Positions 1 to 64,000 of a DNA stretch of 64,000 nt are shown one piece after another (the first letter of the stretch is position 1; each line of letters opens with the position of its first letter). Made by a program: the position numbers and the translations under genes. Source of the stretch: Candidatus Kaiserbacteria bacterium (GTDB lineage Bacteria; Patescibacteriota; Minisyncoccia; Phycocordibacterales; UBA2100); NCBI GenBank assembly GCA_021413775.1, contig JAIOPS010000021.1, positions 5,014-69,013 on the forward strand. Direction: 5' to 3'. Under the pieces are notes generated by a model. That model did not search any database, was not told the origin of the DNA, and saw nothing but the letters and a program-made list of their open reading frames with translations.

Positions 1-676
1 GGACGGCAACCGTATGGGCGTTGTAATTACCCGTCGCACCGCCCCACTTCACGAGCACAGAGCTGTTTTTCAGGGCATTCGCCTGCCTTTCCAAACGGTT
101 GACGAAGACTCTCATCTCCTTCCCGAACGTCGTCGGTGATGCGCTCTGCCCGTGAGTCCGTGCCAACATCGGTGTATCCGCGTAGCTTTTTGCCATACCG
201 GCAATTCCTCCGGCTACGCTTTGAAGAGCGGGCAAGACAGCTTCTTCAACCGCAGCCCGAAGCGAGAGCGCATGTGCGACACTGTTGATGTCTTCCGATG
301 TCAGCGCAAAGTGCACGGATTCTGAGACATCGGCAAGAGAAGTGCCGGCGAGTTGTTTCTTTATAAAATACTCGATTGCCTTCACGTCGTGGTTCGTCGC
401 GGGAATACCCTCGTACCCCTCACGCTCAATCAGCTTTATCGTTCGTGCGCTCTCGATGGTTATTTCAGGCAGCGTGCGCAGTACCGCTTTTTCCGCGCCA
501 GAAAGTTCGCGGACACCCGAGCCGTCCGCTTCCGAAAGTGCGATGAGGTATTCACACTCGGCGACGAAGCGCATTCTCATAAGACCGTATTCACTGAAGT
601 ACGCTCCCAGTTCTTTCGATGCGTCGCGGTAACGGCCGTCAACGGAGCTCACTGCGGTCAATGGTTCAAGAGGCAT
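1..676 (-). CDS. purB: adenylosuccinate lyase (N-terminal part; C-terminus lies beyond window start)
   Basis: Manual minus-strand translation from ATG at 676: MPLEPLTAVSSVDGRYRD...YFSEYGLMRMRFVAECEYL...TSEDINS...ARTHGQSASPTTFGKEM, near-colinear with E. coli PurB N-terminus (MELSSLTAVSPVDGRYGDK..SEYGLLKFRV) and the ARTHGQPA..PTT motif. Open to position 1. Start overlaps purC stop by 11 nt. Not in the ORF track because no in-window stop. Confidence 0.85.
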   Translation of the reverse strand, partial: MPLEPLTAVSSVDGRYRDASKELGAYFSEYGLMRMRFVAECEYLIALSEADGSGVRELSGAEKAVLRTLPEITIESARTIKLIEREGYEGIPATNHDVKAIEYFIKKQLAGTSLADVSESVHFALTSEDINSVAHALSLRAAVEEAVLPALQSVAGGIAGMAKSYADTPMLARTHGQSASPTTFGKEMRVFVNRLERQANALKNSSVLVKWGGATGNYNAHTVAV

Positions 677-1598
677 ACTGTTTCAAGTTCTTCTCTATGC
701 GCGGAATAATCGGCGTCTCTCCTTTTACAAAAGTCTCTCCCGTAATCTGTTCATACATCTGAATGTACCGCCGTGAAAGCTCATCCACAAGGTCCTGCGG
801 CGCGTCCGGAAGCGTCGCGTCTTTGTACGGGTCGCAGTTTTCCTTAAACCAGAGGCGGAGAAACTCTTTGTCGAAGTACTGCGGCTCCTCTCCTTTCGCA
901 AAACGCTCCTCGTACGAATCGAGTTGCCAGTAGCGCGATGAATCGGGAGTATGAATTTCATCTATGAGCGCGAGTTTCCCCGCGCTGTCGAGACCGAACT
1001 CGTACTTCGTATCCACAAGAATCAGGCCTCTCGATGCCGCGATTTCCTGGCCGCGGAGAAAGAGCGCCGTCGCGACTGCTTTCACGTCGGCAAAAAGTTC
1101 CGGCGTAACAAACCCTTCCGCTATCATCTCCTCAGAGCTCAAGGCTCTGTCATGTGTATCTTCTTTCGTGGTCGGGTCAAAAATCGGCTCGGGCAACTTC
1201 GAGTTTTTGCGCATACCATCGGGCAGGGTCAGACCGCCGAACGTTCTCTGACCGTTTGAGTACCGCGACCAAATAGACGTGTCGGTGACCCCGGTGAGAT
1301 AGCCCCGCATGACCGCCTCGATTGAAACCGTCCTGTATTTCCGGGCCACGGTAACATTCGGATCCGGCACGGCGACCACCTGGTTTTGAACGATGTCCTT
1401 GGTCTTTTCAAACCACCACGCACTTATCTGGTTGAGCACCTGCCCTTTCCACGGGATGTGCGCGATGATGCGGTCGAAGGAAGAATGCCGGTCCGTTGTA
1501 ACCAGCAGCAGGGTGTCGCCCAGGTCGTAAATATCACGCACCTTTCCCGTTTTTTTTGTACCAAGATTTTTAAAATCCGTTTCTTTCAAAATATCCAT
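666..1598 (-). CDS. purC: SAICAR synthetase (long, eukaryote-like form)
   Basis: ORF 666..1721; internal Met MDILKETDF... at 1598 avoids overlap with upstream purM. KVRDIYDLGD..LLLVTTDRHSSFDR..LILVDTKYEFGL motifs. pur operon context. Confidence 0.85.
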   Translation of the reverse strand: MDILKETDFKNLGTKKTGKVRDIYDLGDTLLLVTTDRHSSFDRIIAHIPWKGQVLNQISAWWFEKTKDIVQNQVVAVPDPNVTVARKYRTVSIEAVMRGYLTGVTDTSIWSRYSNGQRTFGGLTLPDGMRKNSKLPEPIFDPTTKEDTHDRALSSEEMIAEGFVTPELFADVKAVATALFLRGQEIAASRGLILVDTKYEFGLDSAGKLALIDEIHTPDSSRYWQLDSYEERFAKGEEPQYFDKEFLRLWFKENCDPYKDATLPDAPQDLVDELSRRYIQMYEQITGETFVKGETPIIPRIEKNLKQYAS

Positions 1599-1605
1599 AT
1601 ACGTT

Positions 1606-2724
1606 TCATTCTCCGGGAGGCGGGAGTGTAATGCTTTCGGGCTCGAAGACGACCTGTCGCTCGCCCTCTTCCACCTGCCCCACTTCAAGCAGGTCGTATC
1701 CCGCCGCACGGCCGAGCTCAAGAGTCTTGGTCACTTCGCTTCTCGGCAGAAATATATAGTATCCCACTCCCCAGTTGAACGTCTTCAGACAATCCTCGAG
1801 CGACACACCGATTGAGCGCATAAATTGCATAAGCGGAGGCACGTTCGTCCACGTGTGAATGCGGTATGTTGCGGGGCGATTATCGAATGCAATTTTCGAA
1901 ACACCGCTCCCGGTGCCGGGCAGAAGTGCATGAATGCCGACGCCGTTATCCAGCAGTGTCTCAACGAGATTCACGTAGGAGCGGGTCGGAATGAGCGTCT
2001 CTGCTCCGAGCGTAGTGCCACCCGGCAACTTCGTCATAAACTTTTCCGGCAACTCAAGCGCTTTCTTGATGACGAGTGAGATACCGTTGGCGTGTACGCC
2101 CGAGGACGCAACTCCGATAATGGCATCGCCGATTGCGAGATTCTTCCCGGTGATAAGACGTGATGTCGGTGCAATGATGGCCGTAACACAGCCGGACAGA
2201 GACGGCGCACTTTTGACCGGCGGCTCCGCTTTCACGAGATATTTCAATGCGGGTGATTCCCCCGCTGGTAGCGCCATGCCCGCCTCTTTGCAGACCTGCA
2301 GAAATCCGCGGGCGAGGTCCTCGGCTCGTTTCTCATCCGCAAACCACTCTGAATCCCCAGCTGCAACCTCGTCGGTATACACGACAGGCATCGCACCCTG
2401 CGCTATGACATCATTCACCGCCATGAGCGCGGCATCAATCGCGATTGCGTCGTAGTACGTCTTGCCCTCGCCCGAGAACTGGTACATCCATTCGGCTATC
2501 CAGTTCTTATTTCCGAGTCCCTCCTGCGTGTTGCACCACATATGCTTCTCGGTGCCGCGGTATTCGAAAACTCCGCCGTGTGCATGCAGAACATCGCTGT
2601 TGATGAACACGTCGCGTTTATTCGGGAACGTTATCGTCTGCCTTCCCGCCGCAATCATCGCGTGCTTGAAGGGTTCGATTTTCGTGTAATCTACTCCCGC
2701 TTGTGCGTACGCGCTTTTTTTCAT
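1606..2724 (-). CDS. purM: AIR synthetase-like (PurM family, archaeal/eukaryote-like sequence)
   Basis: 372 aa; N-terminal AGVDY motif; PurM-like N/C domain layout; sits between purE and purC in the operon. Confidence 0.7.
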
Positions 2725-3248
2725 ATGAGGTCGCTTTCCTCCAGATATTTTTTAAAGCCCTGCTCCTCCAATTTTTCCGCCTTCTTCAGTACCTCGTCGC
2801 GTATGGAATCTTTGTACGTACGGACTCTCTCCCCGACTGCGTCATCAAACGCGCCGATTATCTCCGCAGCAAGAATGCCGGCGTTCTTCGCACCATTGAT
2901 GGCCACCGTAGCCACAGGTACGCCCGGCGGCATCTGCACAATCGAGAGCAGTGAATCCATACCCTTGAGTGCTTTCGACTGAACAGGAACACCGATAACC
3001 GGGAGCGATGTCTGTGCGGCGACCATGCCGGGTAAATGCGCTGCGCCTCCTGCTCCCGCAATAATGACTTTGAGTCCTCGGCCGTGCGCCTCTTTTGCGT
3101 ACTCGACGAGCCTCTCGGGCGTGCGATGCGCGGAAACTATCGTCACTTCATTCGTGACACCGAGGTCATTCAGAATCGCCGCAGCATCCTGCATGACCGG
3201 CAAATCAGAATCCGAGCCCATGATGATACCTACGAGAGAAGTACTCAT
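2721..3248 (-). CDS. purE: N5-carboxyaminoimidazole ribonucleotide mutase
   Basis: 175 aa; [40 protein letters not shown] motifs typical of PurE. Confidence 0.9.
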
Positions 3249-3613
3249 ATAAAGTAACGCGTATCGTCATTCCTATCTATGAGGTCGTGTGCCTTTCTCA
3301 TTTCGTCGGGCGTGTAAATATATATAATTTCAAACTTGCCCGATGTTGTCCGATCGCTGTTGTGCACCACTTCAACCACATGTATCAGACCCCAATAAAT
3401 CCATTTTCCGTTCTTATTCTCGACCAGGAAATTCCGTACCGGCGGCGATTGGTAAACACGTATGTTCGGCTTGTTTGTAAACTCGAATACCCTTCCTGTA
3501 AAACTTTCTGCAGCATAGGGATTCAGGAGATGGCTCTCGATGTCCAACTCAGAAGGAAAACCCTGCTCTTTGGTTATTTGCAACGTATCGTTGATTTCTA
3601 TGAGACTTCCCAT
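3245..3613 (-). CDS. hypothetical protein (conspicuously lower-GC insert inside the pur operon)
   Basis: 122-aa ORF with 4-nt overlaps to purE and purK; AT-rich codon usage unlike its neighbours; no family recognised by eye. Confidence 0.4.
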
Positions 3614-3614
3614 A

Positions 3615-4715
3615 TCAGATAGTTATTATGTCTCTCGCTTTTAGAGCACTTCCTTTTGCCTGATCGAGCGTGTCGGCCACAGCTGTAATGTGCCCCATCT
3701 TTCGCTGTTTCCGAGTCTCCATCTTACCGTATATGTGAACTTTTACACCCGGTATTTTTTCCGCTTCCTCCACACCTTTCGGTTCGGCGGGTCCGTTACG
3801 TTCTCCGAGAATATTTATCATGACGGCGGCCGGCGCTGCCATCGCGGTATCGCCCAGAGGCATCCCTGTAATCGCACGGATATGCTGTTCAAATTGCGAT
3901 GTCACAGCCCCCTCAATCGTCCAATGGCCGGAATTGTGCACGCGCGGCGCAACCTCGTTGACTACGACCTCATCGCCCGACAAAAACATCTCTATCGCAA
4001 ATACCCCCGCTCCTTCAAATGAAGCGAGTACGGAGTGCGCCAGATGCTCGGCTTTATCCGCAATTTTTTTGTCGACTTGTGCGGGGGCGATGACGGTATC
4101 GCAGATATGGTCCTTGTGGATAGTCTCGACGACCGGATAGAGGCGAATTTCTCCCGAAGCCGTGCGTGCGGCAACGACTGCGAGCTCCTTATCGAATCTG
4201 ACGAAGCCCTCCGCATACGCCGGGACGTTTCCGATTTTTCCGAGTGCCTCCGCAAGAGCAGAAACGTCGGCAACCGTCGCATTGCCGCGACCGTCAAAAC
4301 CTCCCGAGCGAGCCTTGAGAACGTACGGGTATCCGAGGCTTTCCGCGTCCTGCGGTTCGCAAAACGGTGCGACCGCAATACCGTGTTCTTTGAGAAATTC
4401 CTTCTGGCGCAACTTATCTTTGATGATTGCGAGCGTGCGGGGTGTCGGATGGACAGGAAAACCTTCCACCGCCAGCTGCTGGAGCGCCTCGGCATTCACC
4501 GATTCTATTTCGTAGGTCAACACATCGGATTTCCCGGCAAGCGCGCGTATCATCGTCGCGTCCTTGTAGTCTCCTTCTATCTGTTCGTCCGAAACCTGAC
4601 CTGCCGGCCCGCGCGATTCAGGGTCGAGGGTGACGACTCTCAGACCGAGGCGATGCGCAGCATCCGCAAGCATCCGTCCGAGTTGTCCGCCGCCGGCGAT
4701 GCCCACTGTTTTCAT
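3615..4715 (-). CDS. purK: N5-CAIR synthetase (ATP-grasp)
   Basis: 366 aa; MKTVGIAGGGQLGRM N-terminus; ATP-grasp core; adjacent to purE. Confidence 0.85.
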   Translation of the reverse strand: MKTVGIAGGGQLGRMLADAAHRLGLRVVTLDPESRGPAGQVSDEQIEGDYKDATMIRALAGKSDVLTYEIESVNAEALQQLAVEGFPVHPTPRTLAIIKDKLRQKEFLKEHGIAVAPFCEPQDAESLGYPYVLKARSGGFDGRGNATVADVSALAEALGKIGNVPAYAEGFVRFDKELAVVAARTASGEIRLYPVVETIHKDHICDTVIAPAQVDKKIADKAEHLAHSVLASFEGAGVFAIEMFLSGDEVVVNEVAPRVHNSGHWTIEGAVTSQFEQHIRAITGMPLGDTAMAAPAAVMINILGERNGPAEPKGVEEAEKIPGVKVHIYGKMETRKQRKMGHITAVADTLDQAKGSALKARDIITI

Positions 4716-5242
4716 AGACGCGAAAGTATAAAATCCGCCCTCTCCGGTACCGGGAGAACCGGCACGGAAATAATGTCGTAGCCGAGTTCTGTATAGGCTG
4801 TGCGAATCGCCTCATGTATCTCCCGTGCCTGTTCGGGTGTCTCTGTCCGTGCTTCGTCCGCCTGAAAGTCGACGAGGTCGAGCAAGAAGACCGCCCGGTA
4901 CTTCGACGCATTGAGCATCTCTGTAAAGGCTTGGCGGATGGGTTCGTTATTCAGACGGAAGTAGGCGACAGAGTCCGGCACGCCGCGGTCGAAGAAAAAT
5001 GTCTCTTCAGGCGGCACTGCGCGTTCCATATTGTATTTGCGCTCCGCTATCCGGAAGAGCCAATCGTCGGTCGCACGAATCTGTTCGATAGTGAGACCCA
5101 GGGCCAGCTCCTCCTCGAAAAAGAGCCTCGCGGCCTCCGGAAGAATATTGTGCCCTCGCTTCTCCAATTCGTTCACAAGCGTTGTTTTACCCGCGCACGG
5201 ACCGCCCGTGAGTACGTACCAGGGCGGAGTTATTGCGTTCAT
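4712..5242 (-). CDS. P-loop NTPase, AAA_28-like (NadR-C-terminal/nucleoside-kinase-like ATPase)
   Basis: 176 aa; Walker A GGPCAGKTT near N-terminus; Walker-B-like FLLDLVD; 4-nt overlaps with purK and purQ, so clearly part of the pur transcription unit. Confidence 0.6.
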   Translation of the reverse strand: MNAITPPWYVLTGGPCAGKTTLVNELEKRGHNILPEAARLFFEEELALGLTIEQIRATDDWLFRIAERKYNMERAVPPEETFFFDRGVPDSVAYFRLNNEPIRQAFTEMLNASKYRAVFLLDLVDFQADEARTETPEQAREIHEAIRTAYTELGYDIISVPVLPVPERADFILSRL

Positions 5243-6015
5243 GAGAAGTACTCTACCGCATTTTTAAACATCGTAAGACCGGGACCATCTTTCGGTACAT
5301 CGGCACCGTCGCGCACGTACTCCTCGCGCAAGTACGTCCAATGCGGAAGTTCAGTGAAGCGTACTGCGCGCTCGGGATGCGGCATGAGCCCCAGGCAACG
5401 GCCGCCGTATCCGGTGATGCCTGCGATGTTCTCCATCGAACCGTTCGGATTCGCCGGTTGATTAAAATACTTCGCCGTCTCCCCCTCCACGTACCTGAGC
5501 GCAACGCCGTTCTGTGCTTTCAGTTCTGTGAAAACCTTCTCCGGCGCATAGTATTTGCCCTCTCCGTGCGCAATCGGCACGGACATCTCTGTTATTCCGC
5601 GAAGCCACGGGCTGTCATTTTGCACCTCGACGTCAACCCAGCGGCAGGTGTACCGGGCGTTGTCGTTGGCGATGAGCGCACCGGGCAAAATACCTGCGCT
5701 CGTGATGATTTGAAATCCGTTGCATACGCCGAGCATCAGCGTATCGCGGGAGAGGAACTTTTCGAGATGTTCTCCGAGATGCTGTGTGACGCGGTTGCCG
5801 TACGCTTTACCTGAGCCGGTGTCATCACCGTATGAAAATCCCCCCGGAAAAACAACGATGTGCGCCTGCGTCAGTATTTTCGGTCGCGCAATAACATCAT
5901 TGATGTGCACGACATCAGCGGTGCCTCCCGCTTTTTCAAATGCCGACTTTGTTTCGTCTTCCGTATTGAGTCCGTATCCGGAGAATATGAGTGCGTGCGG
6001 TTTCATACTTGCCAA
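5239..6015 (-). CDS. purQ: FGAM synthase, glutamine amidotransferase subunit
   Basis: 258 aa; GVCNGFQ catalytic Cys motif; ..MPHPER.. His/Glu motif; true start may be MKPH at 6006 to abut purL stop. Confidence 0.85.
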   Translation of the reverse strand: MASMKPHALIFSGYGLNTEDETKSAFEKAGGTADVVHINDVIARPKILTQAHIVVFPGGFSYGDDTGSGKAYGNRVTQHLGEHLEKFLSRDTLMLGVCNGFQIITSAGILPGALIANDNARYTCRWVDVEVQNDSPWLRGITEMSVPIAHGEGKYYAPEKVFTELKAQNGVALRYVEGETAKYFNQPANPNGSMENIAGITGYGGRCLGLMPHPERAVRFTELPHWTYLREEYVRDGADVPKDGPGLTMFKNAVEYFS

Positions 6016-8948
6016 TTCTTAAATGTTGAACGATGGCTCTCCGTAAGCCGCGCGACCGGCTCGTCTATGCGCTCTCCGGGTACATCCACGCGCAGAGTCC
6101 CCGTGTCCGTAACGTCGCCGATGCAGGTAAAGGAAAGTCCCTTGAACAATCGCTCGAACTTCTGCTCTTCGCCGGGGCGCACCGTGGCAAGCACTCGCCC
6201 CTGGCTTTCGGAAAAAAGAATGCTGTCGGCGGACTTTGCCTTGCCCGGAATCTTGCGGAGGTTCACGCGTGCGCCAAGCTGTCCGCCGATGGCGGACTTG
6301 GCGAGCGCTGCGGCCACGCCTCCTCGTCCCACCGGTGTTACGGAAGCAGGGTGCCCTGCCCGTATCGCGCGCGCGAGTGCCGTGTAGAGTCGTGCATTCT
6401 TTTTCGCGTGGACCTGCGGCACTGCACGACCGACGCCGGAGAGCAGCGAGAAGTATTCCGAGGCACCGAGCTCGTCGTCGGTGTCCCCCAGAAGGTAGAT
6501 GCGGTCACCCGGCATTTTAAAATCAACGGTCTGCGCGACCGAAGCATCATCCACGACTCCTATCGCGGAAATAAGCAACGTCGGCGGTGCCGCGATGTGA
6601 ATCGCCTCTCCTTTCGCGGTGTAGCCGCGGAAGTCGTTGAACATACTGTCTTTACCGGATATGTACGGCGTCCCGTATGCGACAGCCGTATCGTAGACGG
6701 CTTCAGCGGCTCTTTTCAATTCATACAATCGCTCCGGGGTGTTGGAGCTCGACCAGCAGAAGTTGTCGAGAATCGCCAGATACTCGAGCGAGGCTCCCGC
6801 GCACACCGCATTACGGACGGCGGTATCGATAGAGCACGCCGCCATGGCATACGTATCAACATCCGAGTACCAGGGCGCGAACCCGTGCGAGAGCACGACG
6901 CCTTTCTGCGAGCCGTGCACCGGCTGTATCACGCCCGCATCGACTCCCACGCGGCCCCGTCCCTGAAGCGGCTTTGTTACGGATGAACCCTGCACTTCGT
7001 GGTCGTACTGGGAGGAGATGAACGAGGTGGAGGCGATGTTCGGGCGCGCCAGGAGCTCATGAAGTACAGCACCGAGAGGTTTCGAGCGCGATGCTTTCGT
7101 GGGCTCCGTGTGACTTCTGACGGGCTTTCTGCTCTTCTGCACGCCGACAGGACGGCCGTCATGCAGGAAGTCCATATCGATATCCATTATTTTCCTGCCC
7201 TTGTATCTCACGACGCAGCGGTCGGAATCGGTGAACGTACCGATGACAGTCGCCTCGACATCGTGCCGGTCGAATATCTTTTTCAAGGTTTTCCAATTCT
7301 TTTTCGGAACCGCGAGCGTCATGCGCTCCTGCGATTCGGAAATCCAAATCTGCCACGGCGAAAGCCCGGGATATTTCAAGGGAACCTTCTCGATATCCAC
7401 AATGCAGCCGCCGCACTCCTTTGCCATTTCCGCTACCGAGCATGAGATACCGCCTGCGCCATTGTCGGTGATGCTCGAGTACAGGCCGGAATCCCGGGCT
7501 TCACGAACGATTGCATCCGACATCTTCTTTTGCGTAATGGGGTCTCCGATTTGCACGGCAGTCGCGGGAGAACCCGAGGAAAGCGACTCCGACGAGAACG
7601 TTGCACCGTGGATACCGTCGAGCCCGACCCGGCCTCCTGCCATAACCACATAGTCCCCCGCCTGTGCTTTTTTTGTGTAAAGTTTTCTGCCTTTGAGCGC
7701 ACGCGGAATGAGTCCGACCGTACCCGCGAAGACGAGCGGCTTGCCGCGGTAGCGCGAATCCACTGCAACGAAGCCGAGCGGCGTCGGAATACCGCTCTGA
7801 TTGCCGCCGTGATTGATACCCTTTACGACTCCCTCAAGAATGCGACGGGACGGCAGGAGCGGTTGCTGCTTTTGTTTATCACGATAGAGCTTCGTGGTGT
7901 CCACCGGATCCGCGACACAGAATCCGTACACGTTTGCAATCGGCTTTGCGCCCATTCCGAATCCGAGACAGTCGCGGTTCACGCCGACAATCCCGGTAAT
8001 TGCGCCTCCGAACGGGTCGAGCGCCGACGGAGAATTGTGTGTCTCCACCTTGTGCGTCACGAGGTACTGCTCATCGAACGCGATGCCGCCGGAATTGTCT
8101 TTGAAAACGGAGACACAGAAGTCCTTCTTTCCCTTTTGCTTGCGGATCTTTTCGGTAGCTCCTTTTATGTATTTGCGGTAAATGCCCTCACGCACCTCGT
8201 CGAGCGGGTCGGCAAAAATCGTATGCTTGCAGTGTTCGGACCACGTCTGGGCGAGAGATTCAATTTCGATGTCACGCGGATTTCTCCCCAACCCGCGGAA
8301 GTATTTCTGGATAACTTTCATGGATTCCAGCGAGAGTGCGAGCGGACCACGACGCGTCCCGTCTTTGTCCGCGATGCCGGACTTCCCGATAGCCGTCAAA
8401 GCCTCATCCGAAATGTCGAGGTTTACTTCGTCGGCCCGCTGCTCCTCGTGGAGTCGTACTTTCGGCACGGTGACGGGGATTCCTGTGCGCGCCGGAACCA
8501 CCGTCGCTCGCTCTATGAGCGGATTAAACAACTCCTGTGACATCGCCTCCGCCTCCTTCTGCGAAAGCGCGCCGCTGAAAAAAAGTACGAGCGAGCTGTA
8601 TACCGCCTCACCCTCCTTGAACACATAGCCCGTCGCATCTTCTATGGTTTCTTGCGCAGTCCGTCCTACGTTGTCGGTCACTCCGGGAAGAAATCCGATT
8701 TCAACAGTAAAGGCGGCGCCCGGTGGCACCGGTATTGTGCCGAGAGCGTACGCTTCAGTCGTCGGATTCGTGAAATGCTTTGCGGCTGTTTTCAAATTCG
8801 CCGCGCTGAGTTTTGCGTCCACGGTATACGCGGCGGCGATATGAACGCCGGTGAGTTTCGTTTTCGGGAAGAGGCCCGTGAGTGTCCGGAGAAAGCCTTT
8901 CGCGCGCGCGTCATCGACGGTTGAGAAGACGGTTATGCGCTCTGCCAT
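6003..8948 (-). CDS. purL: FGAM synthase large subunit with N-terminal PurS-like extension (purS-purL fusion)
   Basis: 981 aa, intermediate between small PurL (~740) and large PurL (~1300). N-terminal ~190 aa resembles PurS module(s). Body carries PurL AIRS-like repeats (SPSALDPFGGA, DNGAGG). Confidence 0.9.
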   Translation of the reverse strand: MAERITVFSTVDDARAKGFLRTLTGLFPKTKLTGVHIAAAYTVDAKLSAANLKTAAKHFTNPTTEAYALGTIPVPPGAAFTVEIGFLPGVTDNVGRTAQETIEDATGYVFKEGEAVYSSLVLFFSGALSQKEAEAMSQELFNPLIERATVVPARTGIPVTVPKVRLHEEQRADEVNLDISDEALTAIGKSGIADKDGTRRGPLALSLESMKVIQKYFRGLGRNPRDIEIESLAQTWSEHCKHTIFADPLDEVREGIYRKYIKGATEKIRKQKGKKDFCVSVFKDNSGGIAFDEQYLVTHKVETHNSPSALDPFGGAITGIVGVNRDCLGFGMGAKPIANVYGFCVADPVDTTKLYRDKQKQQPLLPSRRILEGVVKGINHGGNQSGIPTPLGFVAVDSRYRGKPLVFAGTVGLIPRALKGRKLYTKKAQAGDYVVMAGGRVGLDGIHGATFSSESLSSGSPATAVQIGDPITQKKMSDAIVREARDSGLYSSITDNGAGGISCSVAEMAKECGGCIVDIEKVPLKYPGLSPWQIWISESQERMTLAVPKKNWKTLKKIFDRHDVEATVIGTFTDSDRCVVRYKGRKIMDIDMDFLHDGRPVGVQKSRKPVRSHTEPTKASRSKPLGAVLHELLARPNIASTSFISSQYDHEVQGSSVTKPLQGRGRVGVDAGVIQPVHGSQKGVVLSHGFAPWYSDVDTYAMAACSIDTAVRNAVCAGASLEYLAILDNFCWSSSNTPERLYELKRAAEAVYDTAVAYGTPYISGKDSMFNDFRGYTAKGEAIHIAAPPTLLISAIGVVDDASVAQTVDFKMPGDRIYLLGDTDDELGASEYFSLLSGVGRAVPQVHAKKNARLYTALARAIRAGHPASVTPVGRGGVAAALAKSAIGGQLGARVNLRKIPGKAKSADSILFSESQGRVLATVRPGEEQKFERLFKGLSFTCIGDVTDTGTLRVDVPGERIDEPVARLTESHRSTFKNWQV

Positions 8949-9001
8949 GCGGGCATCATACCGCAGTCGCTAAATCAGCCAACTGTGGGTATATTTGCCC
9001 C

Positions 9002-10003
9002 ATGAAGAAAAAGGAGGGTTTGATACTCGGAGCATTACTTACGAAGCTCGCGCCCCGTCTCAAGGCAAAAGTACTCGTCGAGCCCGAATGGGGCGTCGTC
9101 GGGCAAATCACCTATGCGAACGGGAAGCGAAGGTATTTCCGATACAACACACTCGACCTCAATCCGGTCGGCGCGAGCGATGTCGCGAAGGATAAAGACT
9201 ACGCAGCATTTTTTATGCGGAAGCTCGGATACCCGGTCATCGAGGGGAAGACATTCTTTTCGCGGGAGTGGGCGAAAACAATCGGCTCGAAGCGGACCAT
9301 CGATGCGGGATTCGCGTACGCACAGACACTGGGATTCCCTGTTATCGTAAAACCCAACAGTGGAAGTCAGGGCACGGGAGTCGCGCTCGTGCACACAAAA
9401 AAAGACTTTTACTCCGCAGTGCGCAGAATACTCAGGAACGATAAGGTGGTGTTGGTTCAAAGACGCGTGGCCGGAAAAGACTACCGCATCGTTGTCCTCG
9501 ATGAGAAAGTAATCTCCGCATATGAGCGCACCCCACTTCAGATAACCGGCGACGGGCGTGCAACCATCTCGCAACTGCTCAGGAAAAAAGCCCGGGAATT
9601 CATCGCCGCAAGCCGCGACACGCAGCTTAAGCCGGATGATTCCCGCATCGCGGCCAAATTGAAGCGTCAAAAGCTGACCATGAAATCCGTTCCCGCAAAG
9701 GGCGAGAGCATCTACTTGCTCGATAATGCAAATCTTTCCACCGGCGGTGACTCACTCGATGTCACGGATAGTGTGCACCCCGGTTTCAAAAAACTCGCCG
9801 TTGCCCTTACGAAGGACATGGGACTGCGTCTGTGCGGCGTGGACATCATGACCGAGGGTGACATCACAAAGCCTCCCGTCAAGTGGCATATTCTGGAAAT
9901 TAACGCCGCTCCCGGCCTCGACCACTACGCACGGAGCGGCAAAGCGCAGGAGAAAATCGTCGAAGACCTGTACCTCAAAGTCCTCACGAGCCTCTCACGC
10001 TAG
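9002..10003 (+). CDS. ATP-grasp ligase, cyanophycin-synthetase-N-terminal/RimK-like
   Basis: ORF 8882..10003; start moved to MKKKEG at 9002. VIVKPNSGSQGTGVALV, ITGDGRATISQLL and WHILEINAAPGL motifs typical of ATP-grasp peptide ligases. Divergent from the purL operon start. Confidence 0.65.
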   Translation: MKKKEGLILGALLTKLAPRLKAKVLVEPEWGVVGQITYANGKRRYFRYNTLDLNPVGASDVAKDKDYAAFFMRKLGYPVIEGKTFFSREWAKTIGSKRTIDAGFAYAQTLGFPVIVKPNSGSQGTGVALVHTKKDFYSAVRRILRNDKVVLVQRRVAGKDYRIVVLDEKVISAYERTPLQITGDGRATISQLLRKKAREFIAASRDTQLKPDDSRIAAKLKRQKLTMKSVPAKGESIYLLDNANLSTGGDSLDVTDSVHPGFKKLAVALTKDMGLRLCGVDIMTEGDITKPPVKWHILEINAAPGLDHYARSGKAQEKIVEDLYLKVLTSLSR

Positions 10004-10500
10004 CGTTCCAGGTCAATCCAATGATACGTGATGCCGTTCCAATCGCGCTGCTCGTCGGCGAGTACCCTCGTGAATTCAGTTTCGTATGCGGGAAAGTATG
10101 TGTCCCCCTCCGCCGTCGCATCAATACGCGTGAGACACAGGCGCGTAGTATACGGAAGCGCCGCTTCATAAATCTGCGCTCCGCCGCCGATTGATATCCA
10201 TTCAGAATCAATGACCTTTGCTTTCTCCAGGGCCTCTTCGACGGAAGCCGCCGTGATGACACCGTCGTACGACCACGAAGTATCACGCGTGACGACAATG
10301 TTCGTCCTTCCGGGGAGCGGCTTCCCCAGGTAGCCGACAATGGATTCGAATGTTTTCCTGCCGAGGATAATGGGGTGTCCGGCGGTTACATCCCGGAAAC
10401 GCTTAAGGTCATCAGGAATATGCCACAGAAGCTTGTTCTCCTTACCGAGAACTCTATCTCTGCCGATTGCGGCTATGGCTGCGACGACGGGAGAACTCAT
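10000..10500 (-). CDS. folA: dihydrofolate reductase
   Basis: ORF 10000..10758; start at internal Met (MSSPVVAAIAAIGRDRVLGKENKLLWHIPDDLKRF...) at 10500. Classic DHFR N-terminal motif and ~167 aa size. Confidence 0.8.
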   Translation of the reverse strand: MSSPVVAAIAAIGRDRVLGKENKLLWHIPDDLKRFRDVTAGHPIILGRKTFESIVGYLGKPLPGRTNIVVTRDTSWSYDGVITAASVEEALEKAKVIDSEWISIGGGAQIYEAALPYTTRLCLTRIDATAEGDTYFPAYETEFTRVLADEQRDWNGITYHWIDLER

Positions 10501-10578
10501 CCGAAAACAATACCACAACCCATTTCCCACTAGCCTGCAATCGCGACGCTGAAAGGCGTCGGGATATAATGCCCGAAC

Positions 10579-11253
10579 ATGCAGAATTACGAAGTCGAAA
10601 TAAAAGCGCTCCTGGGCACACCTGAAAAGGCCGATGCCATCAGGAGTGCGCTTAAGAAAATCGACCCGTCCTGCGAAATACTGTCGCGCAACAAACAACT
10701 CAACCATTACTTCACCGGCGGTTCGCTTGAGAACCTCGTAGAAGTCGTACGTACGCACCTCACGCCGGAGGCCGCGTCGCGGCTCGACTCGATGGCTGCA
10801 AACGCGAAAGAGTATTCCGTGCGCACACGCGACAAAGACGGACAGGTGCTCCTCGTCGTCAAAGTTTCCGTGGGTTCTGACACAAGCTCAAACGGTGTCG
10901 CGCGTATGGAGTTCGAAGAATGGGTCCAGCTCACGCTTGAGGAGCTGGATGCTCTCGTACTGACTGCGGGATTTACGTATCAGGCGAAATGGTCCCGGGA
11001 GAGAGAAGAGTACGTGTGCAACGGCACAAACATTACGCTCGACAAAAACGCCGGATACGGCTGGCTGGCGGAATTTGAACGCGTTGTCGACGATGAAAGC
11101 AAGGTCGCGGGCGCACGGGCGGATATCGAATCGCTGATGCAGACGGTCGGCGCGAAGGAGCTGCCGCAGGACAGGCTTGAGCGCATGTTCACCTTCTACA
11201 ACGCCCACTGGCCCGAGTACTATGGGACCGAAAAAATATTCATAGTAGAATGA
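10579..11253 (+). CDS. CYTH-domain protein (triphosphate tunnel metalloenzyme; CyaB/ThTPase-like)
   Basis: 224 aa beginning MQNYEVEIKAL (EXEXK-like signature of CYTH). Ends 6 nt before dcd start. Confidence 0.5.
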   Translation: MQNYEVEIKALLGTPEKADAIRSALKKIDPSCEILSRNKQLNHYFTGGSLENLVEVVRTHLTPEAASRLDSMAANAKEYSVRTRDKDGQVLLVVKVSVGSDTSSNGVARMEFEEWVQLTLEELDALVLTAGFTYQAKWSREREEYVCNGTNITLDKNAGYGWLAEFERVVDDESKVAGARADIESLMQTVGAKELPQDRLERMFTFYNAHWPEYYGTEKIFIVE

Positions 11254-11259
11254 CCCTCT

Positions 11260-11829
11260 ATGTTTTTATCCGACATCGACATTAAGAAAGCGGTTGAAGA
11301 GGGCCATATCGTGCTCGAGCCTTTCGACGAGACCCGGCTCCAGCCCGTTTCGTACGACATCCTTCTCGGAAATAAATTTATCGAGAATGACGCGAGCGCG
11401 ACACACTTCGTGGATCCGTCGCGAAAAATCTTCGCAAAAACGCACGAGACCGTCGTCAAAGACGGCGAAGAGTTCGTCCTCCACCCCGGAGTTTCTGTCC
11501 TCGGCCTCTCCAAGGAGTTTTTCGGTTCGGACCACTACCTCATACAGGTCGGCGGCAAGTCCTCCCTCGCGCGCTGCGGACTCATGATTCACAACACGGC
11601 GGGCATCATCAATCCGGGACATTTCCTGCATATCACTTTTGAAATAACGAATCAGAACAACATCCCGATAATTCTCCGTCCGGGCATGGAAATCGCACAG
11701 ATAACGTTCTCGATGATATCGAGCCCCCCGAAACAGAACTACAAGAAAACCGGGCGCTTTGCGAAGGACAACTGGAAACACTTCGTGAGTGCGAAAGCAA
11801 AAAAAGCCAAGAAGCCCGCTAAGAAATAA
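11260..11829 (+). CDS. dcd: dCTP deaminase
   Basis: 189 aa; SYDILLG, GxxSSLARxG and dUTPase-like fold motifs; immediately followed by thyA. Confidence 0.85.
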   Translation: MFLSDIDIKKAVEEGHIVLEPFDETRLQPVSYDILLGNKFIENDASATHFVDPSRKIFAKTHETVVKDGEEFVLHPGVSVLGLSKEFFGSDHYLIQVGGKSSLARCGLMIHNTAGIINPGHFLHITFEITNQNNIPIILRPGMEIAQITFSMISSPPKQNYKKTGRFAKDNWKHFVSAKAKKAKKPAKK

Positions 11830-11833
11830 ACGT

Positions 11834-12796
11834 ATGAATTCCCGTCACCCCGAAATGCAGTACATGGACCTGATGCGGGAAACGCTCGCGGGCGAAGAGC
11901 AGGTGGATAAGGGTACGGGAGTGAAAACGTACAGCGTATTCGGGCGACAGATCCGCTTCGACCTGTCGCAGGGCTTGCCGGTTCTCACCACAAAAAAAGT
12001 GTACTGGAACGGAGTCCTGCACGAGCTGTACTGGTTCCTCTCCGGTCAGTCGAACATCAAATACCTCGTCGACCACAATGTGCACATTTGGGACGACTAC
12101 CCGTATAAGATTTACAGCGAAAAGGCGGAGAAAGAGAAATGGCCGCCGATGACGAAAGATGAGTTCATCGGAAAGATTAAAGACGACGACGCATTCGCCG
12201 CAGCTCACGGTGAACTCCCTCACATCTACGGAGAGTCGTGGCGACGCTGGCCCGCCGAAGACGGCCGGACCGTGGACCAGCTCGGCTGGGCGATTGAAGA
12301 ACTCCGGAAAGACCCCGATGCGCATAACACGCTCGTGTCATCCTGGAATCCGCCATACCTCTATTCAATGGCAAAAAAGGGACAGGGTGCGCGCTTCCCC
12401 ATCTGCCACAATATGTACCAAATAAATATCAAGCACGGCAAAGTGTGTTTGCAGCTCTACCAGCGCTCAGCGGATGTCTTTCTCGGGGTTCCCTTCAATA
12501 TCGCGAGCTACGCGCTTCTCACCGCAATTATTGCGAAAATTCTCGGGCGCGAGCCGGGCGAGTTCATCCATACATTCGGCGACCTGCACATCTACGAGAA
12601 CCACCGTGCGCAGGCCGAAGAGCAGCTCGCCCGCGAACCGCTTCCGTTCCCCACCGTTTCGTTCAACCGCGATTTTGACTCACTCGACTCGTTCAAACCC
12701 GAATACGTCGAACTGAACGGATACACGGCCCATCCTCCCATCAAAGCGGAGCTCACCGTCGCCGGGGGCTACAACAAAGACTTACACGGCGTATGA
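11834..12796 (+). CDS. thyA: thymidylate synthase (ThyA, with insertion)
   Basis: ORF 11789..12796; start at ATG 11834 just after dcd stop. Motifs RFPICHNMYQ, QLYQRSADVFLGVPFNIASYALLT. Confidence 0.9.
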   Translation: MNSRHPEMQYMDLMRETLAGEEQVDKGTGVKTYSVFGRQIRFDLSQGLPVLTTKKVYWNGVLHELYWFLSGQSNIKYLVDHNVHIWDDYPYKIYSEKAEKEKWPPMTKDEFIGKIKDDDAFAAAHGELPHIYGESWRRWPAEDGRTVDQLGWAIEELRKDPDAHNTLVSSWNPPYLYSMAKKGQGARFPICHNMYQINIKHGKVCLQLYQRSADVFLGVPFNIASYALLTAIIAKILGREPGEFIHTFGDLHIYENHRAQAEEQLAREPLPFPTVSFNRDFDSLDSFKPEYVELNGYTAHPPIKAELTVAGGYNKDLHGV

Positions 12797-12838
12797 TATA
12801 ACCTCACTATCAATGCATTATCAAAATCATTTTTTATT

Positions 12839-14107
12839 ATGGAACTCTACCCTCACATAAAGAAGCAGGACAAGAAAGTGTACGACGCGATACAGGGCGA
12901 GGAAAAGCGCCAGGCGGAGGGACTTGAACTCATACCCTCTGAAAACTACGTCTCGCGTGCGGTCCGTGAGGCAAACGCCTCCTCGCTCACAAACAAGTAC
13001 TCCGAAGGATACCCAGGCAAGCGTTATTACGGCGGGCAGGAATATACGGACGAAGTGGAGGTGTTCGCCATCGAGCGCGCGAAAAAGCTTTTCGGTGCGA
13101 AGTACGCCAACGTCCAACCGCACGCAGGCGCCCCCGCGAATGTCGGCATGTACTTCGCGCTGCTCGAGCCGGGAGACACCGTTCTGGGCATGGACCTCTC
13201 GCACGGCGGTCACCTCACCCATGGACACCCCGTGACCTACCTCACAAAAATCTTCAATTTCGTCCGCTATAAGATGAAGAATATTGAAACCGGCGAAATT
13301 GATTACGACGAGATGCTGAAAGTCGCGAAGAAATCAAAGCCGAAAATCGTCCTCGCCGGCTACTCTGCGTATCCCCGTGAACTCGACTATGCGAAGTTCG
13401 TTTCGATTGCCCGGGAAGTCGGCGCGTACGCCGTAATGGACATCGCGCACATCGCAGGTCTCATCGCCGGCAAAGCGGTGAAGAATCCGTTCGATTACGG
13501 CTTCGACATCATGACGACAACGACCCACAAAACTCTCCGCGGACCTCGCGGCGGCATGATACTCACGCGCGAAGACGCCGATTTCGCGAAGAAAATAGAC
13601 AAATCAATCTTCCCCGGTCTTCAGGGAGGACCCTTGATGCACAACATCGCCGCAAAGGCAGTATGTTTCGGCGAAGCGTTGAATCCGAAGTTCCGTACCT
13701 ACGCGAAACAGATTCTCAAAAATGCCAAGGCCATGGAGAAGGTCTTCAAGGCCGCCGATATCCGCATGATTACGGGCGGCACATCGAACCATCTCATTCT
13801 TGCGGATGTGTACGGCTCACTCGGTATCTCCGGCAAAGAAGCCGAGACCCTGCTCGACGAGGTCGGAATAACGCTCAATAAGAATTCCATCGCCGACGAT
13901 GTGCGCGGACCGATGGACCCGTCGGGCATCCGTTTCGGCACGCCCGCCATCACGACACGCGGCTTCAAAGAAAAGGAGTCGGTCCGCGTCGCAGAACTCA
14001 TGATTGAGACACTCAAGAACAAAAGTGATAAGAAGAAGCACCGGGCGGCGCGTGAAGAAATCCGTAAGATGTGCAAGAAGTTCCCGATTCCTGAATCGTT
14101 CGTCTAG
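12839..14107 (+). CDS. glyA: serine hydroxymethyltransferase
   Basis: 422 aa; ELIPSENY, GYPGKRYYGG, TTTTHKTLRGPRGG (PLP lysine) motifs. Confidence 0.95.
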   Translation: MELYPHIKKQDKKVYDAIQGEEKRQAEGLELIPSENYVSRAVREANASSLTNKYSEGYPGKRYYGGQEYTDEVEVFAIERAKKLFGAKYANVQPHAGAPANVGMYFALLEPGDTVLGMDLSHGGHLTHGHPVTYLTKIFNFVRYKMKNIETGEIDYDEMLKVAKKSKPKIVLAGYSAYPRELDYAKFVSIAREVGAYAVMDIAHIAGLIAGKAVKNPFDYGFDIMTTTTHKTLRGPRGGMILTREDADFAKKIDKSIFPGLQGGPLMHNIAAKAVCFGEALNPKFRTYAKQILKNAKAMEKVFKAADIRMITGGTSNHLILADVYGSLGISGKEAETLLDEVGITLNKNSIADDVRGPMDPSGIRFGTPAITTRGFKEKESVRVAELMIETLKNKSDKKKHRAAREEIRKMCKKFPIPESFV

Positions 14108-14136
14108 CTCCGCCGGAACCACGGTATACTTCTGCG

Positions 14137-14730
14137 ATGCAATCCGAGCTCATTCCTCTTATTAAGTTCATCGGGTACCCGGGCATCTTTGCGGTCGTCT
14201 TTCTCGAATCCGGTGTTTTCTTCGGATTCTTTCTGCCCGGAGCGTCCATGCTATTTACCGCCGGACTCCTCTCCTCTCACGGCTACTTCAGCCCGTGGGT
14301 GCTTATCCCGCTCGTTACTGTTGCGGCAATTCTCGGCGACAATACAGGGTACTGGTTCGGGAAGAAGGTGGGCGTAAAACTTTTTTTACGTCCGAACTCG
14401 CGGTGGTTTCGCCACGAACACCTCGAACAGGCCAAGCGCTTCTATGAAAAACACGGTGTGCGCACCATCGTCTTTGCGCGGTTCATTCCTTTCGTTCGCA
14501 CATTTGTGCCGATTATCGCCGGAATCGTGCGCATGGATTACCGCACGTTTGTTACGTTCAACATCGTCGGCGCGCTCACCTGGGGCGCCGGCGTGACATT
14601 CCTCGGATACTATCTCGGCGAAAAGGTCCCGTTGGTTCAGGAATATCTCACTCCGATAATCCTGGCAATCATCGTTGTGACACTCATCCCGCTTGCCTGG
14701 GACCTGCTGCGCAAGCACAGCCTGGACTAG
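14137..14730 (+). CDS. DedA/SNARE-associated family membrane protein
   Basis: 197 aa, multi-TM; GYxGIFAVVFLESGVFFGFFLPG and RFIPFVRTF motifs typical of DedA. Confidence 0.8.
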   Translation: MQSELIPLIKFIGYPGIFAVVFLESGVFFGFFLPGASMLFTAGLLSSHGYFSPWVLIPLVTVAAILGDNTGYWFGKKVGVKLFLRPNSRWFRHEHLEQAKRFYEKHGVRTIVFARFIPFVRTFVPIIAGIVRMDYRTFVTFNIVGALTWGAGVTFLGYYLGEKVPLVQEYLTPIILAIIVVTLIPLAWDLLRKHSLD

Positions 14731-15545
14731 GCGCGGAGCTGTTTGAGCCGCGCGAGGCCACCGTAGAGTCCGCCGATATCGCCGAGTTTTGAGTGAACGA
14801 TTTGGGGGATTTCCGGCGATGCTGTCCAAATCCGCGCGAGATGCGCTTGTATGCGGTCCACCGGGATACCTATATCATTCATCATCGAACCACCGAGAAT
14901 AACCATGCCGGGAGTCCAATGCACAATGGTGTTCAAAATACCGAATGCCGCAATCCGAGCGAGCGTTTCCCAACCATCCCACTCTTTTCCGAGTTCTCGC
15001 GGCGGTTTTCCGTACTGTTCCGATATTGATTTACCAGATATCATCTGCTCCCAGGTTCTGAGCGGCTCATCCATGCTTACATACTGTCTCCCGGTCGAAA
15101 TGCCTCTCGAAGGCTGCAGTTGACCGTCGATAACGTGTGCGCCGTTCACACCCGTTGAAATTGTGATGTAGACGATGTCTTTCGATGATTGCCCGGCCCC
15201 GTAGAGAGCCTCGCCGAGCGCGATAAGTGCGACATCGTTCTCGAGATGCGCACGTGCGCCGAGACGCTGTTCAATGTCCTCAGCGAAACGCGCTCCACTC
15301 CACTCCGACAGATTGGTCGCGTTCACAATAGTTCGCTTATCAGGCGACAAGAGTACGGGCACTCCTGCGACGAAGCCCTCTATAGGGTCGGCGCCCGCGA
15401 GATGCTTGGCGGTGTCCGATATCAGCTGCAGGGCGTCCTCATACCGCTGCGGAGTGTCCAGAATGACCGGCTCAGTGAATGATTCAGCGTCACGGGCCGC
15501 GGCTATACGTGTTTTCGTTCCCCCGATATCGGCGACAATATACAT
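14727..15545 (-). CDS. ROK-family sugar kinase (glucokinase-like)
   Basis: 272 aa; N-terminal ADIGGTKTR ATPase fold; LENDVALIALGE; ROK-like layout. Last gene of the sugar cluster. Confidence 0.75.
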   Translation of the reverse strand: MYIVADIGGTKTRIAAARDAESFTEPVILDTPQRYEDALQLISDTAKHLAGADPIEGFVAGVPVLLSPDKRTIVNATNLSEWSGARFAEDIEQRLGARAHLENDVALIALGEALYGAGQSSKDIVYITISTGVNGAHVIDGQLQPSRGISTGRQYVSMDEPLRTWEQMISGKSISEQYGKPPRELGKEWDGWETLARIAAFGILNTIVHWTPGMVILGGSMMNDIGIPVDRIQAHLARIWTASPEIPQIVHSKLGDIGGLYGGLARLKQLRA

Positions 15546-15546
15546 A

Positions 15547-16518
15547 TCAGAGGAGAATTCTTTTTTTAAATTCGGCTATGAGCGGCGTTTCCGGATTCGG
15601 TACACCGTACGTCTGTGCGAGTTGGAGCGAGGTCCAGGATGCGAGAACGAGTGACGAGAAGGCCTTTGTAAACCCGTCGCCTGCGAGCGGTATCCGCTCG
15701 ACGCGTGTGCCGTGCTCTTCTAGAACTTCCCCCGCAACCTGCATGCGTTTCTGTATGCGAACATGGTCGTTCACATCCTGCAGAAAAAGCGCGTGGATGT
15801 TCGTCGAGAGCGGCCGGGTCGAATCGACGACATCATATCCGGAAAGTTCGTTGTGGTTCATTTCAGGAAACACATTGCAAAATGCCGGTATCTTTGATGT
15901 TTCGTTGAAATTTATCTTCCAGAAATACGCGAGGGGGGTGTTGGCGGTTGACGCATAGATGACGGGGATTTTTTGTGTGAGGAGCGAGCCGAGGCGCCGC
16001 CCTTCCGTCTCAAATGCTGCGGCGTCCACTCCTGAGCCGGCGGCGCGGATAGCCGCTTCAAGCTCCGTATTTCCCATAATGTGCGCCACGGCGAGCATGG
16101 AGAGGCCGACTGCCATACGGGGCTCGAGTCCCAGTTGCGGGAGCGTCACGCTCGGAAGCGCATGTTCACGGGCGAATTCAAGCAGCGCTCCTCCGGTAGT
16201 CACGACCGCAATGGGTAATCCGCGCGCGAGCGCCTCTTTTCCGGCGTCGAGTATTTCTTCCGTGCCACCGGAGTACGAACTGAGAATAACGAGCGCATCC
16301 GCATGGACCGTCGGAGGCAATACGGGTAATCCGTAGTCGCGGTGAATGTACATCGTCGGAACCGAACCGTATCGTTTCACTATCCAGGGACCGAGGTGCG
16401 AACCTCCCATTCCGCATACGATAGTGTTCGTGCGCGGCCGGAGTGATTCGCTGCGCTCGACGACCGGTTCCCAGGAGAACTGTTCTCCGAACCTGCGAAT
16501 CGTATCTTCGAGTGCCAT
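15547..16518 (-). CDS. bifunctional phosphoglucose/phosphomannose isomerase-like SIS protein (archaeal-type PGI/PMI)
   Basis: ORF 15547..16620; start at internal MALEDTIRRFGEQF (16518) avoids overlap with GH15. Motifs CGMGGSHLGP, ILSSYSGGTEE. Confidence 0.6.
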   Translation of the reverse strand: MALEDTIRRFGEQFSWEPVVERSESLRPRTNTIVCGMGGSHLGPWIVKRYGSVPTMYIHRDYGLPVLPPTVHADALVILSSYSGGTEEILDAGKEALARGLPIAVVTTGGALLEFAREHALPSVTLPQLGLEPRMAVGLSMLAVAHIMGNTELEAAIRAAGSGVDAAAFETEGRRLGSLLTQKIPVIYASTANTPLAYFWKINFNETSKIPAFCNVFPEMNHNELSGYDVVDSTRPLSTNIHALFLQDVNDHVRIQKRMQVAGEVLEEHGTRVERIPLAGDGFTKAFSSLVLASWTSLQLAQTYGVPNPETPLIAEFKKRILL

Positions 16519-16535
16519 GGGGCGGATTGTACCAT

Positions 16536-18509
16536 TCACTCTCCCCGGCTGTGAACCCCTATCTCGCGGACTTTCTCTATGTATTTGAGGACCGTCAAAA
16601 CGTATGCCGCATGTGACCATGTGAGAGGTGTCGCACCCACCTGGTTACCGGTGCGCGGATCAAGCTGCTCAGAGAGCACACCGGATTTCTGGGCATGCTT
16701 GAGCACCCAATTGAAAATATCGCGCACGCGGTCGAGGTCGTGCGCAGTGCGGGCATTGGCGATGAGGAATTCCGCATACCAAAGCGTCGTTACGACCCAC
16801 GGATTACCGGGTGCATCTTTTGAAATCCGGTAGTAGTCGTCCTCCTCGAAGCGGGCGAGGCCTCCCGAAGGAATCCCCGCGGAGAGCGTGCGGATACAGG
16901 TCTCGAATGCGCGCGCCAACTTCGGGTCATCATGTTTCATCACACCGAATGCAAAGACGCCGTATGCGCCCGATATGTCGATGGTCCGGTCGACCACGTC
17001 TCCGCTCTGCGAAGCCGATATCATATTTACAAACGTCGATTTCTCCGCATCCCACAAGTGCTCGAGAATTCCTGCACGCACCTCTTCCGCAGTCCGCCGG
17101 TACTTCTCCTCGTGCGTATCTTTACCGAGTATTTTCGAAAGTTCCGCTGCCGCAATGAGCGCTCCGTATACCGCAGCGCTGGTGAACGTCGAGGTACCCC
17201 GTTTGCGCTCCCACAAATCATACGACTTATCCGGCAGGCCGGTCACGGCGTCGCGGTATCGCACGAGAAAGTTCGCGGCTTTTTCAACGAGAGGATTGTA
17301 CATTTCCTCAAGAAATTCAAGGTCGTGGCTCTTCTCGTAGTGACGGTACAGGGCGTACAAAACCAACGCCGTCTCATCTTCCTGTATCGGGAGCTGAAAC
17401 TTGCCGTTCGCTATCCACGGATGCCACGACGAGCCCAGGCTGCGGTCGGGCAGATATTTATGCATGAAATACCCTTCCGGCGTAATCGTATCCCGACAAA
17501 ATTCGAAAAAACGCTTCGCGACATTTGTATCCCCCGCAGAATCGAGCGCGAGCGCCGTGTACGCCGCGTCGCGGGGCCATACGTACGAGTACGTATCGAG
17601 ACCGTACTGGAGCATGTCCGAATCGGATGATGCGAGAATGCCGCCGCCTTTATCAACCGCCGCTCTGATGTACATGAGGCTCTTCGCATAGAGCCCCGCC
17701 TGTTCCGGTGAAAGTCCCGTGAGCTCACATTTGTTCGCGTTGACCCATGCGTTCCAAAATGCGGTCGCTGTTTTTATGAGATGTTCGGGCGTTTTCTTTA
17801 CGATGTAGTCATTGAGCTCTTCTGCCTCCTGAATCGACTGCGCAGCCGCGAGCCAGTAGTATGCGGTTTTCGATTGCTGAGGTGCGTACGAACCATAGAG
17901 ACCGATGACAGAGTCCGCCGGGCCGTGCTCAATAGGATTTTTACTCAATACGCCGTCGTCCGCATCGCGGTGCGAGCCTTCTTTGCCCTGAAAATTACTC
18001 CTGCCCGTCGCGTAATCTTCAAAAGGCGTCCCGTCCAAGGTAGCTCCTATGAGAAACACCCGGCGTCCTTTGTAGTGGATGACGGAATGCGACAGAGGGT
18101 CGAAGTACGCAGTATCCGAACCGTGAGATTTATATATTTCAAACTGATGCCCGAAGTACAACTTGATGACCCTGTTCTTGCTTCCAAGATTTTTTACCGA
18201 AATGCGACGCAGGAATACCGGCTTTTCGTTGTACACGATATCTTTGAAGGTCAACTCTACTCCGAGGACATCGTGCTTTGCGGTAATGGCGCTCGACAAA
18301 GCGGCATCTTCGCACGCGACCTCAATTTTCCACCTGGAATCCTCTGTAAACCAACTCATCTGCCCGTCTACCCAGACGCCGATGCGGTGGATGTAATTTC
18401 CGCGCACGTGGTCTTCCAGACCGACGTACGGATAGTAGATATCGCGGACCAGCCCGAGCGCATCAAGCGCTACGCATAACTCCCCGTTGGAAAGAACAAT
18501 CGAGCGCAT
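16536..18509 (-). CDS. glycoside hydrolase family 15 (glucoamylase/glucodextranase-like)
   Basis: ORF 16536..18557; start MRSIVLSNGEL at 18509 abuts GH57 stop. (alpha/alpha)6-barrel GH15 motifs (YSYVWPRDAAYT, LWERKRG, GLPxxLDPRTG). Confidence 0.8.
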   Translation of the reverse strand: MRSIVLSNGELCVALDALGLVRDIYYPYVGLEDHVRGNYIHRIGVWVDGQMSWFTEDSRWKIEVACEDAALSSAITAKHDVLGVELTFKDIVYNEKPVFLRRISVKNLGSKNRVIKLYFGHQFEIYKSHGSDTAYFDPLSHSVIHYKGRRVFLIGATLDGTPFEDYATGRSNFQGKEGSHRDADDGVLSKNPIEHGPADSVIGLYGSYAPQQSKTAYYWLAAAQSIQEAEELNDYIVKKTPEHLIKTATAFWNAWVNANKCELTGLSPEQAGLYAKSLMYIRAAVDKGGGILASSDSDMLQYGLDTYSYVWPRDAAYTALALDSAGDTNVAKRFFEFCRDTITPEGYFMHKYLPDRSLGSSWHPWIANGKFQLPIQEDETALVLYALYRHYEKSHDLEFLEEMYNPLVEKAANFLVRYRDAVTGLPDKSYDLWERKRGTSTFTSAAVYGALIAAAELSKILGKDTHEEKYRRTAEEVRAGILEHLWDAEKSTFVNMISASQSGDVVDRTIDISGAYGVFAFGVMKHDDPKLARAFETCIRTLSAGIPSGGLARFEEDDYYRISKDAPGNPWVVTTLWYAEFLIANARTAHDLDRVRDIFNWVLKHAQKSGVLSEQLDPRTGNQVGATPLTWSHAAYVLTVLKYIEKVREIGVHSRGE

Positions 18510-18510
18510 A

Positions 18511-19707
18511 TCAGCCCGACCGTTTTGAAAGTCGTAATCGGAGGTCCGAAAGCGCATTCATGTAGGTCATGTACGCGTCATAGGGTGATTCGTACGGCGA
18601 GAAATACGCGTGTACATCACCGTCTCCGAACCACTTCGTACACATGTAGTAAAAATGGTCCGAGGTCTGGAGCTTGCGCCAATCCTCAATGAGACGTCCG
18701 TCATTGGCAAGAATGACATCCTGCTCAAGAGCGTAAATCGCTTCAATCGCCGCCTTCTGCATGGGATTCCCCACCCAGGCGGTTAAATCTCTGTCGGTAT
18801 CAGCCCACGTGACGGTGTGCGGCATGTCGACTTCATCGCGGACATCGTATGACGCAATGACTTCAGAAGGCGTTTTGAAATCGATGCCGTTATTTTTACC
18901 GAGCTCCTGCGGCAGTTGTTCCAGAAACGCAAATATCCCCGTATCTTCCCACTGATGTTCGCCGAACGTTTCGTAATCCATGAAAAGGTTCACAGTGTCA
19001 CCTTCCGCCGCGCCGAGCCAGGCGCCGTACTTTTCCGCAGTGAGGGGCCACTCCGACCAGTCGCGCGACGAGAACCGGAACGCGAGGTCATCGGACAGGC
19101 GGTAATTTTTCAGAAGGAGTCGCGTATTTTGCGAACCGACCGGTTTGTAGACGTAGTTCGGCGACCGCCATCCGAGTATCGGGTCCCATCCCTCGGCGAG
19201 GATGCCCGCGTATCCGTTGGCGTCCGCCCAGCCGGCGAGGTCATTGCGGTATGAGAGTTCGGTGTTGCGGAAGACCCTGGGCCTCACACCGAAAAGCCGT
19301 CTGATGATTTCACGATGCTTTGTTACCTGCTGTTCGAATTCGGTCGGCGAATAGAAAAAAGCGAGCGAGTGGTAGTATGTCTCCCCCAAAACCTCCACAC
19401 GCCCGGTATCAATGACTTTTTTGAAGAGTTCTATCGCCTCCGGAGCGTAGCGCTCAAGCTGTTCAAGTGCTACTCCCGAGAACGAGAACGATACTTTGAG
19501 TTCCGGATGTTTTTGGAGCAGCTGGAGCAGCAGGCGCGTCGCCGGGATGTACGATTTCGAGGCGACCTTTTCCAGTACTTTGCGGTTATTGAGGTCGCTT
19601 TCCGAACGGTCGTTGAAATATTCCGGGTCAGTACCAATGTCGAAGACCCGGTACTTTTTTACCCGGTAAGGTTGGTGGACTTGGAAATAGAAGCACACAC
19701 TTTTCAT
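18511..19707 (-). CDS. glycoside hydrolase family 57 (alpha-amylase/branching-enzyme family)
   Basis: ORF 18511..19875; start at MKSVCFYFQVHQPYR (19707). HQP motif of GH57 region I and EGW/Glu-Asp core follow. Confidence 0.8.
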   Translation of the reverse strand: MKSVCFYFQVHQPYRVKKYRVFDIGTDPEYFNDRSESDLNNRKVLEKVASKSYIPATRLLLQLLQKHPELKVSFSFSGVALEQLERYAPEAIELFKKVIDTGRVEVLGETYYHSLAFFYSPTEFEQQVTKHREIIRRLFGVRPRVFRNTELSYRNDLAGWADANGYAGILAEGWDPILGWRSPNYVYKPVGSQNTRLLLKNYRLSDDLAFRFSSRDWSEWPLTAEKYGAWLGAAEGDTVNLFMDYETFGEHQWEDTGIFAFLEQLPQELGKNNGIDFKTPSEVIASYDVRDEVDMPHTVTWADTDRDLTAWVGNPMQKAAIEAIYALEQDVILANDGRLIEDWRKLQTSDHFYYMCTKWFGDGDVHAYFSPYESPYDAYMTYMNALSDLRLRLSKRSG

Positions 19708-19795
19708 AGTGTTTGGTATCCATTGTACACCCCGTAATGTAAAAAAATTTCCCTTCGTTGTGTGCATTTCCTGAAGTCCTGTCTCCCGAGGAAAC

Positions 19796-21001
19796 TCACA
19801 CGAGTTCGTGCAGAATAGTATCGACTTTATATGCAGCGTCCGCCCAGGTGAGCTTATCCGCCTCTTCGCGCGCATGCATGCTCATCGTCTCGCTGAGAGC
19901 GGGCATGCCGACAACCGACAGTATTTTGTCGGCCATATCGTCTATGTCCCAAAAATCGACTTTGAGTGCATGGCGCACGACTTCCGCGACTCCGGATTGT
20001 TTCGAAATGATGACCGGCGTCCCGAGACGCATACTTTCGAGCGGCGTGATACCGAAAGGCTCCGAGACCGACGGCATAACGAACAAATCCGCAGTTACGT
20101 ACATATCGTGCCTGTCCGCTCCTGTGAGGAAGCCCGTGAACGTGACGTTGTTCGAAATGCCGAGTTCGGCCGCCAGGTCAAACATCTGCGCATCCATATC
20201 TCCCGAACCCGACACCACAAACATAACCTTTGGATTCTGTTGTAAAACCCGCTGTGCGGCACGCAGAAAATGGTCCGGACCTTTCTGAAGCGTTATCCGT
20301 CCGAGAAACAGTACGATTTTATAACCGGACTCTTTCAGTGAGCGCATCCTCTTGCTCGGCAGACCGCTCGGAGCTGTACTCTCATCGATTCCGTTGTAGA
20401 CCACGCGCACTTTCGAGGCGGGTATGCCGTACTTTTCAACGATGATATTTTTGGTAAGTTCAGAAACCGCAATAACGACATCCGCCGCTTCCATTCCCGC
20501 ACGCTCGATAGTGTATACGTGACTGTTCACGCCATCCGCCCCACCGCTCCGGTCGAATTCCGTCGCATGCACGTGCACGATGAGCGGCTTCCCGGTCGCC
20601 TTTTTTGCTTCGATGCCCGCACCGAAGGCGAGCCAGTCGTGCGCGTAAATAACGTCGAAGGACTCCTCACGCGCGATGCTTGATGCGATTGCCCGGTATC
20701 GTTCGACTTCCTGGAACAGGTCACTGCCGTAAAATCCGCCCGATTCCCTCTCCCGCAGATAGCTCTTCGTCGTCAGGTACGGCGAAAGCATGGAATCAAT
20801 TGCGCGGACGGTAACATTTTGGTCCTCTGCGAATATCATCCGCGCATAGGGAGAGGACAGCTCGAACTTCTTTGGCATGACAAAAAGCACTTCAAACCCC
20901 CTTTCTGCGAGCGAGCGCGTAAGGCCCTGGCATGCGACGCCCAAACCTCCTGAGTTGAAGGGAGGAAATTCCCATCCGAACATCAGAATGCGGGTTTTCA
21001 T
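19796..21001 (-). CDS. GT4-family glycosyltransferase (glucan/sucrose-phosphate-synthase-like)
   Basis: 401 aa; N-terminal GGLGV motif; C-terminal E-x7-E region (PSVSEPFGITPLESM); heads the GT4-GH57-GH15-PGI/PMI-ROK gene run. Confidence 0.75.
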   Translation of the reverse strand: MKTRILMFGWEFPPFNSGGLGVACQGLTRSLAERGFEVLFVMPKKFELSSPYARMIFAEDQNVTVRAIDSMLSPYLTTKSYLRERESGGFYGSDLFQEVERYRAIASSIAREESFDVIYAHDWLAFGAGIEAKKATGKPLIVHVHATEFDRSGGADGVNSHVYTIERAGMEAADVVIAVSELTKNIIVEKYGIPASKVRVVYNGIDESTAPSGLPSKRMRSLKESGYKIVLFLGRITLQKGPDHFLRAAQRVLQQNPKVMFVVSGSGDMDAQMFDLAAELGISNNVTFTGFLTGADRHDMYVTADLFVMPSVSEPFGITPLESMRLGTPVIISKQSGVAEVVRHALKVDFWDIDDMADKILSVVGMPALSETMSMHAREEADKLTWADAAYKVDTILHELV

Positions 21002-21059
21002 GTCCCAATTCTACCAGCAAACAGAGCGCTATCCTGCAACTCGCCCGACATGGTAGGCT

Positions 21060-21818
21060 GTGCGCATGGATTGTCCGCGTGTCGCCATATTTGATCTCGA
21101 CGACACGCTCGCCGAGAGCTTTCAGCCGCCTTCCGCGTCGATGGTCGTCAAGCTCAGTGCGCTTCTTGAAAAAGTTCCCGTCGCGATACTCTCCGCGGCG
21201 GGATTCCCGCGCATCGAAGCAGACTTTTTGCACAAGCTTACGGATTCCCCCCGTATTGATTTCTTTTACATATTCCCTAACAGTTCCGCACAGTGCTTCA
21301 TTCACGAAAACGGCAAGTGGAAAAGCGCATATGATTTCCTGCTCTCCGCTGAGCAGCGTCAGGCGATACGTACGGCGCTCGACGAGAGCGTACGGGAGAC
21401 CAATCTCGAGCTGAACCCCAAATATGAACCGGTTATTCTCGACAGAGACGTTCAAATTGCCTACGCGGCCCTCGGACTCGACGCCAGCGAAGAAGATAAA
21501 CGTGCCTGGGACCCCGATAAGGCGAAGCGCAAGCGGCTGAAAGAGTCTCTCGATAAACGATTGCCGGATTTTGAAGTGCTCATAGGCGGCAAAACGACCA
21601 TGGACATTACGCACAAAGGCATCAACAAAGCGTACGGCGTCCGGTGGCTATCAAAAAAATTAAGCATCCCCGCGAGTGAAATGCTCTATGTCGGCGACGC
21701 ATTCTATGAGGGCGGAAACGATACGGTGGTAATTCCGACGGGTATCCGCACCCGTGCTGTATCCGGCCCCGCCGAAACAGAGACCGTCATCGACGAACTT
21801 CTGAACTTCTGCGCGTAA
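21060..21818 (+). CDS. HAD-superfamily hydrolase, subfamily IIB (sugar-phosphate phosphatase-like)
   Basis: 252 aa; motif I FDLDDTL; Cof/SPP-like cap; YVGDAFYEGGND motif IV; divergent from the GT4 gene. Confidence 0.65.
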   Translation: MRMDCPRVAIFDLDDTLAESFQPPSASMVVKLSALLEKVPVAILSAAGFPRIEADFLHKLTDSPRIDFFYIFPNSSAQCFIHENGKWKSAYDFLLSAEQRQAIRTALDESVRETNLELNPKYEPVILDRDVQIAYAALGLDASEEDKRAWDPDKAKRKRLKESLDKRLPDFEVLIGGKTTMDITHKGINKAYGVRWLSKKLSIPASEMLYVGDAFYEGGNDTVVIPTGIRTRAVSGPAETETVIDELLNFCA

Positions 21819-21879
21819 ACGCCCGGGAAGCGGCTCACCTTACCGCTTTCGTGCATCACTCATCTGCGCACGTAAAATA

Positions 21880-21908
21880 TTGACATATCTTCGCGAATAT
21901 ATCATTAT
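21880..21908 (+). promoter_or_regulatory. candidate sigma70-type promoter for the downstream flavoprotein gene
   Basis: TTGACA (21880-21885), 17-nt spacer, CATTAT (21903-21908); AT-rich island in a GC-rich background; GAGGGAG RBS 8 nt before the ATG at 21947. Confidence 0.35.
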
Positions 21909-21946
21909 ATTCCCGGACATAAACAGCAAATCGAGGGAGATTACCC

Positions 21947-22993
21947 ATGCCGCAAACCGGCATTCAAAAAGTTGATTATCCCGTCATCGTTATCGGCTCC
22001 GGCCCGGCCGGCATGAACGCCGCCAATGCTCTCGCCTTCGAGGGCATCAGCGTGCTCGTCGTTGACGGCAGCGCACCGGGCGGACAGGCAAACACGAGTC
22101 ACAGCATCGAAAACATCCTCGGCTTTCCGAAAGGAATTTCGGGTCCGGAACTGACGACGCTGTTGATTCAAACAGGCCTCCGGGACGGTGTGCAATACCT
22201 GATGCCGTTCCGCGCCAACCGCGTCCGCTACGACGAGGCTTCGTGCATCTTCACCATCGTCGGCGAAGACGGCGAGTCACTTACCTGCCGGGCCATCATC
22301 ATCGCGACCGGTGTCCAACTCCGCTTGCTCAAGGCGATTAACGCGGCGATATTCTACCGTCGCGGTCTCGAGTACGGTTCGCCCGAACAGCATCGCGAAT
22401 TGTGGACCCGGATGAGCGTGGGTGTCATGGGCGGCGGTAACGCCGCAGCGCAGGCGGCGATGTTTCTCTCGAGTTGCGAGGGCACGAAGGTGCACCTGTG
22501 CGTTCGCGGCGAGTCGCTCAAGGACAGCATGTCGGCGCGCGTCATCAAGCACCTGAACGACGCCGCCAATGTGGACGTGCTGCTCAGGACCGAAGTGCTC
22601 GAAACACTCGGCGATGAAAATCTCAACTTCACCGGCGTCCGCGTGAAGGGACCCGAGGGTGAGCGCGTCATCAACATGCAGAGCCTCCATGTGCATATCG
22701 GCGCGAAACCGCACACTGACTGGCTCAGCGGCTGCGTCGAACTCGACCCGAAAGGCTACGTGCTCGCGGATTCGTTTCTGCCTGCAAGCTCGTGGCCGCT
22801 CAAAAGCCGTCCGCCGTTCGAACGCGAAACTTCGCACCCCGGCATTTTCGTCGCCGGCGATGCGCGATTCGGTCACGACGTGCATCGCGTGCAGACGGCG
22901 TCCAGCGACGGCGTCATCGCGGGAGCGAGTGCCTACAAGTATCTCGAGCAGGCCTGCATCACGCCGCAGCTGCTGGAGAAAAAGACCGCCTGA
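21947..22993 (+). CDS. FAD-dependent pyridine nucleotide-disulfide oxidoreductase (thioredoxin-reductase-like, apparently lacking the CxxC active site)
   Basis: 348 aa; GSGPAG FAD motif and second GGGNAA NAD(P) motif; TrxR-like length but no redox-active CxxC seen. Confidence 0.6.
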   Translation: MPQTGIQKVDYPVIVIGSGPAGMNAANALAFEGISVLVVDGSAPGGQANTSHSIENILGFPKGISGPELTTLLIQTGLRDGVQYLMPFRANRVRYDEASCIFTIVGEDGESLTCRAIIIATGVQLRLLKAINAAIFYRRGLEYGSPEQHRELWTRMSVGVMGGGNAAAQAAMFLSSCEGTKVHLCVRGESLKDSMSARVIKHLNDAANVDVLLRTEVLETLGDENLNFTGVRVKGPEGERVINMQSLHVHIGAKPHTDWLSGCVELDPKGYVLADSFLPASSWPLKSRPPFERETSHPGIFVAGDARFGHDVHRVQTASSDGVIAGASAYKYLEQACITPQLLEKKTA

Positions 22994-23061
22994 GCACATG
23001 CCAGGCATGAACGACATGCTCCCCGGGGATTCCGGGGAGTATTTTTTTACGAACTGCCGAA

Positions 23062-24891
23062 CTACTCAGGACGCGTCCAGAAGTTATTCCAGACGAACCA
23101 GCCCCCGAGAAGAAGCAGGAGAAACACGAGGAATATCCACAGGTAGTTTCCTCCGGGGAGACCCGATGCACCGCCCGCAACTTGAGATTCCGGAGCGGTC
23201 ACAATGCGCGAATCGGAGGATTCCGGCACAACATCACCTTGGGCAACTACCGGTACTGAATTCTCCGCGGACTCCACCACGGCAGTTGTTCGCAGCGGCG
23301 ACGGTGTAGAAACCGCAGAAGCGCTCCGTATCGGCTGCGAGATAACGGTCGGCGCAATGGGTGTTCCGTTCGCTGTGCCCGGCGCATTTTCTGGTGACGC
23401 ACCTGTTCCGAAAGACGGGGCTGCGGGGGACGTACCGCCGGATGTCGGAGAGGGAGTGGGCGCGACGGGAGGACCGTTCGAACCGCCCGACGGGAGCGGA
23501 GCCGGTGCGGGAATTGAAATATCATATGCGAATGCGGCGTCGAGCGAAGGAATCGCTCCGTAGCACGCAACGGCGTGAATAGTCGCAGACGCCGATAATG
23601 CAATCGGAGAACTGTAGAGAGCGCCGGTCGCGCATGTCGGCGTGGAACCGTCCGTCGTATAGCGGATTTCTGTCGCACCCGTTTGCGTAAGAGTCACACT
23701 CTGTGCACCCGTATAACTTCCCGTTACGGGCGATGCGGAGACTGTATCCCCTGTCACCGTGACGATGAACGTGGACGTCGCGGAGTTCAAAGCCGCATCA
23801 GTAGCCGTACAAGTCACCGTTGTTGTGCCCACAGGAAATGTCGAGCCTGACGAGGGCGTGCAAGAGACCGAGACGCTCACATCAACATCATCAGTCGCAG
23901 TCGGGTCCGTAAAGCTCACAACCGCTCCGGAAGAGCTCGTTGAAGTCGCAAATATGTCCGTACCGGTCACAATAGAAGGCGCCGTAGTATCCGTGACGAT
24001 AACGTCGAAGGTGGACGTCGCCCAATTAAACGCGACATCATGTGCCGTACACGTAACGGTCGTCGTACCCAGAGCAAAGAGCGAGCCCGACGCGGGCACG
24101 CACGAAGTACTTACCGCACCGTCCGTCGCATCATTTGCAGTTGCACTGAAAGTCAGCACCGTGCCGGATGCACTTGCTGCGGCGGCCGTCGTGGTTGCGG
24201 GAGTCGTTATGACCGGAGGCGTCACGTCGCCTCCTCCGCACGCATCAATGCAAAAACTCGTATCGTTAGATACGCCGACGTTGTGCACGGAATCCATCGG
24301 AATGATGTGCAGTGTATGACTTCCGTTTGCGAGCACAATTGGCGATACGTACGACCACGAACTGCAGTCCTCAACTGCACCCGAGTCTATTTGGCATGTC
24401 GCCGAGTCAAAATCGTTGTCCGGAGATTCGAAGTCGAACGATGGCGTACTGCTCGCCGCAGGGTATACGTAACCACCGGGAATTACATCGATGGTGCCGC
24501 CGAAATACACAAAACTGATTGTAGGCAAAACAGTATCTTTGGATGCGGGGAAATCCGTACGCGAAGAACCGTTTGTCTGAGAGACATCCACAAGCAAGGC
24601 GCCCTCGTCGAGCGAGGTCGCATCTACTGTCGTGGACCATGCGCCTCCGGTACAAATTGGTGCAACGGCGGGAGAAACAGTATGTAAACTCGAATCACGA
24701 ATAACCAGCGTCACGGGTCCTCCCTCAAGATTACACGCGCCGCTTGCGGGAGCAGCGGAGACGGTCGCCGCCGTTATTTGGGGGACGAATACGTTGACGA
24801 GGCCGTCACCACCAGCAAAGACAGTACCGGCCGACAAAAGAAAACCAAGGCCTGCGACAGCCGCTACACCGCCTCGAAGCGGAATATTCAT
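23062..24891 (-). CDS. cell-surface protein with two HYR-like Cys-containing repeats, Fn3/CHB_HEX_C-like module and C-terminal TM anchor
   Basis: ORF 23062..24948; start at MNIPLRGG (24891) gives a signal peptide. Repeats VSTSCVPASGSLFALGTTTVTCTAHD and VSCTPSSGSTFPVGTTTVTCTATD (HYR signature). Pro/Ser/Thr-rich stalk; C-terminal hydrophobic anchor LWIFLVFLLLLLGGWFVW. Confidence 0.6.
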   Translation of the reverse strand: MNIPLRGGVAAVAGLGFLLSAGTVFAGGDGLVNVFVPQITAATVSAAPASGACNLEGGPVTLVIRDSSLHTVSPAVAPICTGGAWSTTVDATSLDEGALLVDVSQTNGSSRTDFPASKDTVLPTISFVYFGGTIDVIPGGYVYPAASSTPSFDFESPDNDFDSATCQIDSGAVEDCSSWSYVSPIVLANGSHTLHIIPMDSVHNVGVSNDTSFCIDACGGGDVTPPVITTPATTTAAAASASGTVLTFSATANDATDGAVSTSCVPASGSLFALGTTTVTCTAHDVAFNWATSTFDVIVTDTTAPSIVTGTDIFATSTSSSGAVVSFTDPTATDDVDVSVSVSCTPSSGSTFPVGTTTVTCTATDAALNSATSTFIVTVTGDTVSASPVTGSYTGAQSVTLTQTGATEIRYTTDGSTPTCATGALYSSPIALSASATIHAVACYGAIPSLDAAFAYDISIPAPAPLPSGGSNGPPVAPTPSPTSGGTSPAAPSFGTGASPENAPGTANGTPIAPTVISQPIRSASAVSTPSPLRTTAVVESAENSVPVVAQGDVVPESSDSRIVTAPESQVAGGASGLPGGNYLWIFLVFLLLLLGGWFVWNNFWTRPE

Positions 24892-24922
24892 ATTTCTATT
24901 ATACAACGAGGCACTTTTTTGT

Positions 24923-26671
24923 CTAGCCGAACGTGAATGTGTACGCATTGAGACCCGGACTCAATATTTCTATATCTATTGTGTGCTCGCCGTAGTCCGC
25001 CCCCTCGATGAGTTTGTAGAGTCTGTCACTGCCGACCGTCGCTTTCCCCTCAGCATCTACATCTGCCCCCGCCGAGCTTCCCGGCAATGCGCCGTCGATT
25101 GTCACCTTGAGAGACACCGGGGAATCGGCGCTGCCGACGAAGTACACGCTCTTCGCACTGTAACGGAAGCGGATGCGCGCACCTGCTGTCGTATTGACCG
25201 CATACTCAGGATTGAATTGCCACGTGCCGCTCAGATAGAGCTGGTTCGGCCGAATAACGGTCGGCATGACGAGCGTTTGTGCCCCCAACGTGCCGATTTT
25301 CCCGTTTGCGAGGTATTCGTTGCGTGACGCTCCGAAATAGGTTTCCGGCGAGCCGACACTGCCTGCGGAAGGAGTGCTCGTATCTATCGCGATATCCGAC
25401 GGCATCTCCGGCGCAGCCTCGCCGAGCCGGGCGGCGCGCTCAGCGAGCGCTTTCTGTATCGCTTTTTCCGTTTCATCATAGTTCCCTTCTCCGATGTGGT
25501 CGTACACGATGTATCCGTCTATATCGATGAGGTATTTGCGGGGCCAGTACTGGTTGCCGAGTGCGTTCCAGGTCCTGTACTCGTTGTCGAGAACTACCGG
25601 GTATTTGATGCCGAAACCCTTTACCGCCTGCTCCACATTTTTCTGCACCTTTTCGAATGAAAACTCGGGCGTATGGATACCGATTATTTCCAAACCTTCG
25701 CTTTCGTACCGGTCGTACCACATTTTGAGGTACGGCAATGTACGCTGACAGTTGATGCATGAGTATGTCCAGATATCGAGGAGCACGACTTTCTTACCTT
25801 TAAACTCAGCGATGGTCACCGGCTTTCCTTCCGTATTGATGTACCCGTCGGGCGCGACGAGCTCGGGAGCCTTTTGAAATATTTTTGATTTCTCAGAGTC
25901 TGAGAGCTGCGCGGTCGATGTCGCAGATGCGCCTGACGCATTGTTGTCTTTACCCGCACCGAGCAAGTGCTGTTCAATGCGCGTAGCATCAAATCCGTTT
26001 GCGAGCATCCAGGCTTCAAGCTTCGCCATGGTCCCCGTGAGGACAGCGAGCCCGACGAGGAGGAACAGTACGCCGATAGATTTTCTGAACCAGCCGGACG
26101 GATCTATCGCGATTCCGAGCTTGTCCACAAGCCTCTGTCCCAGGAGTGCGATAAGAAGCAAAAAGCCCGAGAGCCCGATGCAGTATGCGATAAGGTCGAG
26201 CGTGCCGACGAGGTAACTGGCGGGAAGCACTGTCGCGAGAATGACGAAGTATGTCGGCGAGCAGCTCGAGAACACGGGACCCAAGGCCGCTCCCATGAGC
26301 ACGTCGCCCCAGAATGACTGCTTGCGATACCCTTCCCCCAGCGCGCGATTCGACGCGAGATTCATTTTGTTGACGATACCGAGTCCGTCCCAGAGCCACG
26401 GGAAAAGCATCGCGACTCCGAAAAGAACGAGTATGCCTCCGGAGACCAGCTCCCAAAACCCTTGCGGGACGTCGATGAATGCCGTGGTGACCTTCAGAAG
26501 GAACGTAAAGAGAAAGACCGAGAGGCCGAGCGATACGGAAATCACGTACGCTTTCCGCCAGTTCCTCTCCCCCGCAACGGAGCCTCCGACGACAACCGGC
26601 AAGAGCGGAAGTACGCACGGCGCAAGCACCGTGAGCACTCCCGCTACAAATGAAATGAGAAAAAGTATCAT
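24923..26671 (-). CDS. DipZ-like thiol:disulfide interchange protein (CcdA/DsbD membrane domain + thioredoxin-like CxxC domain + C-terminal beta-sandwich-like domain)
   Basis: 582 aa; N-terminal multi-TM CcdA-like region with conserved Cys (LAPCVLPLLP, SSCSPTY); TlpA/ResA-like WTYSCINCQ motif; extra ~170-aa C-terminal domain as in mycobacterial DipZ. Confidence 0.7.
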   Translation of the reverse strand: MILFLISFVAGVLTVLAPCVLPLLPVVVGGSVAGERNWRKAYVISVSLGLSVFLFTFLLKVTTAFIDVPQGFWELVSGGILVLFGVAMLFPWLWDGLGIVNKMNLASNRALGEGYRKQSFWGDVLMGAALGPVFSSCSPTYFVILATVLPASYLVGTLDLIAYCIGLSGFLLLIALLGQRLVDKLGIAIDPSGWFRKSIGVLFLLVGLAVLTGTMAKLEAWMLANGFDATRIEQHLLGAGKDNNASGASATSTAQLSDSEKSKIFQKAPELVAPDGYINTEGKPVTIAEFKGKKVVLLDIWTYSCINCQRTLPYLKMWYDRYESEGLEIIGIHTPEFSFEKVQKNVEQAVKGFGIKYPVVLDNEYRTWNALGNQYWPRKYLIDIDGYIVYDHIGEGNYDETEKAIQKALAERAARLGEAAPEMPSDIAIDTSTPSAGSVGSPETYFGASRNEYLANGKIGTLGAQTLVMPTVIRPNQLYLSGTWQFNPEYAVNTTAGARIRFRYSAKSVYFVGSADSPVSLKVTIDGALPGSSAGADVDAEGKATVGSDRLYKLIEGADYGEHTIDIEILSPGLNAYTFTFG

Positions 26672-26676
26672 CGAAG

Positions 26677-26952
26677 TTAGCGCGTCATCACATCGGCTTT
26701 CACCGTCGTCGATGCGCCCATCATCACGTCCGCGCCCTTTTCATCCGTCATCATGCCGTCCGTCGAGGTCGACATGCTCTCGTCTTTCATCATCGCATCC
26801 GATGAAGTCGCCATCGAACCTGTCGTCGACGCCGTCATTGCGTCATCTGAAACTATCATGGAATCCGACGAGTTTTTATTGATAAGAAGATATCCCCCGC
26901 CGAAAATTACGACGAGAGCTACGATTGTTCCGATAATTGCGTTTGTAGACAT
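26677..26952 (-). CDS. small membrane-anchored Met-rich peptide (putative Cu(I)/metal-binding)
   Basis: 91 aa; single N-terminal TM, then repeated D-x-M-(M) motifs (DAMM, DGMM, DVMM, ESM...); stop 5 nt before the DipZ-like gene start, same strand. Confidence 0.4.
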   Translation of the reverse strand: MSTNAIIGTIVALVVIFGGGYLLINKNSSDSMIVSDDAMTASTTGSMATSSDAMMKDESMSTSTDGMMTDEKGADVMMGASTTVKADVMTR

Positions 26953-27039
26953 ATGTCCGGATATATTTCACTTCTAATACGTGAAGTATAGGGGCGCTCA
27001 CTGTCGTGTCAAGGCGACTTTACATTCGCTGTGCACAAC

Positions 27040-27405
27040 TCAGCGGTAGAGAGTGCTCCAGATTCGCGCGACCACCTTCCCCACGACCATAGCGATAAGC
27101 GCGACGACCAGCCACGGGTCGATACGATGCATGCTGTTCTGAACGATAATACCGAGAATGAGGACCGCGCTTCCCGCGAGGAATGCGGCACGCCCCGCCG
27201 CCGAGCGATGCACCGCATCCCGCTCGTCTTTCGCGCTTTCCCGCAATATAAAGACGATGAAAGCACCGAACGCGACTGCGGAGAGCGCGAGCATCGTCAT
27301 GTGCGCCATGCTCGGCATCCACAAACCCATCGGGTTCAGAAGAAACACCGCGAGTACGCAGAAAATCAGAGCGCTCACAATCTCGGGCATCATATCTTTT
27401 GTCAT
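27040..27405 (-). CDS. DUF2178-like small membrane protein (partner of XRE regulator)
   Basis: 121 aa, 3-4 predicted TM segments; start overlaps XRE gene stop by 4 nt (ATGA). Confidence 0.5.
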   Translation of the reverse strand: MTKDMMPEIVSALIFCVLAVFLLNPMGLWMPSMAHMTMLALSAVAFGAFIVFILRESAKDERDAVHRSAAGRAAFLAGSAVLILGIIVQNSMHRIDPWLVVALIAMVVGKVVARIWSTLYR

Positions 27406-27608
27406 AGGCTGAAAATATCGTCTACATTCTTTTTAAAATAACGCGCAAGCTTGAGAGCAAGGAGAACTGACGGCGTATAATTCCCCTTCTCTATCGCGAT
27501 GACGGTTTGCCTGCTTACCCCGACCCTCTCCGCAAGCTCCTCCTGCGTCACTCCCGCTTTTTCGCGCAGTGCTTGCACCGTGTTCTTCACTTCTTCGCGC
27601 ATGGACAT
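27402..27608 (-). CDS. XRE-family (Cro/C1-type HTH) transcriptional regulator
   Basis: 68 aa; GVTQEELAERVGVSRQTVIAIEKG is a classic HTH_3/HTH_26 signature (YozG-like). Confidence 0.7.
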   Translation of the reverse strand: MSMREEVKNTVQALREKAGVTQEELAERVGVSRQTVIAIEKGNYTPSVLLALKLARYFKKNVDDIFSL

Positions 27609-27645
27609 GAATCATAGTGTGCACAGACGAAGCGTCAAGGATGCT

Positions 27646-28368
27646 TTACACCGACGGATGATTCTTCTTGAAAAACTCCGCGCGGATTTTCATAACATCC
27701 CTATGGAAGCCGTCATTCTCGCGACGCGGATACGGCAATTGAATCGGGAATTCGGCCTCGATTTTTCCGGCTTTCATCAGAATCACGCGCTCGCCCATCG
27801 AAACCGCCTCTTCGATGACGTGCGAGACAAGCACTATTGTTTTCTTCGTCCGCTTCCAGGCGGCAATTACGTCATCGTGAAGCTCGGCTGTCGTCTCCGG
27901 GTCCAGCGCAGAAAACGGTTCGTCGAGAAGGAGCACCTGCGGGTCAACGGCGAGCGCGCGTGCGATGCCGACGCGCTGTCGCTGACCTCCGGAGAGTTCT
28001 CCGGGATATTTGTGAGAGAGCTCGCGGATGCGCATCGCATCCAGTTCCGCGTTCACGGTCCTTTCCAGCTGCGTCCCGGATTTTCCCGCGGTGCGTAGAC
28101 CGAGGGCGACATTTTCGAATACTGAAAGCCATGGGAAGAGCGCTCCGAATTGAAACGAAACTGACACTTTCTTCGGCCGGTCGACAGTCCCCGTATCGGG
28201 CGATTCCAGACCGGCGATGAGTTTCAACATGGTCGATTTGCCGCAGCCGGACGGACCGATGAGACACGCCATTTCTCCGTCGCGTACCGCGAATGAGACA
28301 TTATCAACAGCCGGCGAGGTTTCCCGTTCGTACGTTTTCGAAACATTTCTGAAAAGTATGAGATTCAT
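27646..28368 (-). CDS. ABC transporter ATP-binding protein (NitT/TauT family)
   Basis: 240 aa; Walker A GPSGCGKST, signature LSGGQRQRVGIARAL, Walker B LLLDEPFSALD. Confidence 0.85.
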   Translation of the reverse strand: MNLILFRNVSKTYERETSPAVDNVSFAVRDGEMACLIGPSGCGKSTMLKLIAGLESPDTGTVDRPKKVSVSFQFGALFPWLSVFENVALGLRTAGKSGTQLERTVNAELDAMRIRELSHKYPGELSGGQRQRVGIARALAVDPQVLLLDEPFSALDPETTAELHDDVIAAWKRTKKTIVLVSHVIEEAVSMGERVILMKAGKIEAEFPIQLPYPRRENDGFHRDVMKIRAEFFKKNHPSV

Positions 28369-28369
28369 A

Positions 28370-29209
28370 TCAGTCGAAGCGGAAGCGTTGCGAATATGTG
28401 ATGAGTCGTTGCCACACGAAGAGATTCAGGACGGCAATCATGAGAACCATGATGACGAGCGCCTCCGCAAAAACCGTGTTGTGTGCGTTGGCCGCCGCGG
28501 AAACGAGAATACTCCCGATACCGAAGAGGTCCTGCGACGGATTGCCGTGCGGAATGTAGGTATGAAGCGCTTCGGCGATGATAATGAGGTTCCAGCCCTG
28601 TGCGACCGCGAGTACCGACCCTATGACAAGTTGCGGAAATACGGCGGGAATGAGCACGCGTCGCACGTATGCAAACCCGCTCAGACCGAAAATGCGGGCC
28701 GCGTTCACGATATCCTGCGGGATTATTTTCAAACCGCCAACAAGCGTAAATACAATATTCCACAGCATGCTCAAGAAAAGAATGGAGACGGCCGCGCCCT
28801 CCATGAAATCCCACCGCACGAACATCACAACGACGACGGGGAAGAATGCGAGAATCGGCACCGATTCCAAAACATCGAATACCGGCAAGAGGATTTTCTC
28901 AAGGAGCCGGTTGTGCGTCGCAAGTATCGCGAGCGGAATTCCTACAACGACGGCGAGAATATACGCGACCGTAATGCGTGCGAGTGTCGCAAACGAGGCC
29001 TCAACAAGAACGTGCCAGGTCGCGACGCCCGACTCCGCGACTTCCGTCTGAAAGAGAGAGACGACAAGATAAATCGCCGCAGCGACGAGAAGGGGCCCGA
29101 TGAGCAATGAGTAGAGCCGTTCGCGTACAGAAACCGGATACGTGAGAAACATGTGATGGGCGCGATGTCGCGGATGCTTCATGATTCCATTGTAACGCGG
29201 CGTAGACAT
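28370..29209 (-). CDS. ABC transporter permease (NitT/TauT family, BPD_transp_1)
   Basis: 279 aa (true start probably one of the internal Met at 29182 or 29152); 6 TM; EAA-like loop; 2 nt before the ATPase gene. Confidence 0.8.
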   Translation of the reverse strand: MSTPRYNGIMKHPRHRAHHMFLTYPVSVRERLYSLLIGPLLVAAAIYLVVSLFQTEVAESGVATWHVLVEASFATLARITVAYILAVVVGIPLAILATHNRLLEKILLPVFDVLESVPILAFFPVVVVMFVRWDFMEGAAVSILFLSMLWNIVFTLVGGLKIIPQDIVNAARIFGLSGFAYVRRVLIPAVFPQLVIGSVLAVAQGWNLIIIAEALHTYIPHGNPSQDLFGIGSILVSAAANAHNTVFAEALVIMVLMIAVLNLFVWQRLITYSQRFRFD

Positions 29210-29328
29210 TCTCCCGGCACGATGCTACAACTCCCGAAGCTTCGTGCCGTTCAGGGAGAACGCCGACTATGATTATGCTCTTCAGCCGTCTTCCGCACTG
29301 CTCACTGCGCGCAAAAATCGGCCTGGCG

Positions 29329-29781
29329 ATGACGCAGGTCGCTCGCTCACCCGAAGCGGGCAGCGAGTTCGATACACTGACTCAGCACCTCCGGCATCTG
29401 CCTGATGACGAATTGCTTTCGATGCTCACCGGCATCGGCTACGACTGCGTAATCGCGCTCGAACACGGTCGCATCATCGGGTACCTCGCCCACCAGCGCC
29501 GCGAACGCGAAACGCACTGCTTCTCACTCTGTTCGATGCAGGGGTTCGGCGGCCGGGGTCTCGCGACCCGCATGACCGAGTTCTGGCTCAGGTGCGCCAA
29601 GTACCGGAATGTCGAGCGTGCCCGCCTGTGGGCCGGCGACCGCCTGGGCAATCTTCGCGATGCGGAACAGATGCGCCGCATCTACCGGCGCATGGTGGAG
29701 AACCGCGGGAACCTTTCGTTCCCCGTCGTCGAACACGCGTGCGGTGAACCCGGATGGATTCACCTGGCACACGCCGCATAA
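29329..29781 (+). CDS. hypothetical protein, possible GNAT-fold acetyltransferase
   Basis: ORF 29269..29781; start MTQVARS at 29329. Weak GNAT motif-A-like QGFGGRGLATRM; low confidence. Confidence 0.3.
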   Translation: MTQVARSPEAGSEFDTLTQHLRHLPDDELLSMLTGIGYDCVIALEHGRIIGYLAHQRRERETHCFSLCSMQGFGGRGLATRMTEFWLRCAKYRNVERARLWAGDRLGNLRDAEQMRRIYRRMVENRGNLSFPVVEHACGEPGWIHLAHAA

Positions 29782-29875
29782 ACGAGACTCCTTTAAAAAC
29801 AGAAGGGCCGCCCGCTTGGCGGCCCTTTCGATGTATCTGCGCACGTACGCAGACTTTCGCTGATATAATTCTCCG

Positions 29876-31525
29876 ATGACATTGCGCGAACGACTTGCAC
29901 ACGTCGTCAAAGGTGACTGTGCGGATGACACCGCGAGTCTGCAAAAGTACAGCCGCGACACAAGTATTTTTTCGCGCACTCCCGCGGTCGTCGTATTTCC
30001 GAAAGACGCCGATGATGTTGCGGCGGTCGTACGCTTCGCGCGCGCGGCGAAACAGCGCGACGAAAACGTTTCCGTCGCCGCGCGCTCCGCAGGAACTGAT
30101 ATGACGGGCGGTCCGCTGACTGATTCCATATCACTCGTGTTCACACGCTATATGAACGCCATTATCGGCGTAACAGGCGAGACGGTGACTGCGCAGCCGG
30201 GCGTGTATTACCGCGACCTCGAGAAGGAAACTCTTAAAAAAGCCGGAAAAATTATCCCCTCCTACCCTGCATCACGCGAACTCTGCGCATTCGGAGGCAT
30301 GGTATCCAATAATTCCGGCGGCGAACTCACCCTCAGATACGGGAAAACAAATAAATATGTCCGCTCAATGAACGTCGTGCTTTCGGACGGTTCGCGCGCG
30401 ATACTCAAACGGCTGTCGCCTGCTGAACTCGCTGCAAAAAAGTCACTGCAAGATCTGGAGGGCTCCATATACCGCGACCTTCACGCCCTTCTTGACTCTC
30501 ATGCGGATGAAATAGAAGCGGCACGACCGAACGTTACGAAGAATTCCGCCGGATATCCGCTTTGGAATATTATCGACCGTGCAACGGGAACATTCGACCT
30601 CACGCAGCTGATCGTAGCTGCACAGGGTACTCTGGCAATCACTACCGAGGCAACTGTCGGGCTTGAGAAACTGAAGTCTCACCGCGCGATGCTCGTCGTG
30701 TTCCTTTCCGATGTATCCATTCTTCCCGACATCGTGCAGCGGGTGATGAAATTCGACCCTGAATCGTTTGAATCCTACGACGACCAGACCTTCAAACTTG
30801 CGGTGCGCTTTGCTCCGCAAATCATCCGACACTTCGGCATCATCAGAATGATAAAGCTCGGCTTCGCATTTATTCCCGAAACATATCTGGTTTTCACGGG
30901 CGGCGTACCGAAACTCGTTCTCATGGCCGAGTTTGCGGAAGACAGCGCGGAAGAAGCCATGGAGAAAGCGACACAGGCCCGCGCGGCGCTTACCGGATTA
31001 CACGTCAAAACGAAGATTGCCCGCTCGGAAACTCAATCCGCGAAGTACTGGACGATACGCCGGGAAAGCTTCGCTCTCCTCAGAAAAAATCTGAAGGGCC
31101 TCTATGCCGCGCCGTTCATTGACGACCTCGTGGTACATCCGGCGGATTATCCGAAATTTCTTCCCGAGCTCGATGCGCTTCTCGCCGGCCACAAATTCAT
31201 TTATACGATTGCGGGACACATCGGAGACGGAAACTTCCACATTATCCCGCTTGAAAACATGGGAGACCCGTCCGCGCGCGAAGAGATACTCGATTTAATG
31301 CCGAAAGTCTACAGGCTTGTCGCAAAATATAAAGGCTCTATTACGGGCGAGCACAACGACGGTATTATCCGCACGCCGTATCTCCCGATTATGTACGGAG
31401 AGAACATATGTGCGCTGTTCGCGGAGGTGAAGAAAATCTTCGACCCGCTCAATATATTGAACCCCGGCAAAAAAACCGGCGGCACCGTTGATGACATCAG
31501 AGCCAGCATGATTACGCATGTCTAA
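29876..31525 (+). CDS. FAD-linked oxidase (PCMH-type FAD-binding domain; GlcD/D-lactate dehydrogenase family)
   Basis: 549 aa; N-terminal FAD_binding_4-like region (VVVFPKDADDVAAVVRFA, FGGMVSNNSGG); C-terminal FAD-oxidase_C-like region. Confidence 0.8.
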   Translation: MTLRERLAHVVKGDCADDTASLQKYSRDTSIFSRTPAVVVFPKDADDVAAVVRFARAAKQRDENVSVAARSAGTDMTGGPLTDSISLVFTRYMNAIIGVTGETVTAQPGVYYRDLEKETLKKAGKIIPSYPASRELCAFGGMVSNNSGGELTLRYGKTNKYVRSMNVVLSDGSRAILKRLSPAELAAKKSLQDLEGSIYRDLHALLDSHADEIEAARPNVTKNSAGYPLWNIIDRATGTFDLTQLIVAAQGTLAITTEATVGLEKLKSHRAMLVVFLSDVSILPDIVQRVMKFDPESFESYDDQTFKLAVRFAPQIIRHFGIIRMIKLGFAFIPETYLVFTGGVPKLVLMAEFAEDSAEEAMEKATQARAALTGLHVKTKIARSETQSAKYWTIRRESFALLRKNLKGLYAAPFIDDLVVHPADYPKFLPELDALLAGHKFIYTIAGHIGDGNFHIIPLENMGDPSAREEILDLMPKVYRLVAKYKGSITGEHNDGIIRTPYLPIMYGENICALFAEVKKIFDPLNILNPGKKTGGTVDDIRASMITHV

Positions 31526-32555
31526 TCTACGAACATACCTTCTCGCTGCAGCCGCCTTCCTTGCTCCCGGCGTCGCTTTCGCGCACGAAGTATACGTGCT
31601 CTCCCCTGAAACCGTGAGGGCGGCTCTCGCTGCGGACTCACCGAATCCGTTCACCGCGTACATCGGCAACGAGTATCACTTTTTTTTCTGGGGCCTTATT
31701 TCGTTCATCACTATGTCGACAATTCTTGCCGCATCAGCTTTCCATCTGCTTGAGCGGCGTATCGGACCTTTTCTCGCTCGACTGAAACGTTTTGCGCACC
31801 CTGTCGCACGGGTTACGGTCGGAATATGTCTCATCGGTTTCGGGACTTCCGCCGATTTGTTCGGCACCGAACTTCCTTTTGGCGACATTTTCGGACCGCT
31901 TACATCAGTCATGCAGTACATATTCGTGATGGCGGGTGCCGCAGTTGTGCTCGGTTTTTACACGCGTTACATCGCTCTGATACTCATTGCGATATACGGA
32001 TACGCAGTCTGCCTGTTCGGCTCATACATGTTTACCTATACCGACCATCTCGGTGCATACTTTTTTCTTTTTGCACTCGGCAGCGGTACCTGGTCAATCG
32101 ATCACCGAGCACGCTCAGGGAACCTTCCGCGTCTTTTTAATTCGTTCGCCCGAAGCATACAACCGTATGCGTTCGTCATACTACGGCTCGGCTTCGGCTT
32201 CGGCGTGATGTTTGCTGCGGTGTACGCGAAGTTCATTCACAGCGAACTTGCTCTGCAGACTGTGCTCCAGCATAACCTCACCGACTTTTTCCCTTTCGAG
32301 CCTCTGTTTATCGTACTAGGAGCACTCATCATCGAATTCCTCGCCGGACTGATGATATTCACCGGTATTGCGATTCGCTGGACAGGACTGTTCCTTATCT
32401 TCTGGCTGACGCTCTCGCAGATATATTTCGGGGAGCTCTGGTGGGTTCATGCCGTTCTTTTCGGTATCGGTTTTGCAATCTTCTGTCACGGCTATGACCG
32501 GTTCTCGGTTGAAGGACACGTACTTAAGCGCGGCAGGCGCGAACCGGTTTTGTAG
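31518..32555 (+). CDS. integral membrane protein (DoxX-like, possibly duplicated)
   Basis: 345 aa; signal-like N-terminus then ~8 hydrophobic segments; no catalytic motif recognised. Confidence 0.35.
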   Translation: MSNLRTYLLAAAAFLAPGVAFAHEVYVLSPETVRAALAADSPNPFTAYIGNEYHFFFWGLISFITMSTILAASAFHLLERRIGPFLARLKRFAHPVARVTVGICLIGFGTSADLFGTELPFGDIFGPLTSVMQYIFVMAGAAVVLGFYTRYIALILIAIYGYAVCLFGSYMFTYTDHLGAYFFLFALGSGTWSIDHRARSGNLPRLFNSFARSIQPYAFVILRLGFGFGVMFAAVYAKFIHSELALQTVLQHNLTDFFPFEPLFIVLGALIIEFLAGLMIFTGIAIRWTGLFLIFWLTLSQIYFGELWWVHAVLFGIGFAIFCHGYDRFSVEGHVLKRGRREPVL

Positions 32556-32591
32556 GTTTTCATTGTCTCCGAATGCGGGTACAATCGCAGC

Positions 32592-33083
32592 ATGCCCGAT
32601 ACACAGCAGCATGACATCGACCGCGCCTTTCTCTTACAGGTAGTTCAGCCGGCACTCGTCGGGCTGATTGACGGTTCCGTGTCGACGCTTGCACCCTTGT
32701 TCGCTGCGGCGTTCGCGAGCGGAAACCCCCATGTCGCCTTCCTCGTAGGAACAGCAGCAGCTATCGGCGCAGGTATTTCAATGGCTTTTGCGGAGGCGCT
32801 CTCGGACACCGGAGAACACACGGGACGGGGGCACCCGTTCGTTCGCGGCTCTATCGTCGGATGCGCAACTTTCTTCGGCGGTATCTTCCATACGCTGCCC
32901 TTTCTTCTTTCGTCCCTCAGCGCAGCGCTCTACTTTGCGTACATCATTGTGGCCATTGAACTGCTCGCCATCGGCTACATACGGTTCCGCTACTTCAAGC
33001 TCGGTTTCTGGTGGTCCGTAGCGCAGGTCATTTTCGGCGGCGCACTTGTGCTCGCAGCCGGCATCCTCATCGGCGCCGCCTAG
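32592..33083 (+). CDS. VIT1/CCC1-like (DUF125) membrane protein
   Basis: 163 aa; DGSVSTLAPLFAAAFA motif reminiscent of the VIT family; C-terminal TM pair. Confidence 0.45.
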   Translation: MPDTQQHDIDRAFLLQVVQPALVGLIDGSVSTLAPLFAAAFASGNPHVAFLVGTAAAIGAGISMAFAEALSDTGEHTGRGHPFVRGSIVGCATFFGGIFHTLPFLLSSLSAALYFAYIIVAIELLAIGYIRFRYFKLGFWWSVAQVIFGGALVLAAGILIGAA

Positions 33084-33548
33084 TTACTTCCGGATTTTCG
33101 AGCGGCAGTTCTTCGAACCGCACCGGCAACCGACCGGTCTGATGAATTCGTTGAAGTATTCGTCCCCGTAGTCAATGGTGAGCTCTTCACCCGCGGCAAT
33201 ACTCCGCGCCGCATATATCATAATGTGACCTTCCTTGTCTGCGCCTTTTTCAATCTCCGCCTCCGTATTCGGATCGCATGAATGATTGATGTACCGCGCG
33301 GGATTTGATGTCGCTTCCCCGTCGACTGTCCACGTATCATCGATTTCAAAGAGGTATCTGCCCTTGTGCTCGTCCGCCTCCTTTGTGGGAATCCGTATTC
33401 CCGAATACTCCACGACGAAATCGCCCTTTTTATAATTGCGCAGAGCAAAAAGACCCATGCCGACACCTTCCTGCATCGAGGTCTTCACTTCAAAATCATC
33501 GTGCGCCATAGATTCGTGAGTATACTGCGCGGATTCCCGATTTCCCAC
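33084..33548 (-). CDS. SET-domain protein (putative protein lysine methyltransferase)
   Basis: 154 aa (or 140 aa from Met at 33506); canonical SET motifs RYINHSCDPN and ELTIDYG, plus Cys-rich post-SET CRCGSKNCR. Confidence 0.7.
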   Translation of the reverse strand: MGNRESAQYTHESMAHDDFEVKTSMQEGVGMGLFALRNYKKGDFVVEYSGIRIPTKEADEHKGRYLFEIDDTWTVDGEATSNPARYINHSCDPNTEAEIEKGADKEGHIMIYAARSIAAGEELTIDYGDEYFNEFIRPVGCRCGSKNCRSKIRK

Positions 33549-33599
33549 CTCGCCCGCGGCGCGACTGGATTATCTTCCTGGGTGTTGCATAATGGCGCC

Positions 33600-34862
33600 A
33601 TGTCGAAGCGCGAAAAAATCTCCACCGAAAGCTATAAGGGTGTACGCGACTTCTATCCTGAAGACCAGTTTTTGCAGCGCTACATGTTCGAACACATGGA
33701 ACGCGTCTGTGAACTCTACGGCTACGAAGAATACAGCGCATCCGTACTGGAGCCCGCCGAACTGTACCGCTCGAAGAGTTCTCAGGAAATCGTCAACGAA
33801 CAGACATATACGTTTACGGACCGGGGCGACCGTGAAGTCACTCTCCGCCCGGAAATGACACCGACGTTTGCCCGCATGATGGCCGCCCGCGCACGTGACA
33901 TGGCACTCCCTGCCCGATGGTATTCGATACCGAACCTCTTCCGGTACGAGCGTCCGCAAAAAGGGCGCTTGCGTGAACACTGGCAGCTGAATGCGGACAT
34001 CGTCGGCGCTTCAGGCGTTGAGGCCGATGCCGAGATTATATCGCTGGCTCATGCAATCATGCGCTCTCTCGGCGCAGAAGAGCGTGATTTTGAAATCCGT
34101 GTCTCCGACAGGCGCATTCTCGACGCCGTTTACAATTCCGTCGGCATCGCGAAAGAGTACGCGGCTGATGTCACCAGACTGCTCGATCGGCGCGCGAAAA
34201 TAGACGACTTTGAGGCCCAACTCACGGAGATGATTGCGCACGAAGAGAAGGCGGTAAAACTCATCGAGGAGCTCGAGCACATCACTTCGACGGCATACCT
34301 TGAAGAGCTTCGCGTCATGCTTGAACAGCTCGGCGTACGCAACATGATTGTCGACACATCAATCACGCGCGGGTTTGATTACTACACCGGCATGATATTT
34401 GAAGTTTTCGATACATCTCCGGATAACCGCCGCTCACTCTTCGGCGGAGGACGGTACGACAACCTGCTCTCCATGTTCGGCGGCGATAAGATTCCCGCCG
34501 TCGGATTCGGCATGGGCGACGTGACGGCGCGTGACTTTCTGGAGACCCACAATCTTCTGCCTGAGTATGCGCCCGCAACAGAGCTCATGCTCTGCATTGT
34601 GGAAGACGACGCAACATCTCACGCGATGCGCCTCGCACAGGACCTGCGCCGCGAGGATGTGACGGTCGCGGTAAACTTTTCCGGCAAACGCATTGGCGAC
34701 CAGATTCGTCAGGCTGACAAGATGAAAATACCGTTCGTCATCGCCATAGGTGCGAAAGAACGCGACAGCGGACGTTACACGATTAAGAATCTCTCGACCG
34801 GCGCGGAAATGACGCTCCCGGCGGACCGCATTGCGGAGCATTTGTTCTCCTCGCTCGGTTAA
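33600..34862 (+). CDS. hisS: histidyl-tRNA synthetase
   Basis: ORF 33366..34862; start at MSKREK (33600). Class II motifs (RPEMTPTFARMMA, FRYERPQKGRLREHWQ, RGFDYYTG) and C-terminal anticodon-binding domain. Confidence 0.9.
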   Translation: MSKREKISTESYKGVRDFYPEDQFLQRYMFEHMERVCELYGYEEYSASVLEPAELYRSKSSQEIVNEQTYTFTDRGDREVTLRPEMTPTFARMMAARARDMALPARWYSIPNLFRYERPQKGRLREHWQLNADIVGASGVEADAEIISLAHAIMRSLGAEERDFEIRVSDRRILDAVYNSVGIAKEYAADVTRLLDRRAKIDDFEAQLTEMIAHEEKAVKLIEELEHITSTAYLEELRVMLEQLGVRNMIVDTSITRGFDYYTGMIFEVFDTSPDNRRSLFGGGRYDNLLSMFGGDKIPAVGFGMGDVTARDFLETHNLLPEYAPATELMLCIVEDDATSHAMRLAQDLRREDVTVAVNFSGKRIGDQIRQADKMKIPFVIAIGAKERDSGRYTIKNLSTGAEMTLPADRIAEHLFSSLG

Positions 34863-34888
34863 AAATCGAGCATGATATACTCGCTCCG

Positions 34889-35464
34889 ATGCGGGTCGTT
34901 ACATTTGATATTGAAACGGCGAATTGGTTGGCGGATACGGGGTCAAGCGATGTCACTGCACTCTCTATTGCCATCGTCTGCATTCACGATTCCGAGACGG
35001 ACACATACTCAAGCTATCTGGAGTCCGAATTGCCGCAACTCTGGCCGATACTTGAACGCACAGACGTACTCGTGGGGTACAACTCGGACCACTTCGATGT
35101 TCCGCTCCTGAATAAGTACTATCCCGGCGACCTTACGCGCATCAAGAGCCTCGATTTGCTCAAAGAGGTGCACGCTTCACTCGGGAGGAGGTTGCGGCTC
35201 GATGCCATTGCAGAGGGTACGCTCGGCGTAAAGAAAAGCGGTTCCGGTTCCCAATCACTTCAGTGGTGGCGGGCGGGAGAGATAGATAAAGTCCGGCAAT
35301 ACTGCCTGAAAGATGTCGAGATAACGAGAAAAATATTCGACTACGCACTGGAAAAAGGCGGCATCAAATACAAAGAACTCGGCAAAACACGGGAAGTAAA
35401 ACTCGACACTTCGAAATGGCTTCTTCCGGAAAGTAATTCGATGACTTTCTCACTCGGATTCTGA
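34889..35464 (+). CDS. DEDD-type 3'-5' exonuclease (RNase_H-like, PolB-exo/YprB-like)
   Basis: 191 aa; Exo I FDIET; Exo II YNSDHFDVPLL; Exo III YCLKDVEIT. Confidence 0.55.
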   Translation: MRVVTFDIETANWLADTGSSDVTALSIAIVCIHDSETDTYSSYLESELPQLWPILERTDVLVGYNSDHFDVPLLNKYYPGDLTRIKSLDLLKEVHASLGRRLRLDAIAEGTLGVKKSGSGSQSLQWWRAGEIDKVRQYCLKDVEITRKIFDYALEKGGIKYKELGKTREVKLDTSKWLLPESNSMTFSLGF

Positions 35465-35556
35465 TTCCGGCGATACTTGACCGCCGCACCGACCGCAGGC
35501 TAGGCTTCTGAGCAGGCGGTAATTACCGCATCAACACGCACCTTTTCGGGGGGAAT

Positions 35557-36141
35557 ATGTCCGCTTTGAACGGAAGCGCGACCGCTTCGGGCGGCGCGAA
35601 AGTTTCGAATGCACGAAAGCTTGGCTACCTAATCCCGAACACGATTACCGCCGGACGTCTCGTCTGTGCGGCAGGTCTGTTCGTCTATTCCGACGCAGCA
35701 ACGGCGTTCTATCTGGCCCTCACGGGCGCCGTGAGTGACTATGTCGACGGCTTCATCGCGAAAACCTGGAACCTCGGGACCGCATTCGGAAAGCGTTTCG
35801 ACCAGTGGACGGACCTCGCCCTCGGCATCGCGATCATGTATGCGATTTTGCACCGCGAGGACTTCACGGCGAATAACTTCCCGCTGACCCTCCTCATCGG
35901 CGGTTACCTGGGTGCGCGCACACTGATGCCCACGGTCGACACCAACGGCTATGCGCGGACGAAAACCGGCATGCAGTTCGGCGGCGGCGTCGCCATCTTG
36001 GGCAGCTATGCCTTCACTTGGGCGGCCGAATGGCATGTCTGGCACGTCGCGTACGCAGTCGTGTGGGTATCCATCATATGGATGTGGTGGTCGCTCCGCG
36101 ACTACCTACGGATGGCGTGGTGGCTGCGCAGCGGACCTTGA
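35557..36141 (+). CDS. CDP-alcohol phosphatidyltransferase (PgsA-like)
   Basis: 194 aa; exact family motif D-G-x2-A-K-x8-G-x3-D-x3-D (DYVDGFIAKTWNLGTAFGKRFDQWTD); multi-TM. Confidence 0.7.
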   Translation: MSALNGSATASGGAKVSNARKLGYLIPNTITAGRLVCAAGLFVYSDAATAFYLALTGAVSDYVDGFIAKTWNLGTAFGKRFDQWTDLALGIAIMYAILHREDFTANNFPLTLLIGGYLGARTLMPTVDTNGYARTKTGMQFGGGVAILGSYAFTWAAEWHVWHVAYAVVWVSIIWMWWSLRDYLRMAWWLRSGP

Positions 36142-36187
36142 GTTTTACGGCCTCGCATCGGTAACGATGCGGGGTCGCTACATTTTG

Positions 36188-36260
36188 TGCCCAGAGTCAG
36201 ATTTGCACTGACGACCCTTCCCTCTTCAGGGGAATGCTCTACTAACTGAGCTATCTGGGC
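36188..36260 (-). tRNA. tRNA-Phe (anticodon GAA), atypical T-loop
   Basis: Reverse complement GCCCAGATAGCTCAGTTAGTAGAGCATTCCCCTGAAGAGGGAAGGGTCGTCAGTGCAAATCTGACTCTGGGCA folds as a cloverleaf (7-bp acceptor, 5-bp anticodon stem TTCCC/GGGAA, loop CTGAAGA). T-loop reads TGCAAAT (G at 55), which is unusual. No encoded CCA. Confidence 0.65.
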
Positions 36261-36380
36261 GAACGGAACCAAACGCGAACGCGGATACTATATCATTTAT
36301 TGTGGCTAGCGAGGAGTGGGATGGAGGCTTGCTTGCATTTCGTCCGAGCGACGACACGAAAAGGCTTTCAGCCGAAAGCC

Positions 36381-36689
36381 TTATTGCGCCGTCGTTGTAG
36401 ACGACGTCGCGCCGGTGAATCGCTCCTTAAATTCCTGGAGCATGCGCGCCCATTCTCCGAATTGACCTTCCAGCTCGACCTTTTTTCCGGTCACCGCCGT
36501 AAGCGTCGCATCCATTTGTTTGATGACCGGATAGAGGTAACTGAAATAGAGCCAAATCGGGATTCCGAGCGCGAGAAGATACAGTGCGACTTTAAAAATA
36601 CCTCCCCAAAAAGCGTTTCTCCGCATCGCGCGCAGCATTTTATTGTTTTCACGCTCGAGTCGGTAGAGTTCCTGCAGGTCCGGGTCCAT
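36381..36689 (-). CDS. hypothetical small membrane protein
   Basis: 102 aa with central TM helix pair, between two same-strand tRNAs; the overlapping plus-strand 221-aa ORF is Arg-rich and looks spurious. Confidence 0.35.
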   Translation of the reverse strand: MDPDLQELYRLERENNKMLRAMRRNAFWGGIFKVALYLLALGIPIWLYFSYLYPVIKQMDATLTAVTGKKVELEGQFGEWARMLQEFKERFTGATSSTTTAQ

Positions 36690-36904
36690 AGGGCCATCGT
36701 ACCATCAAGCAACATCATCCTCATGCACTTTTCCTCTGTGCCCCCGGCAGGAATCTCCCTCACCTCTCGCTTTGCCGTCGCAAAGCTCGGATTGGGCACC
36801 GCCTCGCGGTTTCGCCCACTGGCGAAACATCGCTCCGGCGTTCGATTCCTGACGAAGAGCGCCGCGCGCTCTTCTCCGGGAGCACCGTTCACTATGTTCA
36901 CTAA

Positions 36905-36976
36905 TGCCCCCGGCAGGAATCGAACCCACATCTCTCCCTTAGGACGGGATTGCTCTATCCATTGAGCTACGGGGGC
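36905..36976 (-). tRNA. tRNA-Arg (anticodon CCU)
   Basis: Reverse complement GCCCCCGTAGCTCAATGGATAGAGCAATCCCGTCCTAAGGGAGAGATGTGGGTTCGATTCCTGCCGGGGGCA. 7-bp acceptor, D-arm GCTC/GAGC, anticodon loop GTCCTAA (CCT), T-loop TTCGATT with a GU-containing T-stem. No encoded CCA. Confidence 0.7.
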
Positions 36977-37055
36977 AAGCGACGAACACGGTAAGACTAT
37001 CTCATATCCGCATTTTCTCCGAGCGCTCTCCGCGGTTCACATGCGCCCCGAAGCG

Positions 37056-37088
37056 CGAAAAGACGCATTTACATGCGTCTTTTCGTAG
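37056..37088 (-). terminator. hairpin terminator downstream of glutaredoxin-like gene
   Basis: 10-bp stem AAAGACGCAT/ATGCGTCTTT with 4-nt loop, 14 nt after the gene's stop; short U-stretch on the minus-strand transcript. Confidence 0.4.
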
Positions 37089-37101
37089 AGGTTGCGTGCG
37101 C

Positions 37102-37341
37102 TTATACGCCGAGCAATTCTTTGAGTTTCTCCTCGTCGAATCCGACGACGACGCTGTTGTCGATTGAGATGACGGGAACGCCCATCTGGCCGCTCTTCTG
37201 AATCATCTCCTGACGCTTGGCGAGATCGGTTGCGACGTTGTAATCAGTGAATGCAACCTTATTTTCCGTGAAGAAATCCTTCGCCGCATGGCAAAAGTGG
37301 CAGGTCGGGGTCGAATAAATGGTTACTGAGTGTGTTGCCAT
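37102..37341 (-). CDS. glutaredoxin-like protein (NrdH/YruB-like thioredoxin fold)
   Basis: 79 aa; N-terminal TIYSTPTCHFCHAAKDF (CxxC); GVPVI motif of the Grx fold. Confidence 0.7.
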   Translation of the reverse strand: MATHSVTIYSTPTCHFCHAAKDFFTENKVAFTDYNVATDLAKRQEMIQKSGQMGVPVISIDNSVVVGFDEEKLKELLGV

Positions 37342-37378
37342 AGCATTGTGTTCAGTTGAGTAAAGTCACGAAAGTATA

Positions 37379-37963
37379 TCATTGTGCGCGTGCCGCCTTC
37401 AAGGCGTCCGTCCACCACAAGAGTTGCGTAATGAGCCCTTGTGCCCGTCCAACGTACGGTGCGAGCACATCATGTATCGCCTCGCCTTTCCCTGCTGCAA
37501 CGAGCACGTCATACGGCATATGGAGCGCATTCCGGATGGGTGTCATCTGCAATTCTACTGCCACTTCGCGCAGTTGTTCCACCGAACGGGCTCCGAGCGC
37601 GCTGCCGTACGAAACAAACGCGACCGGTTTATTGTTCCACTCCTGGTACACGTAATCGAGGGCATTTTTCAGAACCGCCGGATACCCGTGATTGTACTCG
37701 GGAGCGATAATAACGAAGGCGTCGCCTTCGGCAATTTTCGCCGTCCAAGCGGCTACCGCAGGATGCTCGTACGGTTTCGATTTGTGACCGGGAGTCTCTT
37801 TCTCCGCGAAAAACGGCATCGGGTACTCGCGGAGGTCCAGAATCTCCGCATCTACGTTCTCGACCGCTTTCAGATGCTCAAGCATCCAGGCGGCAGGCTT
37901 ATCGCTGAATCTGCCGTCGCGTGTCGAACCCAGAATGACTTTTACTGAGCGTTTTTTGTTCAT
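37379..37963 (-). CDS. NAD(P)H-dependent FMN reductase (flavodoxin-like, FMN_red family)
   Basis: 194 aa; KVILGSTRDGRFSDK and APEYNHGYPAVLKNALD motifs of the SsuE/YieF/ChrR family. Confidence 0.75.
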   Translation of the reverse strand: MNKKRSVKVILGSTRDGRFSDKPAAWMLEHLKAVENVDAEILDLREYPMPFFAEKETPGHKSKPYEHPAVAAWTAKIAEGDAFVIIAPEYNHGYPAVLKNALDYVYQEWNNKPVAFVSYGSALGARSVEQLREVAVELQMTPIRNALHMPYDVLVAAGKGEAIHDVLAPYVGRAQGLITQLLWWTDALKAARAQ

Positions 37964-38023
37964 AGAATATGGTGAATGAGGAGAGTAATAGCTGGAGTAT
38001 AGTTAATCACTTTACTTTGTAAA

Positions 38024-38383
38024 GTGGATAAAGCCGTGGTATCGTTGTACACAATGCTCAGGACGCCGCGTCAACGCCGAATCATCTGCAAAGATTGTCC
38101 GGTCGCAAAGGCTGCCGATCTCGTGGGAGACTCCTGTTCCCTGCTTATCGTACGCGACCTCATATCCAACCCGAGACGCTTCGGCGAACTCCAGGATTCT
38201 CTGCACGGGATATCAAGCCGTACGCTCACAAAAAAATTACAGCTGCTCGAAGAAAACGGCCTCATCGCGCGGAAGGAATTCCGCGGCAAACCGCCCGTCG
38301 TTCGTTACTCTATTACCGCCAAAGGCAAGGGCCTGACCGGTGTTATAGAAGCGATGCGGTCGTACGGTATTGCGCATCTCTAA
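38024..38383 (+). CDS. HxlR-family winged-helix transcriptional regulator
   Basis: 119 aa; CPVAKAADLVGDSCSLLIVRDL...RFGELQ...ISSRTLTKKLQLLEENGLI matches HxlR/MarR-like wHTH; divergent from the FMN reductase. Confidence 0.7.
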   Translation: MDKAVVSLYTMLRTPRQRRIICKDCPVAKAADLVGDSCSLLIVRDLISNPRRFGELQDSLHGISSRTLTKKLQLLEENGLIARKEFRGKPPVVRYSITAKGKGLTGVIEAMRSYGIAHL

Positions 38384-38395
38384 ACACGTGCGCGG

Positions 38396-40777
38396 TCACT
38401 TCCCCGCGCTTTCGTCGCGCGAAAAGAAAGTGCGGACGATAAGGAGCTGTACGAACGCGCACACTGCGGCAACGCCGCCTGCGAGACACACTGCCGCGGC
38501 TGACGGCGCGTACGTCGTATACAGAGACATGAGGAGCGGCACGTGGAAGAACACAAAGAGGAGCGCCGCAATGACGGCTCCGAGTCCGACCAATTGCCAT
38601 CGTTGCGCCCGGAACGAAATCTCCGTATAGACCTGCGGCGCAAGCAGGAAAAATCCGTATCCGAGAAATATGAAGGTAAGCACAAGAGTCGACCTCACCA
38701 TATCTTCTCCCACGAGAGAGGCACCGTAGAGGGCAACGAACACCGCGCCTGCCGCCTGCACCGGAGAGAGGGCGAGCGGTAACGGAAGAACTCTCTTGAG
38801 AAACGGTCGGGTGCTGACCGGTTTCGTATGTGCGGTCGGACGTATTGCCCAATATGAAATGAGCATGTACGGAATACCTATCGCAAAGAATGTGATGAGA
38901 GAAACGTTGAGCGGATTCAGCGGGAACGGATACCCGAGCGCGCTCAAAACAACAAACAGCATGAAGCCGAGAAATGTCTGGTTGAGAAAGATTCCGGTGT
39001 AGATTTCAATATTCTCAATCATGCTGTCCGCAAGTCTCACGCCGGCCGGCAATTCAATCAGACTGTTGCGCATAAGTACGACCGCCGCAACCTGCCGTGT
39101 CGCGGGCGCACCGTCGAACATGGCAATGCCGAGGTCGGCTTTTTTAACTGAGAGTGCATCATTGGCGCCGTCTCCGACCATCGCAGTGAATCCGCGCTCC
39201 TTGAGCACATCGATGATGCGTTCCTTTTGGTGCGGTTGAATCCGCGCAAAGATGCGGTATGCGTCGACAGATTCCCGGAACACCTCTTCGCTCCACGTAT
39301 CAATTTCCTGCCCGGTGACGACTGTGTCCGAACCCGCTATCCCGGCCCCTCTCGCTACCGCCTGTACAGTATCGGGATTATCTCCCGAGAGAACCCGTAT
39401 GCAGACCCCCCGGGACTGAAAGAAATCAACCGCATCGCGGATTCCTTCTCTCAGCTCCTGCCGCAGCACGAACACCGCGACTACCGAGAGCTTCGTTTGC
39501 GCGGAAAGTGCCGGAGGGACGACATTCCCGGGGCATTGCATCACAGTGAGTGTACGTTTGCCGCAACGTGCGTGCGTCTCGACGGTCTGTTGAAGCCACG
39601 CACGGTCAGCCTCAGTTGCACAGTGCGGGAGAAACGCCTCAGAAGAGCCCACGAGCACTGTTTCTCCGGTACCCAAGGTGTCGGATAAAGAGACGCCACC
39701 GAACCGTCTCCATGACGAAAAAGAGAGTGCGTCCTGTACGGTTTCATTTCCCGATACCTCGAGAAATTTGCGGACGGCGAGAATTGTTTCCGACGAATCG
39801 TTCGAACCGTTGATATACGCCGACGTCAGCCGCTTTGCCGTCGCTTCCGCTACCCCCTTCGGAAGCGACATTTCCTCAACCGTCGGCACATTCTCGGTGA
39901 GCGTCCCGGTTTTATCCATGCACAAATTCTTGATGCGACCGAATTTTTCGGTCGCGTTGACCTCCTGCAGCAAAACGTCCCGTCGAAGGAAATGTACCGC
40001 CCCGAACGTGAAGAGAAGTGTCGTCGACACAATGAGGCCCTGCGGCACAAGGATGCTCGCCAGCGCACCGATGGTCTCGACGACGGTGAGAGCATCGTCG
40101 TGCAGAATGTATCCTCGTGCAACTACAAACGCGATAGACGCAACGAGCACATACAGGGTGTATGTGATGACGGTGTTGATAGAGAGCTGAATGGGACTCG
40201 GATTCGCCGTATATCGCGTGAGACCGCGTGTCATATGTGCCATCGCACTTCCGTTGAATGAAGTGCCGGCACGCACGGTTCCGCGTCCGGCGGTTACAAT
40301 ACTGCCGCCCGCGACTTTCTCACCGACAGCCTTTGCAATTGAGCCGGATTCGCCGGTAAGAAGACTCTCGCTGATTTCCATGCTGTCCGATGCGGTGACA
40401 GTGCTGTCGCACGGCACTTGGTCTCCGAGTTTAAGACGCACCGCATCTCCTTCCTGAACTTTTTCAAAGAAAACCTCTTCTTCGCTGCCGTCAGCGCGAA
40501 TCCTCGTTGCCCGAAGCGCTGTCAGCTGCTGCAAGCGCTCGAGCGTAGCCCACGCACGAACGTCCTGCGCGATACCCAATACCATGTTCACAAACACAAT
40601 TGCGCCGAGAAATACGCCCTCCTGCGCACTACCGAAAAAGACAAGAAGTCCGACGACTAAGAAAATAATCGCGTTTATCGGCAGAAAAATGTGCCGTGCC
40701 GCAATAGAGGCGATGTCTGCGATTTGCCTGCGGCGGTCATTCATTCCACGTATGCTACCAGGCCAGAGACGGGACAC
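38396..40777 (-). CDS. P-type cation-transporting ATPase (type II/III-like)
   Basis: 793 aa; TGES actuator motif, DKTGTLT phosphorylation site, GDGANDA hinge, ~8 TM; no CPC/HMA heavy-metal motifs. Confidence 0.8.
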   Translation of the reverse strand: MSRLWPGSIRGMNDRRRQIADIASIAARHIFLPINAIIFLVVGLLVFFGSAQEGVFLGAIVFVNMVLGIAQDVRAWATLERLQQLTALRATRIRADGSEEEVFFEKVQEGDAVRLKLGDQVPCDSTVTASDSMEISESLLTGESGSIAKAVGEKVAGGSIVTAGRGTVRAGTSFNGSAMAHMTRGLTRYTANPSPIQLSINTVITYTLYVLVASIAFVVARGYILHDDALTVVETIGALASILVPQGLIVSTTLLFTFGAVHFLRRDVLLQEVNATEKFGRIKNLCMDKTGTLTENVPTVEEMSLPKGVAEATAKRLTSAYINGSNDSSETILAVRKFLEVSGNETVQDALSFSSWRRFGGVSLSDTLGTGETVLVGSSEAFLPHCATEADRAWLQQTVETHARCGKRTLTVMQCPGNVVPPALSAQTKLSVVAVFVLRQELREGIRDAVDFFQSRGVCIRVLSGDNPDTVQAVARGAGIAGSDTVVTGQEIDTWSEEVFRESVDAYRIFARIQPHQKERIIDVLKERGFTAMVGDGANDALSVKKADLGIAMFDGAPATRQVAAVVLMRNSLIELPAGVRLADSMIENIEIYTGIFLNQTFLGFMLFVVLSALGYPFPLNPLNVSLITFFAIGIPYMLISYWAIRPTAHTKPVSTRPFLKRVLPLPLALSPVQAAGAVFVALYGASLVGEDMVRSTLVLTFIFLGYGFFLLAPQVYTEISFRAQRWQLVGLGAVIAALLFVFFHVPLLMSLYTTYAPSAAAVCLAGGVAAVCAFVQLLIVRTFFSRDESAGK

Positions 40778-40982
40778 AACGCGTATCTATCACGGGTGCC
40801 GGGTGCGTCGGGCTCAAGAGTTTTTGTGCGGGATGCGGTAATCGGCCACGGTTACTAATTCGCTTCGCTCATAAGTACCGCCGGCCCGGGCTCGCCCGTC
40901 GCCAAGGCGACATGGCTCCGCCTTTCGATTCCCCGCGTACAGTGCGAAGGCACTGTACGCGTCCCCTCCTCACTTCGTTCGG

Positions 40983-41053
40983 TGCGGGATGCGGGAATCG
41001 AACCCGCGTCTAATGCTTGGGAAGCACTCGTTCTGCCACTGAACTAATCCCGC
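40983..41053 (-). tRNA. tRNA-Gly (anticodon CCC)
   Basis: Reverse complement GCGGGATTAGTTCAGTGGCAGAACGAGTGCTTCCCAAGCATTAGACGCGGGTTCGATTCCCGCATCCCGCA; canonical cloverleaf, anticodon loop TTCCCAA, T-loop TTCGATT. No encoded CCA. Confidence 0.85.
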
Positions 41054-41264
41054 GTACGGCATAAATCTATCACACACGATGCCTGCCAAACCAACCAAGA
41101 GCGAGCGCGGCAATGGCCTTTTGAAAACCCCGCAGGTTCTAACGACCTCAAGCGAGTGCGGACGTGTTCTTTTCCGTCTTGTGCCTCGCCCGTCGGGGCC
41201 GAGATTGAGCGCTGGCGCAGCAGCGCCAGATAGCGACGGAAAAGCACACGTCCGCCGAGCGCGA

Positions 41265-41639
41265 CTACCACCAGGTAAACGCTTTCTTCAATTTCTGCAT
41301 GAGAGAGGTCGAAGTCGCAACGGGCTCCGGCGCGACAGGCTCCACGATGACGATGAGTCCTTCTCCCTGTTTACCCACGTCGTACTGTTCCCGCAGAAGC
41401 TCTTCTCGGCCGCGGTCAGTTTTGAGCTTGGCGGTCTCGTCGTCGAGCCTCGCTGATTGCTGAGCCAGTGAATCGCGCTGCAGCTCAGCCTCTCTGCGGA
41501 GCTGATGTGACTCGCGTTCCTTGCCATAGACCTTCCAGACACCCATGGCGACGACGACTACCACCGCGAGGAGCGCAAACGTCCCGAGCCGACGAAAGAA
41601 AAGTCGCAGCGGCTCGTTCTGATTGCGGATAGTTGCCAT
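41265..41639 (-). CDS. FtsB/DivIC-like septum-formation protein (TM + coiled coil)
   Basis: 124 aa; N-terminal TM (FALLAVVVVVAMGVW) followed by heptad-rich coiled coil (LRREAELQRDSLAQQSARLDDETAKLK). Confidence 0.45.
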   Translation of the reverse strand: MATIRNQNEPLRLFFRRLGTFALLAVVVVVAMGVWKVYGKERESHQLRREAELQRDSLAQQSARLDDETAKLKTDRGREELLREQYDVGKQGEGLIVIVEPVAPEPVATSTSLMQKLKKAFTWW

Positions 41640-41667
41640 AAATCTATCGTACCACTATACTTGGGCC

Positions 41668-41796
41668 ATGAGTTTTCTGTTTCATAAACGCACAAAAAAG
41701 GTCCTCAACATCGTCTGGGGCTTCGTGGCGGTCCTGGTCATGCTCGGCATGGTCCTCTTCTTCGCTCCCGGTTTCGTGAATTTGCTGACCCAATAA
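41668..41796 (+). CDS. possible small hydrophobic peptide (42 aa)
   Basis: ATG 41668 to TAA 41794-41796 encodes MSFLFHKRTKKVLNIVWGFVAVLVMLGMVLFFAPGFVNLLTQ; single TM; 6 nt upstream of the next plus-strand gene. Below the ORF-track size cut-off. Confidence 0.25.
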   Translation: MSFLFHKRTKKVLNIVWGFVAVLVMLGMVLFFAPGFVNLLTQ

Positions 41797-41802
41797 ACCT
41801 TA

Positions 41803-42255
41803 ATGACTATGAGAATGTCGCTGTACGGCATCATCGCGATACTCCTCGTCGGCGTTTCGGTATGGTTCATCCTGCAGAGAAACCCCGGGACCTCTCCGGT
41901 ACCGAGCGCGGCCGCCAAGCATTCCATCTCGTGGAAATTCACGGATGCCGGCGAAGACAGCCAGGCTATTCCGCATACATCTGTCACAGCGGTGGTGGAC
42001 GGTACCGAATACAACGCCGGGACATACACCGGCAACTGCAGTGAAATCGGCGCCTCCGGCGGCATCGACGGCACAGGACTTGTGCAGGGAGAGCTCTCTG
42101 GAGTCCAATGCTATTTTGCAGGCGGCGGAGATGAGATAGGTGTCTTTTCCGAAAACGGTGCTCTCGTCATCAAAAAAGGCGTACTTGATGAAGGCTCCGC
42201 GGAAATACCCGCAGTTCGCGGCAATTTCCAGACCGTGATGTCCGTGAGACTCTAG
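41803..42255 (+). CDS. hypothetical membrane-anchored/secreted protein
   Basis: 150 aa; N-terminal TM/signal anchor (LYGIIAILLVGVSVWFIL) then Gly/Thr-rich soluble domain; preferred over the overlapping minus-strand ORF 41682..42074, which lacks protein-like composition. Confidence 0.4.
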   Translation: MTMRMSLYGIIAILLVGVSVWFILQRNPGTSPVPSAAAKHSISWKFTDAGEDSQAIPHTSVTAVVDGTEYNAGTYTGNCSEIGASGGIDGTGLVQGELSGVQCYFAGGGDEIGVFSENGALVIKKGVLDEGSAEIPAVRGNFQTVMSVRL

Positions 42256-44036
42256 CTCTCACGTACAACTTTCAAAAACACATCGCTCGGTATATCGACT
42301 TTGCCCCGCGCAAGCATCTTTTTCTTTCCACGCTTCTGTTTGTCGAGGAGTTTATTCTTTCGCGATACGTCTCCGCCGTAGAGATACCCTGTGACATCCT
42401 TCCGCATCGCGGATTTTCTGCGCGAGGCGATGATTTTTCCGTCCGCCTTCGCCTGAATCTTGAGCTCGAACAACTGCCGCGGCAGGAGCTTTTCGAGTCT
42501 CTCAACCATCGCTTCCGCTTCAATTTGTACGCGTCGCTTCGATACGATGCGAGCGAATGCGGGCACAGGCTCCTCGGCGACGAGCACATCGAGCCGCATG
42601 ACATCAGCATCTTTCAAGCCCGTCAATTCGTATGAAAGCGATGCAAAACCGCTTGAAATGCTTTTCAAGCGATCGAAAAAGCCGCGCATAAGTTCACGGA
42701 GCGGCATCTGCGCGTGAATTGCGGTCTTTCCGTCAGGCAGCGTCTCCGTATTGCCGACGACCGCCTCATGCTCGTAGAGAAGCTGCGAGACGCCGCCGAT
42801 GGATTCCGGCGGTGTGAAAATAACGACATCTGCCCACATCTCCTCGACGCGTTTCGCCGTTCCTCCGTCGGGAAACTTCGCGGGCGCATAGACGTCTTCG
42901 ACTTCGCCGTTGTTCTTCGTGACCCGGTACACGGTCGTGGGCATTGTGACCACCAGTTCAAGCCCGAATTCCCTCTTGAGACGCTCAACGATGATTTCGA
43001 GGTGAAGCATGCCGAGGAAGCCGCAGCGAAAACCTCTCCCCATGACGCCCGAAGACTCTTCCTCATACGAGAGCGATGAATCCGAAAGGCGCAGTCTGTC
43101 GAGCGATTGTCTCAAAAGCGGCAAATCATCCTGTGATTCAGGATACACGCTGGCCCAAATGACGGGCGTCGGCTGCTTGTACCCGGCGAGAGCCTGTGCA
43201 CCGCCTCGAGGTGCGATGACCGTATCTCCGACGCTCGCGATGCCGGGCCGTTTGATACCGGTGACGATGTACCCGATTTCTCCCTCAACCAATTTCTCGC
43301 ACGGTTTCTCGTCCGGCATGAGAGTTCCCACTTCTACTGCGGTAAAATCTTCGTTCGCTGCGGCGAACCTCAACGAGTCCCCTTTGCGTATCGAACCGCC
43401 GAATACGCGCGCATACACGATGACACCGCGATGGTCTGAATATCCGAAATCGAAGATAAGCGCCTGCGGAGCGGAACCGGACGAAACAGGCGGCGGAATG
43501 CGTGCGACTATCTGGTCCAGGAGCTCTTTCACGCCGGCACCCGTCTTTCCGGACACGGGCAGCACCTCGGACTCTTTGCATCCGATAAGGAGGGCCAGCT
43601 CGCTCGTGATGTCCGCTACGCGGGCTGCGGGTGCGTCGATTTTTGAAACGACAGGCACGATGATGAGCCCGAGCTCGCGGGCAACGCTGAGGACGGACAA
43701 AGTCTGCGCTTCCACACCCTGTGTCGAATCCACAAGGAGAACGACTCCTTCAACGGCCTGCAGCGCCCGGGAGACTTCGTACGAAAAATCGACGTGTCCC
43801 GGTGTATCGATGAGATTGATGACGTAGTCTTTGCCGCCGCTCCCCCAGTGCATGCGTACCGGCTGCATCTTTATCGTTATGCCGCGCTCGCGCTCAAGGT
43901 CCATCCGGTCGAGAACCTGGTCCTGCATATGCCGCTTCTCGATGGTGTTCGTCAACTCGAGCATACGGTCTGCTAGCGTTGATTTGCCGTGGTCGATGTG
44001 CGCAATTATAGAAAAATTCCGTATGTTCTCGGACAT
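42252..44036 (-). CDS. lepA: elongation factor 4 (LepA)
   Basis: 594 aa; NFSIIAHIDHGKSTLADR G1 motif, DTPGHVDF, LepA-specific C-terminal domain. Confidence 0.95.
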   Translation of the reverse strand: MSENIRNFSIIAHIDHGKSTLADRMLELTNTIEKRHMQDQVLDRMDLERERGITIKMQPVRMHWGSGGKDYVINLIDTPGHVDFSYEVSRALQAVEGVVLLVDSTQGVEAQTLSVLSVARELGLIIVPVVSKIDAPAARVADITSELALLIGCKESEVLPVSGKTGAGVKELLDQIVARIPPPVSSGSAPQALIFDFGYSDHRGVIVYARVFGGSIRKGDSLRFAAANEDFTAVEVGTLMPDEKPCEKLVEGEIGYIVTGIKRPGIASVGDTVIAPRGGAQALAGYKQPTPVIWASVYPESQDDLPLLRQSLDRLRLSDSSLSYEEESSGVMGRGFRCGFLGMLHLEIIVERLKREFGLELVVTMPTTVYRVTKNNGEVEDVYAPAKFPDGGTAKRVEEMWADVVIFTPPESIGGVSQLLYEHEAVVGNTETLPDGKTAIHAQMPLRELMRGFFDRLKSISSGFASLSYELTGLKDADVMRLDVLVAEEPVPAFARIVSKRRVQIEAEAMVERLEKLLPRQLFELKIQAKADGKIIASRRKSAMRKDVTGYLYGGDVSRKNKLLDKQKRGKKKMLARGKVDIPSDVFLKVVRES

Positions 44037-44132
44037 ATCGGGACACTATACCCCAGAGCGAAACTACTGGCGACGTAGAACAAAAAATTCGGCGGACGCC
44101 CATCAGTATGTCACGGGCGGTGATTCCGCAGA

Positions 44133-45869
44133 TTACGCGCTCGTCGTAGTTCCGAGGTCCTCCGCAGAGGACGCGACGGTGACCGCTGCGGACGGCGTTC
44201 GCTTCTCCCAGATGCGCGCATGGAGTGACACGTATACCTCGGTGAATTCCCTGCTTCCGAGAATGTAATACGCGACTCCCGCAACCAGTATCCCGCATAT
44301 GCCCGCCGCAAATCCCTGGACGAATATCGAGATGGTCGTCGAAGAAACGACGAAGGAGCTCGCGAGGCTGAGGAAGATATAGCTCCCCAGTCCTCCCGCA
44401 ATCGCGGCGAGGAAGCTCTCCAGTGCGGCAGGCGCAATCTGTACCAGGAACCCCTTGAAGCGCTTTTCGAAGTGGAGCGCAAGCACCACGGCCCCCAGAA
44501 TAGTCGAGAGCGCATATGAGAACGCAAGGATGAGGACGTTGCTTCCCGGTATATCATCGACACGCAAGAGATGTTCTGTGAGATGGAGCAGTGTCTGGTC
44601 GGTCAGGATAAAGAGACCAGAGGCTCCGAGCGAGAGTGTGCCCGCCGCAACTCCTGCCGCCACCAAAAAAGGCATGAATGTTTTTCCGGCGGCGTAGTAC
44701 CCGCGGACAAGGAGGAGCATGAGACCCTGCGCTGCGAGTGCGAGTGAGAGAAGCGCAAAGGCGGCGGCCGTGAGGCGGGTATCGTCCCAATTGAATGCGC
44801 CCGAGCCGAGAATGACGCGCACGATGTGCGCGCGCAGAATGAGAATGAGAGCGCTCGCCGGCATTGACCAGAAAAATACGTACCTGGCGGCCGTCGCCAC
44901 GTGACGCACGAATTCTTCCGTCTCTCCGCGCGAGAGTGCCCGTGCAAGCGTCGGGAATGCAGCAACGGAGTACGAAGCGCCGATGACGGACAGCGGAACG
45001 GCGGCAAGATTATAGGCGAACATAAAAACCGCAATGGAGCCGGCGCTCAGCAAGCCCGCAAGAGCCGTGAGCCCCAAAAAAGCGATTTGGTTCATCGAAA
45101 GCGCGAGCGCGCGCGGCACGGACACCATCGCAGTGTGTACGAGCGCCCGCATATCGCGGAGTCTCGGAATCCGCGACAAAAATCCGTCACCGACAAGAGA
45201 CGGAATCTGTATGCTCACGTGCATAAGCGAGCCGAGGACGACTCCCCATGCAAGTCCTGCAATGCCCCATGCGGGATAGAATCCGAGCACTCCCACGATA
45301 ATGCCGAGGTTGTAGAGGAGCGGCGAAATCGCATACAGTGCATATCGCTGCCGGGCCTGTGTCACACCGGCGAGGATATTCGAGAATCCGAGAAAAATCG
45401 GCTGCAGAAGCATGATGCGCGTCAGCAGGACGAGCGTCTCACTGTAGCCGGCCGCCGCAAGTTGCGGAAAAAGCCAGGGCAGTATCACAGGTGCCCAGAG
45501 TGCCGCGATGAGCGAGACGCCGACGGCGCATACGGAGAATCCGACGATGATGGTGTCGATGTAATCTTTCTGCTCTTCTTCATTGCGTCGCGCCAACTCC
45601 GGAATAAGCATGTATACCGACACCAGCGCACCCATGGCGACGAAAATAAGGTCCGGGATGCGAAAGCCGGCATAATAAATATCGAGCGTCGTCGACGCGC
45701 CGAACGTGTGCGCAAGCAGACGGTCGCGCACAAGCGCAAGGAGCGACGAGAGCAGTGCTGCTGCGGCGAGCACATAGACCGCCGCATGCAATCCGTGCAC
45801 CTCAAGCGAAAGATACCGCATTGCAGTGCGCGCCTTCTCCCGTGCGAACTCCGTACTTCTTTGAATCAT
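44133..45869 (-). CDS. murJ: lipid II flippase MurJ/MviN
   Basis: 578 aa, ~14 TM; MurJ/MOP-superfamily sequence features. Confidence 0.85.
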   Translation of the reverse strand: MIQRSTEFAREKARTAMRYLSLEVHGLHAAVYVLAAAALLSSLLALVRDRLLAHTFGASTTLDIYYAGFRIPDLIFVAMGALVSVYMLIPELARRNEEEQKDYIDTIIVGFSVCAVGVSLIAALWAPVILPWLFPQLAAAGYSETLVLLTRIMLLQPIFLGFSNILAGVTQARQRYALYAISPLLYNLGIIVGVLGFYPAWGIAGLAWGVVLGSLMHVSIQIPSLVGDGFLSRIPRLRDMRALVHTAMVSVPRALALSMNQIAFLGLTALAGLLSAGSIAVFMFAYNLAAVPLSVIGASYSVAAFPTLARALSRGETEEFVRHVATAARYVFFWSMPASALILILRAHIVRVILGSGAFNWDDTRLTAAAFALLSLALAAQGLMLLLVRGYYAAGKTFMPFLVAAGVAAGTLSLGASGLFILTDQTLLHLTEHLLRVDDIPGSNVLILAFSYALSTILGAVVLALHFEKRFKGFLVQIAPAALESFLAAIAGGLGSYIFLSLASSFVVSSTTISIFVQGFAAGICGILVAGVAYYILGSREFTEVYVSLHARIWEKRTPSAAVTVASSAEDLGTTTSA

Positions 45870-46039
45870 ACGCTACACATGAAGTCGCGCTCGTTTATAC
45901 GTTGGATAGTATCACACCGACTTCCGCAAAATGGATTGAAACTTCTGTTCACAACAAACGAAGGCGAGCAGCACTTTCGTATTGCTCGCTTTCACTGCAT
46001 CTTTTGCAGAATACTGCGAAAGGCGATTTGTTTGCTTGG

Positions 46040-46069
46040 AAGCAGAAAAGCGAAGCATTTCTGCTTCGC
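46040..46069 (-). terminator. intrinsic terminator after rnpB
   Basis: Minus-strand GCGAAGCA-GAAA-TGCTTCGC hairpin followed by TTTTCTGCTT. Confidence 0.5.
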
Positions 46070-46077
46070 TCACTGCA

Positions 46078-46428
46078 CTGCATCGATAAGCCGGGTTCTG
46101 TGCCGTCTCTGCCTTGCGACAGAGAGGTAGCAGCCATGTATCTGGGATGAACGTTGCCGTTCACCTCAAGCGACTCTTTCGTGAAGTCCAATTGGTTCTC
46201 CACGAACACGGTCTTGCACGCAAGTAGGATTTTTGCCGTTGCACCCTCTGTGTTTCCACAAAGGCTGATCCTTGCGGATCCCCTCGCCTCTCGGCTCGGG
46301 CGTCTCTGTTCGCATCCCTGGGATTACCCCGGCGGGCGTTACCCGCTACCCTGCTCCGTATATCTTGCGAAATACGGGCGTGTCCGGACTTTCCTCTGAT
46401 TCTTGCGAACCAGCGACTGCTTAATGCA
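46078..46428 (-). ncRNA. rnpB: RNase P RNA (bacterial type A), ~350 nt
   Basis: Minus strand contains the universally conserved P4 elements GAGGAAAGUCCGGAC (5' half) and ACAGAACCCGGCUUA (3' half). Between them, CAGGGUAGCGGGUAACGCCCGCCGGGG matches E. coli CAGGGUGCCAGGUAACGCCUGGGGGGG. No credible ORF spans the region. Ends are approximate. Confidence 0.8.
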
Positions 46429-46435
46429 GAGGCTC

Positions 46436-46464
46436 ATTGTATCACTATTTACAATGACTGTAAA
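46436..46464 (-). promoter_or_regulatory. sigma70-type promoter driving rnpB
   Basis: Minus strand TTTACA (46464-46459), 17-nt spacer, TACAAT (46441-46436), placing the TSS about 46429, directly at the predicted 5' end of the RNase P RNA. Confidence 0.5.
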
Positions 46465-46508
46465 ATATGCTATAAAACAGCCCGCACAGCCTAAGAAAGG
46501 ACATTTCG

Positions 46509-46883
46509 ATGCCCTGCATCACCGTGACACGCGACCCCGCCAAGCTCATCGACCCGCAGGCCACCCGACTCGGGTACGCCCTCGAAGCAGCCGTGGTTTC
46601 GGCTCTGAAAGTGAAGCCGCATGAAGTTGAGTTCCGCGTTCGTGATTTCGGGCCGCTCGACCGCAACCATCCGCCCATCGCCATCGAAATCGATACCGGC
46701 AAAGGGAAGGACGGTTGGCGCGCGACCAATCGAATGGAACTTGCGAAACAAATCGCAGCGTCGGTCGTCAAAGCGGACATCATACCCGCGAGTCTGCTGG
46801 ACCCGAAAGAGGGTCCGTACGCATGGCTCAAGATTGTCGACAGCGCGTTCGTCCCGCTCGGTTTCCCTGATGAGGCGCGCTGA
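46509..46883 (+). CDS. hypothetical protein, possibly tautomerase-superfamily (N-terminal Met-Pro)
   Basis: 124 aa beginning MPCITVTRD (Pro1 after Met as in 4-OT/MIF-like tautomerases); otherwise unassigned. Confidence 0.3.
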   Translation: MPCITVTRDPAKLIDPQATRLGYALEAAVVSALKVKPHEVEFRVRDFGPLDRNHPPIAIEIDTGKGKDGWRATNRMELAKQIAASVVKADIIPASLLDPKEGPYAWLKIVDSAFVPLGFPDEAR

Positions 46884-46947
46884 CTTTCATTTCAAGGTAC
46901 GAAGCGAAAAGCCCCGGCGGCATGCCGGGGCTTTTAACTTTTTAGGA

Positions 46948-49299
46948 TTAAATTATCTCGCACGTACCTCCCGCACACGCCAATTCCTTTTTCTGTTCGG
47001 TCTCGTCAGTTCTTTCGTAGATGACGAGCTTCGAGTAGTCTATCTTCGGGAATTTTGCTGCAAGCTCCTCATACTTCTTTTTATCAATCGCTTCGTATGG
47101 AGCGAGACGGTAGACGTGATTTTCGCGCGGCAAGAATGAGAGACCGCCGATGATGTCCCAATTGTCCGATATCCACGCGACACACTGCACCCACTCTTCT
47201 TCGCCCACCGAAATGGTCGCCGACGGATTGTGTTCGGTAAAGTTGAGCTTCACCATCTTCCAATACTCGAGCTGCTGAATCGCGGAAAGGTCGTTCTTGA
47301 AGACCGAGCCCGAAGGTGCTTTCACCGGGAACTCAAGCACGTATGTGGATGCCTCGCCTTCCACCTGTCCTACTTCCGGGTATGCCTGTACACCCTGGTC
47401 GCGCATCATTTTGAAGAGCGAATCGGTTGCCGAGATGCGGACGCGGCGGATGTAGTACTGCGAGTGGCGCGGGTGAATGCCGGACGAGCAGTTGAATGTC
47501 TGAGATACGGTGCCGGACGGCTTTACGCAGGTGATGGAGCTCGACATCGGAATACCGAAGCGCTTCGCGTACAGAGCATTTGTCTTTTTCGCTGTTTCGC
47601 GCATTTTCTTCATCATCTTCGCATCGCGCACAACAGGAGAATCCCACTGGCCGGTGATGGACACGCCGAGAAGGCGCTCGGCTTCACAGTTGTCGGTCCA
47701 TTCCTTGGAGATGTAATTGAACTTCACGAGAGTCGACTGGTAGGTGCCGAGGAGTGTCGCGAGCTTCGCCTTGCGGAGCAACGACTTCTCGGTGTCATCC
47801 GCGCGCGCAATGACTTCCGAGAGGTTGCAGAACTGCTTCGACTGGAGGATGATTTCGCCGCACGGATTCGTTCCGACCTGGCCGATGAAATTACCCTTCT
47901 TTCCGTACTTCTTCTGAAGAAGCTTCAAACGTCGCTCAGGCATTGTCTTTTCGAGGCTTCCGCGGTTGAAGATGCCGCGCTCTCCGGTGCCGGATTTCAT
48001 GAGCGCGACCCACTCGTCCATGAGCTCGGCGTTGGTGGGCTTGGTCTCATAGACGGCGGAGTTGTTGGCAACGGAGCGCCACGGGTCTGTGAGGTAGAAT
48101 TGCCCTTTCTTAGCGTCGCGGATTTCCACATCGTCGAGGTCAGAAAGAGAAATCATCGCCGTGCGGCGCACTCCTCCCGCGACGACGCATTCACCGATTT
48201 TGCAGATGATATCGTGTGCATCAATGTTGCGCAGGCGTCTGCCCTGTCGGCGGAGAATTCTTTCACGCGCGAATGTGAGGAGTGAACGGAGCGGTTCCGG
48301 GCCGGATGCTTTACCGCCCATCGTCTTGAGTCTCGCACCAGCGGGACGAATAGTTGAGAAATCGAAATCGACATCTTTGCCCGCATACCAGGTGTTGAGC
48401 CCGAGCGTGAGCGCATCACACCAGCCCTCCTTGGTGTCAGCGACGACATGCAACGGAATCTTTTCGCCTGTCTGCTTTTCGATTTGCGGAAGCTGCTGAA
48501 TGTTCTGGCTTTCAACCGCGTATCCGACACCGCATCCCTGCATCGAGAGGTACATGATTTCCGCAAAATCCTGCAATTTTACCGGAGCGGTAAACGAGCA
48601 GTTGTAGAAACATGTGTTGCACTTCTTGGCGGGCGCTCCGGCGAATTGCATCGCGCGCATCGACGGCATGACTTCCTGTTTCAAAATCGCTTCGCGGATT
48701 TCCGCGTACTCTTTTTTCGTGAGTTTGTCCCCGAGATTCTCTTTCATAAATCCGACATAACGGTCGACGGTCTCAATCCACGTCTCACGGCGCTGTTCGC
48801 TTTCTACCCAGCGCGCATAGGTGCGGAGATAAACGAACTCTCCGAGAGGATTGTTCTTGAAGTACTGTTTCGATTCTTCCGCGAGCTTCCGGACGTGCTC
48901 CGGTACAGAGCCCTGCTCCTCGCGGATCTTGTTGTGCTCCGCACGGTAGAGGATGTAGTTCTTGGATGCCGACACATAGTCGGAGAGCATGAGCTGGCGC
49001 TCCACCTCGTCCTGGCAGCCTTCGACGGTGGGGAGAAAGTTCTTGTACGTCTTGGCGATGCGCATCATTTCGCCGGCGACTTTGTGCGCCACGACCACCG
49101 CCTCATCTTCCGAGCCCTCATTCGAGGCGAGCATCGCTTTTTGAATAGCGCGCGTAATCTTATCGAACTCAAACGGTACGATGCGACCATCGCGCTTCTG
49201 TATATTCGGCAAGTACTTTTTGTACACGCGATTTGCTGACGCTTCCTGAGAGACTCCTATAATGCCCGCTTTTTTGCGAGAGGTGGTTGACTGTGCCAT
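46948..49299 (-). CDS. nrdJ: class II (adenosylcobalamin-type) ribonucleotide reductase with N-terminal ATP-cone
   Basis: ORF 46948..49305 (TTG); first ATG at 49299 gives MAQSTTS. ATP-cone IQKRDGRIVPFEFDKITRAI; class II NPCGEI motif; C-terminal Cys pair (CAGGTCEII). Confidence 0.85.
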   Translation of the reverse strand: MAQSTTSRKKAGIIGVSQEASANRVYKKYLPNIQKRDGRIVPFEFDKITRAIQKAMLASNEGSEDEAVVVAHKVAGEMMRIAKTYKNFLPTVEGCQDEVERQLMLSDYVSASKNYILYRAEHNKIREEQGSVPEHVRKLAEESKQYFKNNPLGEFVYLRTYARWVESEQRRETWIETVDRYVGFMKENLGDKLTKKEYAEIREAILKQEVMPSMRAMQFAGAPAKKCNTCFYNCSFTAPVKLQDFAEIMYLSMQGCGVGYAVESQNIQQLPQIEKQTGEKIPLHVVADTKEGWCDALTLGLNTWYAGKDVDFDFSTIRPAGARLKTMGGKASGPEPLRSLLTFARERILRRQGRRLRNIDAHDIICKIGECVVAGGVRRTAMISLSDLDDVEIRDAKKGQFYLTDPWRSVANNSAVYETKPTNAELMDEWVALMKSGTGERGIFNRGSLEKTMPERRLKLLQKKYGKKGNFIGQVGTNPCGEIILQSKQFCNLSEVIARADDTEKSLLRKAKLATLLGTYQSTLVKFNYISKEWTDNCEAERLLGVSITGQWDSPVVRDAKMMKKMRETAKKTNALYAKRFGIPMSSSITCVKPSGTVSQTFNCSSGIHPRHSQYYIRRVRISATDSLFKMMRDQGVQAYPEVGQVEGEASTYVLEFPVKAPSGSVFKNDLSAIQQLEYWKMVKLNFTEHNPSATISVGEEEWVQCVAWISDNWDIIGGLSFLPRENHVYRLAPYEAIDKKKYEELAAKFPKIDYSKLVIYERTDETEQKKELACAGGTCEII

Positions 49300-49339
49300 G
49301 CGCAAGAACTTTAACTTCTAATCACTAGCTCACTACTAA

Positions 49340-49650
49340 TGGGATGTTTATTGTACTCCTCCGGGGACCTCGGATATCGGAGATAAAGAGGTGGATAACT
49401 TGTCGCTCGGTGGCATGGCTATTTTGGAAAACGTGATTTTGCCGCTGCAAAATCACTCAATCCTCGGCCGTCGCCTGCGGGGTTTCCAAAATAGCCATGC
49501 CACGCCTCACTCTTAGCAAAATGAAGAGTGCCAACGTCTCTAAGCGAGCGTGGCGGTGTGTTTTTGGACCTCTCGGAGCCGAAGAGGCGAGGATTAAGGA
49601 CTTTTCAACAGAAAAGTCCGGGTCCAAAAACATACCGCCCGCGAGCGCCC
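49340..49650. promoter_or_regulatory. structured intergenic element (5' leader of nrdJ or independent ncRNA): two modules of long-range perfect inverted repeats each enclosing a perfect internal hairpin
   Basis: Module 1: 20-bp perfect IR TGGCATGGCTATTTTGGAAA (49411-49430) / TTTCCAAAATAGCCATGCCA (49483-49502), enclosing 10-bp hairpin GTGATTTTGC-cgct-GCAAAATCAC. Module 2: 12-bp IR TGTTTTTGGACC (49559-49570) / GGTCCAAAAACA (49621-49632), enclosing 9-bp hairpin GGACTTTTC-aaca-GAAAAGTCC, plus the CACTCTT..AAGAGTG hairpin between modules. No ORF >60 aa of protein-like composition. Confidence 0.3.
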
Positions 49651-49652
49651 CT

Positions 49653-50183
49653 CTATAAGGCTACCTGGTCGCCGATGGAGACATTGTGAGCCTTTGCCCA
49701 GCCTGCAGGGAGCTCGAGCACGTATCGTGCCGCCAAATCCGGCATAAAGCTCGCCGGATATGACTCAGGTTTCGCATTTTGAGCCATATATACAACCTTT
49801 CCATCGGCCGTTATCCATAGAATGTCTATCGAAAAGAGCATGTCCTTCATCCAGAAGCTGAAAATACCGTCCGCCGGGAAGATGAAGAGCATGCCTTCGT
49901 TTTCCCCGAGCCCCGCCTGTCCGCTCAGGCCCTGTTCCCGCTTCGCGGGGGTGTCGGCAATCGCGACACGCACCGAAGTCCCCGCGATAGATATCGTTTT
50001 TGTCGGCGAGAGAGTTGATGAAACGACATTTCGCACATCCCGGTATAGAGAGGACGGCGTAACGGCATTCATCGCCGCCGCATAAATGCTGCCGCCGATG
50101 AGCGCGCACACTCCGGCAGCGCCGAGATAGATAAGAATTCTGCGTGTCTCGGAGTTTCTGAAGAGTGATTGAATCATAGTCAT
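49653..50183 (-). CDS. DUF192-domain secreted protein
   Basis: 176 aa; signal peptide; EQGLSG..GMLFIFP..FWMKDMLFSIDILWI..VLELPAGW matches the DUF192 pattern. Confidence 0.6.
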   Translation of the reverse strand: MTMIQSLFRNSETRRILIYLGAAGVCALIGGSIYAAAMNAVTPSSLYRDVRNVVSSTLSPTKTISIAGTSVRVAIADTPAKREQGLSGQAGLGENEGMLFIFPADGIFSFWMKDMLFSIDILWITADGKVVYMAQNAKPESYPASFMPDLAARYVLELPAGWAKAHNVSIGDQVAL

Positions 50184-50206
50184 ACAAAATACCTTAAAAG
50201 ACGGAC

Positions 50207-50659
50207 TTAGAGAAGAAGAACGACTGACATGACTACCAGAGAAGCAAGCCAGTAACCGGCATTAATGCAGTAGAGCTTCAGGGGCTTGTGTTCCCAAAGA
50301 ACTGAACCGAGAAGAACCGGCGCGACGAACCCGAACCATAGAGCTGTCGCGAGTTCGAGAGACTCCCCCAGCGTAAGTATACCGAGCGCCGCGGTAATCA
50401 TATGGAGCACGTACGCGACAACGAGTGCAGCGGCGAATGCAGCAAGCGTAAAGAGCGGCATGTGCTTATTTCCGCGCTCCGCAATTTCAGGAGAGATGTT
50501 GGCAAGTCGCGTCCATGCCCGACCGAAGACTCTCGGGTGATACCAAAGGTAACCCACGATGACATGCGCAACGGCTGCAGCGACAACAGGGACGAATGGC
50601 ACGAACAAGGCGAACATATTCCGTGAAATTATATCACCAGCTACTTCCACAAATCCCAT
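50207..50659 (-). CDS. DUF1761-like integral membrane protein
   Basis: 150 aa, 4 TM; VGYLWYHPRVFGRAW motif reminiscent of DUF1761. Confidence 0.5.
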   Translation of the reverse strand: MGFVEVAGDIISRNMFALFVPFVPVVAAAVAHVIVGYLWYHPRVFGRAWTRLANISPEIAERGNKHMPLFTLAAFAAALVVAYVLHMITAALGILTLGESLELATALWFGFVAPVLLGSVLWEHKPLKLYCINAGYWLASLVVMSVVLLL

Positions 50660-51849
50660 ACCGCCGCCGCAACCGGCGAGGGCGAGCCCTCGAGCGGCAG
50701 ATAGTGCAAATCGATATACGGCAGACTGTTCGCTTCAATAATCCCCCACTTCTGAGCATCGGGGTCCACCTCAGGGTTACCGATGATGAGGTCGAATCCT
50801 ACGACAGGCGCTTTCACCGCTTGAGCAGCGCGTTCGAGATATTCACGGAGTTTCGGATGCTCCTGTCCGAGCAGTTCTCTCGTCTTTCCGCCGAAAAGTC
50901 TTCCTGTACGGTGTGTAAGCGGTACCACTGTGCCCTTCTCAACAACAGAATCCGCTGTATATCCCGAGCGTAAAAGAAATGTGCTGTGTTCGTCCGTAAG
51001 CACAATGTCCTGAAGCCGCTCATGCTTCGCAGCATTCTGCTTGTCGATAAGTTCACGGATAGTCGAGGCACCGTCACCCACAACTGTCGGGGGAAATGCC
51101 TGAAAGAAACCGGCGAGCGTGCCGTCAATGACGGTTCCCCGGCACACGCTTCCCACCAAATACTCTTCGAGTGCCACGTACCTGCACAGCTTCTTCGCGC
51201 AGAGAAATGCCTTCGCAACATCTGACTCGGTCCGTACGTTCACCGTCGTGTGTCGTCCGCGCGAACCCGCACGCGGCTTCACAACCACCGGTCCCTGAAA
51301 TCCCGGAAGCGCGGCAATCGCGTCTGCGAGTGACGTCACGGATACAATCCGCGGCGTTGCAATCCCCGCCTCGTGCAGCACGCGCTTCAGTTCAAATTTA
51401 TCGTCTATCCAATCGTATGCGGGATACTCGAGATGCGGCGGCACCGGTATGGATTGGAAATATGTCCACTCATCGTTACGTATGCGGGCGCGGTATATCT
51501 CCGTATGAGCACCGAAGAGTGTCATTTGCTCCATTGGAATGCCGCGCTGCGCAGCTTCCTCCCAGATAACCTGAGAGCGGTACGTCTTCGCATTCTTCGG
51601 CTCAGATGCGAAACGCGTAACGGGCAGCGCGGCAAAAACTTTGTAGACGAAGGGGTCGAGCCACGATTGGAGCCAATCGCCCCACCGGCTGAGCGTTGTA
51701 CGCAAACGTCCGCGCGTACCGCCCTCTTTCGAGGAGACGACCGAGAGCGTGTGCGCGATGTACGCTCCGAAATGATTGACCGGGCTGTTGCCGCACTCTG
51801 CGCACGTGCCGGCGTGCTCTCTATATTCATGCGGCGCTCCGTCTGTCAT
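50641..51849 (-). CDS. ATP-grasp ligase, cyanophycin-synthetase-N-terminal/RimK-like (paralog of 9002..10003) with extra N-terminal region
   Basis: 402 aa; VVVKPRAGSRGRHTTV, VVGDGASTIRELI and WGIIEANSLPYID motifs parallel those of the first ATP-grasp ORF; N-terminal ~100 aa contains a Cys pair (CAEC). Confidence 0.6.
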   Translation of the reverse strand: MTDGAPHEYREHAGTCAECGNSPVNHFGAYIAHTLSVVSSKEGGTRGRLRTTLSRWGDWLQSWLDPFVYKVFAALPVTRFASEPKNAKTYRSQVIWEEAAQRGIPMEQMTLFGAHTEIYRARIRNDEWTYFQSIPVPPHLEYPAYDWIDDKFELKRVLHEAGIATPRIVSVTSLADAIAALPGFQGPVVVKPRAGSRGRHTTVNVRTESDVAKAFLCAKKLCRYVALEEYLVGSVCRGTVIDGTLAGFFQAFPPTVVGDGASTIRELIDKQNAAKHERLQDIVLTDEHSTFLLRSGYTADSVVEKGTVVPLTHRTGRLFGGKTRELLGQEHPKLREYLERAAQAVKAPVVGFDLIIGNPEVDPDAQKWGIIEANSLPYIDLHYLPLEGSPSPVAAAVWDLWK

Positions 51850-52027
51850 ATGCGTATCTTATCCTACGCACGTGTACCTGCAGAAAAGCCCCCCGAAGGG
51901 GGCATCTCTTAGTGACCGCCGAGTGACATAGGTATGCACGTTGGCTAATAACTTACTGTTCAGTATTACACACTCGTCTCTGCGCATTTCCGTTTGTGGG
52001 GATAATCCCGCTCTCGGCGCCGCAAGT

Positions 52028-52405
52028 TTACTTTTCGAGTGCGGGGTCAAACCACACTGTTTCTATATTGCTGCCGTCGGGGTCGAGTATAAACGCCGCG
52101 TAGTAACCGGGGCTGTAGTCTTTTCTGTACCCCGGTGCGCCGTTGTCCTTACCGCCCGCCTCTAAGCCGGCTTTGTAGAATGCATCCACCGCTTCTTTGC
52201 TATTCGCGCGGAAGGCCACGTGTGACGGCTGCGGCTTGTCTTTTTTCATCACCCAAAAATCCGTGTGCCCGCCTTCCATGAAGCCTGCGGCACCGTACTC
52301 TTCGTAATCCCGTTTGAGCTCGTAACCGAGCGGAGCAAGTGCCGTCAAATAAAAATCCTTCGCTCTTTTATAATCACTCACCGCAACGCCTGTGTGTTCA
52401 ATCAT
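52028..52405 (-). CDS. VOC-family protein (glyoxalase/bleomycin-resistance fold)
   Basis: ORF 52028..52492; start MIEHTGVAVSDYKRAKDFY (52405) is the typical glyoxalase-I-like N-terminus. Confidence 0.65.
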   Translation of the reverse strand: MIEHTGVAVSDYKRAKDFYLTALAPLGYELKRDYEEYGAAGFMEGGHTDFWVMKKDKPQPSHVAFRANSKEAVDAFYKAGLEAGGKDNGAPGYRKDYSPGYYAAFILDPDGSNIETVWFDPALEK

Positions 52406-52547
52406 CCGGTAACCGTAGCACCCTGCGGATGAAGACTCAATGGAGTCCGCACATGTCTGCTCGCTTTTGCATATCAACGTCGGAACCGGCACGATTTGAG
52501 ACTTTTTTGACGTGAATTACAGTTGTTGTAATAACGATAAATACATA

Positions 52548-52576
52548 TTGACAAACGATAAGTACTAAATTACGAT
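52548..52576 (+). promoter_or_regulatory. sigma70-type promoter for the DUF2975/XRE pair
   Basis: TTGACA (52548-52553), 17-nt spacer, TACGAT (52571-52576), in an AT-rich island ~28 nt upstream of the ATG at 52604. Confidence 0.5.
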
Positions 52577-52603
52577 GAAAATATAAAAATTTATATTTCG
52601 CAC

Positions 52604-53086
52604 ATGAAAAGAAGCTCGACGATTTTTCTTCAAGTGGTCATCGCGGCGCTCGGCATCGGCGCTCTCGCACTCCTTCTCCTTGAACCCCGCACTGAGGGTG
52701 TCAACGCACATGCCACCACACTTTATCAAATATATTTCGACGACCCGTTCCTCATGCTTGTATATGCGGGCTCCGTTCCGTTCTTTATCGCACTCTATCA
52801 GGCAATCAAAGTGCTCGGATATGCCGGGCAAAATCAGATATTTTCCTCTGCGGCCGTCAGAGCTCTGCGGACCATAAAGTACTGCGCTCTGTCCATCATC
52901 GCGTTCGTTGTGGTAGAGGAGGTTTTCATCATGTTGAACCACGGCGATGATGATGCGGCGGGCGGCATCATGATGGGCGTCTTTATCATCTTCGGCTCGA
53001 TTGTTGCCGCTACTGCAGCGGCGATGTTTGAGAGAATTCTGCAGAACGCCGTGGATATAAAATCCGAGAATGACTTAACCGTGTAA
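52604..53086 (+). CDS. DUF2975-like membrane protein (partner of XRE regulator)
   Basis: 160 aa, 4 TM; immediately followed (5-nt gap) by the YozG-like HTH gene, a recurrent two-gene arrangement. Confidence 0.55.
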   Translation: MKRSSTIFLQVVIAALGIGALALLLLEPRTEGVNAHATTLYQIYFDDPFLMLVYAGSVPFFIALYQAIKVLGYAGQNQIFSSAAVRALRTIKYCALSIIAFVVVEEVFIMLNHGDDDAAGGIMMGVFIIFGSIVAATAAAMFERILQNAVDIKSENDLTV

Positions 53087-53091
53087 CCGGT

Positions 53092-53295
53092 ATGGCAATC
53101 ATCATCAACATCGACGTCATGCTGGCGAAGCGGAAAATGAGCGTTACCGAACTTGCGGAGAGGGTCGGCATCACGATGGCCAACATCTCCGTTTTGAAAA
53201 ACGGCAAGGCAAGGGCGATTCGATTGTCGACCATGGAAGCAATCTGCAAAGCACTGGAGTGTCAGCCCGGAGATATTCTGGAGTACAAAAAGTAG
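53092..53295 (+). CDS. XRE-family (HTH_26, YozG-like) transcriptional regulator
   Basis: 67 aa; MSVTELAERVGITMANISVLKNGKARAIRLSTMEAICKAL is a typical YozG-type HTH. Confidence 0.7.
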   Translation: MAIIINIDVMLAKRKMSVTELAERVGITMANISVLKNGKARAIRLSTMEAICKALECQPGDILEYKK

Positions 53296-53298
53296 CTG

Positions 53299-53736
53299 TT
53301 ACTTTTGTCCGATGCTCTTTGCGTCAAATTCTACCGTCCATTCGATTCCGTATTTGTCTCTGAACATAGCAAAGTACGTACCCCACGGGCTTTCCGCCAT
53401 GGGCATTTCCACTGCCCCGCCGGCTGACAGTCCGTTAAATATATTGTCTGCCTCTTCTTTGCTGTCTGCCGTAACTGCAATCTTGGACCTGTTTTCGTTT
53501 TCGTTCACCCGGCCCATACTTTCCGGGATGTCATTGGCAATTAAGATGTTTTTGCCGATAGGCAAAACAATGCGCATTATTTTATGTGCGTCAGCATCAC
53601 CAATCGGAAACTCAGGGCTTGAGATGTCCTTGAAACGAACTATCTCTCCGAACTCCCCGCCAAATACTGATTTGTAAAACGTAAACGCCTCCTCGGCATT
53701 TCCGTTGAAGTTGATGTACGGGTTGATTGTCGCCAT
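53299..53736 (-). CDS. VOC-family protein, PhnB/YjdN-like
   Basis: 145 aa; MATINPYINFNGNAEEAFTFYKSVFGG N-terminus characteristic of the PhnB-like glyoxalase family; visibly lower GC than surrounding genes. Confidence 0.6.
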   Translation of the reverse strand: MATINPYINFNGNAEEAFTFYKSVFGGEFGEIVRFKDISSPEFPIGDADAHKIMRIVLPIGKNILIANDIPESMGRVNENENRSKIAVTADSKEEADNIFNGLSAGGAVEMPMAESPWGTYFAMFRDKYGIEWTVEFDAKSIGQK

Positions 53737-53900
53737 ATTTTTTATTATGTAATTTGTTAATTATTGTAATGCTACCCGATACGGGTATTTTAGCTCTTTT
53801 TGTCCGAGCCAACCGCGGTTAGCACCCTCTACAGTAAGCAACATCAAGCTTTTCCAGCAACTTGCCCGATGGAAAACTGAGGCCGCCGCGGCATAGGAAA

Positions 53901-53934
53901 ATCAAAAAAATAACCGCCGGACAAATGCCGGCGG
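53901..53934 (-). terminator. intrinsic terminator
   Basis: Minus strand CCGCCGG-cauuugu-CCGGCGG hairpin followed by UUAUUUUUUUGAUUUU, 25 nt after the stop of ORF 53959..54168. Confidence 0.5.
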
Positions 53935-53958
53935 CTGACTGATCACGAAGCGAGACCT

Positions 53959-54168
53959 TTAAAGCTCCTTGTTGTCGCGCGACTTGATGAGCTCGGCAAC
54001 AGAACTAAACTTGGGCTCCGCATCTTTTTTCTTGCGCCGCACTTCCTGCTGACGGCGAATCTCTTCGTTAGCTGCCCGCGCAACGCTCACTTTTTGTTTT
54101 GGGGACGGGCCACCTTGCCCACTCCTCGCGTGTTTGCGGTTTCCCATGCCGCCGCGACCCTGTTGCAT
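53959..54168 (-). CDS. small basic hypothetical protein (69 aa)
   Basis: Lys/Arg-rich (pI high); sits between tRNA-Ser and a strong terminator, which supports it being transcribed. Confidence 0.3.
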   Translation of the reverse strand: MQQGRGGMGNRKHARSGQGGPSPKQKVSVARAANEEIRRQQEVRRKKKDAEPKFSSVAELIKSRDNKEL

Positions 54169-54458
54169 AACGAATCTCCTGCTGAAAATTCGATGACCAT
54201 ATAGTACAATTTATATGAGAGCTTGTAAAGCTTCAGGTCAACTTGAATCGTCGATATCTCTCCGATACTTTTTGTTAAGGGCGGGGACGGAGAGATGCGG
54301 CCAAGAACACTTTTTTCGCCGTCGCTCAAAAAGTTTCTCGGCCCTGATTTTGCGGGTCCGCTTGGTAGCAGACACCTGCGCAAAATCTTTCGAATCTCTC
54401 ACGGGTCGTGCACCGCACGTCCCTCGCCTCCGCAGTATTTTCACTGCGCTCAAATCTG

Positions 54459-54543
54459 CGGAGGCGGAGAGATTCGAACTCTCGGTGGTGTGACCCACAC
54501 ACGCTTTCCAAGCGTGCGCACTAGACCGCTATGCGACGCCTCC
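54459..54543 (-). tRNA. tRNA-Ser (anticodon GGA), class II with long variable arm
   Basis: Reverse complement GGAGGCGTCGCATAGCGGTCTAGTGCGCACGCTTGGAAAGCGTGTGTGGGTCACACCACCGAGAGTTCGAATCTCTCCGCCTCCG. 7-bp acceptor, 3-bp D-stem with long D-loop, anticodon loop TTGGAAA, 16-nt variable arm, T-loop TTCGAAT. No CCA. Confidence 0.8.
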
Positions 54544-54601
54544 GTGTAGAGATTTATAGCATGCGGCTCCCGTACACGCACCTTTCCATTACAATGGTGA
54601 C

Positions 54602-55117
54602 ATGAACGTCACGGCGGTTTTTCTGAGCGTGTTTGTCACGTACGTCCTTTTCTGCAAGGCGTGGCCGTATTTTCTTTATCCGAATTATTTTCGACCCTCA
54701 CGGATTGAGGAGTACCCCGAACTGCAGCTGCTCGCCCGCCAGTTGGTCGGACCGAATCAATCCGCAACACTCCGTAATGTGTATGAATACATGCGGTCGA
54801 CGTACACCGGGTCAGGTAGCGTATTGAAAACCGGCAGCCTGCTGAGCGTTTTCAGGTTCGGCGATTTTTCCACGCGTGGCATTCTCGGAAAACGGCAGTT
54901 TCTCTGGTGCCATACGCAAAACAGGTTGTTCAAATCCATTCTGATGAATACCGGTATGTTTCCGGAAAAGGCATTGAGAATCCGCTACCGGTTATTTTCA
55001 TCGTTCTTTATTCATCAATGGGTCGAAGTCGAGTTTTCCGGCGAGAAATTCATCATCGACCCTCACTACCACGTATTCACAGCTCTCCCGAAGCGGACAA
55101 CATCAGGTGTACAATGA
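54602..55117 (+). CDS. hypothetical membrane-anchored protein
   Basis: 171 aa; N-terminal TM; no family recognised. Confidence 0.35.
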   Translation: MNVTAVFLSVFVTYVLFCKAWPYFLYPNYFRPSRIEEYPELQLLARQLVGPNQSATLRNVYEYMRSTYTGSGSVLKTGSLLSVFRFGDFSTRGILGKRQFLWCHTQNRLFKSILMNTGMFPEKALRIRYRLFSSFFIHQWVEVEFSGEKFIIDPHYHVFTALPKRTTSGVQ

Positions 55118-55123
55118 ATACAC

Positions 55124-55309
55124 ATGAACATGTTCAAGACGTTTTCGATGAAGTGGTGGCAGGTCGGCATTTTTAAGCTCTCTCTTCTCTCCGCGGGAGT
55201 CGCTATCGGCGCGTATTGGCCACAGGTATTCGCTCCGTACATCTCCGCTCTGGTTATTATCGCTGTCATCGCGGGACTCTACACGTGGTACACATGGTCG
55301 AAGGAGTAA
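55124..55309 (+). CDS. small two-TM membrane protein (61 aa)
   Basis: Hydrophobic hairpin peptide immediately upstream (30 nt) of the P-type ATPase gene, same strand. Confidence 0.3.
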   Translation: MNMFKTFSMKWWQVGIFKLSLLSAGVAIGAYWPQVFAPYISALVIIAVIAGLYTWYTWSKE

Positions 55310-55339
55310 CGCTCCGACAATACTTGATATAGTCTGAAG

Positions 55340-57988
55340 ATGTCACCGCACACGGACATGCCTGAGTTGCCTGCCCTTGATACTCCTTCTCCGTGGACAC
55401 GAACGCCCGCGGAACTGTTCGACCTGATGCGGTCTAGCGATCTGGGTCTCCTCGAAGAGGAGGCACTGCGTCGTCTTACACTTTTCGGGCCCAACGAATT
55501 TAAAAAGCGTAACAATACGCGCGTCTTGAAAGTCATTGCAGACCAGTTTTCGAGTCCGCTTATTTTCATGCTCATTGCCGCAGCCGGGATTACGGTCCTC
55601 CTGCATGAATGGGTAGAGACAGTCGTCATTGCTCTCGCGGTTATCGTGAACGCCGTGCTCGGCTTCTATCAGGAATATAAGGCCGAAAATACGCTCGACA
55701 AACTTACCGCCTACATCAAGGAGCGTACGCGCGTCATCCGCGCGGGAAAAATCCGCGAAGTGGAGTCCTCTGAAATCGTTCCCGGCGATGTCGTACACCT
55801 CACATTCGGCGCCCGCGTCCCCGCCGACGCACGCCTCATTTCCATCAATAATTTTACGGTTGATGAAGCGGTACTTACCGGAGAATCAATGCCGGTCCGC
55901 AAGAACACGGATGTGGTTTCCGGCGATGCTGCGGTGACCGAGCAGAAAAACATGATATTCGCCGGCTCAATGATTACGGAGGGGTACGCATCCGGAATCG
56001 TTACGGGTACGGGTGAACACACTGAAATAGGGCGCATCGCACGGCTCGTATCGGAGGTTTCTCAGGAAGCGACCCCGCTCCAGCAATCTCTTAGCCGCCT
56101 CGCATGGATTATCTTTTTGTGCGTCGTCGTCATTGTCTCGGGACTTTTCTTTCTGGGGCTTTCGCGCGGTGAGCCGCTGCTTGAGATGCTGCTTCTTTCC
56201 GTCGCGACGGCTGTCGGTGCGATACCGGAAGCACTCCCGATTGCGCTCACCGTTATTCTCGCCATCGGCGTAGAGCGCATCGCCAAGAAGAAAGGCATCA
56301 TGCGCTCACTGAGTGCAGCCGAGACACTTGGTTCGACGACACTCGTGATGACCGATAAGACCGGCACCCTCACCGAGGCCAACATGACTGTCACCACTGT
56401 GATGACGAGGGCGTTCGCTGTTTCCGAAGACCCCGTGATTCCATCGAATCTCCCCTCTCTTTCTCCGATGCAAAAGAGCATGCTCTCTTCCGCACTTCTT
56501 TCCACGGATGTTGTGGTTGAGAACAGTTCGGACCCGGAGGAGCATTGGCGTTATATCGGTCGCCCGCTTGAGACAAGCATTGCACTTGCGGCGAAAAGCG
56601 CGGGAATCAATATTCTTTCAGTCATGCAGGAAAAAAGGCAGGCGGTTCTTCCTTTCAATTCGACGAATAAATTTTCTGTAACGCTTGATAAGCACTCGAA
56701 GATTTACAGCGTGCTCGGCGCTCCGGACATACTACTTCAGCGGTCTGCCGTCACAAAAGACGAGTACATCGCTATCGAGAAGCGCATCCGCGACATCAGC
56801 GCGGCGGGCGGAAGACTCGTCGGTGTTGCGCGGTTCGCTCCGAAAAAAGTGAAAGACATCCATGTTCTCGCACCGGCTGATGTCCGCGACCTTGAATTCC
56901 TGGGGTTTCTCGTTCTGCACGACCCTGTCCGCCGAGAAGCAGGAGATGCGGTCCGCCGCATAGAATCCTACGGTGCATCAGTTGTGATGGTGACGGGCGA
57001 CCTCAAGGGCACCGCAACGGCTGTGGCGGAGTCCATCGGCTGGGGCATTACAGAGGCGAATGTAATGACTGGCGAAGAAGTCCGCCAGATGACGGATGCG
57101 GACATGCTCAAGAGACTCTCGAGCATTCGTATCTACGCGCGGGTTACCCCGGAGGACAAGCTGCGCATCGGGCGCCTCTATCAGTCCCGCGGTGAAGTCG
57201 TGGCCATGACAGGAGACGGCGTAAACGATGCACCCGCGCTCAAGGCTGCGAATATCGGCATCGCCATCGGCTCCGGAAGCGACGTCGCGAAAAGCGCCGC
57301 AGACCTTGTTCTCTTGGACGACAATTTTGAAACAATCGTTCTCGCCATAGAAGAAGGGCGTCGCATTATTTCAAACATCAGAAAGGCGTTCGTGTACCTC
57401 ATGTCGAACAGTCTTGATGAGGTTTTCCTCATCGGAGGCAGTCTTATTTTTGCGCTCCCTCTCCCCCTTTCCGCCATCCAGATAATCTGGGTGAACTTTT
57501 TCACCGGCTCTCTGCCCGCCCTCGCCTTCGCGTTCGAAGAAAACCGCGATGTCGGCCTCGGCCGCGGGACGCGCATCGGTATTTTCAATACGCAGGTGCA
57601 GGTCCTGACGATGGGAGTCGGCGTTGCGACCTCGCTGTTTCTTTTCGTCTTCTACTGGGCACTTCTCTCCGCCGGCGTCGAGCTCGCCACCGCCCGCACG
57701 GTTCTCTTCCTCTGTTTCGCGTCTTACATTCTCATTATCGCGTTCTCATTCAAGAGCCTCAATCGCCCCATCTTCACGTACCCGCTTTTTGACAACCGTA
57801 CCCTGAACATCAGCGTATTCAGCGCAACGGCGATTATTTTCGGCTCGATGGCGATTCCCTTCCTCAGAGAGATGCTCGGACTCGTTCCCATTTCGCTCAT
57901 ATGGGCGCTCTCAATCATTCTCTGGCTGGCATTCAATATACTTCTCGTTGAAACGACGAAGTGGGGCCTCCGGAAACTCGCACACTGA
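55340..57988 (+). CDS. P-type ATPase, type IIA/IIB-like (Ca2+/Mg2+-ATPase-like)
   Basis: 882 aa; Cation_ATPase_N-like N-terminus, TGES, PEALP (TM4), DKTGTLT, GDGVNDAPAL, 10 TM. Confidence 0.85.
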   Translation: MSPHTDMPELPALDTPSPWTRTPAELFDLMRSSDLGLLEEEALRRLTLFGPNEFKKRNNTRVLKVIADQFSSPLIFMLIAAAGITVLLHEWVETVVIALAVIVNAVLGFYQEYKAENTLDKLTAYIKERTRVIRAGKIREVESSEIVPGDVVHLTFGARVPADARLISINNFTVDEAVLTGESMPVRKNTDVVSGDAAVTEQKNMIFAGSMITEGYASGIVTGTGEHTEIGRIARLVSEVSQEATPLQQSLSRLAWIIFLCVVVIVSGLFFLGLSRGEPLLEMLLLSVATAVGAIPEALPIALTVILAIGVERIAKKKGIMRSLSAAETLGSTTLVMTDKTGTLTEANMTVTTVMTRAFAVSEDPVIPSNLPSLSPMQKSMLSSALLSTDVVVENSSDPEEHWRYIGRPLETSIALAAKSAGINILSVMQEKRQAVLPFNSTNKFSVTLDKHSKIYSVLGAPDILLQRSAVTKDEYIAIEKRIRDISAAGGRLVGVARFAPKKVKDIHVLAPADVRDLEFLGFLVLHDPVRREAGDAVRRIESYGASVVMVTGDLKGTATAVAESIGWGITEANVMTGEEVRQMTDADMLKRLSSIRIYARVTPEDKLRIGRLYQSRGEVVAMTGDGVNDAPALKAANIGIAIGSGSDVAKSAADLVLLDDNFETIVLAIEEGRRIISNIRKAFVYLMSNSLDEVFLIGGSLIFALPLPLSAIQIIWVNFFTGSLPALAFAFEENRDVGLGRGTRIGIFNTQVQVLTMGVGVATSLFLFVFYWALLSAGVELATARTVLFLCFASYILIIAFSFKSLNRPIFTYPLFDNRTLNISVFSATAIIFGSMAIPFLREMLGLVPISLIWALSIILWLAFNILLVETTKWGLRKLAH

Positions 57989-57993
57989 GCCGG

Positions 57994-58884
57994 CTATACT
58001 TCGAGACCCCGGAGAGCTGCGATACGCTCCTCCATCGGAGGATGCGTCGAGAAAAGTTTCGCGACCCACTGTCCCGCAGGGTGAGCACCGAACGGATTCG
58101 AGATAAACAGGTGTGCCGTAGTGGTAGACGCGCGCGTCATGGGCCTGGCGTACGAGCCTATCTTCTGAAGAGCGGCGGCAAGACCGTCAGGATAGCGCGT
58201 AAGGAGAGCGCCCGATGCATCAGCGAGGAACTCCCGTTTGCGTGAAATCGCAAGCTGGATGAGCTGCGCGGCAATCGGCGCGAGTATCATCGCGACAAGC
58301 GCGGCAATGAGAATGACGGGGTTTCTGTCGCGGTCACGGTCGCCCCCGAACATGCTCATGCGGAGCGCGATATTCGCAATCACCGAAATGAATCCGACAA
58401 GGACGACGGCGACCGTCATCACGAGAATATCCCTGTTACCGATGTGCGCGAGCTCGTGGGCGAGAACGCCTTCCAGCTCAGACCGCTCCATCATTCCGAG
58501 AAGACCCGTGGTAACGGCGATGACCGCATGCTCTTTATCACGACCGGTAGCGAACGCATTCGGCTGTGCATCTTCAATAATATACACACGAGGCTTCGGC
58601 AGGCCGGCGGTAATGGAGAGGTTTTCGACAATCCGGTGCAATTCTTTATACGTGGTCTCATCCGCCGGTTTCGCGCCCACGCTCGCAATTGCGACCTTGT
58701 CCGAAAACCAGTACGCCCCCACGTTTGAAATGAGTGAGAAACCGACTGCGATATAAAGAAGGCTCGTGTCGTTAAAGTATAACGAGAGTATCCATCCGAC
58801 CGCGATGACGACGGCAAGAAAGACCCCCATGAGGGTCCACGTACGGAATACATTCCGGCTCTGTTGTGTGTAGAGAGATGCCAT
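57994..58884 (-). CDS. htpX: M48-family zinc metalloprotease HtpX
   Basis: ORF 57994..59145; start MASLYTQQ at 58884. HELAHIGNRD zinc-binding motif; 4 TM. Confidence 0.8.
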   Translation of the reverse strand: MASLYTQQSRNVFRTWTLMGVFLAVVIAVGWILSLYFNDTSLLYIAVGFSLISNVGAYWFSDKVAIASVGAKPADETTYKELHRIVENLSITAGLPKPRVYIIEDAQPNAFATGRDKEHAVIAVTTGLLGMMERSELEGVLAHELAHIGNRDILVMTVAVVLVGFISVIANIALRMSMFGGDRDRDRNPVILIAALVAMILAPIAAQLIQLAISRKREFLADASGALLTRYPDGLAAALQKIGSYARPMTRASTTTAHLFISNPFGAHPAGQWVAKLFSTHPPMEERIAALRGLEV

Positions 58885-58964
58885 GGGCGCATTATACAGA
58901 AACGGGTAAAAAATAATGCAGCCCGCGCATAGCGCGGACTGCGGTGGCCGGAAATTCCGGACAC

Positions 58965-59498
58965 TTATTTTTTCAGTGCGCGCCTGAGCGCGCGCAGGGA
59001 GCGGTTCCACGGCCTTGCCGCTTCGATGCAGCGGATGTCGTTGGCGATTGTGCCGATAATCTCGTACCGGCAGATTTCCGCTGCGGTGACCCACTTGTAC
59101 TCGGTCGAATCGTTCTCCTCGAGCACGATGTCCCCGCGATGGCATTCCGCCATGAACCGGACCGCGATGACGCCGATGTTATCCAGCGGCCGGACGAACG
59201 CCGAGCTGCTCACGTAGTGCAGTCGCTTCAACTGCATGCGCGTCTCTTCGCGCACTTCGCGGCGCAGGGCGCGTCCGAGTACGCCGACGCTTTCGGGCTT
59301 ACGCTTGAGATGTTTCAGGTAATCCTTCGGCTCCAGCCCGCCCCCCGGAATAGTCCAGAGTCCCGGCCATTGCTTCCGCTCTTCAGAACGCTTCATCAGG
59401 AAGTAGAGTCGCGGTTGCCAGAACCACCGGGGCTCAACGTAGACGATGCACTGCACAACCACGCGGTGCAGCTCGCTTGGATGCACAGTATCAGCCAT
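58965..59498 (-). CDS. NUDIX hydrolase
   Basis: 177 aa; Nudix box GGGLEPKDY...LRREVREETRM (GX5EX7REUXEEXGU). Confidence 0.7.
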   Translation of the reverse strand: MADTVHPSELHRVVVQCIVYVEPRWFWQPRLYFLMKRSEERKQWPGLWTIPGGGLEPKDYLKHLKRKPESVGVLGRALRREVREETRMQLKRLHYVSSSAFVRPLDNIGVIAVRFMAECHRGDIVLEENDSTEYKWVTAAEICRYEIIGTIANDIRCIEAARPWNRSLRALRRALKK

Positions 59499-59547
59499 AT
59501 CGGCCTCCCGTTATGCTGCCGGGATGTATATCAGAGATACGGGGCTT

Positions 59548-61371
59548 TTACCAACTGCCGCCTCCCCCTCCACCACCGCCTCCGCCGGAGAAACCACCTC
59601 CTCCGGAACCCGATGCGGATACCGATATCGACGAGGTAAATGAGCCGGAAAATCCGTGCAAATCATGTGTGAAGCTTGTCGCGGAAAACGCCGTCATGTT
59701 GGCACCGCTGTACCAGGAGGGAGGCTGCACGTACACGCCTTCAAATTCTTTCGCCCATGCTTTCTCCACTCCGAACATGACCGCATACGGCAGGAGCGCC
59801 TCGAAAACTTCGGGACGCTTGTCGGGCGCATTGTGGAATTCGAGACGGTTCTTTTCGGCAATCTGCAGATAGTCTTTGAGGCCGAGCAGCTCTTCGCGCC
59901 GCAGCGCACCGTCCGGCGTTACGCGGGACATAAACAGCGAGGCGAACCCCGCGGCGACCGCTGCGACGGCAAATCCGAGCACGAGCATCCCCACGGCTGC
60001 GTGGTCAGTCGCCACGTCGGCGCTCATCATGAATCCCAGGAACGCGACAAACAATACGAATCCTGCCGACAGTCCGAGAATCATCTGATACTTCTTGCTG
60101 GTCCCGTCATAGAGACCTTTCGTCACGACGGAATCCTGCACCGTTTTTTTTACCGTCTGAAGCTGACTCTGAAAATGCTGCTTGTCGATGTCGGAAAGCA
60201 AAATCGAGCGCACGCCCGCGTCGGTTGTTGCGGCATAGAAAAGCGCTTCATATATATCCCTGTCGTGTTCATCCGCGAGGATTTTCTGTCCGCCTGTTTC
60301 GATGAGACGGTAGTCCGTCGACTTGAAAATGCCGAACGTCTTTGATGTCTCCTGGGAAATCTTAAGGCCCCCCTGAATCGCAATCGAGATGAGTTGCGCG
60401 GTTATGTCACGGCCCGTTATCTTTTGACGTACGAGGAGTGCCCCCTCTATCGGAGAGACATTCTCCGGCGGCTCGTAATACGGAATGATGGTTCCCTTTC
60501 CTTTCGGATCTTTGCCGTGCAACCACCAGGTGCGGAACGAAATGTATATACCCGCGAGCGCGACAATGAGTCCGGCCCACGGATATACGCCGCTCGGGAT
60601 GAAGCTGAAAAGAAGTATCGCTATGCCGATTACTCCGCGACCCGGAGCAAGCAGACCGTTTTCTATGCCCTTTGAAATACCGTCTACGGTCATCGTTTGC
60701 GCGAGCGAGGGAGTAAGAATCGGCACCGTACCTTTAGGGAATGCCGCCGCGACGGTCATCCCTTCTTTTTGTGCGAAACCACGACCTGAAGTGAAGTGCG
60801 CATCGACACCGGAAAAACCCGACGCACACGTTTCGGTCGAGCGCAAACCTCCCTGGTAGCACGATGCGGAGATGATACTCCCGGACGGCACCGTGATGCG
60901 CGCGGTAGCCGCATCAATCGGTACGGACCAGTCATTGCCCGTCGCGTTCCAATAGAGTTCGTCCCCATCTTTCAGCGGGATAATCGCACCCACTGCGTCG
61001 TACGTTATGACGTACAACTTCTCACCGCTGACCAGCGTATCCGGACTGCCGATGCGGATGTGTACGGTACCGCTGTTTCGCGTGACGTCGGTTCTGTACC
61101 CGCTTCCCGATGCGTCAGTTACCGAAATGTCCGAAATACCGAGCGTGCGTTTCTCCGCACCTTCCGCAAGAAAATCCGTCGGAATGTCGCGGTAGATGCC
61201 GTGCTTCTCCTCTGTGCCGAAATCATATCGGATGCTCTCGACAACATGCACGACACCGGTCGGCATGACCGTCAGCTGCGTATCGAAGGAGCGGATTGAT
61301 TCAGCGTATACGGCGAACGGAAGGAGCGCCGCAAGCGCGACAGGAAGGAGCGCAATACGGAGAAACCGCAT
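59548..61371 (-). CDS. DUF2207-domain membrane protein with C-terminal Gly-rich tail
   Basis: 607 aa; signal peptide, large extracytoplasmic domain, TM cluster, C-terminal GSGGGGFSGGGGGGGGGGSW; immediately downstream of lemA (typical LemA-DUF2207 pair). Confidence 0.65.
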   Translation of the reverse strand: MRFLRIALLPVALAALLPFAVYAESIRSFDTQLTVMPTGVVHVVESIRYDFGTEEKHGIYRDIPTDFLAEGAEKRTLGISDISVTDASGSGYRTDVTRNSGTVHIRIGSPDTLVSGEKLYVITYDAVGAIIPLKDGDELYWNATGNDWSVPIDAATARITVPSGSIISASCYQGGLRSTETCASGFSGVDAHFTSGRGFAQKEGMTVAAAFPKGTVPILTPSLAQTMTVDGISKGIENGLLAPGRGVIGIAILLFSFIPSGVYPWAGLIVALAGIYISFRTWWLHGKDPKGKGTIIPYYEPPENVSPIEGALLVRQKITGRDITAQLISIAIQGGLKISQETSKTFGIFKSTDYRLIETGGQKILADEHDRDIYEALFYAATTDAGVRSILLSDIDKQHFQSQLQTVKKTVQDSVVTKGLYDGTSKKYQMILGLSAGFVLFVAFLGFMMSADVATDHAAVGMLVLGFAVAAVAAGFASLFMSRVTPDGALRREELLGLKDYLQIAEKNRLEFHNAPDKRPEVFEALLPYAVMFGVEKAWAKEFEGVYVQPPSWYSGANMTAFSATSFTHDLHGFSGSFTSSISVSASGSGGGGFSGGGGGGGGGGSW

Positions 61372-61376
61372 GCGGT

Positions 61377-61937
61377 TTAGAACTTAACAGCGACCGGCTC
61401 TTTCGCCGCCTGTTCGTTCTCACCAAGCTGGAAGAAATCGCTTGCCTTGAATCCGAAGGTATTCGCGATGAGGTTGGACGGGAAAGATTGAATCTTAGTG
61501 TTCAACTCCATGACCACACCGTTGTAGAAACGGCGAGCCGCCTGAATTTTGTTCTCCGTGTCCGAGAGTTCACGCTGCAATTCGACGAAGTTCTCATTTG
61601 CTTTCAGGTTCGGATAGTTCTCGGAGACCGCAAAGAGCGATTTGAGTGCGCCGGAGAGCATGTTTTCCGCCTCCGCTTTATCCGCGGGCGTTGTGGCGCT
61701 CATTGCACGTGTGCGCATCTCGGTCACCTTCTCAAGCGTGCCGGCTTCGTGCGTCGCGTACCCCTTCACGGTCTCGACGAGATTCGGGATAAGGTCGTAG
61801 CGGCGCTTGAGCTGAACGTCGATATCGGCCCACGCTTCTTTTACGCGCGTCATGAGTGTGACGAAACGATTGTATGCACCGACCACCCAGAGAACGAGAA
61901 CCGCTGCAATTGCTAAAAGTACGTATGTTGTTGTCAT
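61377..61937 (-). CDS. lemA: LemA-family protein
   Basis: 186 aa; N-terminal TM then NRFVTLMTRVKEAWADIDVQLKRRYDLIPNLVETVKGYATHE, which is the LemA signature. Confidence 0.85.
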   Translation of the reverse strand: MTTTYVLLAIAAVLVLWVVGAYNRFVTLMTRVKEAWADIDVQLKRRYDLIPNLVETVKGYATHEAGTLEKVTEMRTRAMSATTPADKAEAENMLSGALKSLFAVSENYPNLKANENFVELQRELSDTENKIQAARRFYNGVVMELNTKIQSFPSNLIANTFGFKASDFFQLGENEQAAKEPVAVKF

Positions 61938-61970
61938 ATGGAAATACTATATCACCCTCCTCCCGCCGCG

Positions 61971-64000
61971 CTACCGCGAACCGACTTTCAGAGTCGCCCG
62001 CAGCGCCGTGAGAAGCTGCGTATTCTGCGCCGTCGTACCCGAGTAGTTTGTAATGCCGTATTGTCGTGCAAGCGTCTGTCGCGTCGCGAAGTCACTGGAT
62101 TTGCCCGCCTGACTGAGGAAGTCGGATACTGAGCCTCCCGTGTATCCGGAAGCCCCCGCGTACGCGCTTTCCGTCACGGCCGGTACCGCGGATGGCGCTG
62201 TTCCCGGGATGCCCGTGGTCCGTATCTGGTTCAAAAGCTGACTGTTCATGGCTGCGGAATCCTGCGTGGTCGAGATTCCGAATTCCGATGCGAGCTGCTT
62301 TCTGTACGCAAGAGAGGTCGGAAGGTTTTGCGAAGCGAGACAGTCAACAACAGAATTCCCCGGACACGAAACGGGCTGCGGCGCGGCAGCGGCAATCGGC
62401 ACGTCCGTTACAGGAGCCGGTTGCGCGGGAGACTCCGCGACCTGCGGCGCCTCTGCCGACACCGCCTGTTCAGGCTGCGCAGGTACCGCAGCAACATCTG
62501 CCGGTTCGGATGACGTAACGGGCACAGACGGTATGCCGAGTGCGTTGAAATCATTTTGAACAATCTGGTTCGGAGTCAGCTCCGTCGGTGACTGCGGCGC
62601 AAATGTTTCCGAGATCGCGGACTTGAATCCTTCTCCGTCGAACGTAATCATGCTCCACGCGAGACGTGATGAGAGCGGCTCCGGCGCAGACGGAGTCGCG
62701 GTATCGAGCGATGCGGGCGCGTCCGCAATCCGCGCCGCAAGGTAACGGGCCTCGTCGGCTTTCACCTGCTCCGGTCCGGGTAGCGATCCGTCCGCCGGAA
62801 CGTAGCTCACGCTCTCGCCGGTCGGCGGCGAAAGCGTTCCTGACATATCCGGCGCGGCATTCACGTTTGTAGGAGTGAACCCGTTTTGTGCACCGTCGGA
62901 AATTGTATTATCCAAAACCGAGCTGGGCTGTTCGACATACGTGCTCGGCGTTTGCGGATTCACGATATCGGACCACGCGGATTTAATTTCAGCGCCGTTC
63001 ATGGTCAGGAGTCCGTATCCGAGTCGGACTGCCGGCGGCTCGGGCTCTTGCGCCGCTTTCGGTGTCTCTGCCTCCGCCTGTGCGATACGGTCTGCATACT
63101 GACGATTTTCATCTGCCTTGATCTGGTCCGCTGCCGAGATTGCTCCCTCTGCGCTGCTGAATTCACGGCCCGTATCGACCGGTGCGAAATAATCCGTCGG
63201 GTCCGGTGGAACCGCGTTGAGCCCCGGTAGCGGACCTTCAACGCTGCTGAAAAGCGCGCTCGTATCAGTAAACATGTACGAGTAATCGGTCGGCGTCGGC
63301 ACCGCAGTTTCAACAGGAGCGTTCGTGACCGGCGTTATGCTCACTTGAATGAGCCCGCCTTGTCCTCCCAAGGCTTCGCGCGCCGCGGTCGAGAGGTCCA
63401 CGATACGGCCCTCACCTCCGTTGCTCGTCGAATCAAAGTAACGCGGACTGCCCGTGTCGTTTACTTTCACCGTGACCGTCGCACCCGGAGTACATCCCTG
63501 ACCCACGCAGGCGACGTTGTACTGACCGGGAGCGAGCTGGTTCGACGCTGCGGTAAGTTCAGACGAGCGGAATGTATCTCCGTATGCTGTTTTCTTTCCC
63601 TCGAAATAATTTCCGTCTCCGCACGAACCTTTTCCGTAGCACGATGCGATTCCCGTCACTGATTCTCCCGGCTCCAGCTGATCACCTTTCGCATTTGCGG
63701 ATGTAGAAAGAATATTATCGGTCACGTAATCGAGACCGCTGGCAATTTTCGTGCCGATATCCGACGCGGTACTTTTCAACCAGCTCGTTCCCGTACAGTA
63801 CCAACCGCATTGCTCGGCCCCCGCGTTTTGTGCCGAGACACTCTCCGGCTGCCGGAATGTATTTTCACCTGCTGTGCCGCCCGTAAATCCTTCACTTTTT
63901 ACTTCCGTGCTCTCCACACCGGGTACGGTCCCTCCACTGAGTTCAAACGTTTTACCGGAGAACGACGGGCCGTCGAAAAGAGATGCTGTATCGGGTACAC
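61971..64000 (-). CDS. RlpA-like (DPBB fold) envelope protein with Pro/Ala-rich linkers and two C-terminal ~50-aa tandem repeats; N-terminus beyond window end
   Basis: Frame stays open upstream of the listed start (GTG at 63917) to position 64000. DPBB/RlpA signature GIASCYG...KTAYGDTF...VKVNDTGSP...RIVDLSTAAREALGG. C-terminal repeats SVVDCLASQNLPTSLAYRKQLASEFGISTTQDSAAMNSQLLNQIR and SVSDFLSQAGKSSDFATRQTLARQYGITNYSGTTAQNTQLLTALR. Confidence 0.6.
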   Translation of the reverse strand, partial: VPDTASLFDGPSFSGKTFELSGGTVPGVESTEVKSEGFTGGTAGENTFRQPESVSAQNAGAEQCGWYCTGTSWLKSTASDIGTKIASGLDYVTDNILSTSANAKGDQLEPGESVTGIASCYGKGSCGDGNYFEGKKTAYGDTFRSSELTAASNQLAPGQYNVACVGQGCTPGATVTVKVNDTGSPRYFDSTSNGGEGRIVDLSTAAREALGGQGGLIQVSITPVTNAPVETAVPTPTDYSYMFTDTSALFSSVEGPLPGLNAVPPDPTDYFAPVDTGREFSSAEGAISAADQIKADENRQYADRIAQAEAETPKAAQEPEPPAVRLGYGLLTMNGAEIKSAWSDIVNPQTPSTYVEQPSSVLDNTISDGAQNGFTPTNVNAAPDMSGTLSPPTGESVSYVPADGSLPGPEQVKADEARYLAARIADAPASLDTATPSAPEPLSSRLAWSMITFDGEGFKSAISETFAPQSPTELTPNQIVQNDFNALGIPSVPVTSSEPADVAAVPAQPEQAVSAEAPQVAESPAQPAPVTDVPIAAAAPQPVSCPGNSVVDCLASQNLPTSLAYRKQLASEFGISTTQDSAAMNSQLLNQIRTTGIPGTAPSAVPAVTESAYAGASGYTGGSVSDFLSQAGKSSDFATRQTLARQYGITNYSGTTAQNTQLLTALRATLKVGSR

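Follow-up and report, generated by a model that had tools for sequence, protein, structure and literature searches.

The window, which is the whole stretch of 64,000 nucleotides analysed here, carries two ATP-grasp ligase genes, here called P1 and P2 (Table 1). Both open reading frames are intact and contain the motifs that had been quoted for them from the letters of the DNA. The ATG of P1 is the start in about 120 orthologues (333–340 aa, N-terminus MKxKxExL); an alternative start, the GTG at 8882, would run into purL. P2 matches orthologues of 391–444 aa over its full length and begins with an invariant C16-x2-C19-G-N-x-P-x2-H26 knuckle, followed by two long helices.

Table 1. The two ATP-grasp ligase genes of the window and their annotated neighbours.
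Feature	Position	Strand	Remarks
purQ, FGAM synthase glutaminase subunit	5239..6015	-	Pfam GATase_5, E 4.9e-70
purL, FGAM synthase, 981 aa	6003..8948	-	Pfam AIRS, AIRS_C, FGAR-AT linker
P1, ATP-grasp carboxylate-amine ligase	9002..10003	+	333 aa, stand-alone, CphA-G/GshF clade
folA, dihydrofolate reductase, 166 aa	10000..10500	-	Pfam DHFR_1, E 3.8e-46
CYTH-domain protein	10579..11253	+	Pfam CYTH, E 1.4e-08; recurrent in Kaiserbacteria block
dcd, dCTP deaminase	11260..11829	+	Pfam DCD, E 1.7e-33
thyA, folate-dependent thymidylate synthase	11789..12796	+	Pfam Thymidylat_synt, E 1.1e-88; exact start codon uncertain
glyA, serine hydroxymethyltransferase	12839..14107	+	Pfam SHMT, E 3.3e-150
DUF192 protein	49653..50183	-	Pfam DUF192, E 1.7e-31; downstream of DUF1761 gene, +2 in 6 P2 loci
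DUF1761 membrane protein	50207..50659	-	Pfam DUF1761, E 1.1e-30; +1, same strand, in 7 P2 loci
P2, ATP-grasp ligase, 402 aa	50641..51849	-	Same clade as P1, separate family

The sequence-only reading held that the first ligase lacks partners and adjacent biosynthetic genes. For P1 this was not so: it is convergent with folA, the stop codons of the two genes overlapping by 4 nt, with thyA and glyA no more than 3 kb away, and its orthologues mostly lie in folate clusters. The convergent pairing of P1 with a dihydrofolate reductase (DHFR) gene recurs in four further loci (L011, L035, L070 and L080). On the other side, purL is divergent across a 53-bp spacer, and it occupies position −1, always divergent, in 16 related loci. 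The window contains no FolC, CofE-like, MTHFS (5-formyl-THF cyclo-ligase) or FolD gene, so that near P1 only folA, thyA and glyA represent folate metabolism, and no THF or ZTP riboswitch was found upstream of P1 in the window or in nine other loci with long leaders. At the second ligase, the 3' end of P2 and the start of the DUF1761 gene share 19 nt, and the two genes are therefore probably co-transcribed.

The two ligases had also been taken for paralogues in a compact region. They are 40.6 kb apart, and their homology, which is far beyond chance (27% identity over 210 aa, E 3e-14, by BLASTP; 25% identity over 255 columns, E 1.2e-21, by profile-profile comparison), is that of two separate families, both widespread in Parcubacteria, rather than of recent paralogues, since each has a better score with CphA and with GshF than with its counterpart. 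The window has no third member of the clade, and its one further ATP-grasp gene is PurK. Their neighbourhoods are disjoint, and no locus besides the window held both genes. Thus, P1 and P2 are distant homologues that do not form one system.

The P1 family is one of Parcubacteria, and P1 and many of its orthologues bear the NCBI label 'cyanophycin synthetase'. It occurs in at least 548 species-level genomes, with orthologues 59–79% identical, and is as strongly conserved as PurL or GlyA (SHMT). As it has been kept at this level despite tiny genomes, P1 very likely does something important in Parcubacteria. The proteins are very basic throughout the family (pI ~9.9 for P1 and 9.6–10.35 for the family; net charge +14 to +32), in keeping with a polyanionic ligand. 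We found no report in the literature of the P1 family or of a folate-linked ATP-grasp enzyme in candidate phyla radiation bacteria.

We compared both proteins with known ligase families. P1 matched the Pfam families RimK, Dala_Dala_lig_C and CPSase_L_D2. The best NCBIfam match of P1 and of P2 was the G-domain part of cyanophycin synthetase, and their closest solved relatives, by PDB sequence and by Foldseek, were CphA1, CphA2 and GshF. The AF2 model used as the P1 query had a pLDDT of 77.7; that of P2 had a pLDDT of 87.6 and aligned to the CphA1 G domain with an rmsd of 3.5–3.7 Å over about 332 columns. In P1, loop 51–62 is disordered. Neither protein has a Mur_ligase Pfam domain, and the resemblance to the ATP-grasp half of CphA that had been proposed was borne out: both are stand-alone ligases of the CphA-G/GshF type. 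Clear orthology to a characterised enzyme had been named as the finding that would speak against that proposal, and the Pfam, NCBIfam and PDB searches found no characterised orthologue for either protein.

Bit scores for the individual families all fell far under the respective cut-offs. On the cyanophycin synthetase models, P1 and P2 scored 175.9 and 156.6 (TIGR02068, cut-off 850) and 183.2 and 152.5 (NF010623, cut-off 877). The matches to TIGR02068 covered only positions about 162/207–469, that of P1 to the cyanophycin synthetase model spanning about 207–469 of 862 positions. We rejected CphA1 for both, as they lack its architecture of about 870 aa (N, G and a MurE-like M domain) and its full set of aspartate-recognition residues and score under its cut-offs. 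GshF/glutathione synthetase (NF002688; 152.6 and 112.2 against 425) was rejected likewise, as was orthology to GshB, where the score was again far under the cut-off; no GshA domain was found in P1 or P2, nor GshA among the recurrent neighbours. The RimK family (rimK_fam TIGR00768; 56.7 and 23.6 against 143.4), MptN (48 and 20.7 against 350) and LysX (45.9 and 22.2 against 275.6) were also dismissed. N-acetylglutaminylglutamine (NAGGN) synthetase, a fusion of GNAT and ATP-grasp (TIGR03103; 114.9 and 116.9 against 569), was matched in its ATP-grasp part only, and was rejected. D-alanine–D-alanine ligase was excluded by the P1 score (42 on TIGR01205, cut-off 245.65) and by the lack of a cell-wall context; separate Ddl-like genes are present in related genomes. 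Among the 150 best 50%-identity cluster representatives, there was no fusion of P1 to a folate enzyme; the only fusions were tandem double or triple ATP-grasp proteins, whose N-terminal halves were not P2-like, and one acylphosphatase fusion.

P1 and P2 both have the ATP-grasp fold, its phosphate-binding Lys, Mg2+ ligands and acyl-phosphate Arg. To map CphA1 residues onto them, we used HMMER alignments, with identical motifs as anchors, and counted columns. In 29 P1 orthologues, K117, R162, D281, E299, N301, G305 and the ANLSTGG loop were invariant, as were the equivalents of TeCphA1 K261, R309, R323, N394, S396, D431, E450 and G456, with R176, N244 and S246 corresponding to Arg323, Asn394 and Ser396. 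Judged from this conserved active site, P1 is catalytically intact. In P2, K191, R237, D353, E372 and N374 are invariant, and the sites of CphA1 Arg323, Asn394, Ser396, Arg458 and His267 are held by A251, G316, L318, D380 and R197.

If its database name were right, P1 would be a cyanophycin synthetase or would make a cyanophycin-like polymer, and its best NCBIfam and PDB matches do fall on CphA. However, P1 consists of the G domain only, and without the N domain and the MurE-like M domain it has no site for adding arginine. TeCphA1 requires Arg458 for activity, and this residue holds the incoming aspartate by its alpha-carboxylate (PMC9427784); in P1 its place is taken by an invariant Asp307, and that of the P-loop His267 by Gln123. 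Near P1 orthologues there was no recurrent Mur-ligase partner except FolC, and no cyanophycinase. We consider this reading extremely unlikely and, in effect, already refuted.

What recurs around P1 orthologues is folate metabolism. We counted as folate genes the FolC2-type CofE-like ligase, FolC, a DHFR or RibD_C reductase, MTHFS, FolD, GlyA and ThyA. Such a gene was directly adjacent to P1 in 41 of 77 loci, within two genes in 50 and within six in 56; without counting the CofE-like ligase, DHFR, RibD_C, MTHFS, FolD or FolC was still within two genes of P1 in 39/77. In contrast, control loci centred on P2 in the same kind of genomes had none (0/78; Fisher p about 1e-24, uncorrected for phylogeny, the P1 loci sharing ancestry so that the counts are not independent events). 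P1 and a folate gene were co-directional with a gap of at most 100 bp in 21 cases, some overlapping by 4 nt. We found at least ten different kinds of P1-folate arrangement, including P1>MTHFS>, FolD>P1>, CofE>P1>, P1>CofE>RibD_C>, RibD_C<FolC<P1> and PurL<P1>DHFR<, and one contig carried two P1/CofE-like pairs (L027 and L049). The association with genes of folate salvage and interconversion is thus a conserved one.

The identity of the partners points the same way. The reductase beside P1 is either FolA or RibD_C, and the glutamate ligase either FolC or CofE-like; such non-orthologous displacement of both speaks for a functional link and against simple inheritance of the gene order. The CofE-like partner scored best on TIGR04132 ('putative folate metabolism gamma-glutamate ligase') and under the F420 CofE cut-off, and a CofE homologue takes the place of FolC in Chlamydia (PMC1971073). 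Some P1 operons also encode a membrane protein, for which no Pfam family was found even at E ≤ 1. Two homologues at 40% and 45% identity (P0283 and P0256) still adjoin MTHFS. Other homologues, at 34–41% and in one case 50%, had no MTHFS neighbour and occurred as tandem ATP-grasp pairs or beside aminoacyl-tRNA synthetase or sugar-metabolism genes; in the range of 39–50%, P0245, P0276 and P0296 had no folate neighbour, two of them lying among aminoacyl-tRNA synthetase genes. As these deeper homologues are partly without folate context, the folate link holds for the P1 orthologue family and not for the whole clade.

We propose, with moderate confidence, that P1 is a stand-alone ATP-grasp amide ligase of Parcubacteria folate (one-carbon cofactor) metabolism. 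P1 more likely modifies or services folate than makes cyanophycin, but gene neighbourhood cannot name a substrate: we observe the fold, an active site that is intact and an association with folate genes, and infer both substrates.

The folate context might instead be the by-product of a super-cluster of conserved nucleotide and one-carbon genes, with P1 making a free dipeptide or small peptide as an L-amino-acid ligase or an enzyme like glutathione or NAGGN synthetase. The second and third NCBIfam matches of P1, the GshF module and NAGGN synthetase, would suit such a role, and so would its remoter relatives, which are tandem ATP-grasp pairs or fusions, one of them beside a Peptidase_S51 and an FGase-type hydrolase. 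However, those two scores are far under their cut-offs, P1 has no GshA or GNAT partner, and the folate association outlasts many rearrangements and the non-orthologous replacement of partners while being missing from the control loci; we hold a small-peptide product to be unlikely.

The purine genes beside P1 raise the possibility that it works in nucleotide biosynthesis, for example in place of PurD or PurT. Both the window and 16 loci have purL as the divergent neighbour, and the cluster next to P1 is incomplete: purB, C, M, E, K, Q and L are there, but purF, D, N and H do not occur within 10 kb. Yet purine genes lie within six genes of P1 in only 18/77 loci, where they follow a single lineage-type arrangement and are always encoded on the strand opposite P1, and in most P1 loci folate genes occur without any purine genes. 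P1 shows no specific similarity to PurD, PurT or PurK, the best PurK-type Pfam match being 17 bits. This makes a purine role very unlikely.

P1 could also catalyse some other step of the folate pathway, a possibility for which the same neighbourhood evidence speaks. One version is a step of the dihydrofolate-synthase type, in which pteroate or dihydropteroate would be joined to glutamate and the two activities of FolC split with the CofE-like enzyme; R176 and N244, whose CphA1 counterparts bind the side-chain carboxylate of aspartate, could hold the glutamate side chain. The other is an ATP-grasp formate-tetrahydrofolate ligase feeding FolD, ThyA and the purine genes. Formate-using ATP-grasp enzymes exist (PurT and PurP), and P1 borders the purine cluster in 16 loci. 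Against the second version, 10-formyl-THF is already supplied by FolD and GlyA. Against the first, the recurrent neighbours include no gene of the pterin or pABA branch (folP, folK, folB), so such a step would lack a supply of substrate, and the CofE homologue of Chlamydia by itself complemented an E. coli folC mutant (PMC1971073). The characterised members of the clade, moreover, all activate the alpha-carboxylate of a peptide or N-acyl-amino acid, rather than formate or an aromatic acid. We regard either version as improbable.

The original suggestion, that both enzymes attach amino acids to a polymer, to a precursor of the cell wall or to a protein tail, fared differently for the two. RimK, LysX and ArgX are ATP-grasp enzymes able to tail proteins. 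For P1, however, peptidoglycan genes were near in 2/76 loci, and there was no recurrent small acidic carrier protein, so the idea found no footing. P2 gives it some support, through peptidoglycan-related neighbours in 27/78 loci: a Ddl-like gene directly downstream on the same strand in six loci, MurC, MurD, MurE or PgeF nearby in ten, and, as weak matches, glucosaminidase-like proteins in 12 and Peptidase_M15-like proteins in nine. But these neighbours form three lineage-specific blocks of synteny, the glucosaminidase and M15 assignments are under the Pfam cut-offs, and the neighbours of P2 in the window are DUF1761, DUF192 and a class II ribonucleotide reductase. For the pair we consider this reading quite unlikely. 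Within the clade, P2 is an enzyme distinct from P1: its nucleophile loop is altered, it has no folate link, and its tie to genes for peptidoglycan peptides is weak.

Returning to P1 as a folate-pathway amide ligase, we suggest by analogy with CofF and MptN, which act on other cofactors, that it probably joins an amino acid to folate at the glutamate tail. Following the conserved chemistry of the clade, ATP and Mg2+ would be bound between lid and core by K117, D281, E299 and N301. The terminal alpha-carboxylate of an N-acylated amino acid would be phosphorylated to an acyl-phosphate stabilised by R162, and the amine of the second substrate, held by the ANLSTGG loop (N244 and S246), would attack it, giving an amide bond and phosphate. 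The most likely carboxylate substrate would be the glutamate or gamma-glutamyl tail of a salvaged folate, because this is an N-acyl-glutamate, akin to the gamma-Glu-Cys of GshF or the N-acetyl-Gln of NAGGN synthetase. In that case P1 would put a capping residue on the tail, working beside FolC or the FolC2-type gamma-glutamate ligase. The invariant Asp307 hints that the nucleophile may be cationic or without a carboxylate, in which case many Parcubacteria would make a chemically distinct, capped folate; we advance this only tentatively. Alpha-linked additions to folate were reportedly described by Ferone et al. 1986, and we know of no gene for them with which P1 could be compared.

The label 'cyanophycin synthetase' would wrongly suggest the synthesis of a nitrogen-storage polymer in Parcubacteria, while the placement of P1 in folate metabolism is a concrete, testable hypothesis. 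If it is true, P1 would represent a new step or a new folate derivative in one of the best-studied vitamin pathways, and would improve metabolic reconstruction of candidate phyla radiation bacteria and of their vitamin dependence on hosts. A capped Parcubacteria folate would correspond, in bacteria, to sarcinapterin and alpha-capped F420, and P1 might offer a lead to the never-identified type of enzyme responsible for the alpha-linked residues in bacterial folylpolyglutamates.

Among known systems, the G domain of CphA1 and CphA2 is the best match of P1 in sequence and structure together (Foldseek E 1e-24, about 27% identity). Both have core, lid and omega modules and an identical ANLSTGG large loop, and P1 keeps the ATP- and Mg2+-binding residues, those that stabilise the acyl-phosphate and those of the oxyanion site. 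Unlike CphA1, P1 has no N or M domain, and its context is folate genes rather than nitrogen storage; P2 departs further, with no equivalent of R323 and TGRLFGG as its loop. By PDB sequence, P1 matches the ATP-grasp module of GshF best (3ln7, E 8e-31, residues 105–307). The substrate to whose alpha-carboxylate this module joins an amino acid is a gamma-glutamyl dipeptide, in chemical terms the nearest analogue of pteroyl-glutamate or a gamma-glutamyl tail, but P1 is neither fused to nor encoded near a glutamate-cysteine ligase.

FolC and the CofE-type FolC2 share the neighbourhood of P1 and presumably its pathway, using ATP or GTP to form amide bonds on the folate glutamate tail, yet in fold (Mur-ligase for FolC, CofE for FolC2) they are unrelated to it. 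As P1 co-occurs with one or the other, it would supply an additional activity and not a replacement. Other C1 cofactors are known to have their tails modified by ATP-grasp ligases (PMC8141765). CofF, MptN and MyfB, ATP-grasp glutamate ligases that act on F420, tetrahydromethanopterin and methylofuran by lengthening or capping their tails, provide our working analogy for P1, that of a ligase for an acidic cofactor tail paired with a CofE-family gamma-glutamyl ligase. These three belong to the RimK family and P1 does not, so that a likeness of role would be convergent within the superfamily, and for P1 the cofactor would be folate and the hosts candidate phyla radiation bacteria.

The window encodes two ATP-grasp proteins, P1 (333 aa) and P2 (402 aa), which carry the motifs quoted in the sequence-only reading; the start codon of P1, fixed by its orthologues, is the ATG at 9002. 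By sequence comparison they are homologous well beyond chance (BLASTP, E 3e-14, 27% identity over 210 aa; profile-profile comparison, E 1.2e-21, 25% identity over 255 columns). HMMs of the two families found no third member in the window. Both proteins match Pfam ATP-grasp families weakly, and the top NCBIfam match of each is the G-domain segment of cyanophycin synthetase (P1 176–183 bits, P2 152–157 bits; cut-offs 850–877), followed by the ATP-grasp module of the bifunctional glutathione synthetase GshF and N-acetylglutaminylglutamine synthetase. Searches of solved structures by sequence and by predicted fold (pLDDT 77.7 for P1, 87.6 for P2) were concordant, with the cyanophycin synthetases CphA1 and CphA2 and GshF at the top (E 1e-24 to 1e-18); matches to RimK, LysX and Ddl were approximately ten orders of magnitude weaker. 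The earlier description of two cyanophycin-synthetase-like ligases was therefore right. Their supposed closeness was not, as the genes lie 41 kb apart and P1 and P2 each resemble CphA and GshF more closely than they resemble one another.

Residues were mapped from HMMER alignments onto the published roles in Trichodesmium CphA1, TeCphA1 (PMC9427784). The mapped P1 residues were all invariant among 29 orthologues, and the position of Arg458, which CphA1 requires for activity, was an invariant Asp in both families. Judged by which CphA1 residues are kept and which replaced, P1 and P2 look like competent ligases whose nucleophile binding would differ from that of CphA, with P2 further diverged. 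Throughout the P1 family the proteins are strongly basic (pI 9.6–10.35 and net charge +14 to +32, against a median pI of 6.2 for window ORFs), which would be compatible with a polyanionic ligand such as polyglutamylated folate, though as evidence this is soft.

Active-site residues of TeCphA1 and their counterparts in P1 and P2
TeCphA1	Role	P1	P2
K261	ATP phosphate	K117	K191
R309	Acyl-phosphate stabilisation	R162	R237
D431/E450	Mg2+ ligands	D281/E299 (+ N301)	D353/E372 (+ N374)
G456	Oxyanion	G305	Y378 (family: Y or F)
R323	Holds Asp side-chain carboxylate	R176	A251 (lost)
N394/S396	Large loop ANLSTGG	N244/S246, loop identical (ANLSTGG)	G316/L318, loop TGRLFGG
H267	P-loop	Q123	R197
R458	Clamp for incoming Asp alpha-carboxylate	D307	D380

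Identical (100%) database entries, from a 75.7-kb contig of a metagenome-assembled Candidatus Kaiserbacteria (Parcubacteria, CPR) genome, are named "cyanophycin synthetase" for P1 and "hypothetical protein" for P2, and curated libraries contain no model for the P1 family. This family is large (members 333–340 aa). A word-indexed search matched it to >3,300 90%-identity clusters at E <= 1e-5; 441 50%-identity representatives matched at E <= 1e-30, and species-representative genomes contain at least 548 loci. Orthologues are 59–71% identical to the window's P1, similar to PurL of the same loci, with GlyA slightly higher. The separate P2 family (~400–420 aa, 825 clusters) has an invariant N-terminal C-x2-C-G-N-x-P-x2-H at P2 residues 16–26, which may be a metal-binding knuckle or interaction module, followed by two long predicted helices absent from CphA and GshF.

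In the window, purL and purQ lie on the - strand, divergent from P1, while folA is convergent with overlapping stop codons and is followed by a CYTH-domain gene, dcd, thyA and glyA. We fetched 80 orthologous P1 loci, called ORFs, clustered all proteins and identified recurrent neighbours with Pfam and NCBIfam. A folate gene adjoined P1 in 41/77 loci, lay at most two genes away in 50/77 and at most six in 56/77; leaving aside the CofE-like gene, DHFR, RibD_C, MTHFS, FolD or FolC was within two genes in 39/77. None of the tabulated folate genes occurred anywhere in 78 matched P2-centred control loci from the same kind of genomes (Fisher's p ~1e-24, a significance overstated because loci are related).

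Folate genes within six genes of P1
Gene	Loci	Identification
CofE-like (FolC2-type) gamma-glutamate ligase	29	Pfam F420_ligase E 5e-47; best NCBIfam TIGR04132, "putative folate metabolism gamma-glutamate ligase", 187–235 bits; below F420 CofE cut-off
DHFR	18	Pfam DHFR_1
MTHFS (5-formyl-THF cyclo-ligase)	15 (same-strand next gene in 12)	Pfam 5-FTHF_cyc-lig
ThyA	10	Clusters with window thyA protein
RibD_C/DHFR-like reductase	9	Pfam RibD_C
FolD	7	Pfam THF_DHG_CYH
GlyA	7	Clusters with window glyA protein
FolC	5	Above TIGR01499 cut-off

The diversity of gene orders carries more weight than the counts: P1>MTHFS> (at times with a 4-nt overlap), FolD>P1>, MTHFS>CofE>P1>, CofE>P1>, P1>CofE>RibD_C>, P1>membrane protein>RibD_C>CofE>, RibD_C<FolC<P1>, DHFR>P1> and PurL<P1>DHFR<. 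The adjacent reductase is FolA or RibD_C and the adjacent glutamate ligase FolC or CofE-like; the association outlasts non-orthologous displacement of both. In Chlamydia, a CofE homologue clustered with 5-formyl-THF cyclo-ligase substitutes for FolC (PMC1971073). One Patescibacteria contig (JBBUFS010000001.1; loci L027 and L049) carries two P1/convergent CofE-like pairs ~27 kb apart, a duplicated two-gene module. In four operon-like loci, P1 is separated from the RibD_C and CofE-like genes by an unannotated multi-TM protein of ~240 aa, a candidate transporter for folate or another vitamin, with zero Pfam matches even at E <= 1.

MTHFS was still adjacent to P1 homologues of 40% and 45% identity, and others (34–41%, plus one at 50%) had different neighbours; the folate link is thus a trait of the P1 orthologue family, not of the whole clade. 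Two homologues of 39–41% identity, away from folate genes, sit in tight, part-overlapping aminoacyl-tRNA synthetase arrays (class I synthetase > P1-like > TatD; SerRS > P1-like < ArgRS). The clade also includes double and triple tandem ATP-grasp fusions (P0326, P0366, P0372 and P0383, ~650 aa; P0330 and P0364, ~1470–1490 aa; P0365), one instance fused to acylphosphatase, and unfused adjacent pairs (L164, L165), one adjoining Peptidase_S51 (cyanophycinase/dipeptidase E family) and an FGase-type hydrolase. These tandem relatives suggest stepwise small-peptide synthesis systems outside CPR.

The neighbourhoods of P2 were lineage-specific across its 78 loci: TIGR00725-like protein > P2, upstream of L20, IF3 and two Peptidase_M15-like genes; S1 > P2 < glucosaminidase-like protein, close to MurC, PgeF, MurD and MurE; UvrC > P2 > Ddl-like protein; and a Kaiserbacteria arrangement, shared by the window, of P2 > DUF1761 > DUF192, then class II ribonucleotide reductase. 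Peptidoglycan-related genes lay within six genes in 27/78 P2 loci versus 2/76 P1 loci, two assignments falling below Pfam cut-offs, which suggests, as a lead only, a role in cell-wall peptides.

The purine cluster beside P1, also seen in loci L011, L013 and L060, comprises purB, purC, purM, purE, (purK), purQ and purL. No purF, purD, purN/T or purH lies within ~10 kb in any of these, so the pathway is clustered only in part. Its PurM-like protein has ~28% identity to PurM of related Kaiserbacteria-type loci, and PurE, PurQ and PurL beside it 62–71% to their counterparts; it is probably an AIR synthetase, either divergent or replaced. Two small genes sit inside the operon, between purK/purE and purQ. 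Several mechanical ORFs elsewhere are spurious, since they cross RNase P RNA and tRNA genes.

Coordinates of features in the window and in homologous loci
Feature	Position	Strand	Remark
P1	9002..10003	+	333 aa
P2	50641..51849	-	402 aa
Purine cluster	1-8948
PurM-like	1606-2724	-	AIRS/AIRS_C, 372 aa
Familyless protein	3245-3613	-	122 aa
AAA_28-type small ATPase	4712-5242	-	176 aa
RNase P RNA, bacterial class A	46071-46432	-	122 bits
Four tRNA genes	36188-36260, 36905-36976, 40983-41053, 54459-54543	-
Multi-TM protein	L034:6426-7205, L047:11116-11874, L052:9061-9759, L075:11213-11941
P1 homologues in synthetase arrays	L167:6001-7008, L168:4363-5358

Characterised enzymes of the clade activate an N-acylated amino acid by phosphorylating its free alpha-carboxylate, to which they then join an amino acid; examples of the acyl substrates are gamma-Glu-Cys (GshF), the cyanophycin C-terminus (CphA) and N-acetyl-Gln (NAGGN synthetase). 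Folate, as pteroyl-glutamate, is an N-acyl-glutamate. The fold, intact catalytic apparatus and folate association of P1 are established. As this chemistry suits an N-acyl-glutamate and the neighbours are folate genes, P1 is best read as a ligase that attaches a residue to the glutamate tail of salvaged folate, where we infer the carboxylate substrate, nucleophile and physiological purpose. It is possible that P1 catalyses another folate reaction, such as a dihydrofolate-synthase-type step or formate-THF ligation, or that it acts outside the pathway, in free dipeptide synthesis or a purine-pathway step. As a folate-tail ligase, P1 would act alongside the reductase, gamma-glutamate ligase and MTHFS.

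We found no published account of the P1 family or of a folate-linked ATP-grasp enzyme in CPR bacteria. Its chemistry and fold are ordinary; the interest lies in placing it in a likely pathway, in correcting a widespread misannotation and in a possible modified folate. Other ATP-grasp ligases act on the tails of methanopterin (MptN), F420 (CofF) and methylofuran (MyfA/MyfB; PMC8141765). Those enzymes are RimK-type, whereas P1 falls below RimK-family cut-offs, so that by analogy it may work as they do while standing outside their family.

What the first reader, a model, noticed from the sequence alone, without database searches (positions are those of the whole stretch)
10579..14107. CYTH triphosphatase gene embedded in a CYTH-dcd-thyA-glyA run: candidate surrogate dUTP/dNTP triphosphatase in dTMP synthesis
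A CYTH-domain (triphosphate tunnel metalloenzyme) ORF ends 6 nt before dcd, which ends 4 nt before thyA, followed 42 nt later by glyA; folA is divergent. A TATAAT box ends 8 nt before the CYTH ATG (leaderless-type). dCTP deaminase produces dUTP (or dUMP if bifunctional) for ThyA; no dut gene is in this window. Tight coupling of a generic triphosphatase with dcd/thyA suggests it may hydrolyse dUTP to dUMP (or act on another nucleoside triphosphate in this pathway). That would be a non-canonical pathway arrangement, but it is inference only.
Basis: inference. Interest (0 to 1): 0.6.

Follow-up and report, generated by a model that had tools for sequence, protein, structure and literature searches.

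The report
CYTH triphosphatase standing in for dUTPase
In a Kaiserbacteria (candidate phyla radiation) genome, a triphosphate-tunnel (CYTH) enzyme is the first gene of a conserved thymidylate operon, in a slot that related genomes fill with a dUTPase, so it probably removes the dUTP made by the neighbouring dCTP deaminase, which would be a new job for this enzyme family.

Summary
The layout is folA(-) | CYTH-dcd-thyA-glyA(+), with a TATAAT box 8 nt before the CYTH ATG, and no dut was found in the 64 kb window.

The interpretation passed every computational test I could run:
- **Linkage.** The CYTH-dcd pair is conserved in 138 of 157 related Patescibacteria loci. The usual gap is 1-12 nt, and the operon start looks leaderless in 70 of 79 loci.
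- **Dcd.** Every linked Dcd keeps its deaminase residues but carries Asn in place of the superfamily's hydrolytic Asp. It should therefore release dUTP rather than dUMP.
- **Slot replacement.** Where CYTH is missing next to such a Dcd, 8 of 11 clusters carry an intact dUTPase-type gene. Five of these hold a Dcd paralog (Asp kept, deaminase Glu lost) exactly in the CYTH slot. None of 102 CYTH-bearing clusters has an intact dUTPase-type gene.

Caveats:
- The CYTH motifs are those of a terminal-phosphate TTM triphosphatase, not a class IV cyclase. One-step dUTP to dUMP + PPi is therefore not the predicted chemistry.
- I could not check that dut is absent from the whole genome.
- There is no biochemistry for this protein.

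Verdict: a well-supported candidate for non-orthologous replacement of dUTPase, not reported in the searched literature.

The parts
10565..10570 (+). -10 box (TATAAT) of a leaderless-type promoter for the CYTH-dcd-thyA-glyA operon
   Evidence: The hexamer ends 8 nt before the ATG at 10579, with no Shine-Dalgarno sequence. A TANNNT hexamer ends 4-11 nt before the CYTH start in 70 of 79 related loci, against a 7.8% background. The generic two-hexamer promoter scan did not call it.
10579..11253 (+). CYTH / triphosphate tunnel metalloenzyme, 224 aa; first cistron; candidate dUTP-hydrolysing partner of Dcd
11260..11829 (+). dCTP deaminase with Asn118 in place of the superfamily's hydrolytic Asp; Lys-rich C-terminal tail
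   Evidence: TIGR02274 scores 142 bits. The closest PDB relative is M. tuberculosis Dcd:dut. The motif 'IINPGH' replaces 'IDPG', while S102, R105 and E128 are kept.
11834..12796 (+). thymidylate synthase ThyA (start may instead be 11855)
   Evidence: Pfam Thymidylat_synt at 297 bits and TIGR03284 at 335 bits. The alternative start comes from the Logan gene call.
12839..14107 (+). serine hydroxymethyltransferase GlyA
   Evidence: Pfam SHMT at 500 bits.
10000..10500 (-). dihydrofolate reductase FolA, divergently transcribed from the same 78-nt intergenic region
   Evidence: Pfam DHFR_1 at 157 bits. The gene call in L001 agrees. The divergent position is conserved in nearly all loci.

Best explanation
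The CYTH protein is an active triphosphate-tunnel phosphohydrolase. In this Paceibacteria/Kaiserbacteria lineage it has taken over the dUTP-removing, dUMP-supplying step of thymidylate synthesis.

The proposed pathway runs as follows. The operon is transcribed as a leaderless mRNA that starts at the CYTH ATG. The class II ribonucleotide reductase elsewhere in the window is the likely, unverified source of dCTP. Dcd deaminates dCTP to dUTP but cannot hydrolyse it, because its hydrolytic Asp is Asn. CYTH, translationally coupled just upstream, hydrolyses dUTP. ThyA methylates the resulting dUMP, and GlyA and FolA recycle the folate.

Shown here:
- gene order and its conservation;
- intact CYTH catalytic residues;
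- the Asp-to-Asn change in Dcd;
- occupation of the same operon slot by dUTPase-type genes in relatives.

Inferred:
- that dUTP is the substrate;
- the route to dUMP.

The signature motifs predict terminal-phosphate cleavage, that is dUTP to dUDP + Pi. dUMP would then need a second hydrolysis, or reversal of thymidylate kinase (my own speculation). Direct PPi release would need the nucleotide to bind in the reversed, cyclase-like orientation.
For: 1. **Linkage.** CYTH sits next to an Asn-type dcd in 138 of 157 loci from two independent samples. One sample was seeded with CYTH in GTDB genomes. The other was seeded with Dcd in JGI metagenomes. About 60 of 77 CYTH-to-dcd gaps are 1-12 nt.

2. **Dcd.** Window Dcd has N118 where E. 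coli Dut has D90, M. tuberculosis Dut D83, M. tuberculosis Dcd:dut D119 and E. coli Dcd D128. The deaminase residues S102, R105 and E128 are kept, and Asn holds in every linked Dcd. D83N makes M. tuberculosis Dut practically inactive (relative efficiency 0.0002) without affecting binding (PMC5519681).

3. **Slot replacement.**
   - In L103, L107, L109, L110 and L120 (and partially L162), a 187-aa Dcd paralog lies 2 nt upstream of the Asn-type dcd, exactly where CYTH sits elsewhere.
   - That paralog keeps the Asp and has Gly for the deaminase Glu. It scores Pfam DCD 98 bits and 77 bits to NCBIfam PRK02253 (archaeal-type dUTPase), which is below that model's curated cut-off of 130.
   - L130, L137, L148 and L155 have a full-length canonical Dut and no CYTH was found (upstream of dcd in L148 is almost unsampled).
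   - Intact dUTPase-type genes occur in 0 of 102 CYTH clusters that reach glyA, against 8 of 11 CYTH-less clusters (Fisher p = 3e-10).
   - A neighbour-joining tree of Dcd needs about 10 state changes, so this is not a single-lineage effect.

4. **Degenerate Dut relics.** The only Dut-like genes found together with CYTH (L080, L127, L133) lack motif V. Each also has a substitution in motif III: the catalytic Asp is replaced in two (Asp to Val, Asp to Asn) and the adjacent conserved Tyr in the third (Tyr to Asn).

5. **Related clusters without CYTH-dcd.** Other Paceibacterota thymidylate clusters carry dut next to glyA, and L096/L097 also carry a dCMP deaminase.

6. **The enzyme is under selection.** All catalytic residues, plus family-specific residues (NHYF, KWS, DKNAGYG, the C-terminal RLERMFxxYNxxWxxYYGT), are invariant or nearly so across 129 sequences at 46-74% identity.

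7. **No dUTPase in the window.** None of the roughly 57 window ORFs scanned matched dUTPase, MazG or Nudix.
Against: - **Chemistry.** The three diagnostic motifs of Vogt et al. 2021 place the protein with terminal-phosphate TTM triphosphatases. There is no HF before ExExK, the xRxR motif is S80-x-R82-x-R84 with both arginines, and beta8 carries E165-x-E167. SaTTM, the top Foldseek hit in the PDB, prefers PPPi and makes NDP from NTP. Direct dUMP + PPi formation is therefore not the default expectation.
- **Other pyrophosphatases co-occur.** MazG-domain genes (L032, L053, L057) and Nudix genes (L009, L023) sit in the same operon as CYTH in a few Adlerbacteria-type loci. They could be the real dUTP pyrophosphatases there.
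- **Some clusters have neither.** Three CYTH-less Asn-Dcd clusters (L119, L134, L136) show no dUTPase nearby, so an unlinked enzyme can evidently serve.
- **The whole genome is unseen.** Only 64 kb of this genome, and at most 16 kb of each relative, could be inspected, so dut may lie elsewhere.
- **Distant family members are not linked.** P0215, P0200 and P0127 are not next to dcd.
- **Literature.** No report of a CYTH enzyme hydrolysing dUTP turned up in the searched library.
Confidence: 0.55

Rival explanations
1. CYTH is a generic inorganic tri- or pyrophosphatase, or a broad NTP gamma-phosphatase like SaTTM, NeuTTM or YgiF. It is co-transcribed with the thymidylate genes without acting on dUTP. 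dUMP is then made by an unlinked Dut, MazG or Nudix enzyme, or by residual activity of Dcd.
For: - The signature motifs and the nearest structures are those of PPPi-preferring TTMs.
- MazG and Nudix genes co-occur with CYTH in five loci.
- Three CYTH-less Asn-Dcd clusters have no dUTPase nearby, which shows that unlinked solutions exist.
Against: - This does not explain why CYTH and intact dUTPase-type genes exclude each other (0 of 102 against 8 of 11), or why a dUTPase-like Dcd paralog occupies precisely the CYTH slot.
- It does not explain the strict coupling to an Asp-to-Asn Dcd.
- The invariant aromatic and polar family-specific residues, and the conserved C-terminal extension, suggest an organic moiety is recognised rather than bare PPPi. 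This last point is inference.
Confidence: 0.2
2. CYTH acts on a different triphosphate of the pathway. Candidates are trimming of dCTP or dTTP to balance pools around the dTTP-regulated Dcd, or dephosphorylation of 7,8-dihydroneopterin triphosphate for folate synthesis next to folA.
For: - folA is the divergent neighbour.
- folP and folK lie between folA and CYTH in one locus (L010), and a CofE-like gene lies near folA in about 10 of the first 80 loci.
- A distant homolog (P0169) follows DHFR directly, with no dcd on its 6.9-kb contig.
- Another distant homolog (P0127) lies near a class I ribonucleotide reductase.
Against: - folP and folK were seen in only 1 of 80 loci, so de novo folate synthesis is not a constant companion.
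- The constant and translationally coupled partner is dcd, not folA.
- The link to Dcd recurs in an unrelated context: P0242, at 30% identity, is followed 48 nt later by a different Dcd type.
- The replacement pattern specifically involves dUTPases.
Confidence: 0.12
3. It is a class IV (CyaB-type) adenylate cyclase that makes a cyclic-nucleotide signal, as JGI annotates many family members.
For: - JGI names such as 'adenylate cyclase class IV' are attached to family members.
- There is a weak TIGR00318 hit of 25 bits against a cut-off of 58.
Against: All three AC-IV determinants fail:
- there is no HFxxxxExExK, since only four residues precede E5;
- the first Arg of xRxR is kept;
- beta8 has ExE, not ExA.

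SaTTM, the top Foldseek hit in the PDB, makes no cyclic nucleotide.
Confidence: 0.02

Closest known systems
SaTTM (Saci_0718) and the archaeal PH1819/PH1012 group of CYTH triphosphatases (SSN cluster 3 of Vogt et al. 2021)
   Different: - Sequence identity is only about 17-26%.
- The window protein is about 45 aa longer. It has an inserted helical segment (about residues 50-75) and a conserved C-terminal extension, RLERMFxxYNxxWxxYYGT.
- Its family-specific invariant residues (NHYF, KWS, DKNAGYG) set it apart.
- It is bacterial (Patescibacteria) and locked into a dcd-thyA operon.
- Its predicted physiological substrate is a deoxypyrimidine triphosphate rather than PPPi.
[quoted passage not shown]
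   Same: The predicted pathway role is the same: disposing of dUTP and supplying dUMP between Dcd and ThyA. The operon slot is also the same as that of dUTPase-type genes in sister lineages. Functionally, the CYTH + Asn-Dcd pair resembles a bifunctional Dcd:dut split between two proteins.
   Different: The fold is unrelated: a beta-barrel tunnel rather than a jelly-roll trimer. None of the Dut motifs I-V is present, and the expected regiochemistry differs (gamma rather than alpha-beta cleavage). This is analogy, not homology.
Class IV adenylate cyclase (CyaB, YpAC-IV)
   Same: It shares the CYTH fold, and this is the annotation commonly given to family members.
   Different: The HF motif, the Arg-to-small substitution and the ExA motif that define AC-IV are all absent.
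MazG / all-alpha NTP pyrophosphohydrolases acting as dUTPases (e.g. DR2231, dimeric dUTPases)
   Same: These are another precedent for an unrelated fold doing dUTP clearance in dut-less organisms (PMC5122711). MazG-domain genes appear sporadically in the same operon.
   Different: The fold and the chemistry both differ. MazG genes co-occur with CYTH rather than replacing it.

Membership tests
CYTH / triphosphate tunnel metalloenzyme superfamily (PF01928) | N-terminal ExExK metal- and substrate-binding motif | tested here: met
   E5-V-E7-I-K9 in the window protein. The three residues are invariant in 129 dcd-linked homologs.
CYTH / triphosphate tunnel metalloenzyme superfamily (PF01928) | Eight-stranded beta-barrel tunnel fold | tested here: met
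CYTH / triphosphate tunnel metalloenzyme superfamily (PF01928) | Opposed basic (Arg/Lys) and acidic (Glu) tunnel residues | tested here: met
   R82, R84, K95, R109, K137, R140 and R142, together with E111, E113, E165 and E167, are conserved.
TTM-type triphosphatase (as opposed to cyclase), criteria of Vogt et al. 2021 | Both arginines of the xRxR motif and both glutamates of the beta8 ExE motif are present; a small residue precedes RxR | tested here: met
   S80-V-R82-T-R84 aligns to SaTTM A-L-R-L-R. E165-F-E167 aligns to SaTTM and PH1819 E-I-E.
TTM-type triphosphatase | Hydrolysis of the terminal phosphate of a triphosphate substrate | not testable with these tools
   This needs an enzyme assay. 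It is predicted here only from motifs.
Class IV adenylate cyclase (CyaB-like) | HFxxxxExExK extension for base stacking | tested here: not met
   Only M-Q-N-Y precedes E5, and no His-Phe is present.
Class IV adenylate cyclase (CyaB-like) | The second Glu of the beta8 ExE is replaced by Ala, and the first Arg of xRxR is replaced by a small residue | tested here: not met
   The window protein has E167 and R82. The AC-IV structures 2aca and 2fjt show E-F-A and E-I-A at the aligned positions. TIGR00318 scores only 25 bits against a cut-off of 58.
Thiamine triphosphatase | An aromatic W/Y two residues before RxR (W/YxRxR) | tested here: not met
   That position is Ser80, invariant in 129 homologs.
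Homotrimeric dUTPase (Dut) superfamily | Sequence or fold homology with motifs I-V | tested here: not met
   The CYTH protein has no Pfam or NCBIfam dUTPase hit. It is proposed as a functional analog only.
dCTP deaminase (the neighbour gene, TIGR02274) | Deaminase catalytic Ser, Arg and Glu (E. coli S111, R115, E138) | tested here: met
   S102, R105 and E128 are present. TIGR02274 scores 142 bits against a cut-off of 92.8.
Bifunctional dCTP deaminase:dUTPase (dUMP-forming) | Motif-III Asp homologous to the catalytic Asp of dUTPases (M. tuberculosis D119, E. coli Dut D90) | tested here: not met
   The position is Asn118 in the window Dcd, and Asn in every one of the roughly 150 linked Dcds whose motif could be read. 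The effect of D-to-N is known for Dut. For Dcd:dut it is inferred by homology.

The most novel reading that the evidence does not exclude
This CYTH clade is a previously unrecognised, structurally unrelated class of dUTP hydrolase that has displaced Dut in hundreds of Patescibacteria species. It works as the obligate partner of a deaminase-only (Asp-to-Asn) Dcd.

If the motif-predicted gamma-cleavage holds, the route to dUMP would be new: dUTP to dUDP + Pi, followed by a second hydrolysis or by Tmk reversal, rather than the universal dUTP to dUMP + PPi.
Probability: 0.45. Interest if true: 0.8.

Novelty: new variant of a known kind. Interest (0 to 1): 0.72.

Why it matters
dUTP hydrolysis is considered near-universal, both for keeping uracil out of DNA and for making dUMP. 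Many genomes nevertheless lack any recognisable dUTPase ('Life without dUTPase', PMC5122711).

A triphosphate-tunnel enzyme filling that gap would:
- add a new fold to the short list of dUTPase solutions;
- give the large, mostly function-less CYTH family a concrete metabolic role;
- correct the widespread 'class IV adenylate cyclase' annotation of these proteins;
- improve metabolic reconstructions of candidate phyla radiation bacteria.

The Asn-type Dcd and its alternative partners (CYTH, a dUTPase-only Dcd paralog, canonical Dut) also form a natural experiment on how a bifunctional enzyme activity is split and reassigned.

Tried and rejected
- **Whole-genome dut search.** This was not possible. 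I tried to approach the question through Dut-like queries. These showed that canonical Dut exists in some Paceibacterota, but they could not be tied to the same genomes.
- **Fusions of CYTH to other domains.** The longer family members only carry insertions or mis-called starts.
- **Phage origin.** Two IMG/VR scans found one homolog (L088). Its catalytic residues are degenerate and it sits in an RNA-repair context, so it is not informative.
- **Folate-biosynthesis role (dihydroneopterin triphosphate).** folP and folK lie near CYTH in only 1 of 80 loci.
- **Adenylate cyclase reading.** Rejected on motifs.
- **Literature.** No paper in the held library links CYTH to dCTP deaminase or dUTPase. 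The Johansson 2005 JBC paper on determinants of mono- versus bifunctionality in Dcd was not held, so that point rests on my own knowledge plus PMC5519681.
- **CYTH-Dcd complex.** I did not attempt a prediction, because the structure tool takes single window proteins only.


Full report
**1. What is in the window**

| Gene | Coordinates | Notes |
|---|---|---|
| folA | 10000-10500 (-) | divergent |
| CYTH | 10579-11253 (+) | 224 aa |
| dcd | 11260-11829 (+) | 6-nt gap |
| thyA | 11834-12796 (+) | 4-nt gap; start may be 11855 as in the Logan gene call, giving 25 nt |
| glyA | 12839-14107 (+) | 42-nt gap |

Pfam and NCBIfam confirm all five identities. TATAAT lies at 10565-10570, 8 nt before the CYTH ATG, and there is no Shine-Dalgarno sequence.

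An identical CYTH protein is named in NCBI as coming from a Candidatus Kaiserbacteria bacterium. Elsewhere the window holds a purine-synthesis cluster, a class II ribonucleotide reductase with an ATP cone (46948-49305, -) and housekeeping genes. None of the roughly 57 ORFs scanned matches dUTPase, MazG or Nudix.

**2. The CYTH protein**

It carries ExExK (E5, E7, K9) and the full set of basic and acidic tunnel residues. The AlphaFold2 model is confident (pLDDT 94.2).
- The Foldseek top hit is the Sulfolobus triphosphatase SaTTM.

The family is narrow. Only 249 representatives at 50% clustering appear among 1.84 billion proteins. There are 3824 proteins at 90% clustering and 474 GTDB species genomes, essentially all Patescibacteria/Paceibacterota.

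Vogt et al. 2021 (PMC8233210) give three motifs that separate CYTH activities. The window protein reads as follows:
- There is no HF before ExExK.
- It has Ser-x-Arg-x-Arg, that is a small residue with both arginines kept.
- It has Glu-x-Glu on beta8.

It is therefore a TTM-type triphosphatase, not a class IV adenylate cyclase and not a thiamine triphosphatase. SaTTM hydrolyses the terminal phosphate, prefers PPPi, and turns NTP into NDP.

In 129 dcd-linked homologs at 46-74% identity, every catalytic residue is invariant or nearly so. So are a set of family-specific residues: N42-H-Y-F45, K137-W-S, D155-K-N-A-G-Y-G161 and a C-terminal RLERMFxxYNxxWxxYYGT. The enzyme is clearly under selection. 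The extra conserved aromatic residues suggest that an organic group is recognised, but that is inference.

**3. Synteny**

Eighty species-level genome loci were fetched through CYTH. They show folA(-) | CYTH-dcd-thyA-glyA wherever the contig extends.
- About 60 of 77 CYTH-to-dcd gaps are 1-12 nt, and most dcd-to-thyA gaps are 1-12 nt.
- A -10-like hexamer ends 4-11 nt before the CYTH ATG in 70 of 79 loci, against 7.8% at random positions, and no Shine-Dalgarno sequence is present. The leaderless reading is therefore conserved.
- Sporadic additions to the operon are tmk, a HAD hydrolase, a MazG-domain gene and a Nudix gene.

**4. The Dcd**

Its closest solved relative is the bifunctional M. tuberculosis Dcd:dut, at 116 bits against 75 bits for E. 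coli Dcd.

The motif-III Asp is Asn118 here. That Asp is the catalytic residue that positions the hydrolytic water in dUTPases (E. coli Dut D90, M. tuberculosis Dut D83). It is also present in every characterised Dcd and Dcd:dut I could align. Asn holds in every linked Dcd of both samples, while the deaminase Ser, Arg and Glu are kept.

D83N makes M. tuberculosis Dut practically inactive without affecting binding (PMC5519681). By homology, these Dcds should deaminate dCTP but not hydrolyse the product, so dUTP needs another enzyme.

**5. The decisive comparison**

A second, independent sample of 80 metagenome loci was seeded with the Asn-type Dcd. Pooled with the first sample and the window, this gives 157 loci.

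| Configuration | Loci | dUTPase-type genes in the cluster |
|---|---|---|
| CYTH adjacent to dcd | 138 (102 reach glyA) | No intact Dut or Dcd paralog in the 102. Three carry a truncated Dut-like gene lacking motif V, each also with a motif-III substitution (L080 Asp to Val, L133 Asp to Asn, L127 Tyr to Asn) |
| No CYTH, at least 750 nt upstream available | 13 (11 reach glyA) | 8 of 11 hold an intact dUTPase-type gene |

The eight break down as follows:
- **Five** (L103, L107, L109, L110, L120) hold a 187-aa Dcd paralog 2 nt upstream of dcd, exactly in the CYTH slot. A partial sixth case is L162, which falls outside the 11.
- **Three** (L130, L137, L155) hold a full-length canonical Dut. A fourth is L148, whose upstream region is almost unsampled and which also falls outside the 11.

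The paralog keeps the Asp and has Gly for the deaminase Glu ('TDPGYTGQLTFGLTN'). It matches Pfam DCD at 98 bits and the archaeal-type dUTPase model PRK02253 at 77 bits, which is below that model's curated cut-off of 130.

Fisher's exact test on 0 of 102 against 8 of 11 gives p = 3e-10. A neighbour-joining tree of Dcd interleaves the states and needs about 10 changes, so this is not one lineage effect. The tree is rough, however, and the test is not phylogenetically corrected.

More distant Paceibacterota clusters without CYTH-dcd carry dut next to glyA, and L096/L097 also carry a dCMP deaminase.

**6. Interpretation**

The slot upstream of a deaminase-only Dcd is filled either by a dUTPase-type protein or by CYTH. 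The simplest reading is that CYTH provides the dUTP-hydrolysing function.

What remains open is the chemistry:
- The motifs predict gamma-cleavage (dUTP to dUDP + Pi). dUMP would then need a second step.
- One option is reversal of Tmk, which lies inside the operon in 13 of the first 80 loci and elsewhere in the fetched locus in several more. This is my speculation.
- Alternatively, dUTP could bind in the opposite orientation and release PPi.

**7. Evidence against, and limits**

- MazG and Nudix genes co-occur with CYTH in five loci.
- Three CYTH-less clusters have no nearby dUTPase.
- Distant family members (30-46% identity) are mostly not dcd-linked. One at 30% identity is again followed by a Dcd, of a different type.
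- Only fragments of each genome were visible, so an unlinked dut cannot be excluded.
- No paper in the held library links CYTH to dUTP or Dcd.

**8. Verdict**

This is a new predicted role for a known enzyme family. It is worth biochemical testing.

Noticed in passing
L103:3435-3994, L107:3435-3998, L109:1850-2413, L110:3435-3998, L120:3435-3998 (metagenome loci): A 187-aa Dcd paralog keeps the hydrolytic Asp but has Gly in place of the deaminase Glu. It sits 2 nt upstream of an Asn-type Dcd. Together the two look like a bifunctional Dcd:dut split into a dUTPase-only and a deaminase-only paralog.
   Followed up: partly
L080:9596-9994, L127:2907-3299, L133:6310-6699, L089:8001-8396: A small family of about 130-aa Dut-like proteins in Paceibacterota (61 proteins) lacks motif V and has a degenerate motif II. 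Copies that coexist with CYTH also have substitutions in motif III (the catalytic Asp in two, the adjacent Tyr in one). Its function is unclear. In CP060228.1 it sits between tmk and glyA, two genes downstream of a 134-aa ORF with a sub-threshold PRA-PH (MazG-superfamily) match.
   Followed up: partly
window 11785-11829 (C-terminus of Dcd): Dcd ends in a Lys-rich tail (SAKAKKAKKPAKK) that is present in nearly all Asn-type Dcds. Dcd has pI 9.2, against 4.9 for the CYTH protein. This might point to an electrostatic complex, or it may mean nothing.
   Followed up: no
window 8999-10003 (+): A RimK/D-Ala-D-Ala-ligase-like ATP-grasp gene lies between purL and folA. It recurs in the same place in about 15 related loci. 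Its substrate is unknown.
   Followed up: no
L016:3805-4596, L018, L042, L044, L063, L009, L065, L080, L075, L082 and many L1xx loci: A CofE / F420-0:gamma-glutamyl-ligase-family gene recurs next to folA in these CPR clusters. It also lies next to the most distant CYTH homolog found, P0268. A folate-related role seems possible.
   Followed up: no
window 46948-49305 (-): A class II (B12-dependent) ribonucleotide reductase with an N-terminal ATP cone. It is the likely source of the deoxycytidine nucleotides that feed Dcd.
   Followed up: no
window 1606-8948 (-): A purine de novo cluster (purM-like, purE, purK, an AAA_28 gene, purQ, purL). This is a notable biosynthetic capacity for a CPR genome. 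An AAA_28 gene also sits next to glyA-dut in other Paceibacterota (L092).
   Followed up: no
L084:99-3807: A distant CYTH homolog (35% identity, 'FSPGYG' subfamily) directly follows DHFR. Nearby are a Nudix gene and a gene with the HMUDK_hel domain, the helical domain of 5-hydroxymethyl-dU DNA kinases (my own knowledge of the Pfam family). This hints at thymidine hypermodification.
   Followed up: no
L088:663-1337 (IMG/VR contig): The only viral homolog (42% identity) has lost most catalytic residues. It sits with an HNH endonuclease, an AAA ATPase, a Fic protein, and ORFs I judged by eye to be an RNA ligase and a polynucleotide kinase.
   Followed up: partly
family-wide (P0011, P0014, P0015 and others): JGI annotates many members as 'adenylate cyclase class IV' or 'predicted adenylyl cyclase CyaB'. 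The diagnostic motifs contradict this annotation.
   Followed up: yes
window 11834 vs 11855: The thyA start is ambiguous. ATG 11834 gives a 4-nt gap to dcd. ATG 11855 (MQYMDLM...) aligns better with the Pfam model start and was chosen by the Logan gene caller.
   Followed up: partly

Follow-up and report, generated by a model that had tools for sequence, protein, structure and literature searches.

Genes and predicted regulatory sites

The window (the whole 64-kb stretch of DNA analysed) comes from a Kaiserbacteria genome (Patescibacteria/CPR) and contains three minus-strand open reading frames (ORFs) at the positions given in the initial annotation, separated, as reported there, by gaps of 5 and 31 nt (Table 1). 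That annotation had interpreted them as an Scs-like module serving a HYR adhesin. That the Met-rich membrane peptide and DipZ are functionally linked is supported by the 5-nt gap, conserved adjacency and a common predicted promoter and operator, but neither the membership of the HYR protein nor the close Scs parallel is. The conserved partners of the pair, an Xre-family HTH protein and a 121-aa membrane protein, are encoded upstream rather than downstream, and both had been missed.

Table 1. Features of the locus, with positions in the window.
Feature	Position	Strand	Evidence
GC-rich hairpin, likely terminator	23016..23042	.	12-bp stem then T run, + strand (terminator scan)
609-aa surface protein, neighbour outside the conserved cassette	23062..24891	-	Pfam; NCBI protein
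Promoter-like site before HYR gene, TAGACA-16-TATAAT	24898..24925	-	11/12 matches
582-aa DipZ	24923..26671	-	Pfam; NCBIfam ResA/TlpA-like; PDB 2hyx/5cyy; invariant cysteines
91-aa Met-rich protein, thioredoxin-less member of DipZ-partner family	26677..26952	-	ORF, Met count, family alignment
Predicted sigma-70-like promoter of peptide-DipZ transcript, TTGACA-16-TATACT	26985..27012	-	11/12 matches
Predicted operator copy O2 (ATGTAAAGTCGCCTTGACAC), palindromic half-site pair over peptide-DipZ -35 box	27006..27025	-	Exact pattern match
121-aa multi-pass membrane protein, candidate sensor partner of HTH protein	27040..27405	-	Homologues in 30/84 loci
68-aa Xre-family HTH protein, putative repressor of cassette	27402..27608	-	HTH_3, E 9e-17
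Predicted sigma-70-like HTH-gene promoter, TTGACG-16-TATGAT	27611..27638	-	Consensus scan, 10/12
Predicted operator copy O1 (GTGTAAAGCATCCTTGACGC), over -35 box of HTH-gene promoter	27632..27651	-	Pattern search, 2 mismatches

Pfam searches recovered the DsbD_TM, Redoxin, and HYR domains in the proteins for which they had been proposed. The architecture suggested for DipZ, a CcdA-like membrane domain followed by a TlpA-like redoxin and an extra C-terminal domain, is borne out by matches to DsbD_TM (residues 4-210; 29.1 bits, barely over the cut-off of 27.1), Redoxin (residues 274-405; E = 1e-14), and Thioredoxin_10 (residues 441-582; E = 4.6e-36). Six hydrophobic segments are visible by eye in the membrane part, and residues 261-527 match the solved DipZ structures 2hyx/5cyy (E = 2e-54). 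DipZ has >7,300 homologues; Cys19, Cys137, and C305-x-x-C308 (C305-INC-C308) are invariant across 17 of them.

The 91-aa peptide consists of an N-terminal membrane anchor (about residues 5-24) and an acidic tail of Ser, Thr, Asp, and Met in which the D-x-M(M) unit is repeated. It contains 12 Met in 91 residues, nine of them in its best 40-aa stretch, and is the only one of 70 ORFs in the window to exceed five Met in such a stretch. Homology suggests that the tail lies outside the cell, and some partner homologues (L024, L025, L045, and L070) have signal-peptide-like or lipoprotein-signal-like N-termini. The 121-aa protein belongs to no family in Pfam, NCBIfam, or PADLOC; alignment of its homologues revealed the motifs NP(F/M)xxWMPxM and DER(D/E), in which MP and DER are invariant. 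Its gene is overlapped by the end of the HTH gene by 4 nt.

Both predicted cassette promoters are overlapped at the -35 box by a predicted palindromic operator, TGTAAAG-N4-CTT(T/G)ACA, and the copies before the HTH and peptide genes are the only close ones found by pattern search in the window. The ATG of the HTH gene follows the -10 box of its promoter after 2 nt (leaderless type), and both boxes of the peptide-DipZ promoter are conserved in six orthologous intergenic regions.

The recurrent cassette and its Met-rich member

Homologues of the HTH and 121-aa proteins are encoded in fixed order on one strand in 30 of 84 DipZ loci, the latter always between the HTH gene and a Met-rich gene. Gene order thus shows that a predicted four-gene cassette (Xre HTH, 121-aa membrane protein, Met-rich anchored protein, DipZ; the last two being the peptide and DipZ in the window) recurs across Patescibacteria, in many ultra-small (CPR) bacteria. 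The full order is also kept in loci with a thioredoxin-less peptide (L085, L087, and L089-L093; the HTH protein is 89% identical to its L085 orthologue), and on the short contigs of L086 and L088 the DipZ gene directly follows the peptide gene. The closest DipZ relatives (L001-L004 and L023; 66-72% identity) have none of the first three cassette genes, so DipZ works without them.

The stretch between the genes for the membrane protein and the Met-rich protein contains the operator in 40 loci, often with a second copy before the HTH gene (L011, L018, L022, L038, L046, L047, L051, L062, L078, and L090); by our own estimate, chance would yield <1 site in 0.9 Mb. L085 and L088-L091 keep O2 in the corresponding position.

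Most relatives have a longer third-gene product, in which a Met-rich linker joins a membrane anchor to a WCxxC thioredoxin domain (PF00085). The window peptide aligns with the anchor and linker of these proteins, which usually precede DipZ, and the alignment shows it, as a predicted product, to be a stable thioredoxin-less form of them. Its family comprises eight clusters at 50% identity (80-98 aa), with Met and Asp as the conserved columns of the tail and a conserved C-terminal motif; the D-x-M(M) unit pointed out previously is real and falls in these columns. Met-rich ORFs (≥6 Met in 40 aa) are enriched just upstream of DipZ (26/145 vs. 11/894 elsewhere; odds ratio 17.5, p = 1.7e-15).

The ORF might instead be an inert remnant of anchor and linker left after deletion of a thioredoxin domain, or Met-rich segments might be mere flexible spacers. 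The alignment covers only anchor and linker, ending about where thioredoxin would begin, and the linker diverges quickly (53% identity vs. 67% for DipZ). However, at least nine distinct proteins of 80-98 aa share the Met/Asp columns, C-terminal motif, promoter, and position; the L085 orthologue, only 53% identical, yet keeps 15 Met; and Met-richness recurs with three C-terminal types (thioredoxin, fasciclin, and none) in several phyla. We therefore find an inert remnant or spacer distinctly improbable.

The HYR surface protein

The HYR protein has the features attributed to it: its N-terminus resembles a signal peptide, two HYR stretches are recognised (E = 6.9e-22), and a region of Pro/Ser/Thr (~455-550) is followed by a hydrophobic segment near the C-terminus (~583-603). 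Pfam adds a CHB_HEX_C_1/Fn3_assoc domain (388-443) and a weak Big_13 match. The 609-aa product is counted from the second ATG and is 100% identical to a 609-aa NCBI protein annotated as HYR domain-containing (P0122); the longest possible ORF (start 24948, 628 aa) would extend 26 nt into the DipZ gene. Its description as Cys-rich was overstated, as its 609 residues include 12 Cys, spaced as six pairs, probably roughly one per domain. Nor are HYR repeats uncommon in bacteria: the search gave 2,111 matches at E ≤ 1e-5, and every named match in the top 120 comes from a bacterium, in most cases one of the Actinomycetota.

In the model proposed initially, a three-gene Scs-like operon delivers DipZ reductant specifically to this protein as a disulfide-containing adhesin. 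The genes are co-oriented, the 31-nt gap holds no terminator-like site, and the HYR protein, with its six Cys pairs, appears exported. Synteny upholds only part of the model: the peptide gene adjoins DipZ in every orthologous peptide locus found, but tblastn detected no HYR homologue in any of the 93 DipZ/peptide loci examined. No full-length orthologue was found, other matches covering 21-42% of the query, namely the HYR repeats. Downstream of DipZ, relatives instead carry Msr genes, glycosidases, and unrelated genes. A strong promoter-like site spans the DipZ stop codon and ends 6 nt before the HYR ATG, and a pattern search found no copy of the cassette operator there. The Scs side of the model fares no better, ScsA being a CX2C protein with a peroxidase-like signature that is needed for H2O2 tolerance and not for Cu tolerance (PMC10907172). 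We regard this model as very unlikely; judged from its sequence context, the HYR gene, which has a promoter-like site of its own, is a neighbour specific to the lineage, and its product an unrelated passenger beside the cassette. The hairpin beyond it (RNA fold z = -4.1) separates the convergent HYR and TrxR-like genes.

Proposed function and comparison with known systems

The cassette is often linked to predicted methionine-repair genes. Of the 84 DipZ loci, 17 contain genes for MsrA or MsrB, whose identity as PMSR and SelR was confirmed, and no other accessory clusters are as common in the 31 cassette loci. In L025 the predicted operator immediately precedes msrA, and in L045 it adjoins a divergent msrA-msrB operon. 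L012, L018, and L045 encode an MsrB with a membrane anchor; export signals are absent from most Msr genes near DipZ. The annotated recurrent clusters are MsrA, MsrB, glutaredoxin, TspO, and DM13; the remainder was judged by eye.

The same survey bears on the database name of DipZ. Groups of the Kaiserbacteria type are generally considered fermentative and poor in cytochromes, and no ResB/ResC- or CcsA/CcsB-like cluster recurs in the 31 cassette loci (mostly judged by eye). A role in cytochrome c maturation, suggested by the NCBI and JGI name "cytochrome c biogenesis protein DipZ" and by the reduction of apocytochrome c by CcdA/DipZ via ResA/CcsX in system II (PMC3781833), thus seems extremely unlikely.

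Copper is a more serious contender. The core of the initial idea without the adhesin, modelled on Scs- or DsbD-dependent copper tolerance, is that the exposed Met (and Asp/His) tail serves as a Cu(I) sponge or chaperone on the surface of the membrane, with DipZ maintaining envelope thiols in the reduced state during copper stress. Cu(I) binding by Met-rich segments is known from Ctr1, CopA/PcoA, CueO, and CusF. The D-x-M-M repeats fall in conserved Met and Asp columns, several family members have His alongside Met (P0242, with MMHD; P0121), and the Ser/Thr/Asp/Met composition of the tail together with this His would equally suit metal binding. In addition, a Met/His-rich lipoprotein is encoded directly upstream of DipZ in the actinobacterial locus L070, and the Scs system ties DsbD-like reductases to copper (PMC10907172). 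Against this, no copper family (CopA/CopZ/CsoR/CopC/Sco-type) is among the recurrent neighbour clusters of the 31 cassette loci, where recurrent and operator-preceded genes are MsrA and MsrB. The 793-aa P-type ATPase in the window has no CPC/CPH motif, and the other ATPase belongs to the P2 type; the Met residues of the peptide occur as MM doublets and mostly at intervals of 5-9 residues rather than as MxM or MxxM. A copper function is therefore unlikely, if less so than the alternatives above.

The best reading, to which we give moderate credence, is an envelope methionine/thiol oxidative-stress module, in which the cassette would be induced to protect methionines and thiols of the envelope from oxidation. 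DipZ would take electrons from a cytoplasmic thiol donor and pass them via membrane Cys19 and Cys137 to its TlpA-like domain, where C305-x-x-C308 faces outward; this route is established for the family, and we infer it here. The peptide tail may lie next to DipZ on the outer side of the membrane and form an oxidant-reactive methionine buffer, by analogy with the Met-rich proteins MrpX and BcrX, which act as hypochlorite sinks and whose genes accompany that of a methionine sulfoxide reductase (PMC4436054, PMC8315932). Relatives would use DipZ electrons to recycle oxidised methionines through the fused thioredoxin and a membrane-anchored MsrB. The Xre protein would repress both promoters, and a stress signal may be passed on by the 121-aa membrane protein, in which the WMPxM motif is conserved. 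Against this reading, neither an Msr motif nor a thioredoxin partner domain was found anywhere in the window, so recycling of an oxidised tail is unaccounted for there; the export signals missing from most Msr genes near DipZ and the absence of the first three cassette genes from the closest DipZ relatives weaken it too.

ScsB has a DsbD-like alpha-beta-gamma architecture, which differs from the membrane, TlpA-like, and Thioredoxin_10 domains of the window DipZ. Salmonella ScsABCD resembles the cassette in having a small membrane protein gene before a DsbD-family reductase gene and in belonging to an envelope-stress regulon (PMC10907172), but it is regulated by CpxR/A, and the function of ScsA is undefined in the Scs review, which mentions no Met-rich region (PMC10907172). 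With the difference in reductase architecture and the CX2C, H2O2-linked nature of ScsA, the parallel is loose.

Mycobacterial DipZ (Rv2874; 2hyx, 5cyy) shares the domain architecture of the window protein, and the M. bovis dipZ-mpb70 adjacency (PMC7993774) resembles the order of some CPR loci, where fasciclin proteins precede DipZ (L029 and L037). Unlike its mycobacterial counterpart, the window DipZ lies behind a putative Xre-controlled promoter with a Met-rich anchored partner, in a Kaiserbacteria host where a cytochrome c maturation role is unlikely.

The CcdA-Etrx-MsrAB2 system, which repairs surface methionines in S. pneumoniae, likewise groups genes for a thiol transporter in the membrane, an exported protein with a thioredoxin fold, and an exported Msr (PMC3914529), and all three parts occur in L012, L018, and L045; the Etrx structures 4hqz and 2yp6 match the DipZ redoxin domain. 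In CPR, by contrast, the transporter carries a redoxin as a fused domain of its own and the thioredoxin partner has a Met-rich linker; the window itself lacks both partner thioredoxin and Msr gene. Related MsrAB pathways exist in S. gordonii and F. nucleatum.

MrpX is soluble, Lys-rich, recycled by a quinone-fed molybdoenzyme, and under ECF sigma/anti-sigma control, whereas the window peptide is membrane-anchored, Ser/Thr/Asp-rich, paired with a thiol-based transporter, and under putative Xre control. Common to MrpX/BcrX (MXKDX-repeat, MsrPQ/YedYZ; PMC4436054, PMC8315932) and the peptide are small size, export, a predominance of Met and charged residues, and a gene next to redox-repair genes and under a (here putative) stress-responsive regulator, and the D-x-M spacing implied by MXKDX repeats is that of the D-x-M(M) unit in the window peptide.

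DipZ and the genes conserved with it

The initial annotation combined three minus-strand ORFs, for a Met-rich peptide, a DipZ-like protein and a HYR-repeat protein, into one Scs-like copper or adhesin module. The ORFs and their intergenic gaps of 5 nt and 31 nt were recovered as it described them, as was the DipZ-like architecture of the central product, in which Pfam identifies DsbD_TM (residues 4–210, 29.1 bits against a cut-off of 27.1), Redoxin (residues 274–405, E 1e-14, with AhpC-TSA and Thioredoxin_8 also matching) and Thioredoxin_10 (PF17991, residues 441–582, E 4.6e-36, covering the whole 142-position model). The redoxin domain matches the ResA subfamily in NCBIfam (E 7e-20), and the protein matches the solved DipZ structures 2hyx and 5cyy (E 2e-54); Etrx structures likewise match the redoxin domain. 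All three features that define DipZ are present, namely a two-cysteine CcdA/DsbD transmembrane domain, a CxxC redoxin domain and Thioredoxin_10, and Cys19 (APC), Cys137 (SSCSP) and C305-INC-C308 stay unchanged across 17 aligned homologues. There are more than 7,000 DipZ homologues, many annotated as CPR; the names they carry (Kaiserbacteria, Paceibacterota, Parcubacteria) assign the window to the Patescibacteria/CPR. In some loci the CcdA-like and the Redoxin–Thioredoxin_10 parts of DipZ are encoded by separate genes.

Features of the window around the DipZ locus, with the P-type ATPases and predicted operator copies
Feature	Coordinates	Strand	Remarks
Thioredoxin-reductase-like flavoprotein	21947-22993	+	convergent to HYR gene
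HYR gene	23062-24891	-	609 aa
DipZ gene	24923-26671	-	582 aa
Met-rich peptide gene	26677-26952	-	91 aa
Predicted operator copy before peptide gene	27025-27006	-	0 mismatches
121-aa membrane protein gene	27040-27405	-	homologues in 30 loci
Xre HTH gene	27402-27608	-	68 aa
Predicted operator copy overlapping -35 box of HTH gene's promoter	27651-27632	-	2 mismatches
Weakly GNAT-like ORF	29269-29781	+	170 aa; between ABC transporter and FAD_binding_4 gene
P-type ATPase	38396-40777	-	793 aa; DKTGT; no CPC/CPH/SPC metal motif
P-type ATPase	55340-57988	+	Cation_ATPase_N and Cation_ATPase_C domains (P2 type)

ScsB of the Scs system consists of an N-terminal periplasmic alpha domain, an eight-TM beta domain and a gamma thioredoxin domain. 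The window DipZ differs from it, beginning in its first membrane helix and having six hydrophobic segments (by eye) and a Thioredoxin_10 tail. ScsA is a membrane protein or lipoprotein with a CX2C (CLAC) motif and a TAQRMAGLHAL signature, and it is needed for H2O2 tolerance, not for copper tolerance (PMC10907172); neither motif is found in the 91-aa peptide. The Scs parallel fails on these defining features: the ScsA motifs, the H2O2 role and a DipZ without an N-terminal soluble domain.

Comparison with 84 DipZ loci, sampled at one genome per species, places the conserved unit upstream of DipZ, without the HYR gene. Exact-sequence look-ups of the window DipZ and of the NCBI copy of the HYR product (P0122) gave no match, and gene context was taken from P0001 and its homologues. 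In 30 of the 84 loci both the HTH and the 121-aa genes have homologues, and the order HTH, membrane protein, Met-rich gene, DipZ does not vary among them. Every member of the peptide family with retrievable context lies directly upstream of DipZ; among nine further loci, the order HTH, 120–121-aa protein, peptide is seen in L085, L087 and L089–L093, whose contigs reach further upstream, and the short contigs L086 and L088 show only the peptide and then DipZ. The proposed link between the peptide and DipZ is real, that to the HYR gene is not supported, and two upstream partner genes had been missed.

In the closest DipZ relatives (66–72% identity; L001–L004 and L023), the place immediately before DipZ is taken by an ABC transporter or other genes, and there is no Met-rich peptide; close relatives lack all three upstream cassette genes. 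From these loci the peptide had appeared unconserved, a reading overturned by the 84-locus sample. Upstream of the cassette, the block at 27646-33083 comprises an ABC ATPase and permease, a 549-aa FAD_binding_4/FAD-oxidase_C protein, a DoxX-like 345-aa protein and a VIT1 protein. Its genes are syntenic with DipZ in the related Kaiserbacteria contigs L001–L005, L023 and L091; L091 shares with the window the upstream ABC transporter. Within this block the HTH, 121-aa and peptide genes seem to be polymorphic, through either insertion or loss. The GNAT-like ORF, with the highest GC (0.63, z 2.5) among 12 genes listed around the locus, may be a foreign insertion.

The HYR protein is as described, with two stretches of HYR domain (PF02494, 78 bits against a cut-off of 21.7, E 6.9e-22), a Pro/Ser/Thr stalk and a hydrophobic anchor at its C-terminus. 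Its cysteines are arranged as six pairs, and Pfam adds a CHB_HEX_C_1/Fn3_assoc domain and, weakly, Big_13. Its gene does not belong to the module: tblastn gave no match in the 84 DipZ loci or the nine further ones. An identical 609-aa product is annotated at NCBI as 'HYR domain-containing protein [Candidatus Kaiserbacteria bacterium]'. Among the matches listed there is no full-length orthologue, all but the protein's own 100% match covering 21–42% of the query; these partial matches span the HYR repeats, and the named ones are mainly from Actinomycetota. HYR domains had been called uncommon in bacteria, but by this search they do not look rare, with 2,111 matches and all named ones among the best 120 of these bacterial. 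A predicted sigma-70-like site (TAGACA-16-TATAAT, 24925-24898, 11/12) lies 6 nt ahead of the HYR ATG, and an alternative start at 24948 would give 628 aa overlapping the DipZ gene. Since no terminator-like site was found between the two genes, transcriptional read-through from DipZ is possible. Gene composition (GC z 0.7, GC3 z -1.5) is not decisive on horizontal transfer. The HYR adhesin should not be read as a client of DipZ.

The convergent flavoprotein gene was considered as an electron source and rejected, because the product has no CxxC motif where TrxB has CATC and no homologue was found in any of the 84 DipZ loci. It scores 160 bits against the TrxB cut-off of 343, and its GC is unusually high (0.616; GC3 0.768; z > 2).

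The Met-rich peptide and its thioredoxin-bearing relatives

With 12 Met in 91 residues, the peptide is Met-rich as initially annotated, and it alone among 70 window ORFs has more than five Met in any 40-residue stretch (it has nine). Met accounts for 13% of the peptide and 17% of its tail, against a benchmark of about 20%, plus charged residues, for MrpX/BcrX-type proteins; the tail is not Lys-rich but acidic, with many Ser/Thr residues, and the peptide has no cysteine. Pfam, NCBIfam and PADLOC contain no family for it or for the 121-aa protein. The D-x-M spacing implied by MXKDX repeats is that of the D-x-M(M) unit of the window peptide, but no MXKDX-repeat model in NCBIfam matched, even at E up to 10.

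A word-indexed search gave one homologue, the 88-aa database protein P0121, and an exhaustive HMMER search gave eight 50%-identity clusters of 80–98 aa; a metagenome scan with a four-sequence peptide alignment gave no matches. These 80–98-aa Met-rich proteins are currently annotated 'hypothetical'. In the family alignment the reported run of D-x-M-M motifs emerges as a repeat unit (S/T)(S/T)D-x-M-M, with Met32, Met39, Met47, Met67, Met89, Asp37, Asp52 and Asp65 (window numbering) as conserved tail columns, and most members share the C-terminal motif AST-x-V-(D/K)-A-x-x-M-(T/A)-(H/R). Apart from L087, which is the same organism (99.9% nucleotide identity), the window can be compared with L085, where identity is 89% for the Xre HTH protein, 67% for DipZ, 59.5% for the 121-aa protein and 53.5% for the peptide. 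The L085 peptide retains the anchor and has 15 Met; such low identity with Met retained suggests selection on composition and motif, not exact sequence.

In about 24 of the 84 DipZ loci, a same-strand gene ends at most 20 nt from the DipZ start. The product of this partner gene is anchored in the membrane at its N-terminus and carries a WCxxC thioredoxin domain (PF00085) behind a Met-rich linker. ORFs with at least six Met per 40 aa make up 26 of 145 in the 1.5 kb upstream of DipZ vs 11 of 894 elsewhere (odds ratio 17.5, p 1.7e-15). In alignment, the window peptide corresponds to the anchor and linker of the partner thioredoxins and finishes near the point at which a thioredoxin domain would start, and no partner-type WCxxC domain was found in the third gene or elsewhere in the window. 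By sequence, the peptide is assigned to a sub-family without thioredoxin (Trx-less); the conservation of this sub-family contradicts a reading of the peptide as an inert remnant.

Other proteins in the partner position vary. Those at L029 4337-4903 and L037 2569-3762, directly upstream of DipZ, join a membrane anchor and Met-rich segment to fasciclin domains (PF02469), showing that the Met-rich segment is not bound to one kind of C-terminal domain; the fasciclin–DipZ pairs parallel the dipZ-mpb70 adjacency in Mycobacterium bovis. The Met-rich thioredoxin partners at L011 4079-4999 and L042 4070-4987 contain an extra insert of ~110 aa, with no Pfam match and with the metal- or redox-site-like motifs 'PAHIH-x-G-x-CP' and '(S/A)CGD'. 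At L070 1410-1733 (Solirubrobacterales, Actinomycetota), DipZ is immediately preceded by a 107-aa lipoprotein built from Met/His-rich MKHEG-like repeats, the best hint of a metal-binding version of the partner.

The Met-rich tail, with its conserved Met, Asp and His residues, may bind Cu(I), and the actinobacterial lipoprotein just described occupies the same place before DipZ. Gene context, however, gives this reading no support. No recurrent cluster in 31 cassette loci looked copper-related, the window has no P1B-type copper ATPase, and neither of its two P-type ATPases looks like a copper exporter.

A predicted operator and the methionine sulfoxide reductase genes

The region before the peptide gene, conserved in six loci, reads ATGTAAAG-N4-CTT(G/T)ACA(T/C), followed by a 16–17-nt spacer and CTATACT. 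The operator halves are inverted repeats and the -35 box lies within the right half, a predicted promoter–operator layout that would be classic for a dimeric HTH repressor. The two copies in the table are the only close matches in the window, which has one weak 3-mismatch site at 37055 and, by pattern search, no copy before the HYR gene. Allowing at most one mismatch, the operator occurs in 40 loci, almost always between the membrane-protein and Met-rich genes and often repeated before the HTH gene; by our own estimate, fewer than one site would be expected by chance in 0.9 Mb. The layout that defines the cassette, its gene order with TGTAAAG-N4-CTTKACA before the third gene, is found in the window and in 30–40 loci. 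In L008 and L069 the Met-rich gene is missing and the operator stands directly before DipZ.

Homologues of the 121-aa protein share the motifs NPFxFWMPxM, with an invariant Met-Pro, and DER(D/E), in which DER is invariant. Its constant pairing with the Xre gene, which it often overlaps, makes this protein a candidate membrane sensor or anti-repressor. A phage-defence system was rejected, PADLOC having given generic HTH matches only. Predicted -10 boxes end 2 nt before the HTH ATG (27608-27611) and 6 nt before the HYR ATG (24891-24898), so close that leaderless or near-leaderless mRNAs are suggested; ahead of the peptide and DipZ start codons there is no clear Shine-Dalgarno sequence.

MsrA or MsrB genes, confirmed by Pfam as PMSR and SelR, are present in 17 of the 84 DipZ loci. 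When ORFs of 31 cassette loci were clustered, the four core genes were commonest, followed by the accessory clusters MsrB (9 loci), MsrA (7), glutaredoxin (4) and TspO (3). The enzymes near cassettes are thiol-dependent MsrA/B, not MsrP. MsrB has an N-terminal membrane anchor in L012, where it directly follows DipZ, and in L018 and L045; outside CPR, signal-bearing MsrA or MsrB adjoins DipZ in L064 and L067, and of the other Msr proteins encoded near DipZ, most look cytoplasmic. The operator lies directly before msrA in L025 (3871-3888) and adjoins a divergent operon of msrA and membrane-anchored msrB in L045 (1592-1609), so that methionine sulfoxide reductase genes also fall within the predicted Xre regulon.

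The database label 'cytochrome c biogenesis protein DipZ' offers another reading of these loci, and CcdA/DipZ do fill the thiol-reducing role in cytochrome c maturation (PMC3781833). The label is probably misleading here, as no recurrent neighbour cluster resembles CcsAB/ResBC (most clusters judged by eye).

Proposed function and comparison with known systems

Cytoplasmic thioredoxin is the source of electrons for DsbD-family proteins. These proteins pass the electrons across the membrane through cysteine pairs to extracytosolic thioredoxin-like proteins (PMC8238504), and the window DipZ would carry out the same transmembrane relay. Genome context points to the cassette as a stress-inducible envelope redox module that would be tied to methionine sulfoxide repair, in which the Met-rich tail may serve as a sacrificial oxidant sink. 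There is precedent in MrpX, which has 20% Met and 44% charged residues and is oxidised by hypochlorite, with regeneration by a periplasmic methionine sulfoxide reductase proposed (PMC4436054). The tail would lie outside the cell, because homologue N-termini (L024, L025, L045 and L070) look like signal peptides or lipoprotein signals; charge-based topology rules give no support to this placement. The window has neither the partner thioredoxin nor any Msr motif, and this fragment thus offers no account of how the tail would be recycled.

It is conceivable, though we hold the idea tentatively, that Patescibacteria use a thiol-driven counterpart of the MrpX–MsrPQ defence against hypochlorite and ROS; without a respiratory chain, they could not run the quinone-fed MsrPQ system. 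In such a counterpart, a methionine 'sponge' tethered to the membrane, either on its own or as a fusion with thioredoxin, would be oxidised sacrificially at the cell surface, and DipZ, thioredoxin and anchored MsrB would regenerate it. An undescribed Xre repressor, a small membrane-protein sensor and the TGTAAAG-N4-CTTTACA operator would control the regulon. The Trx-less peptide of the window would represent the sponge at its simplest.

There is prior knowledge of DipZ, of thiol-driven surface Msr pathways and of Met-rich oxidant sinks, each on its own. Our literature search found no paper that combines Xre and small membrane-protein regulators, a palindromic operator, an anchored Met-rich protein and DipZ; DipZ and 'methionine-rich' came together in no paper, nor did Patescibacteria, Msr and thioredoxin. 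The CPR/Patescibacteria have tiny genomes, and how they protect the envelope without respiration is poorly understood. The cassette offers a defined predicted regulon comprising a cis element, a regulator pair, an anchored Met-rich protein and DipZ, joined in relatives by MsrA/B. It resembles the pneumococcal CcdA-Etrx-MsrAB2 pathway (PMC3914529) and links thiol-driven surface Msr pathways of this kind with sacrificial Met-rich peptides.
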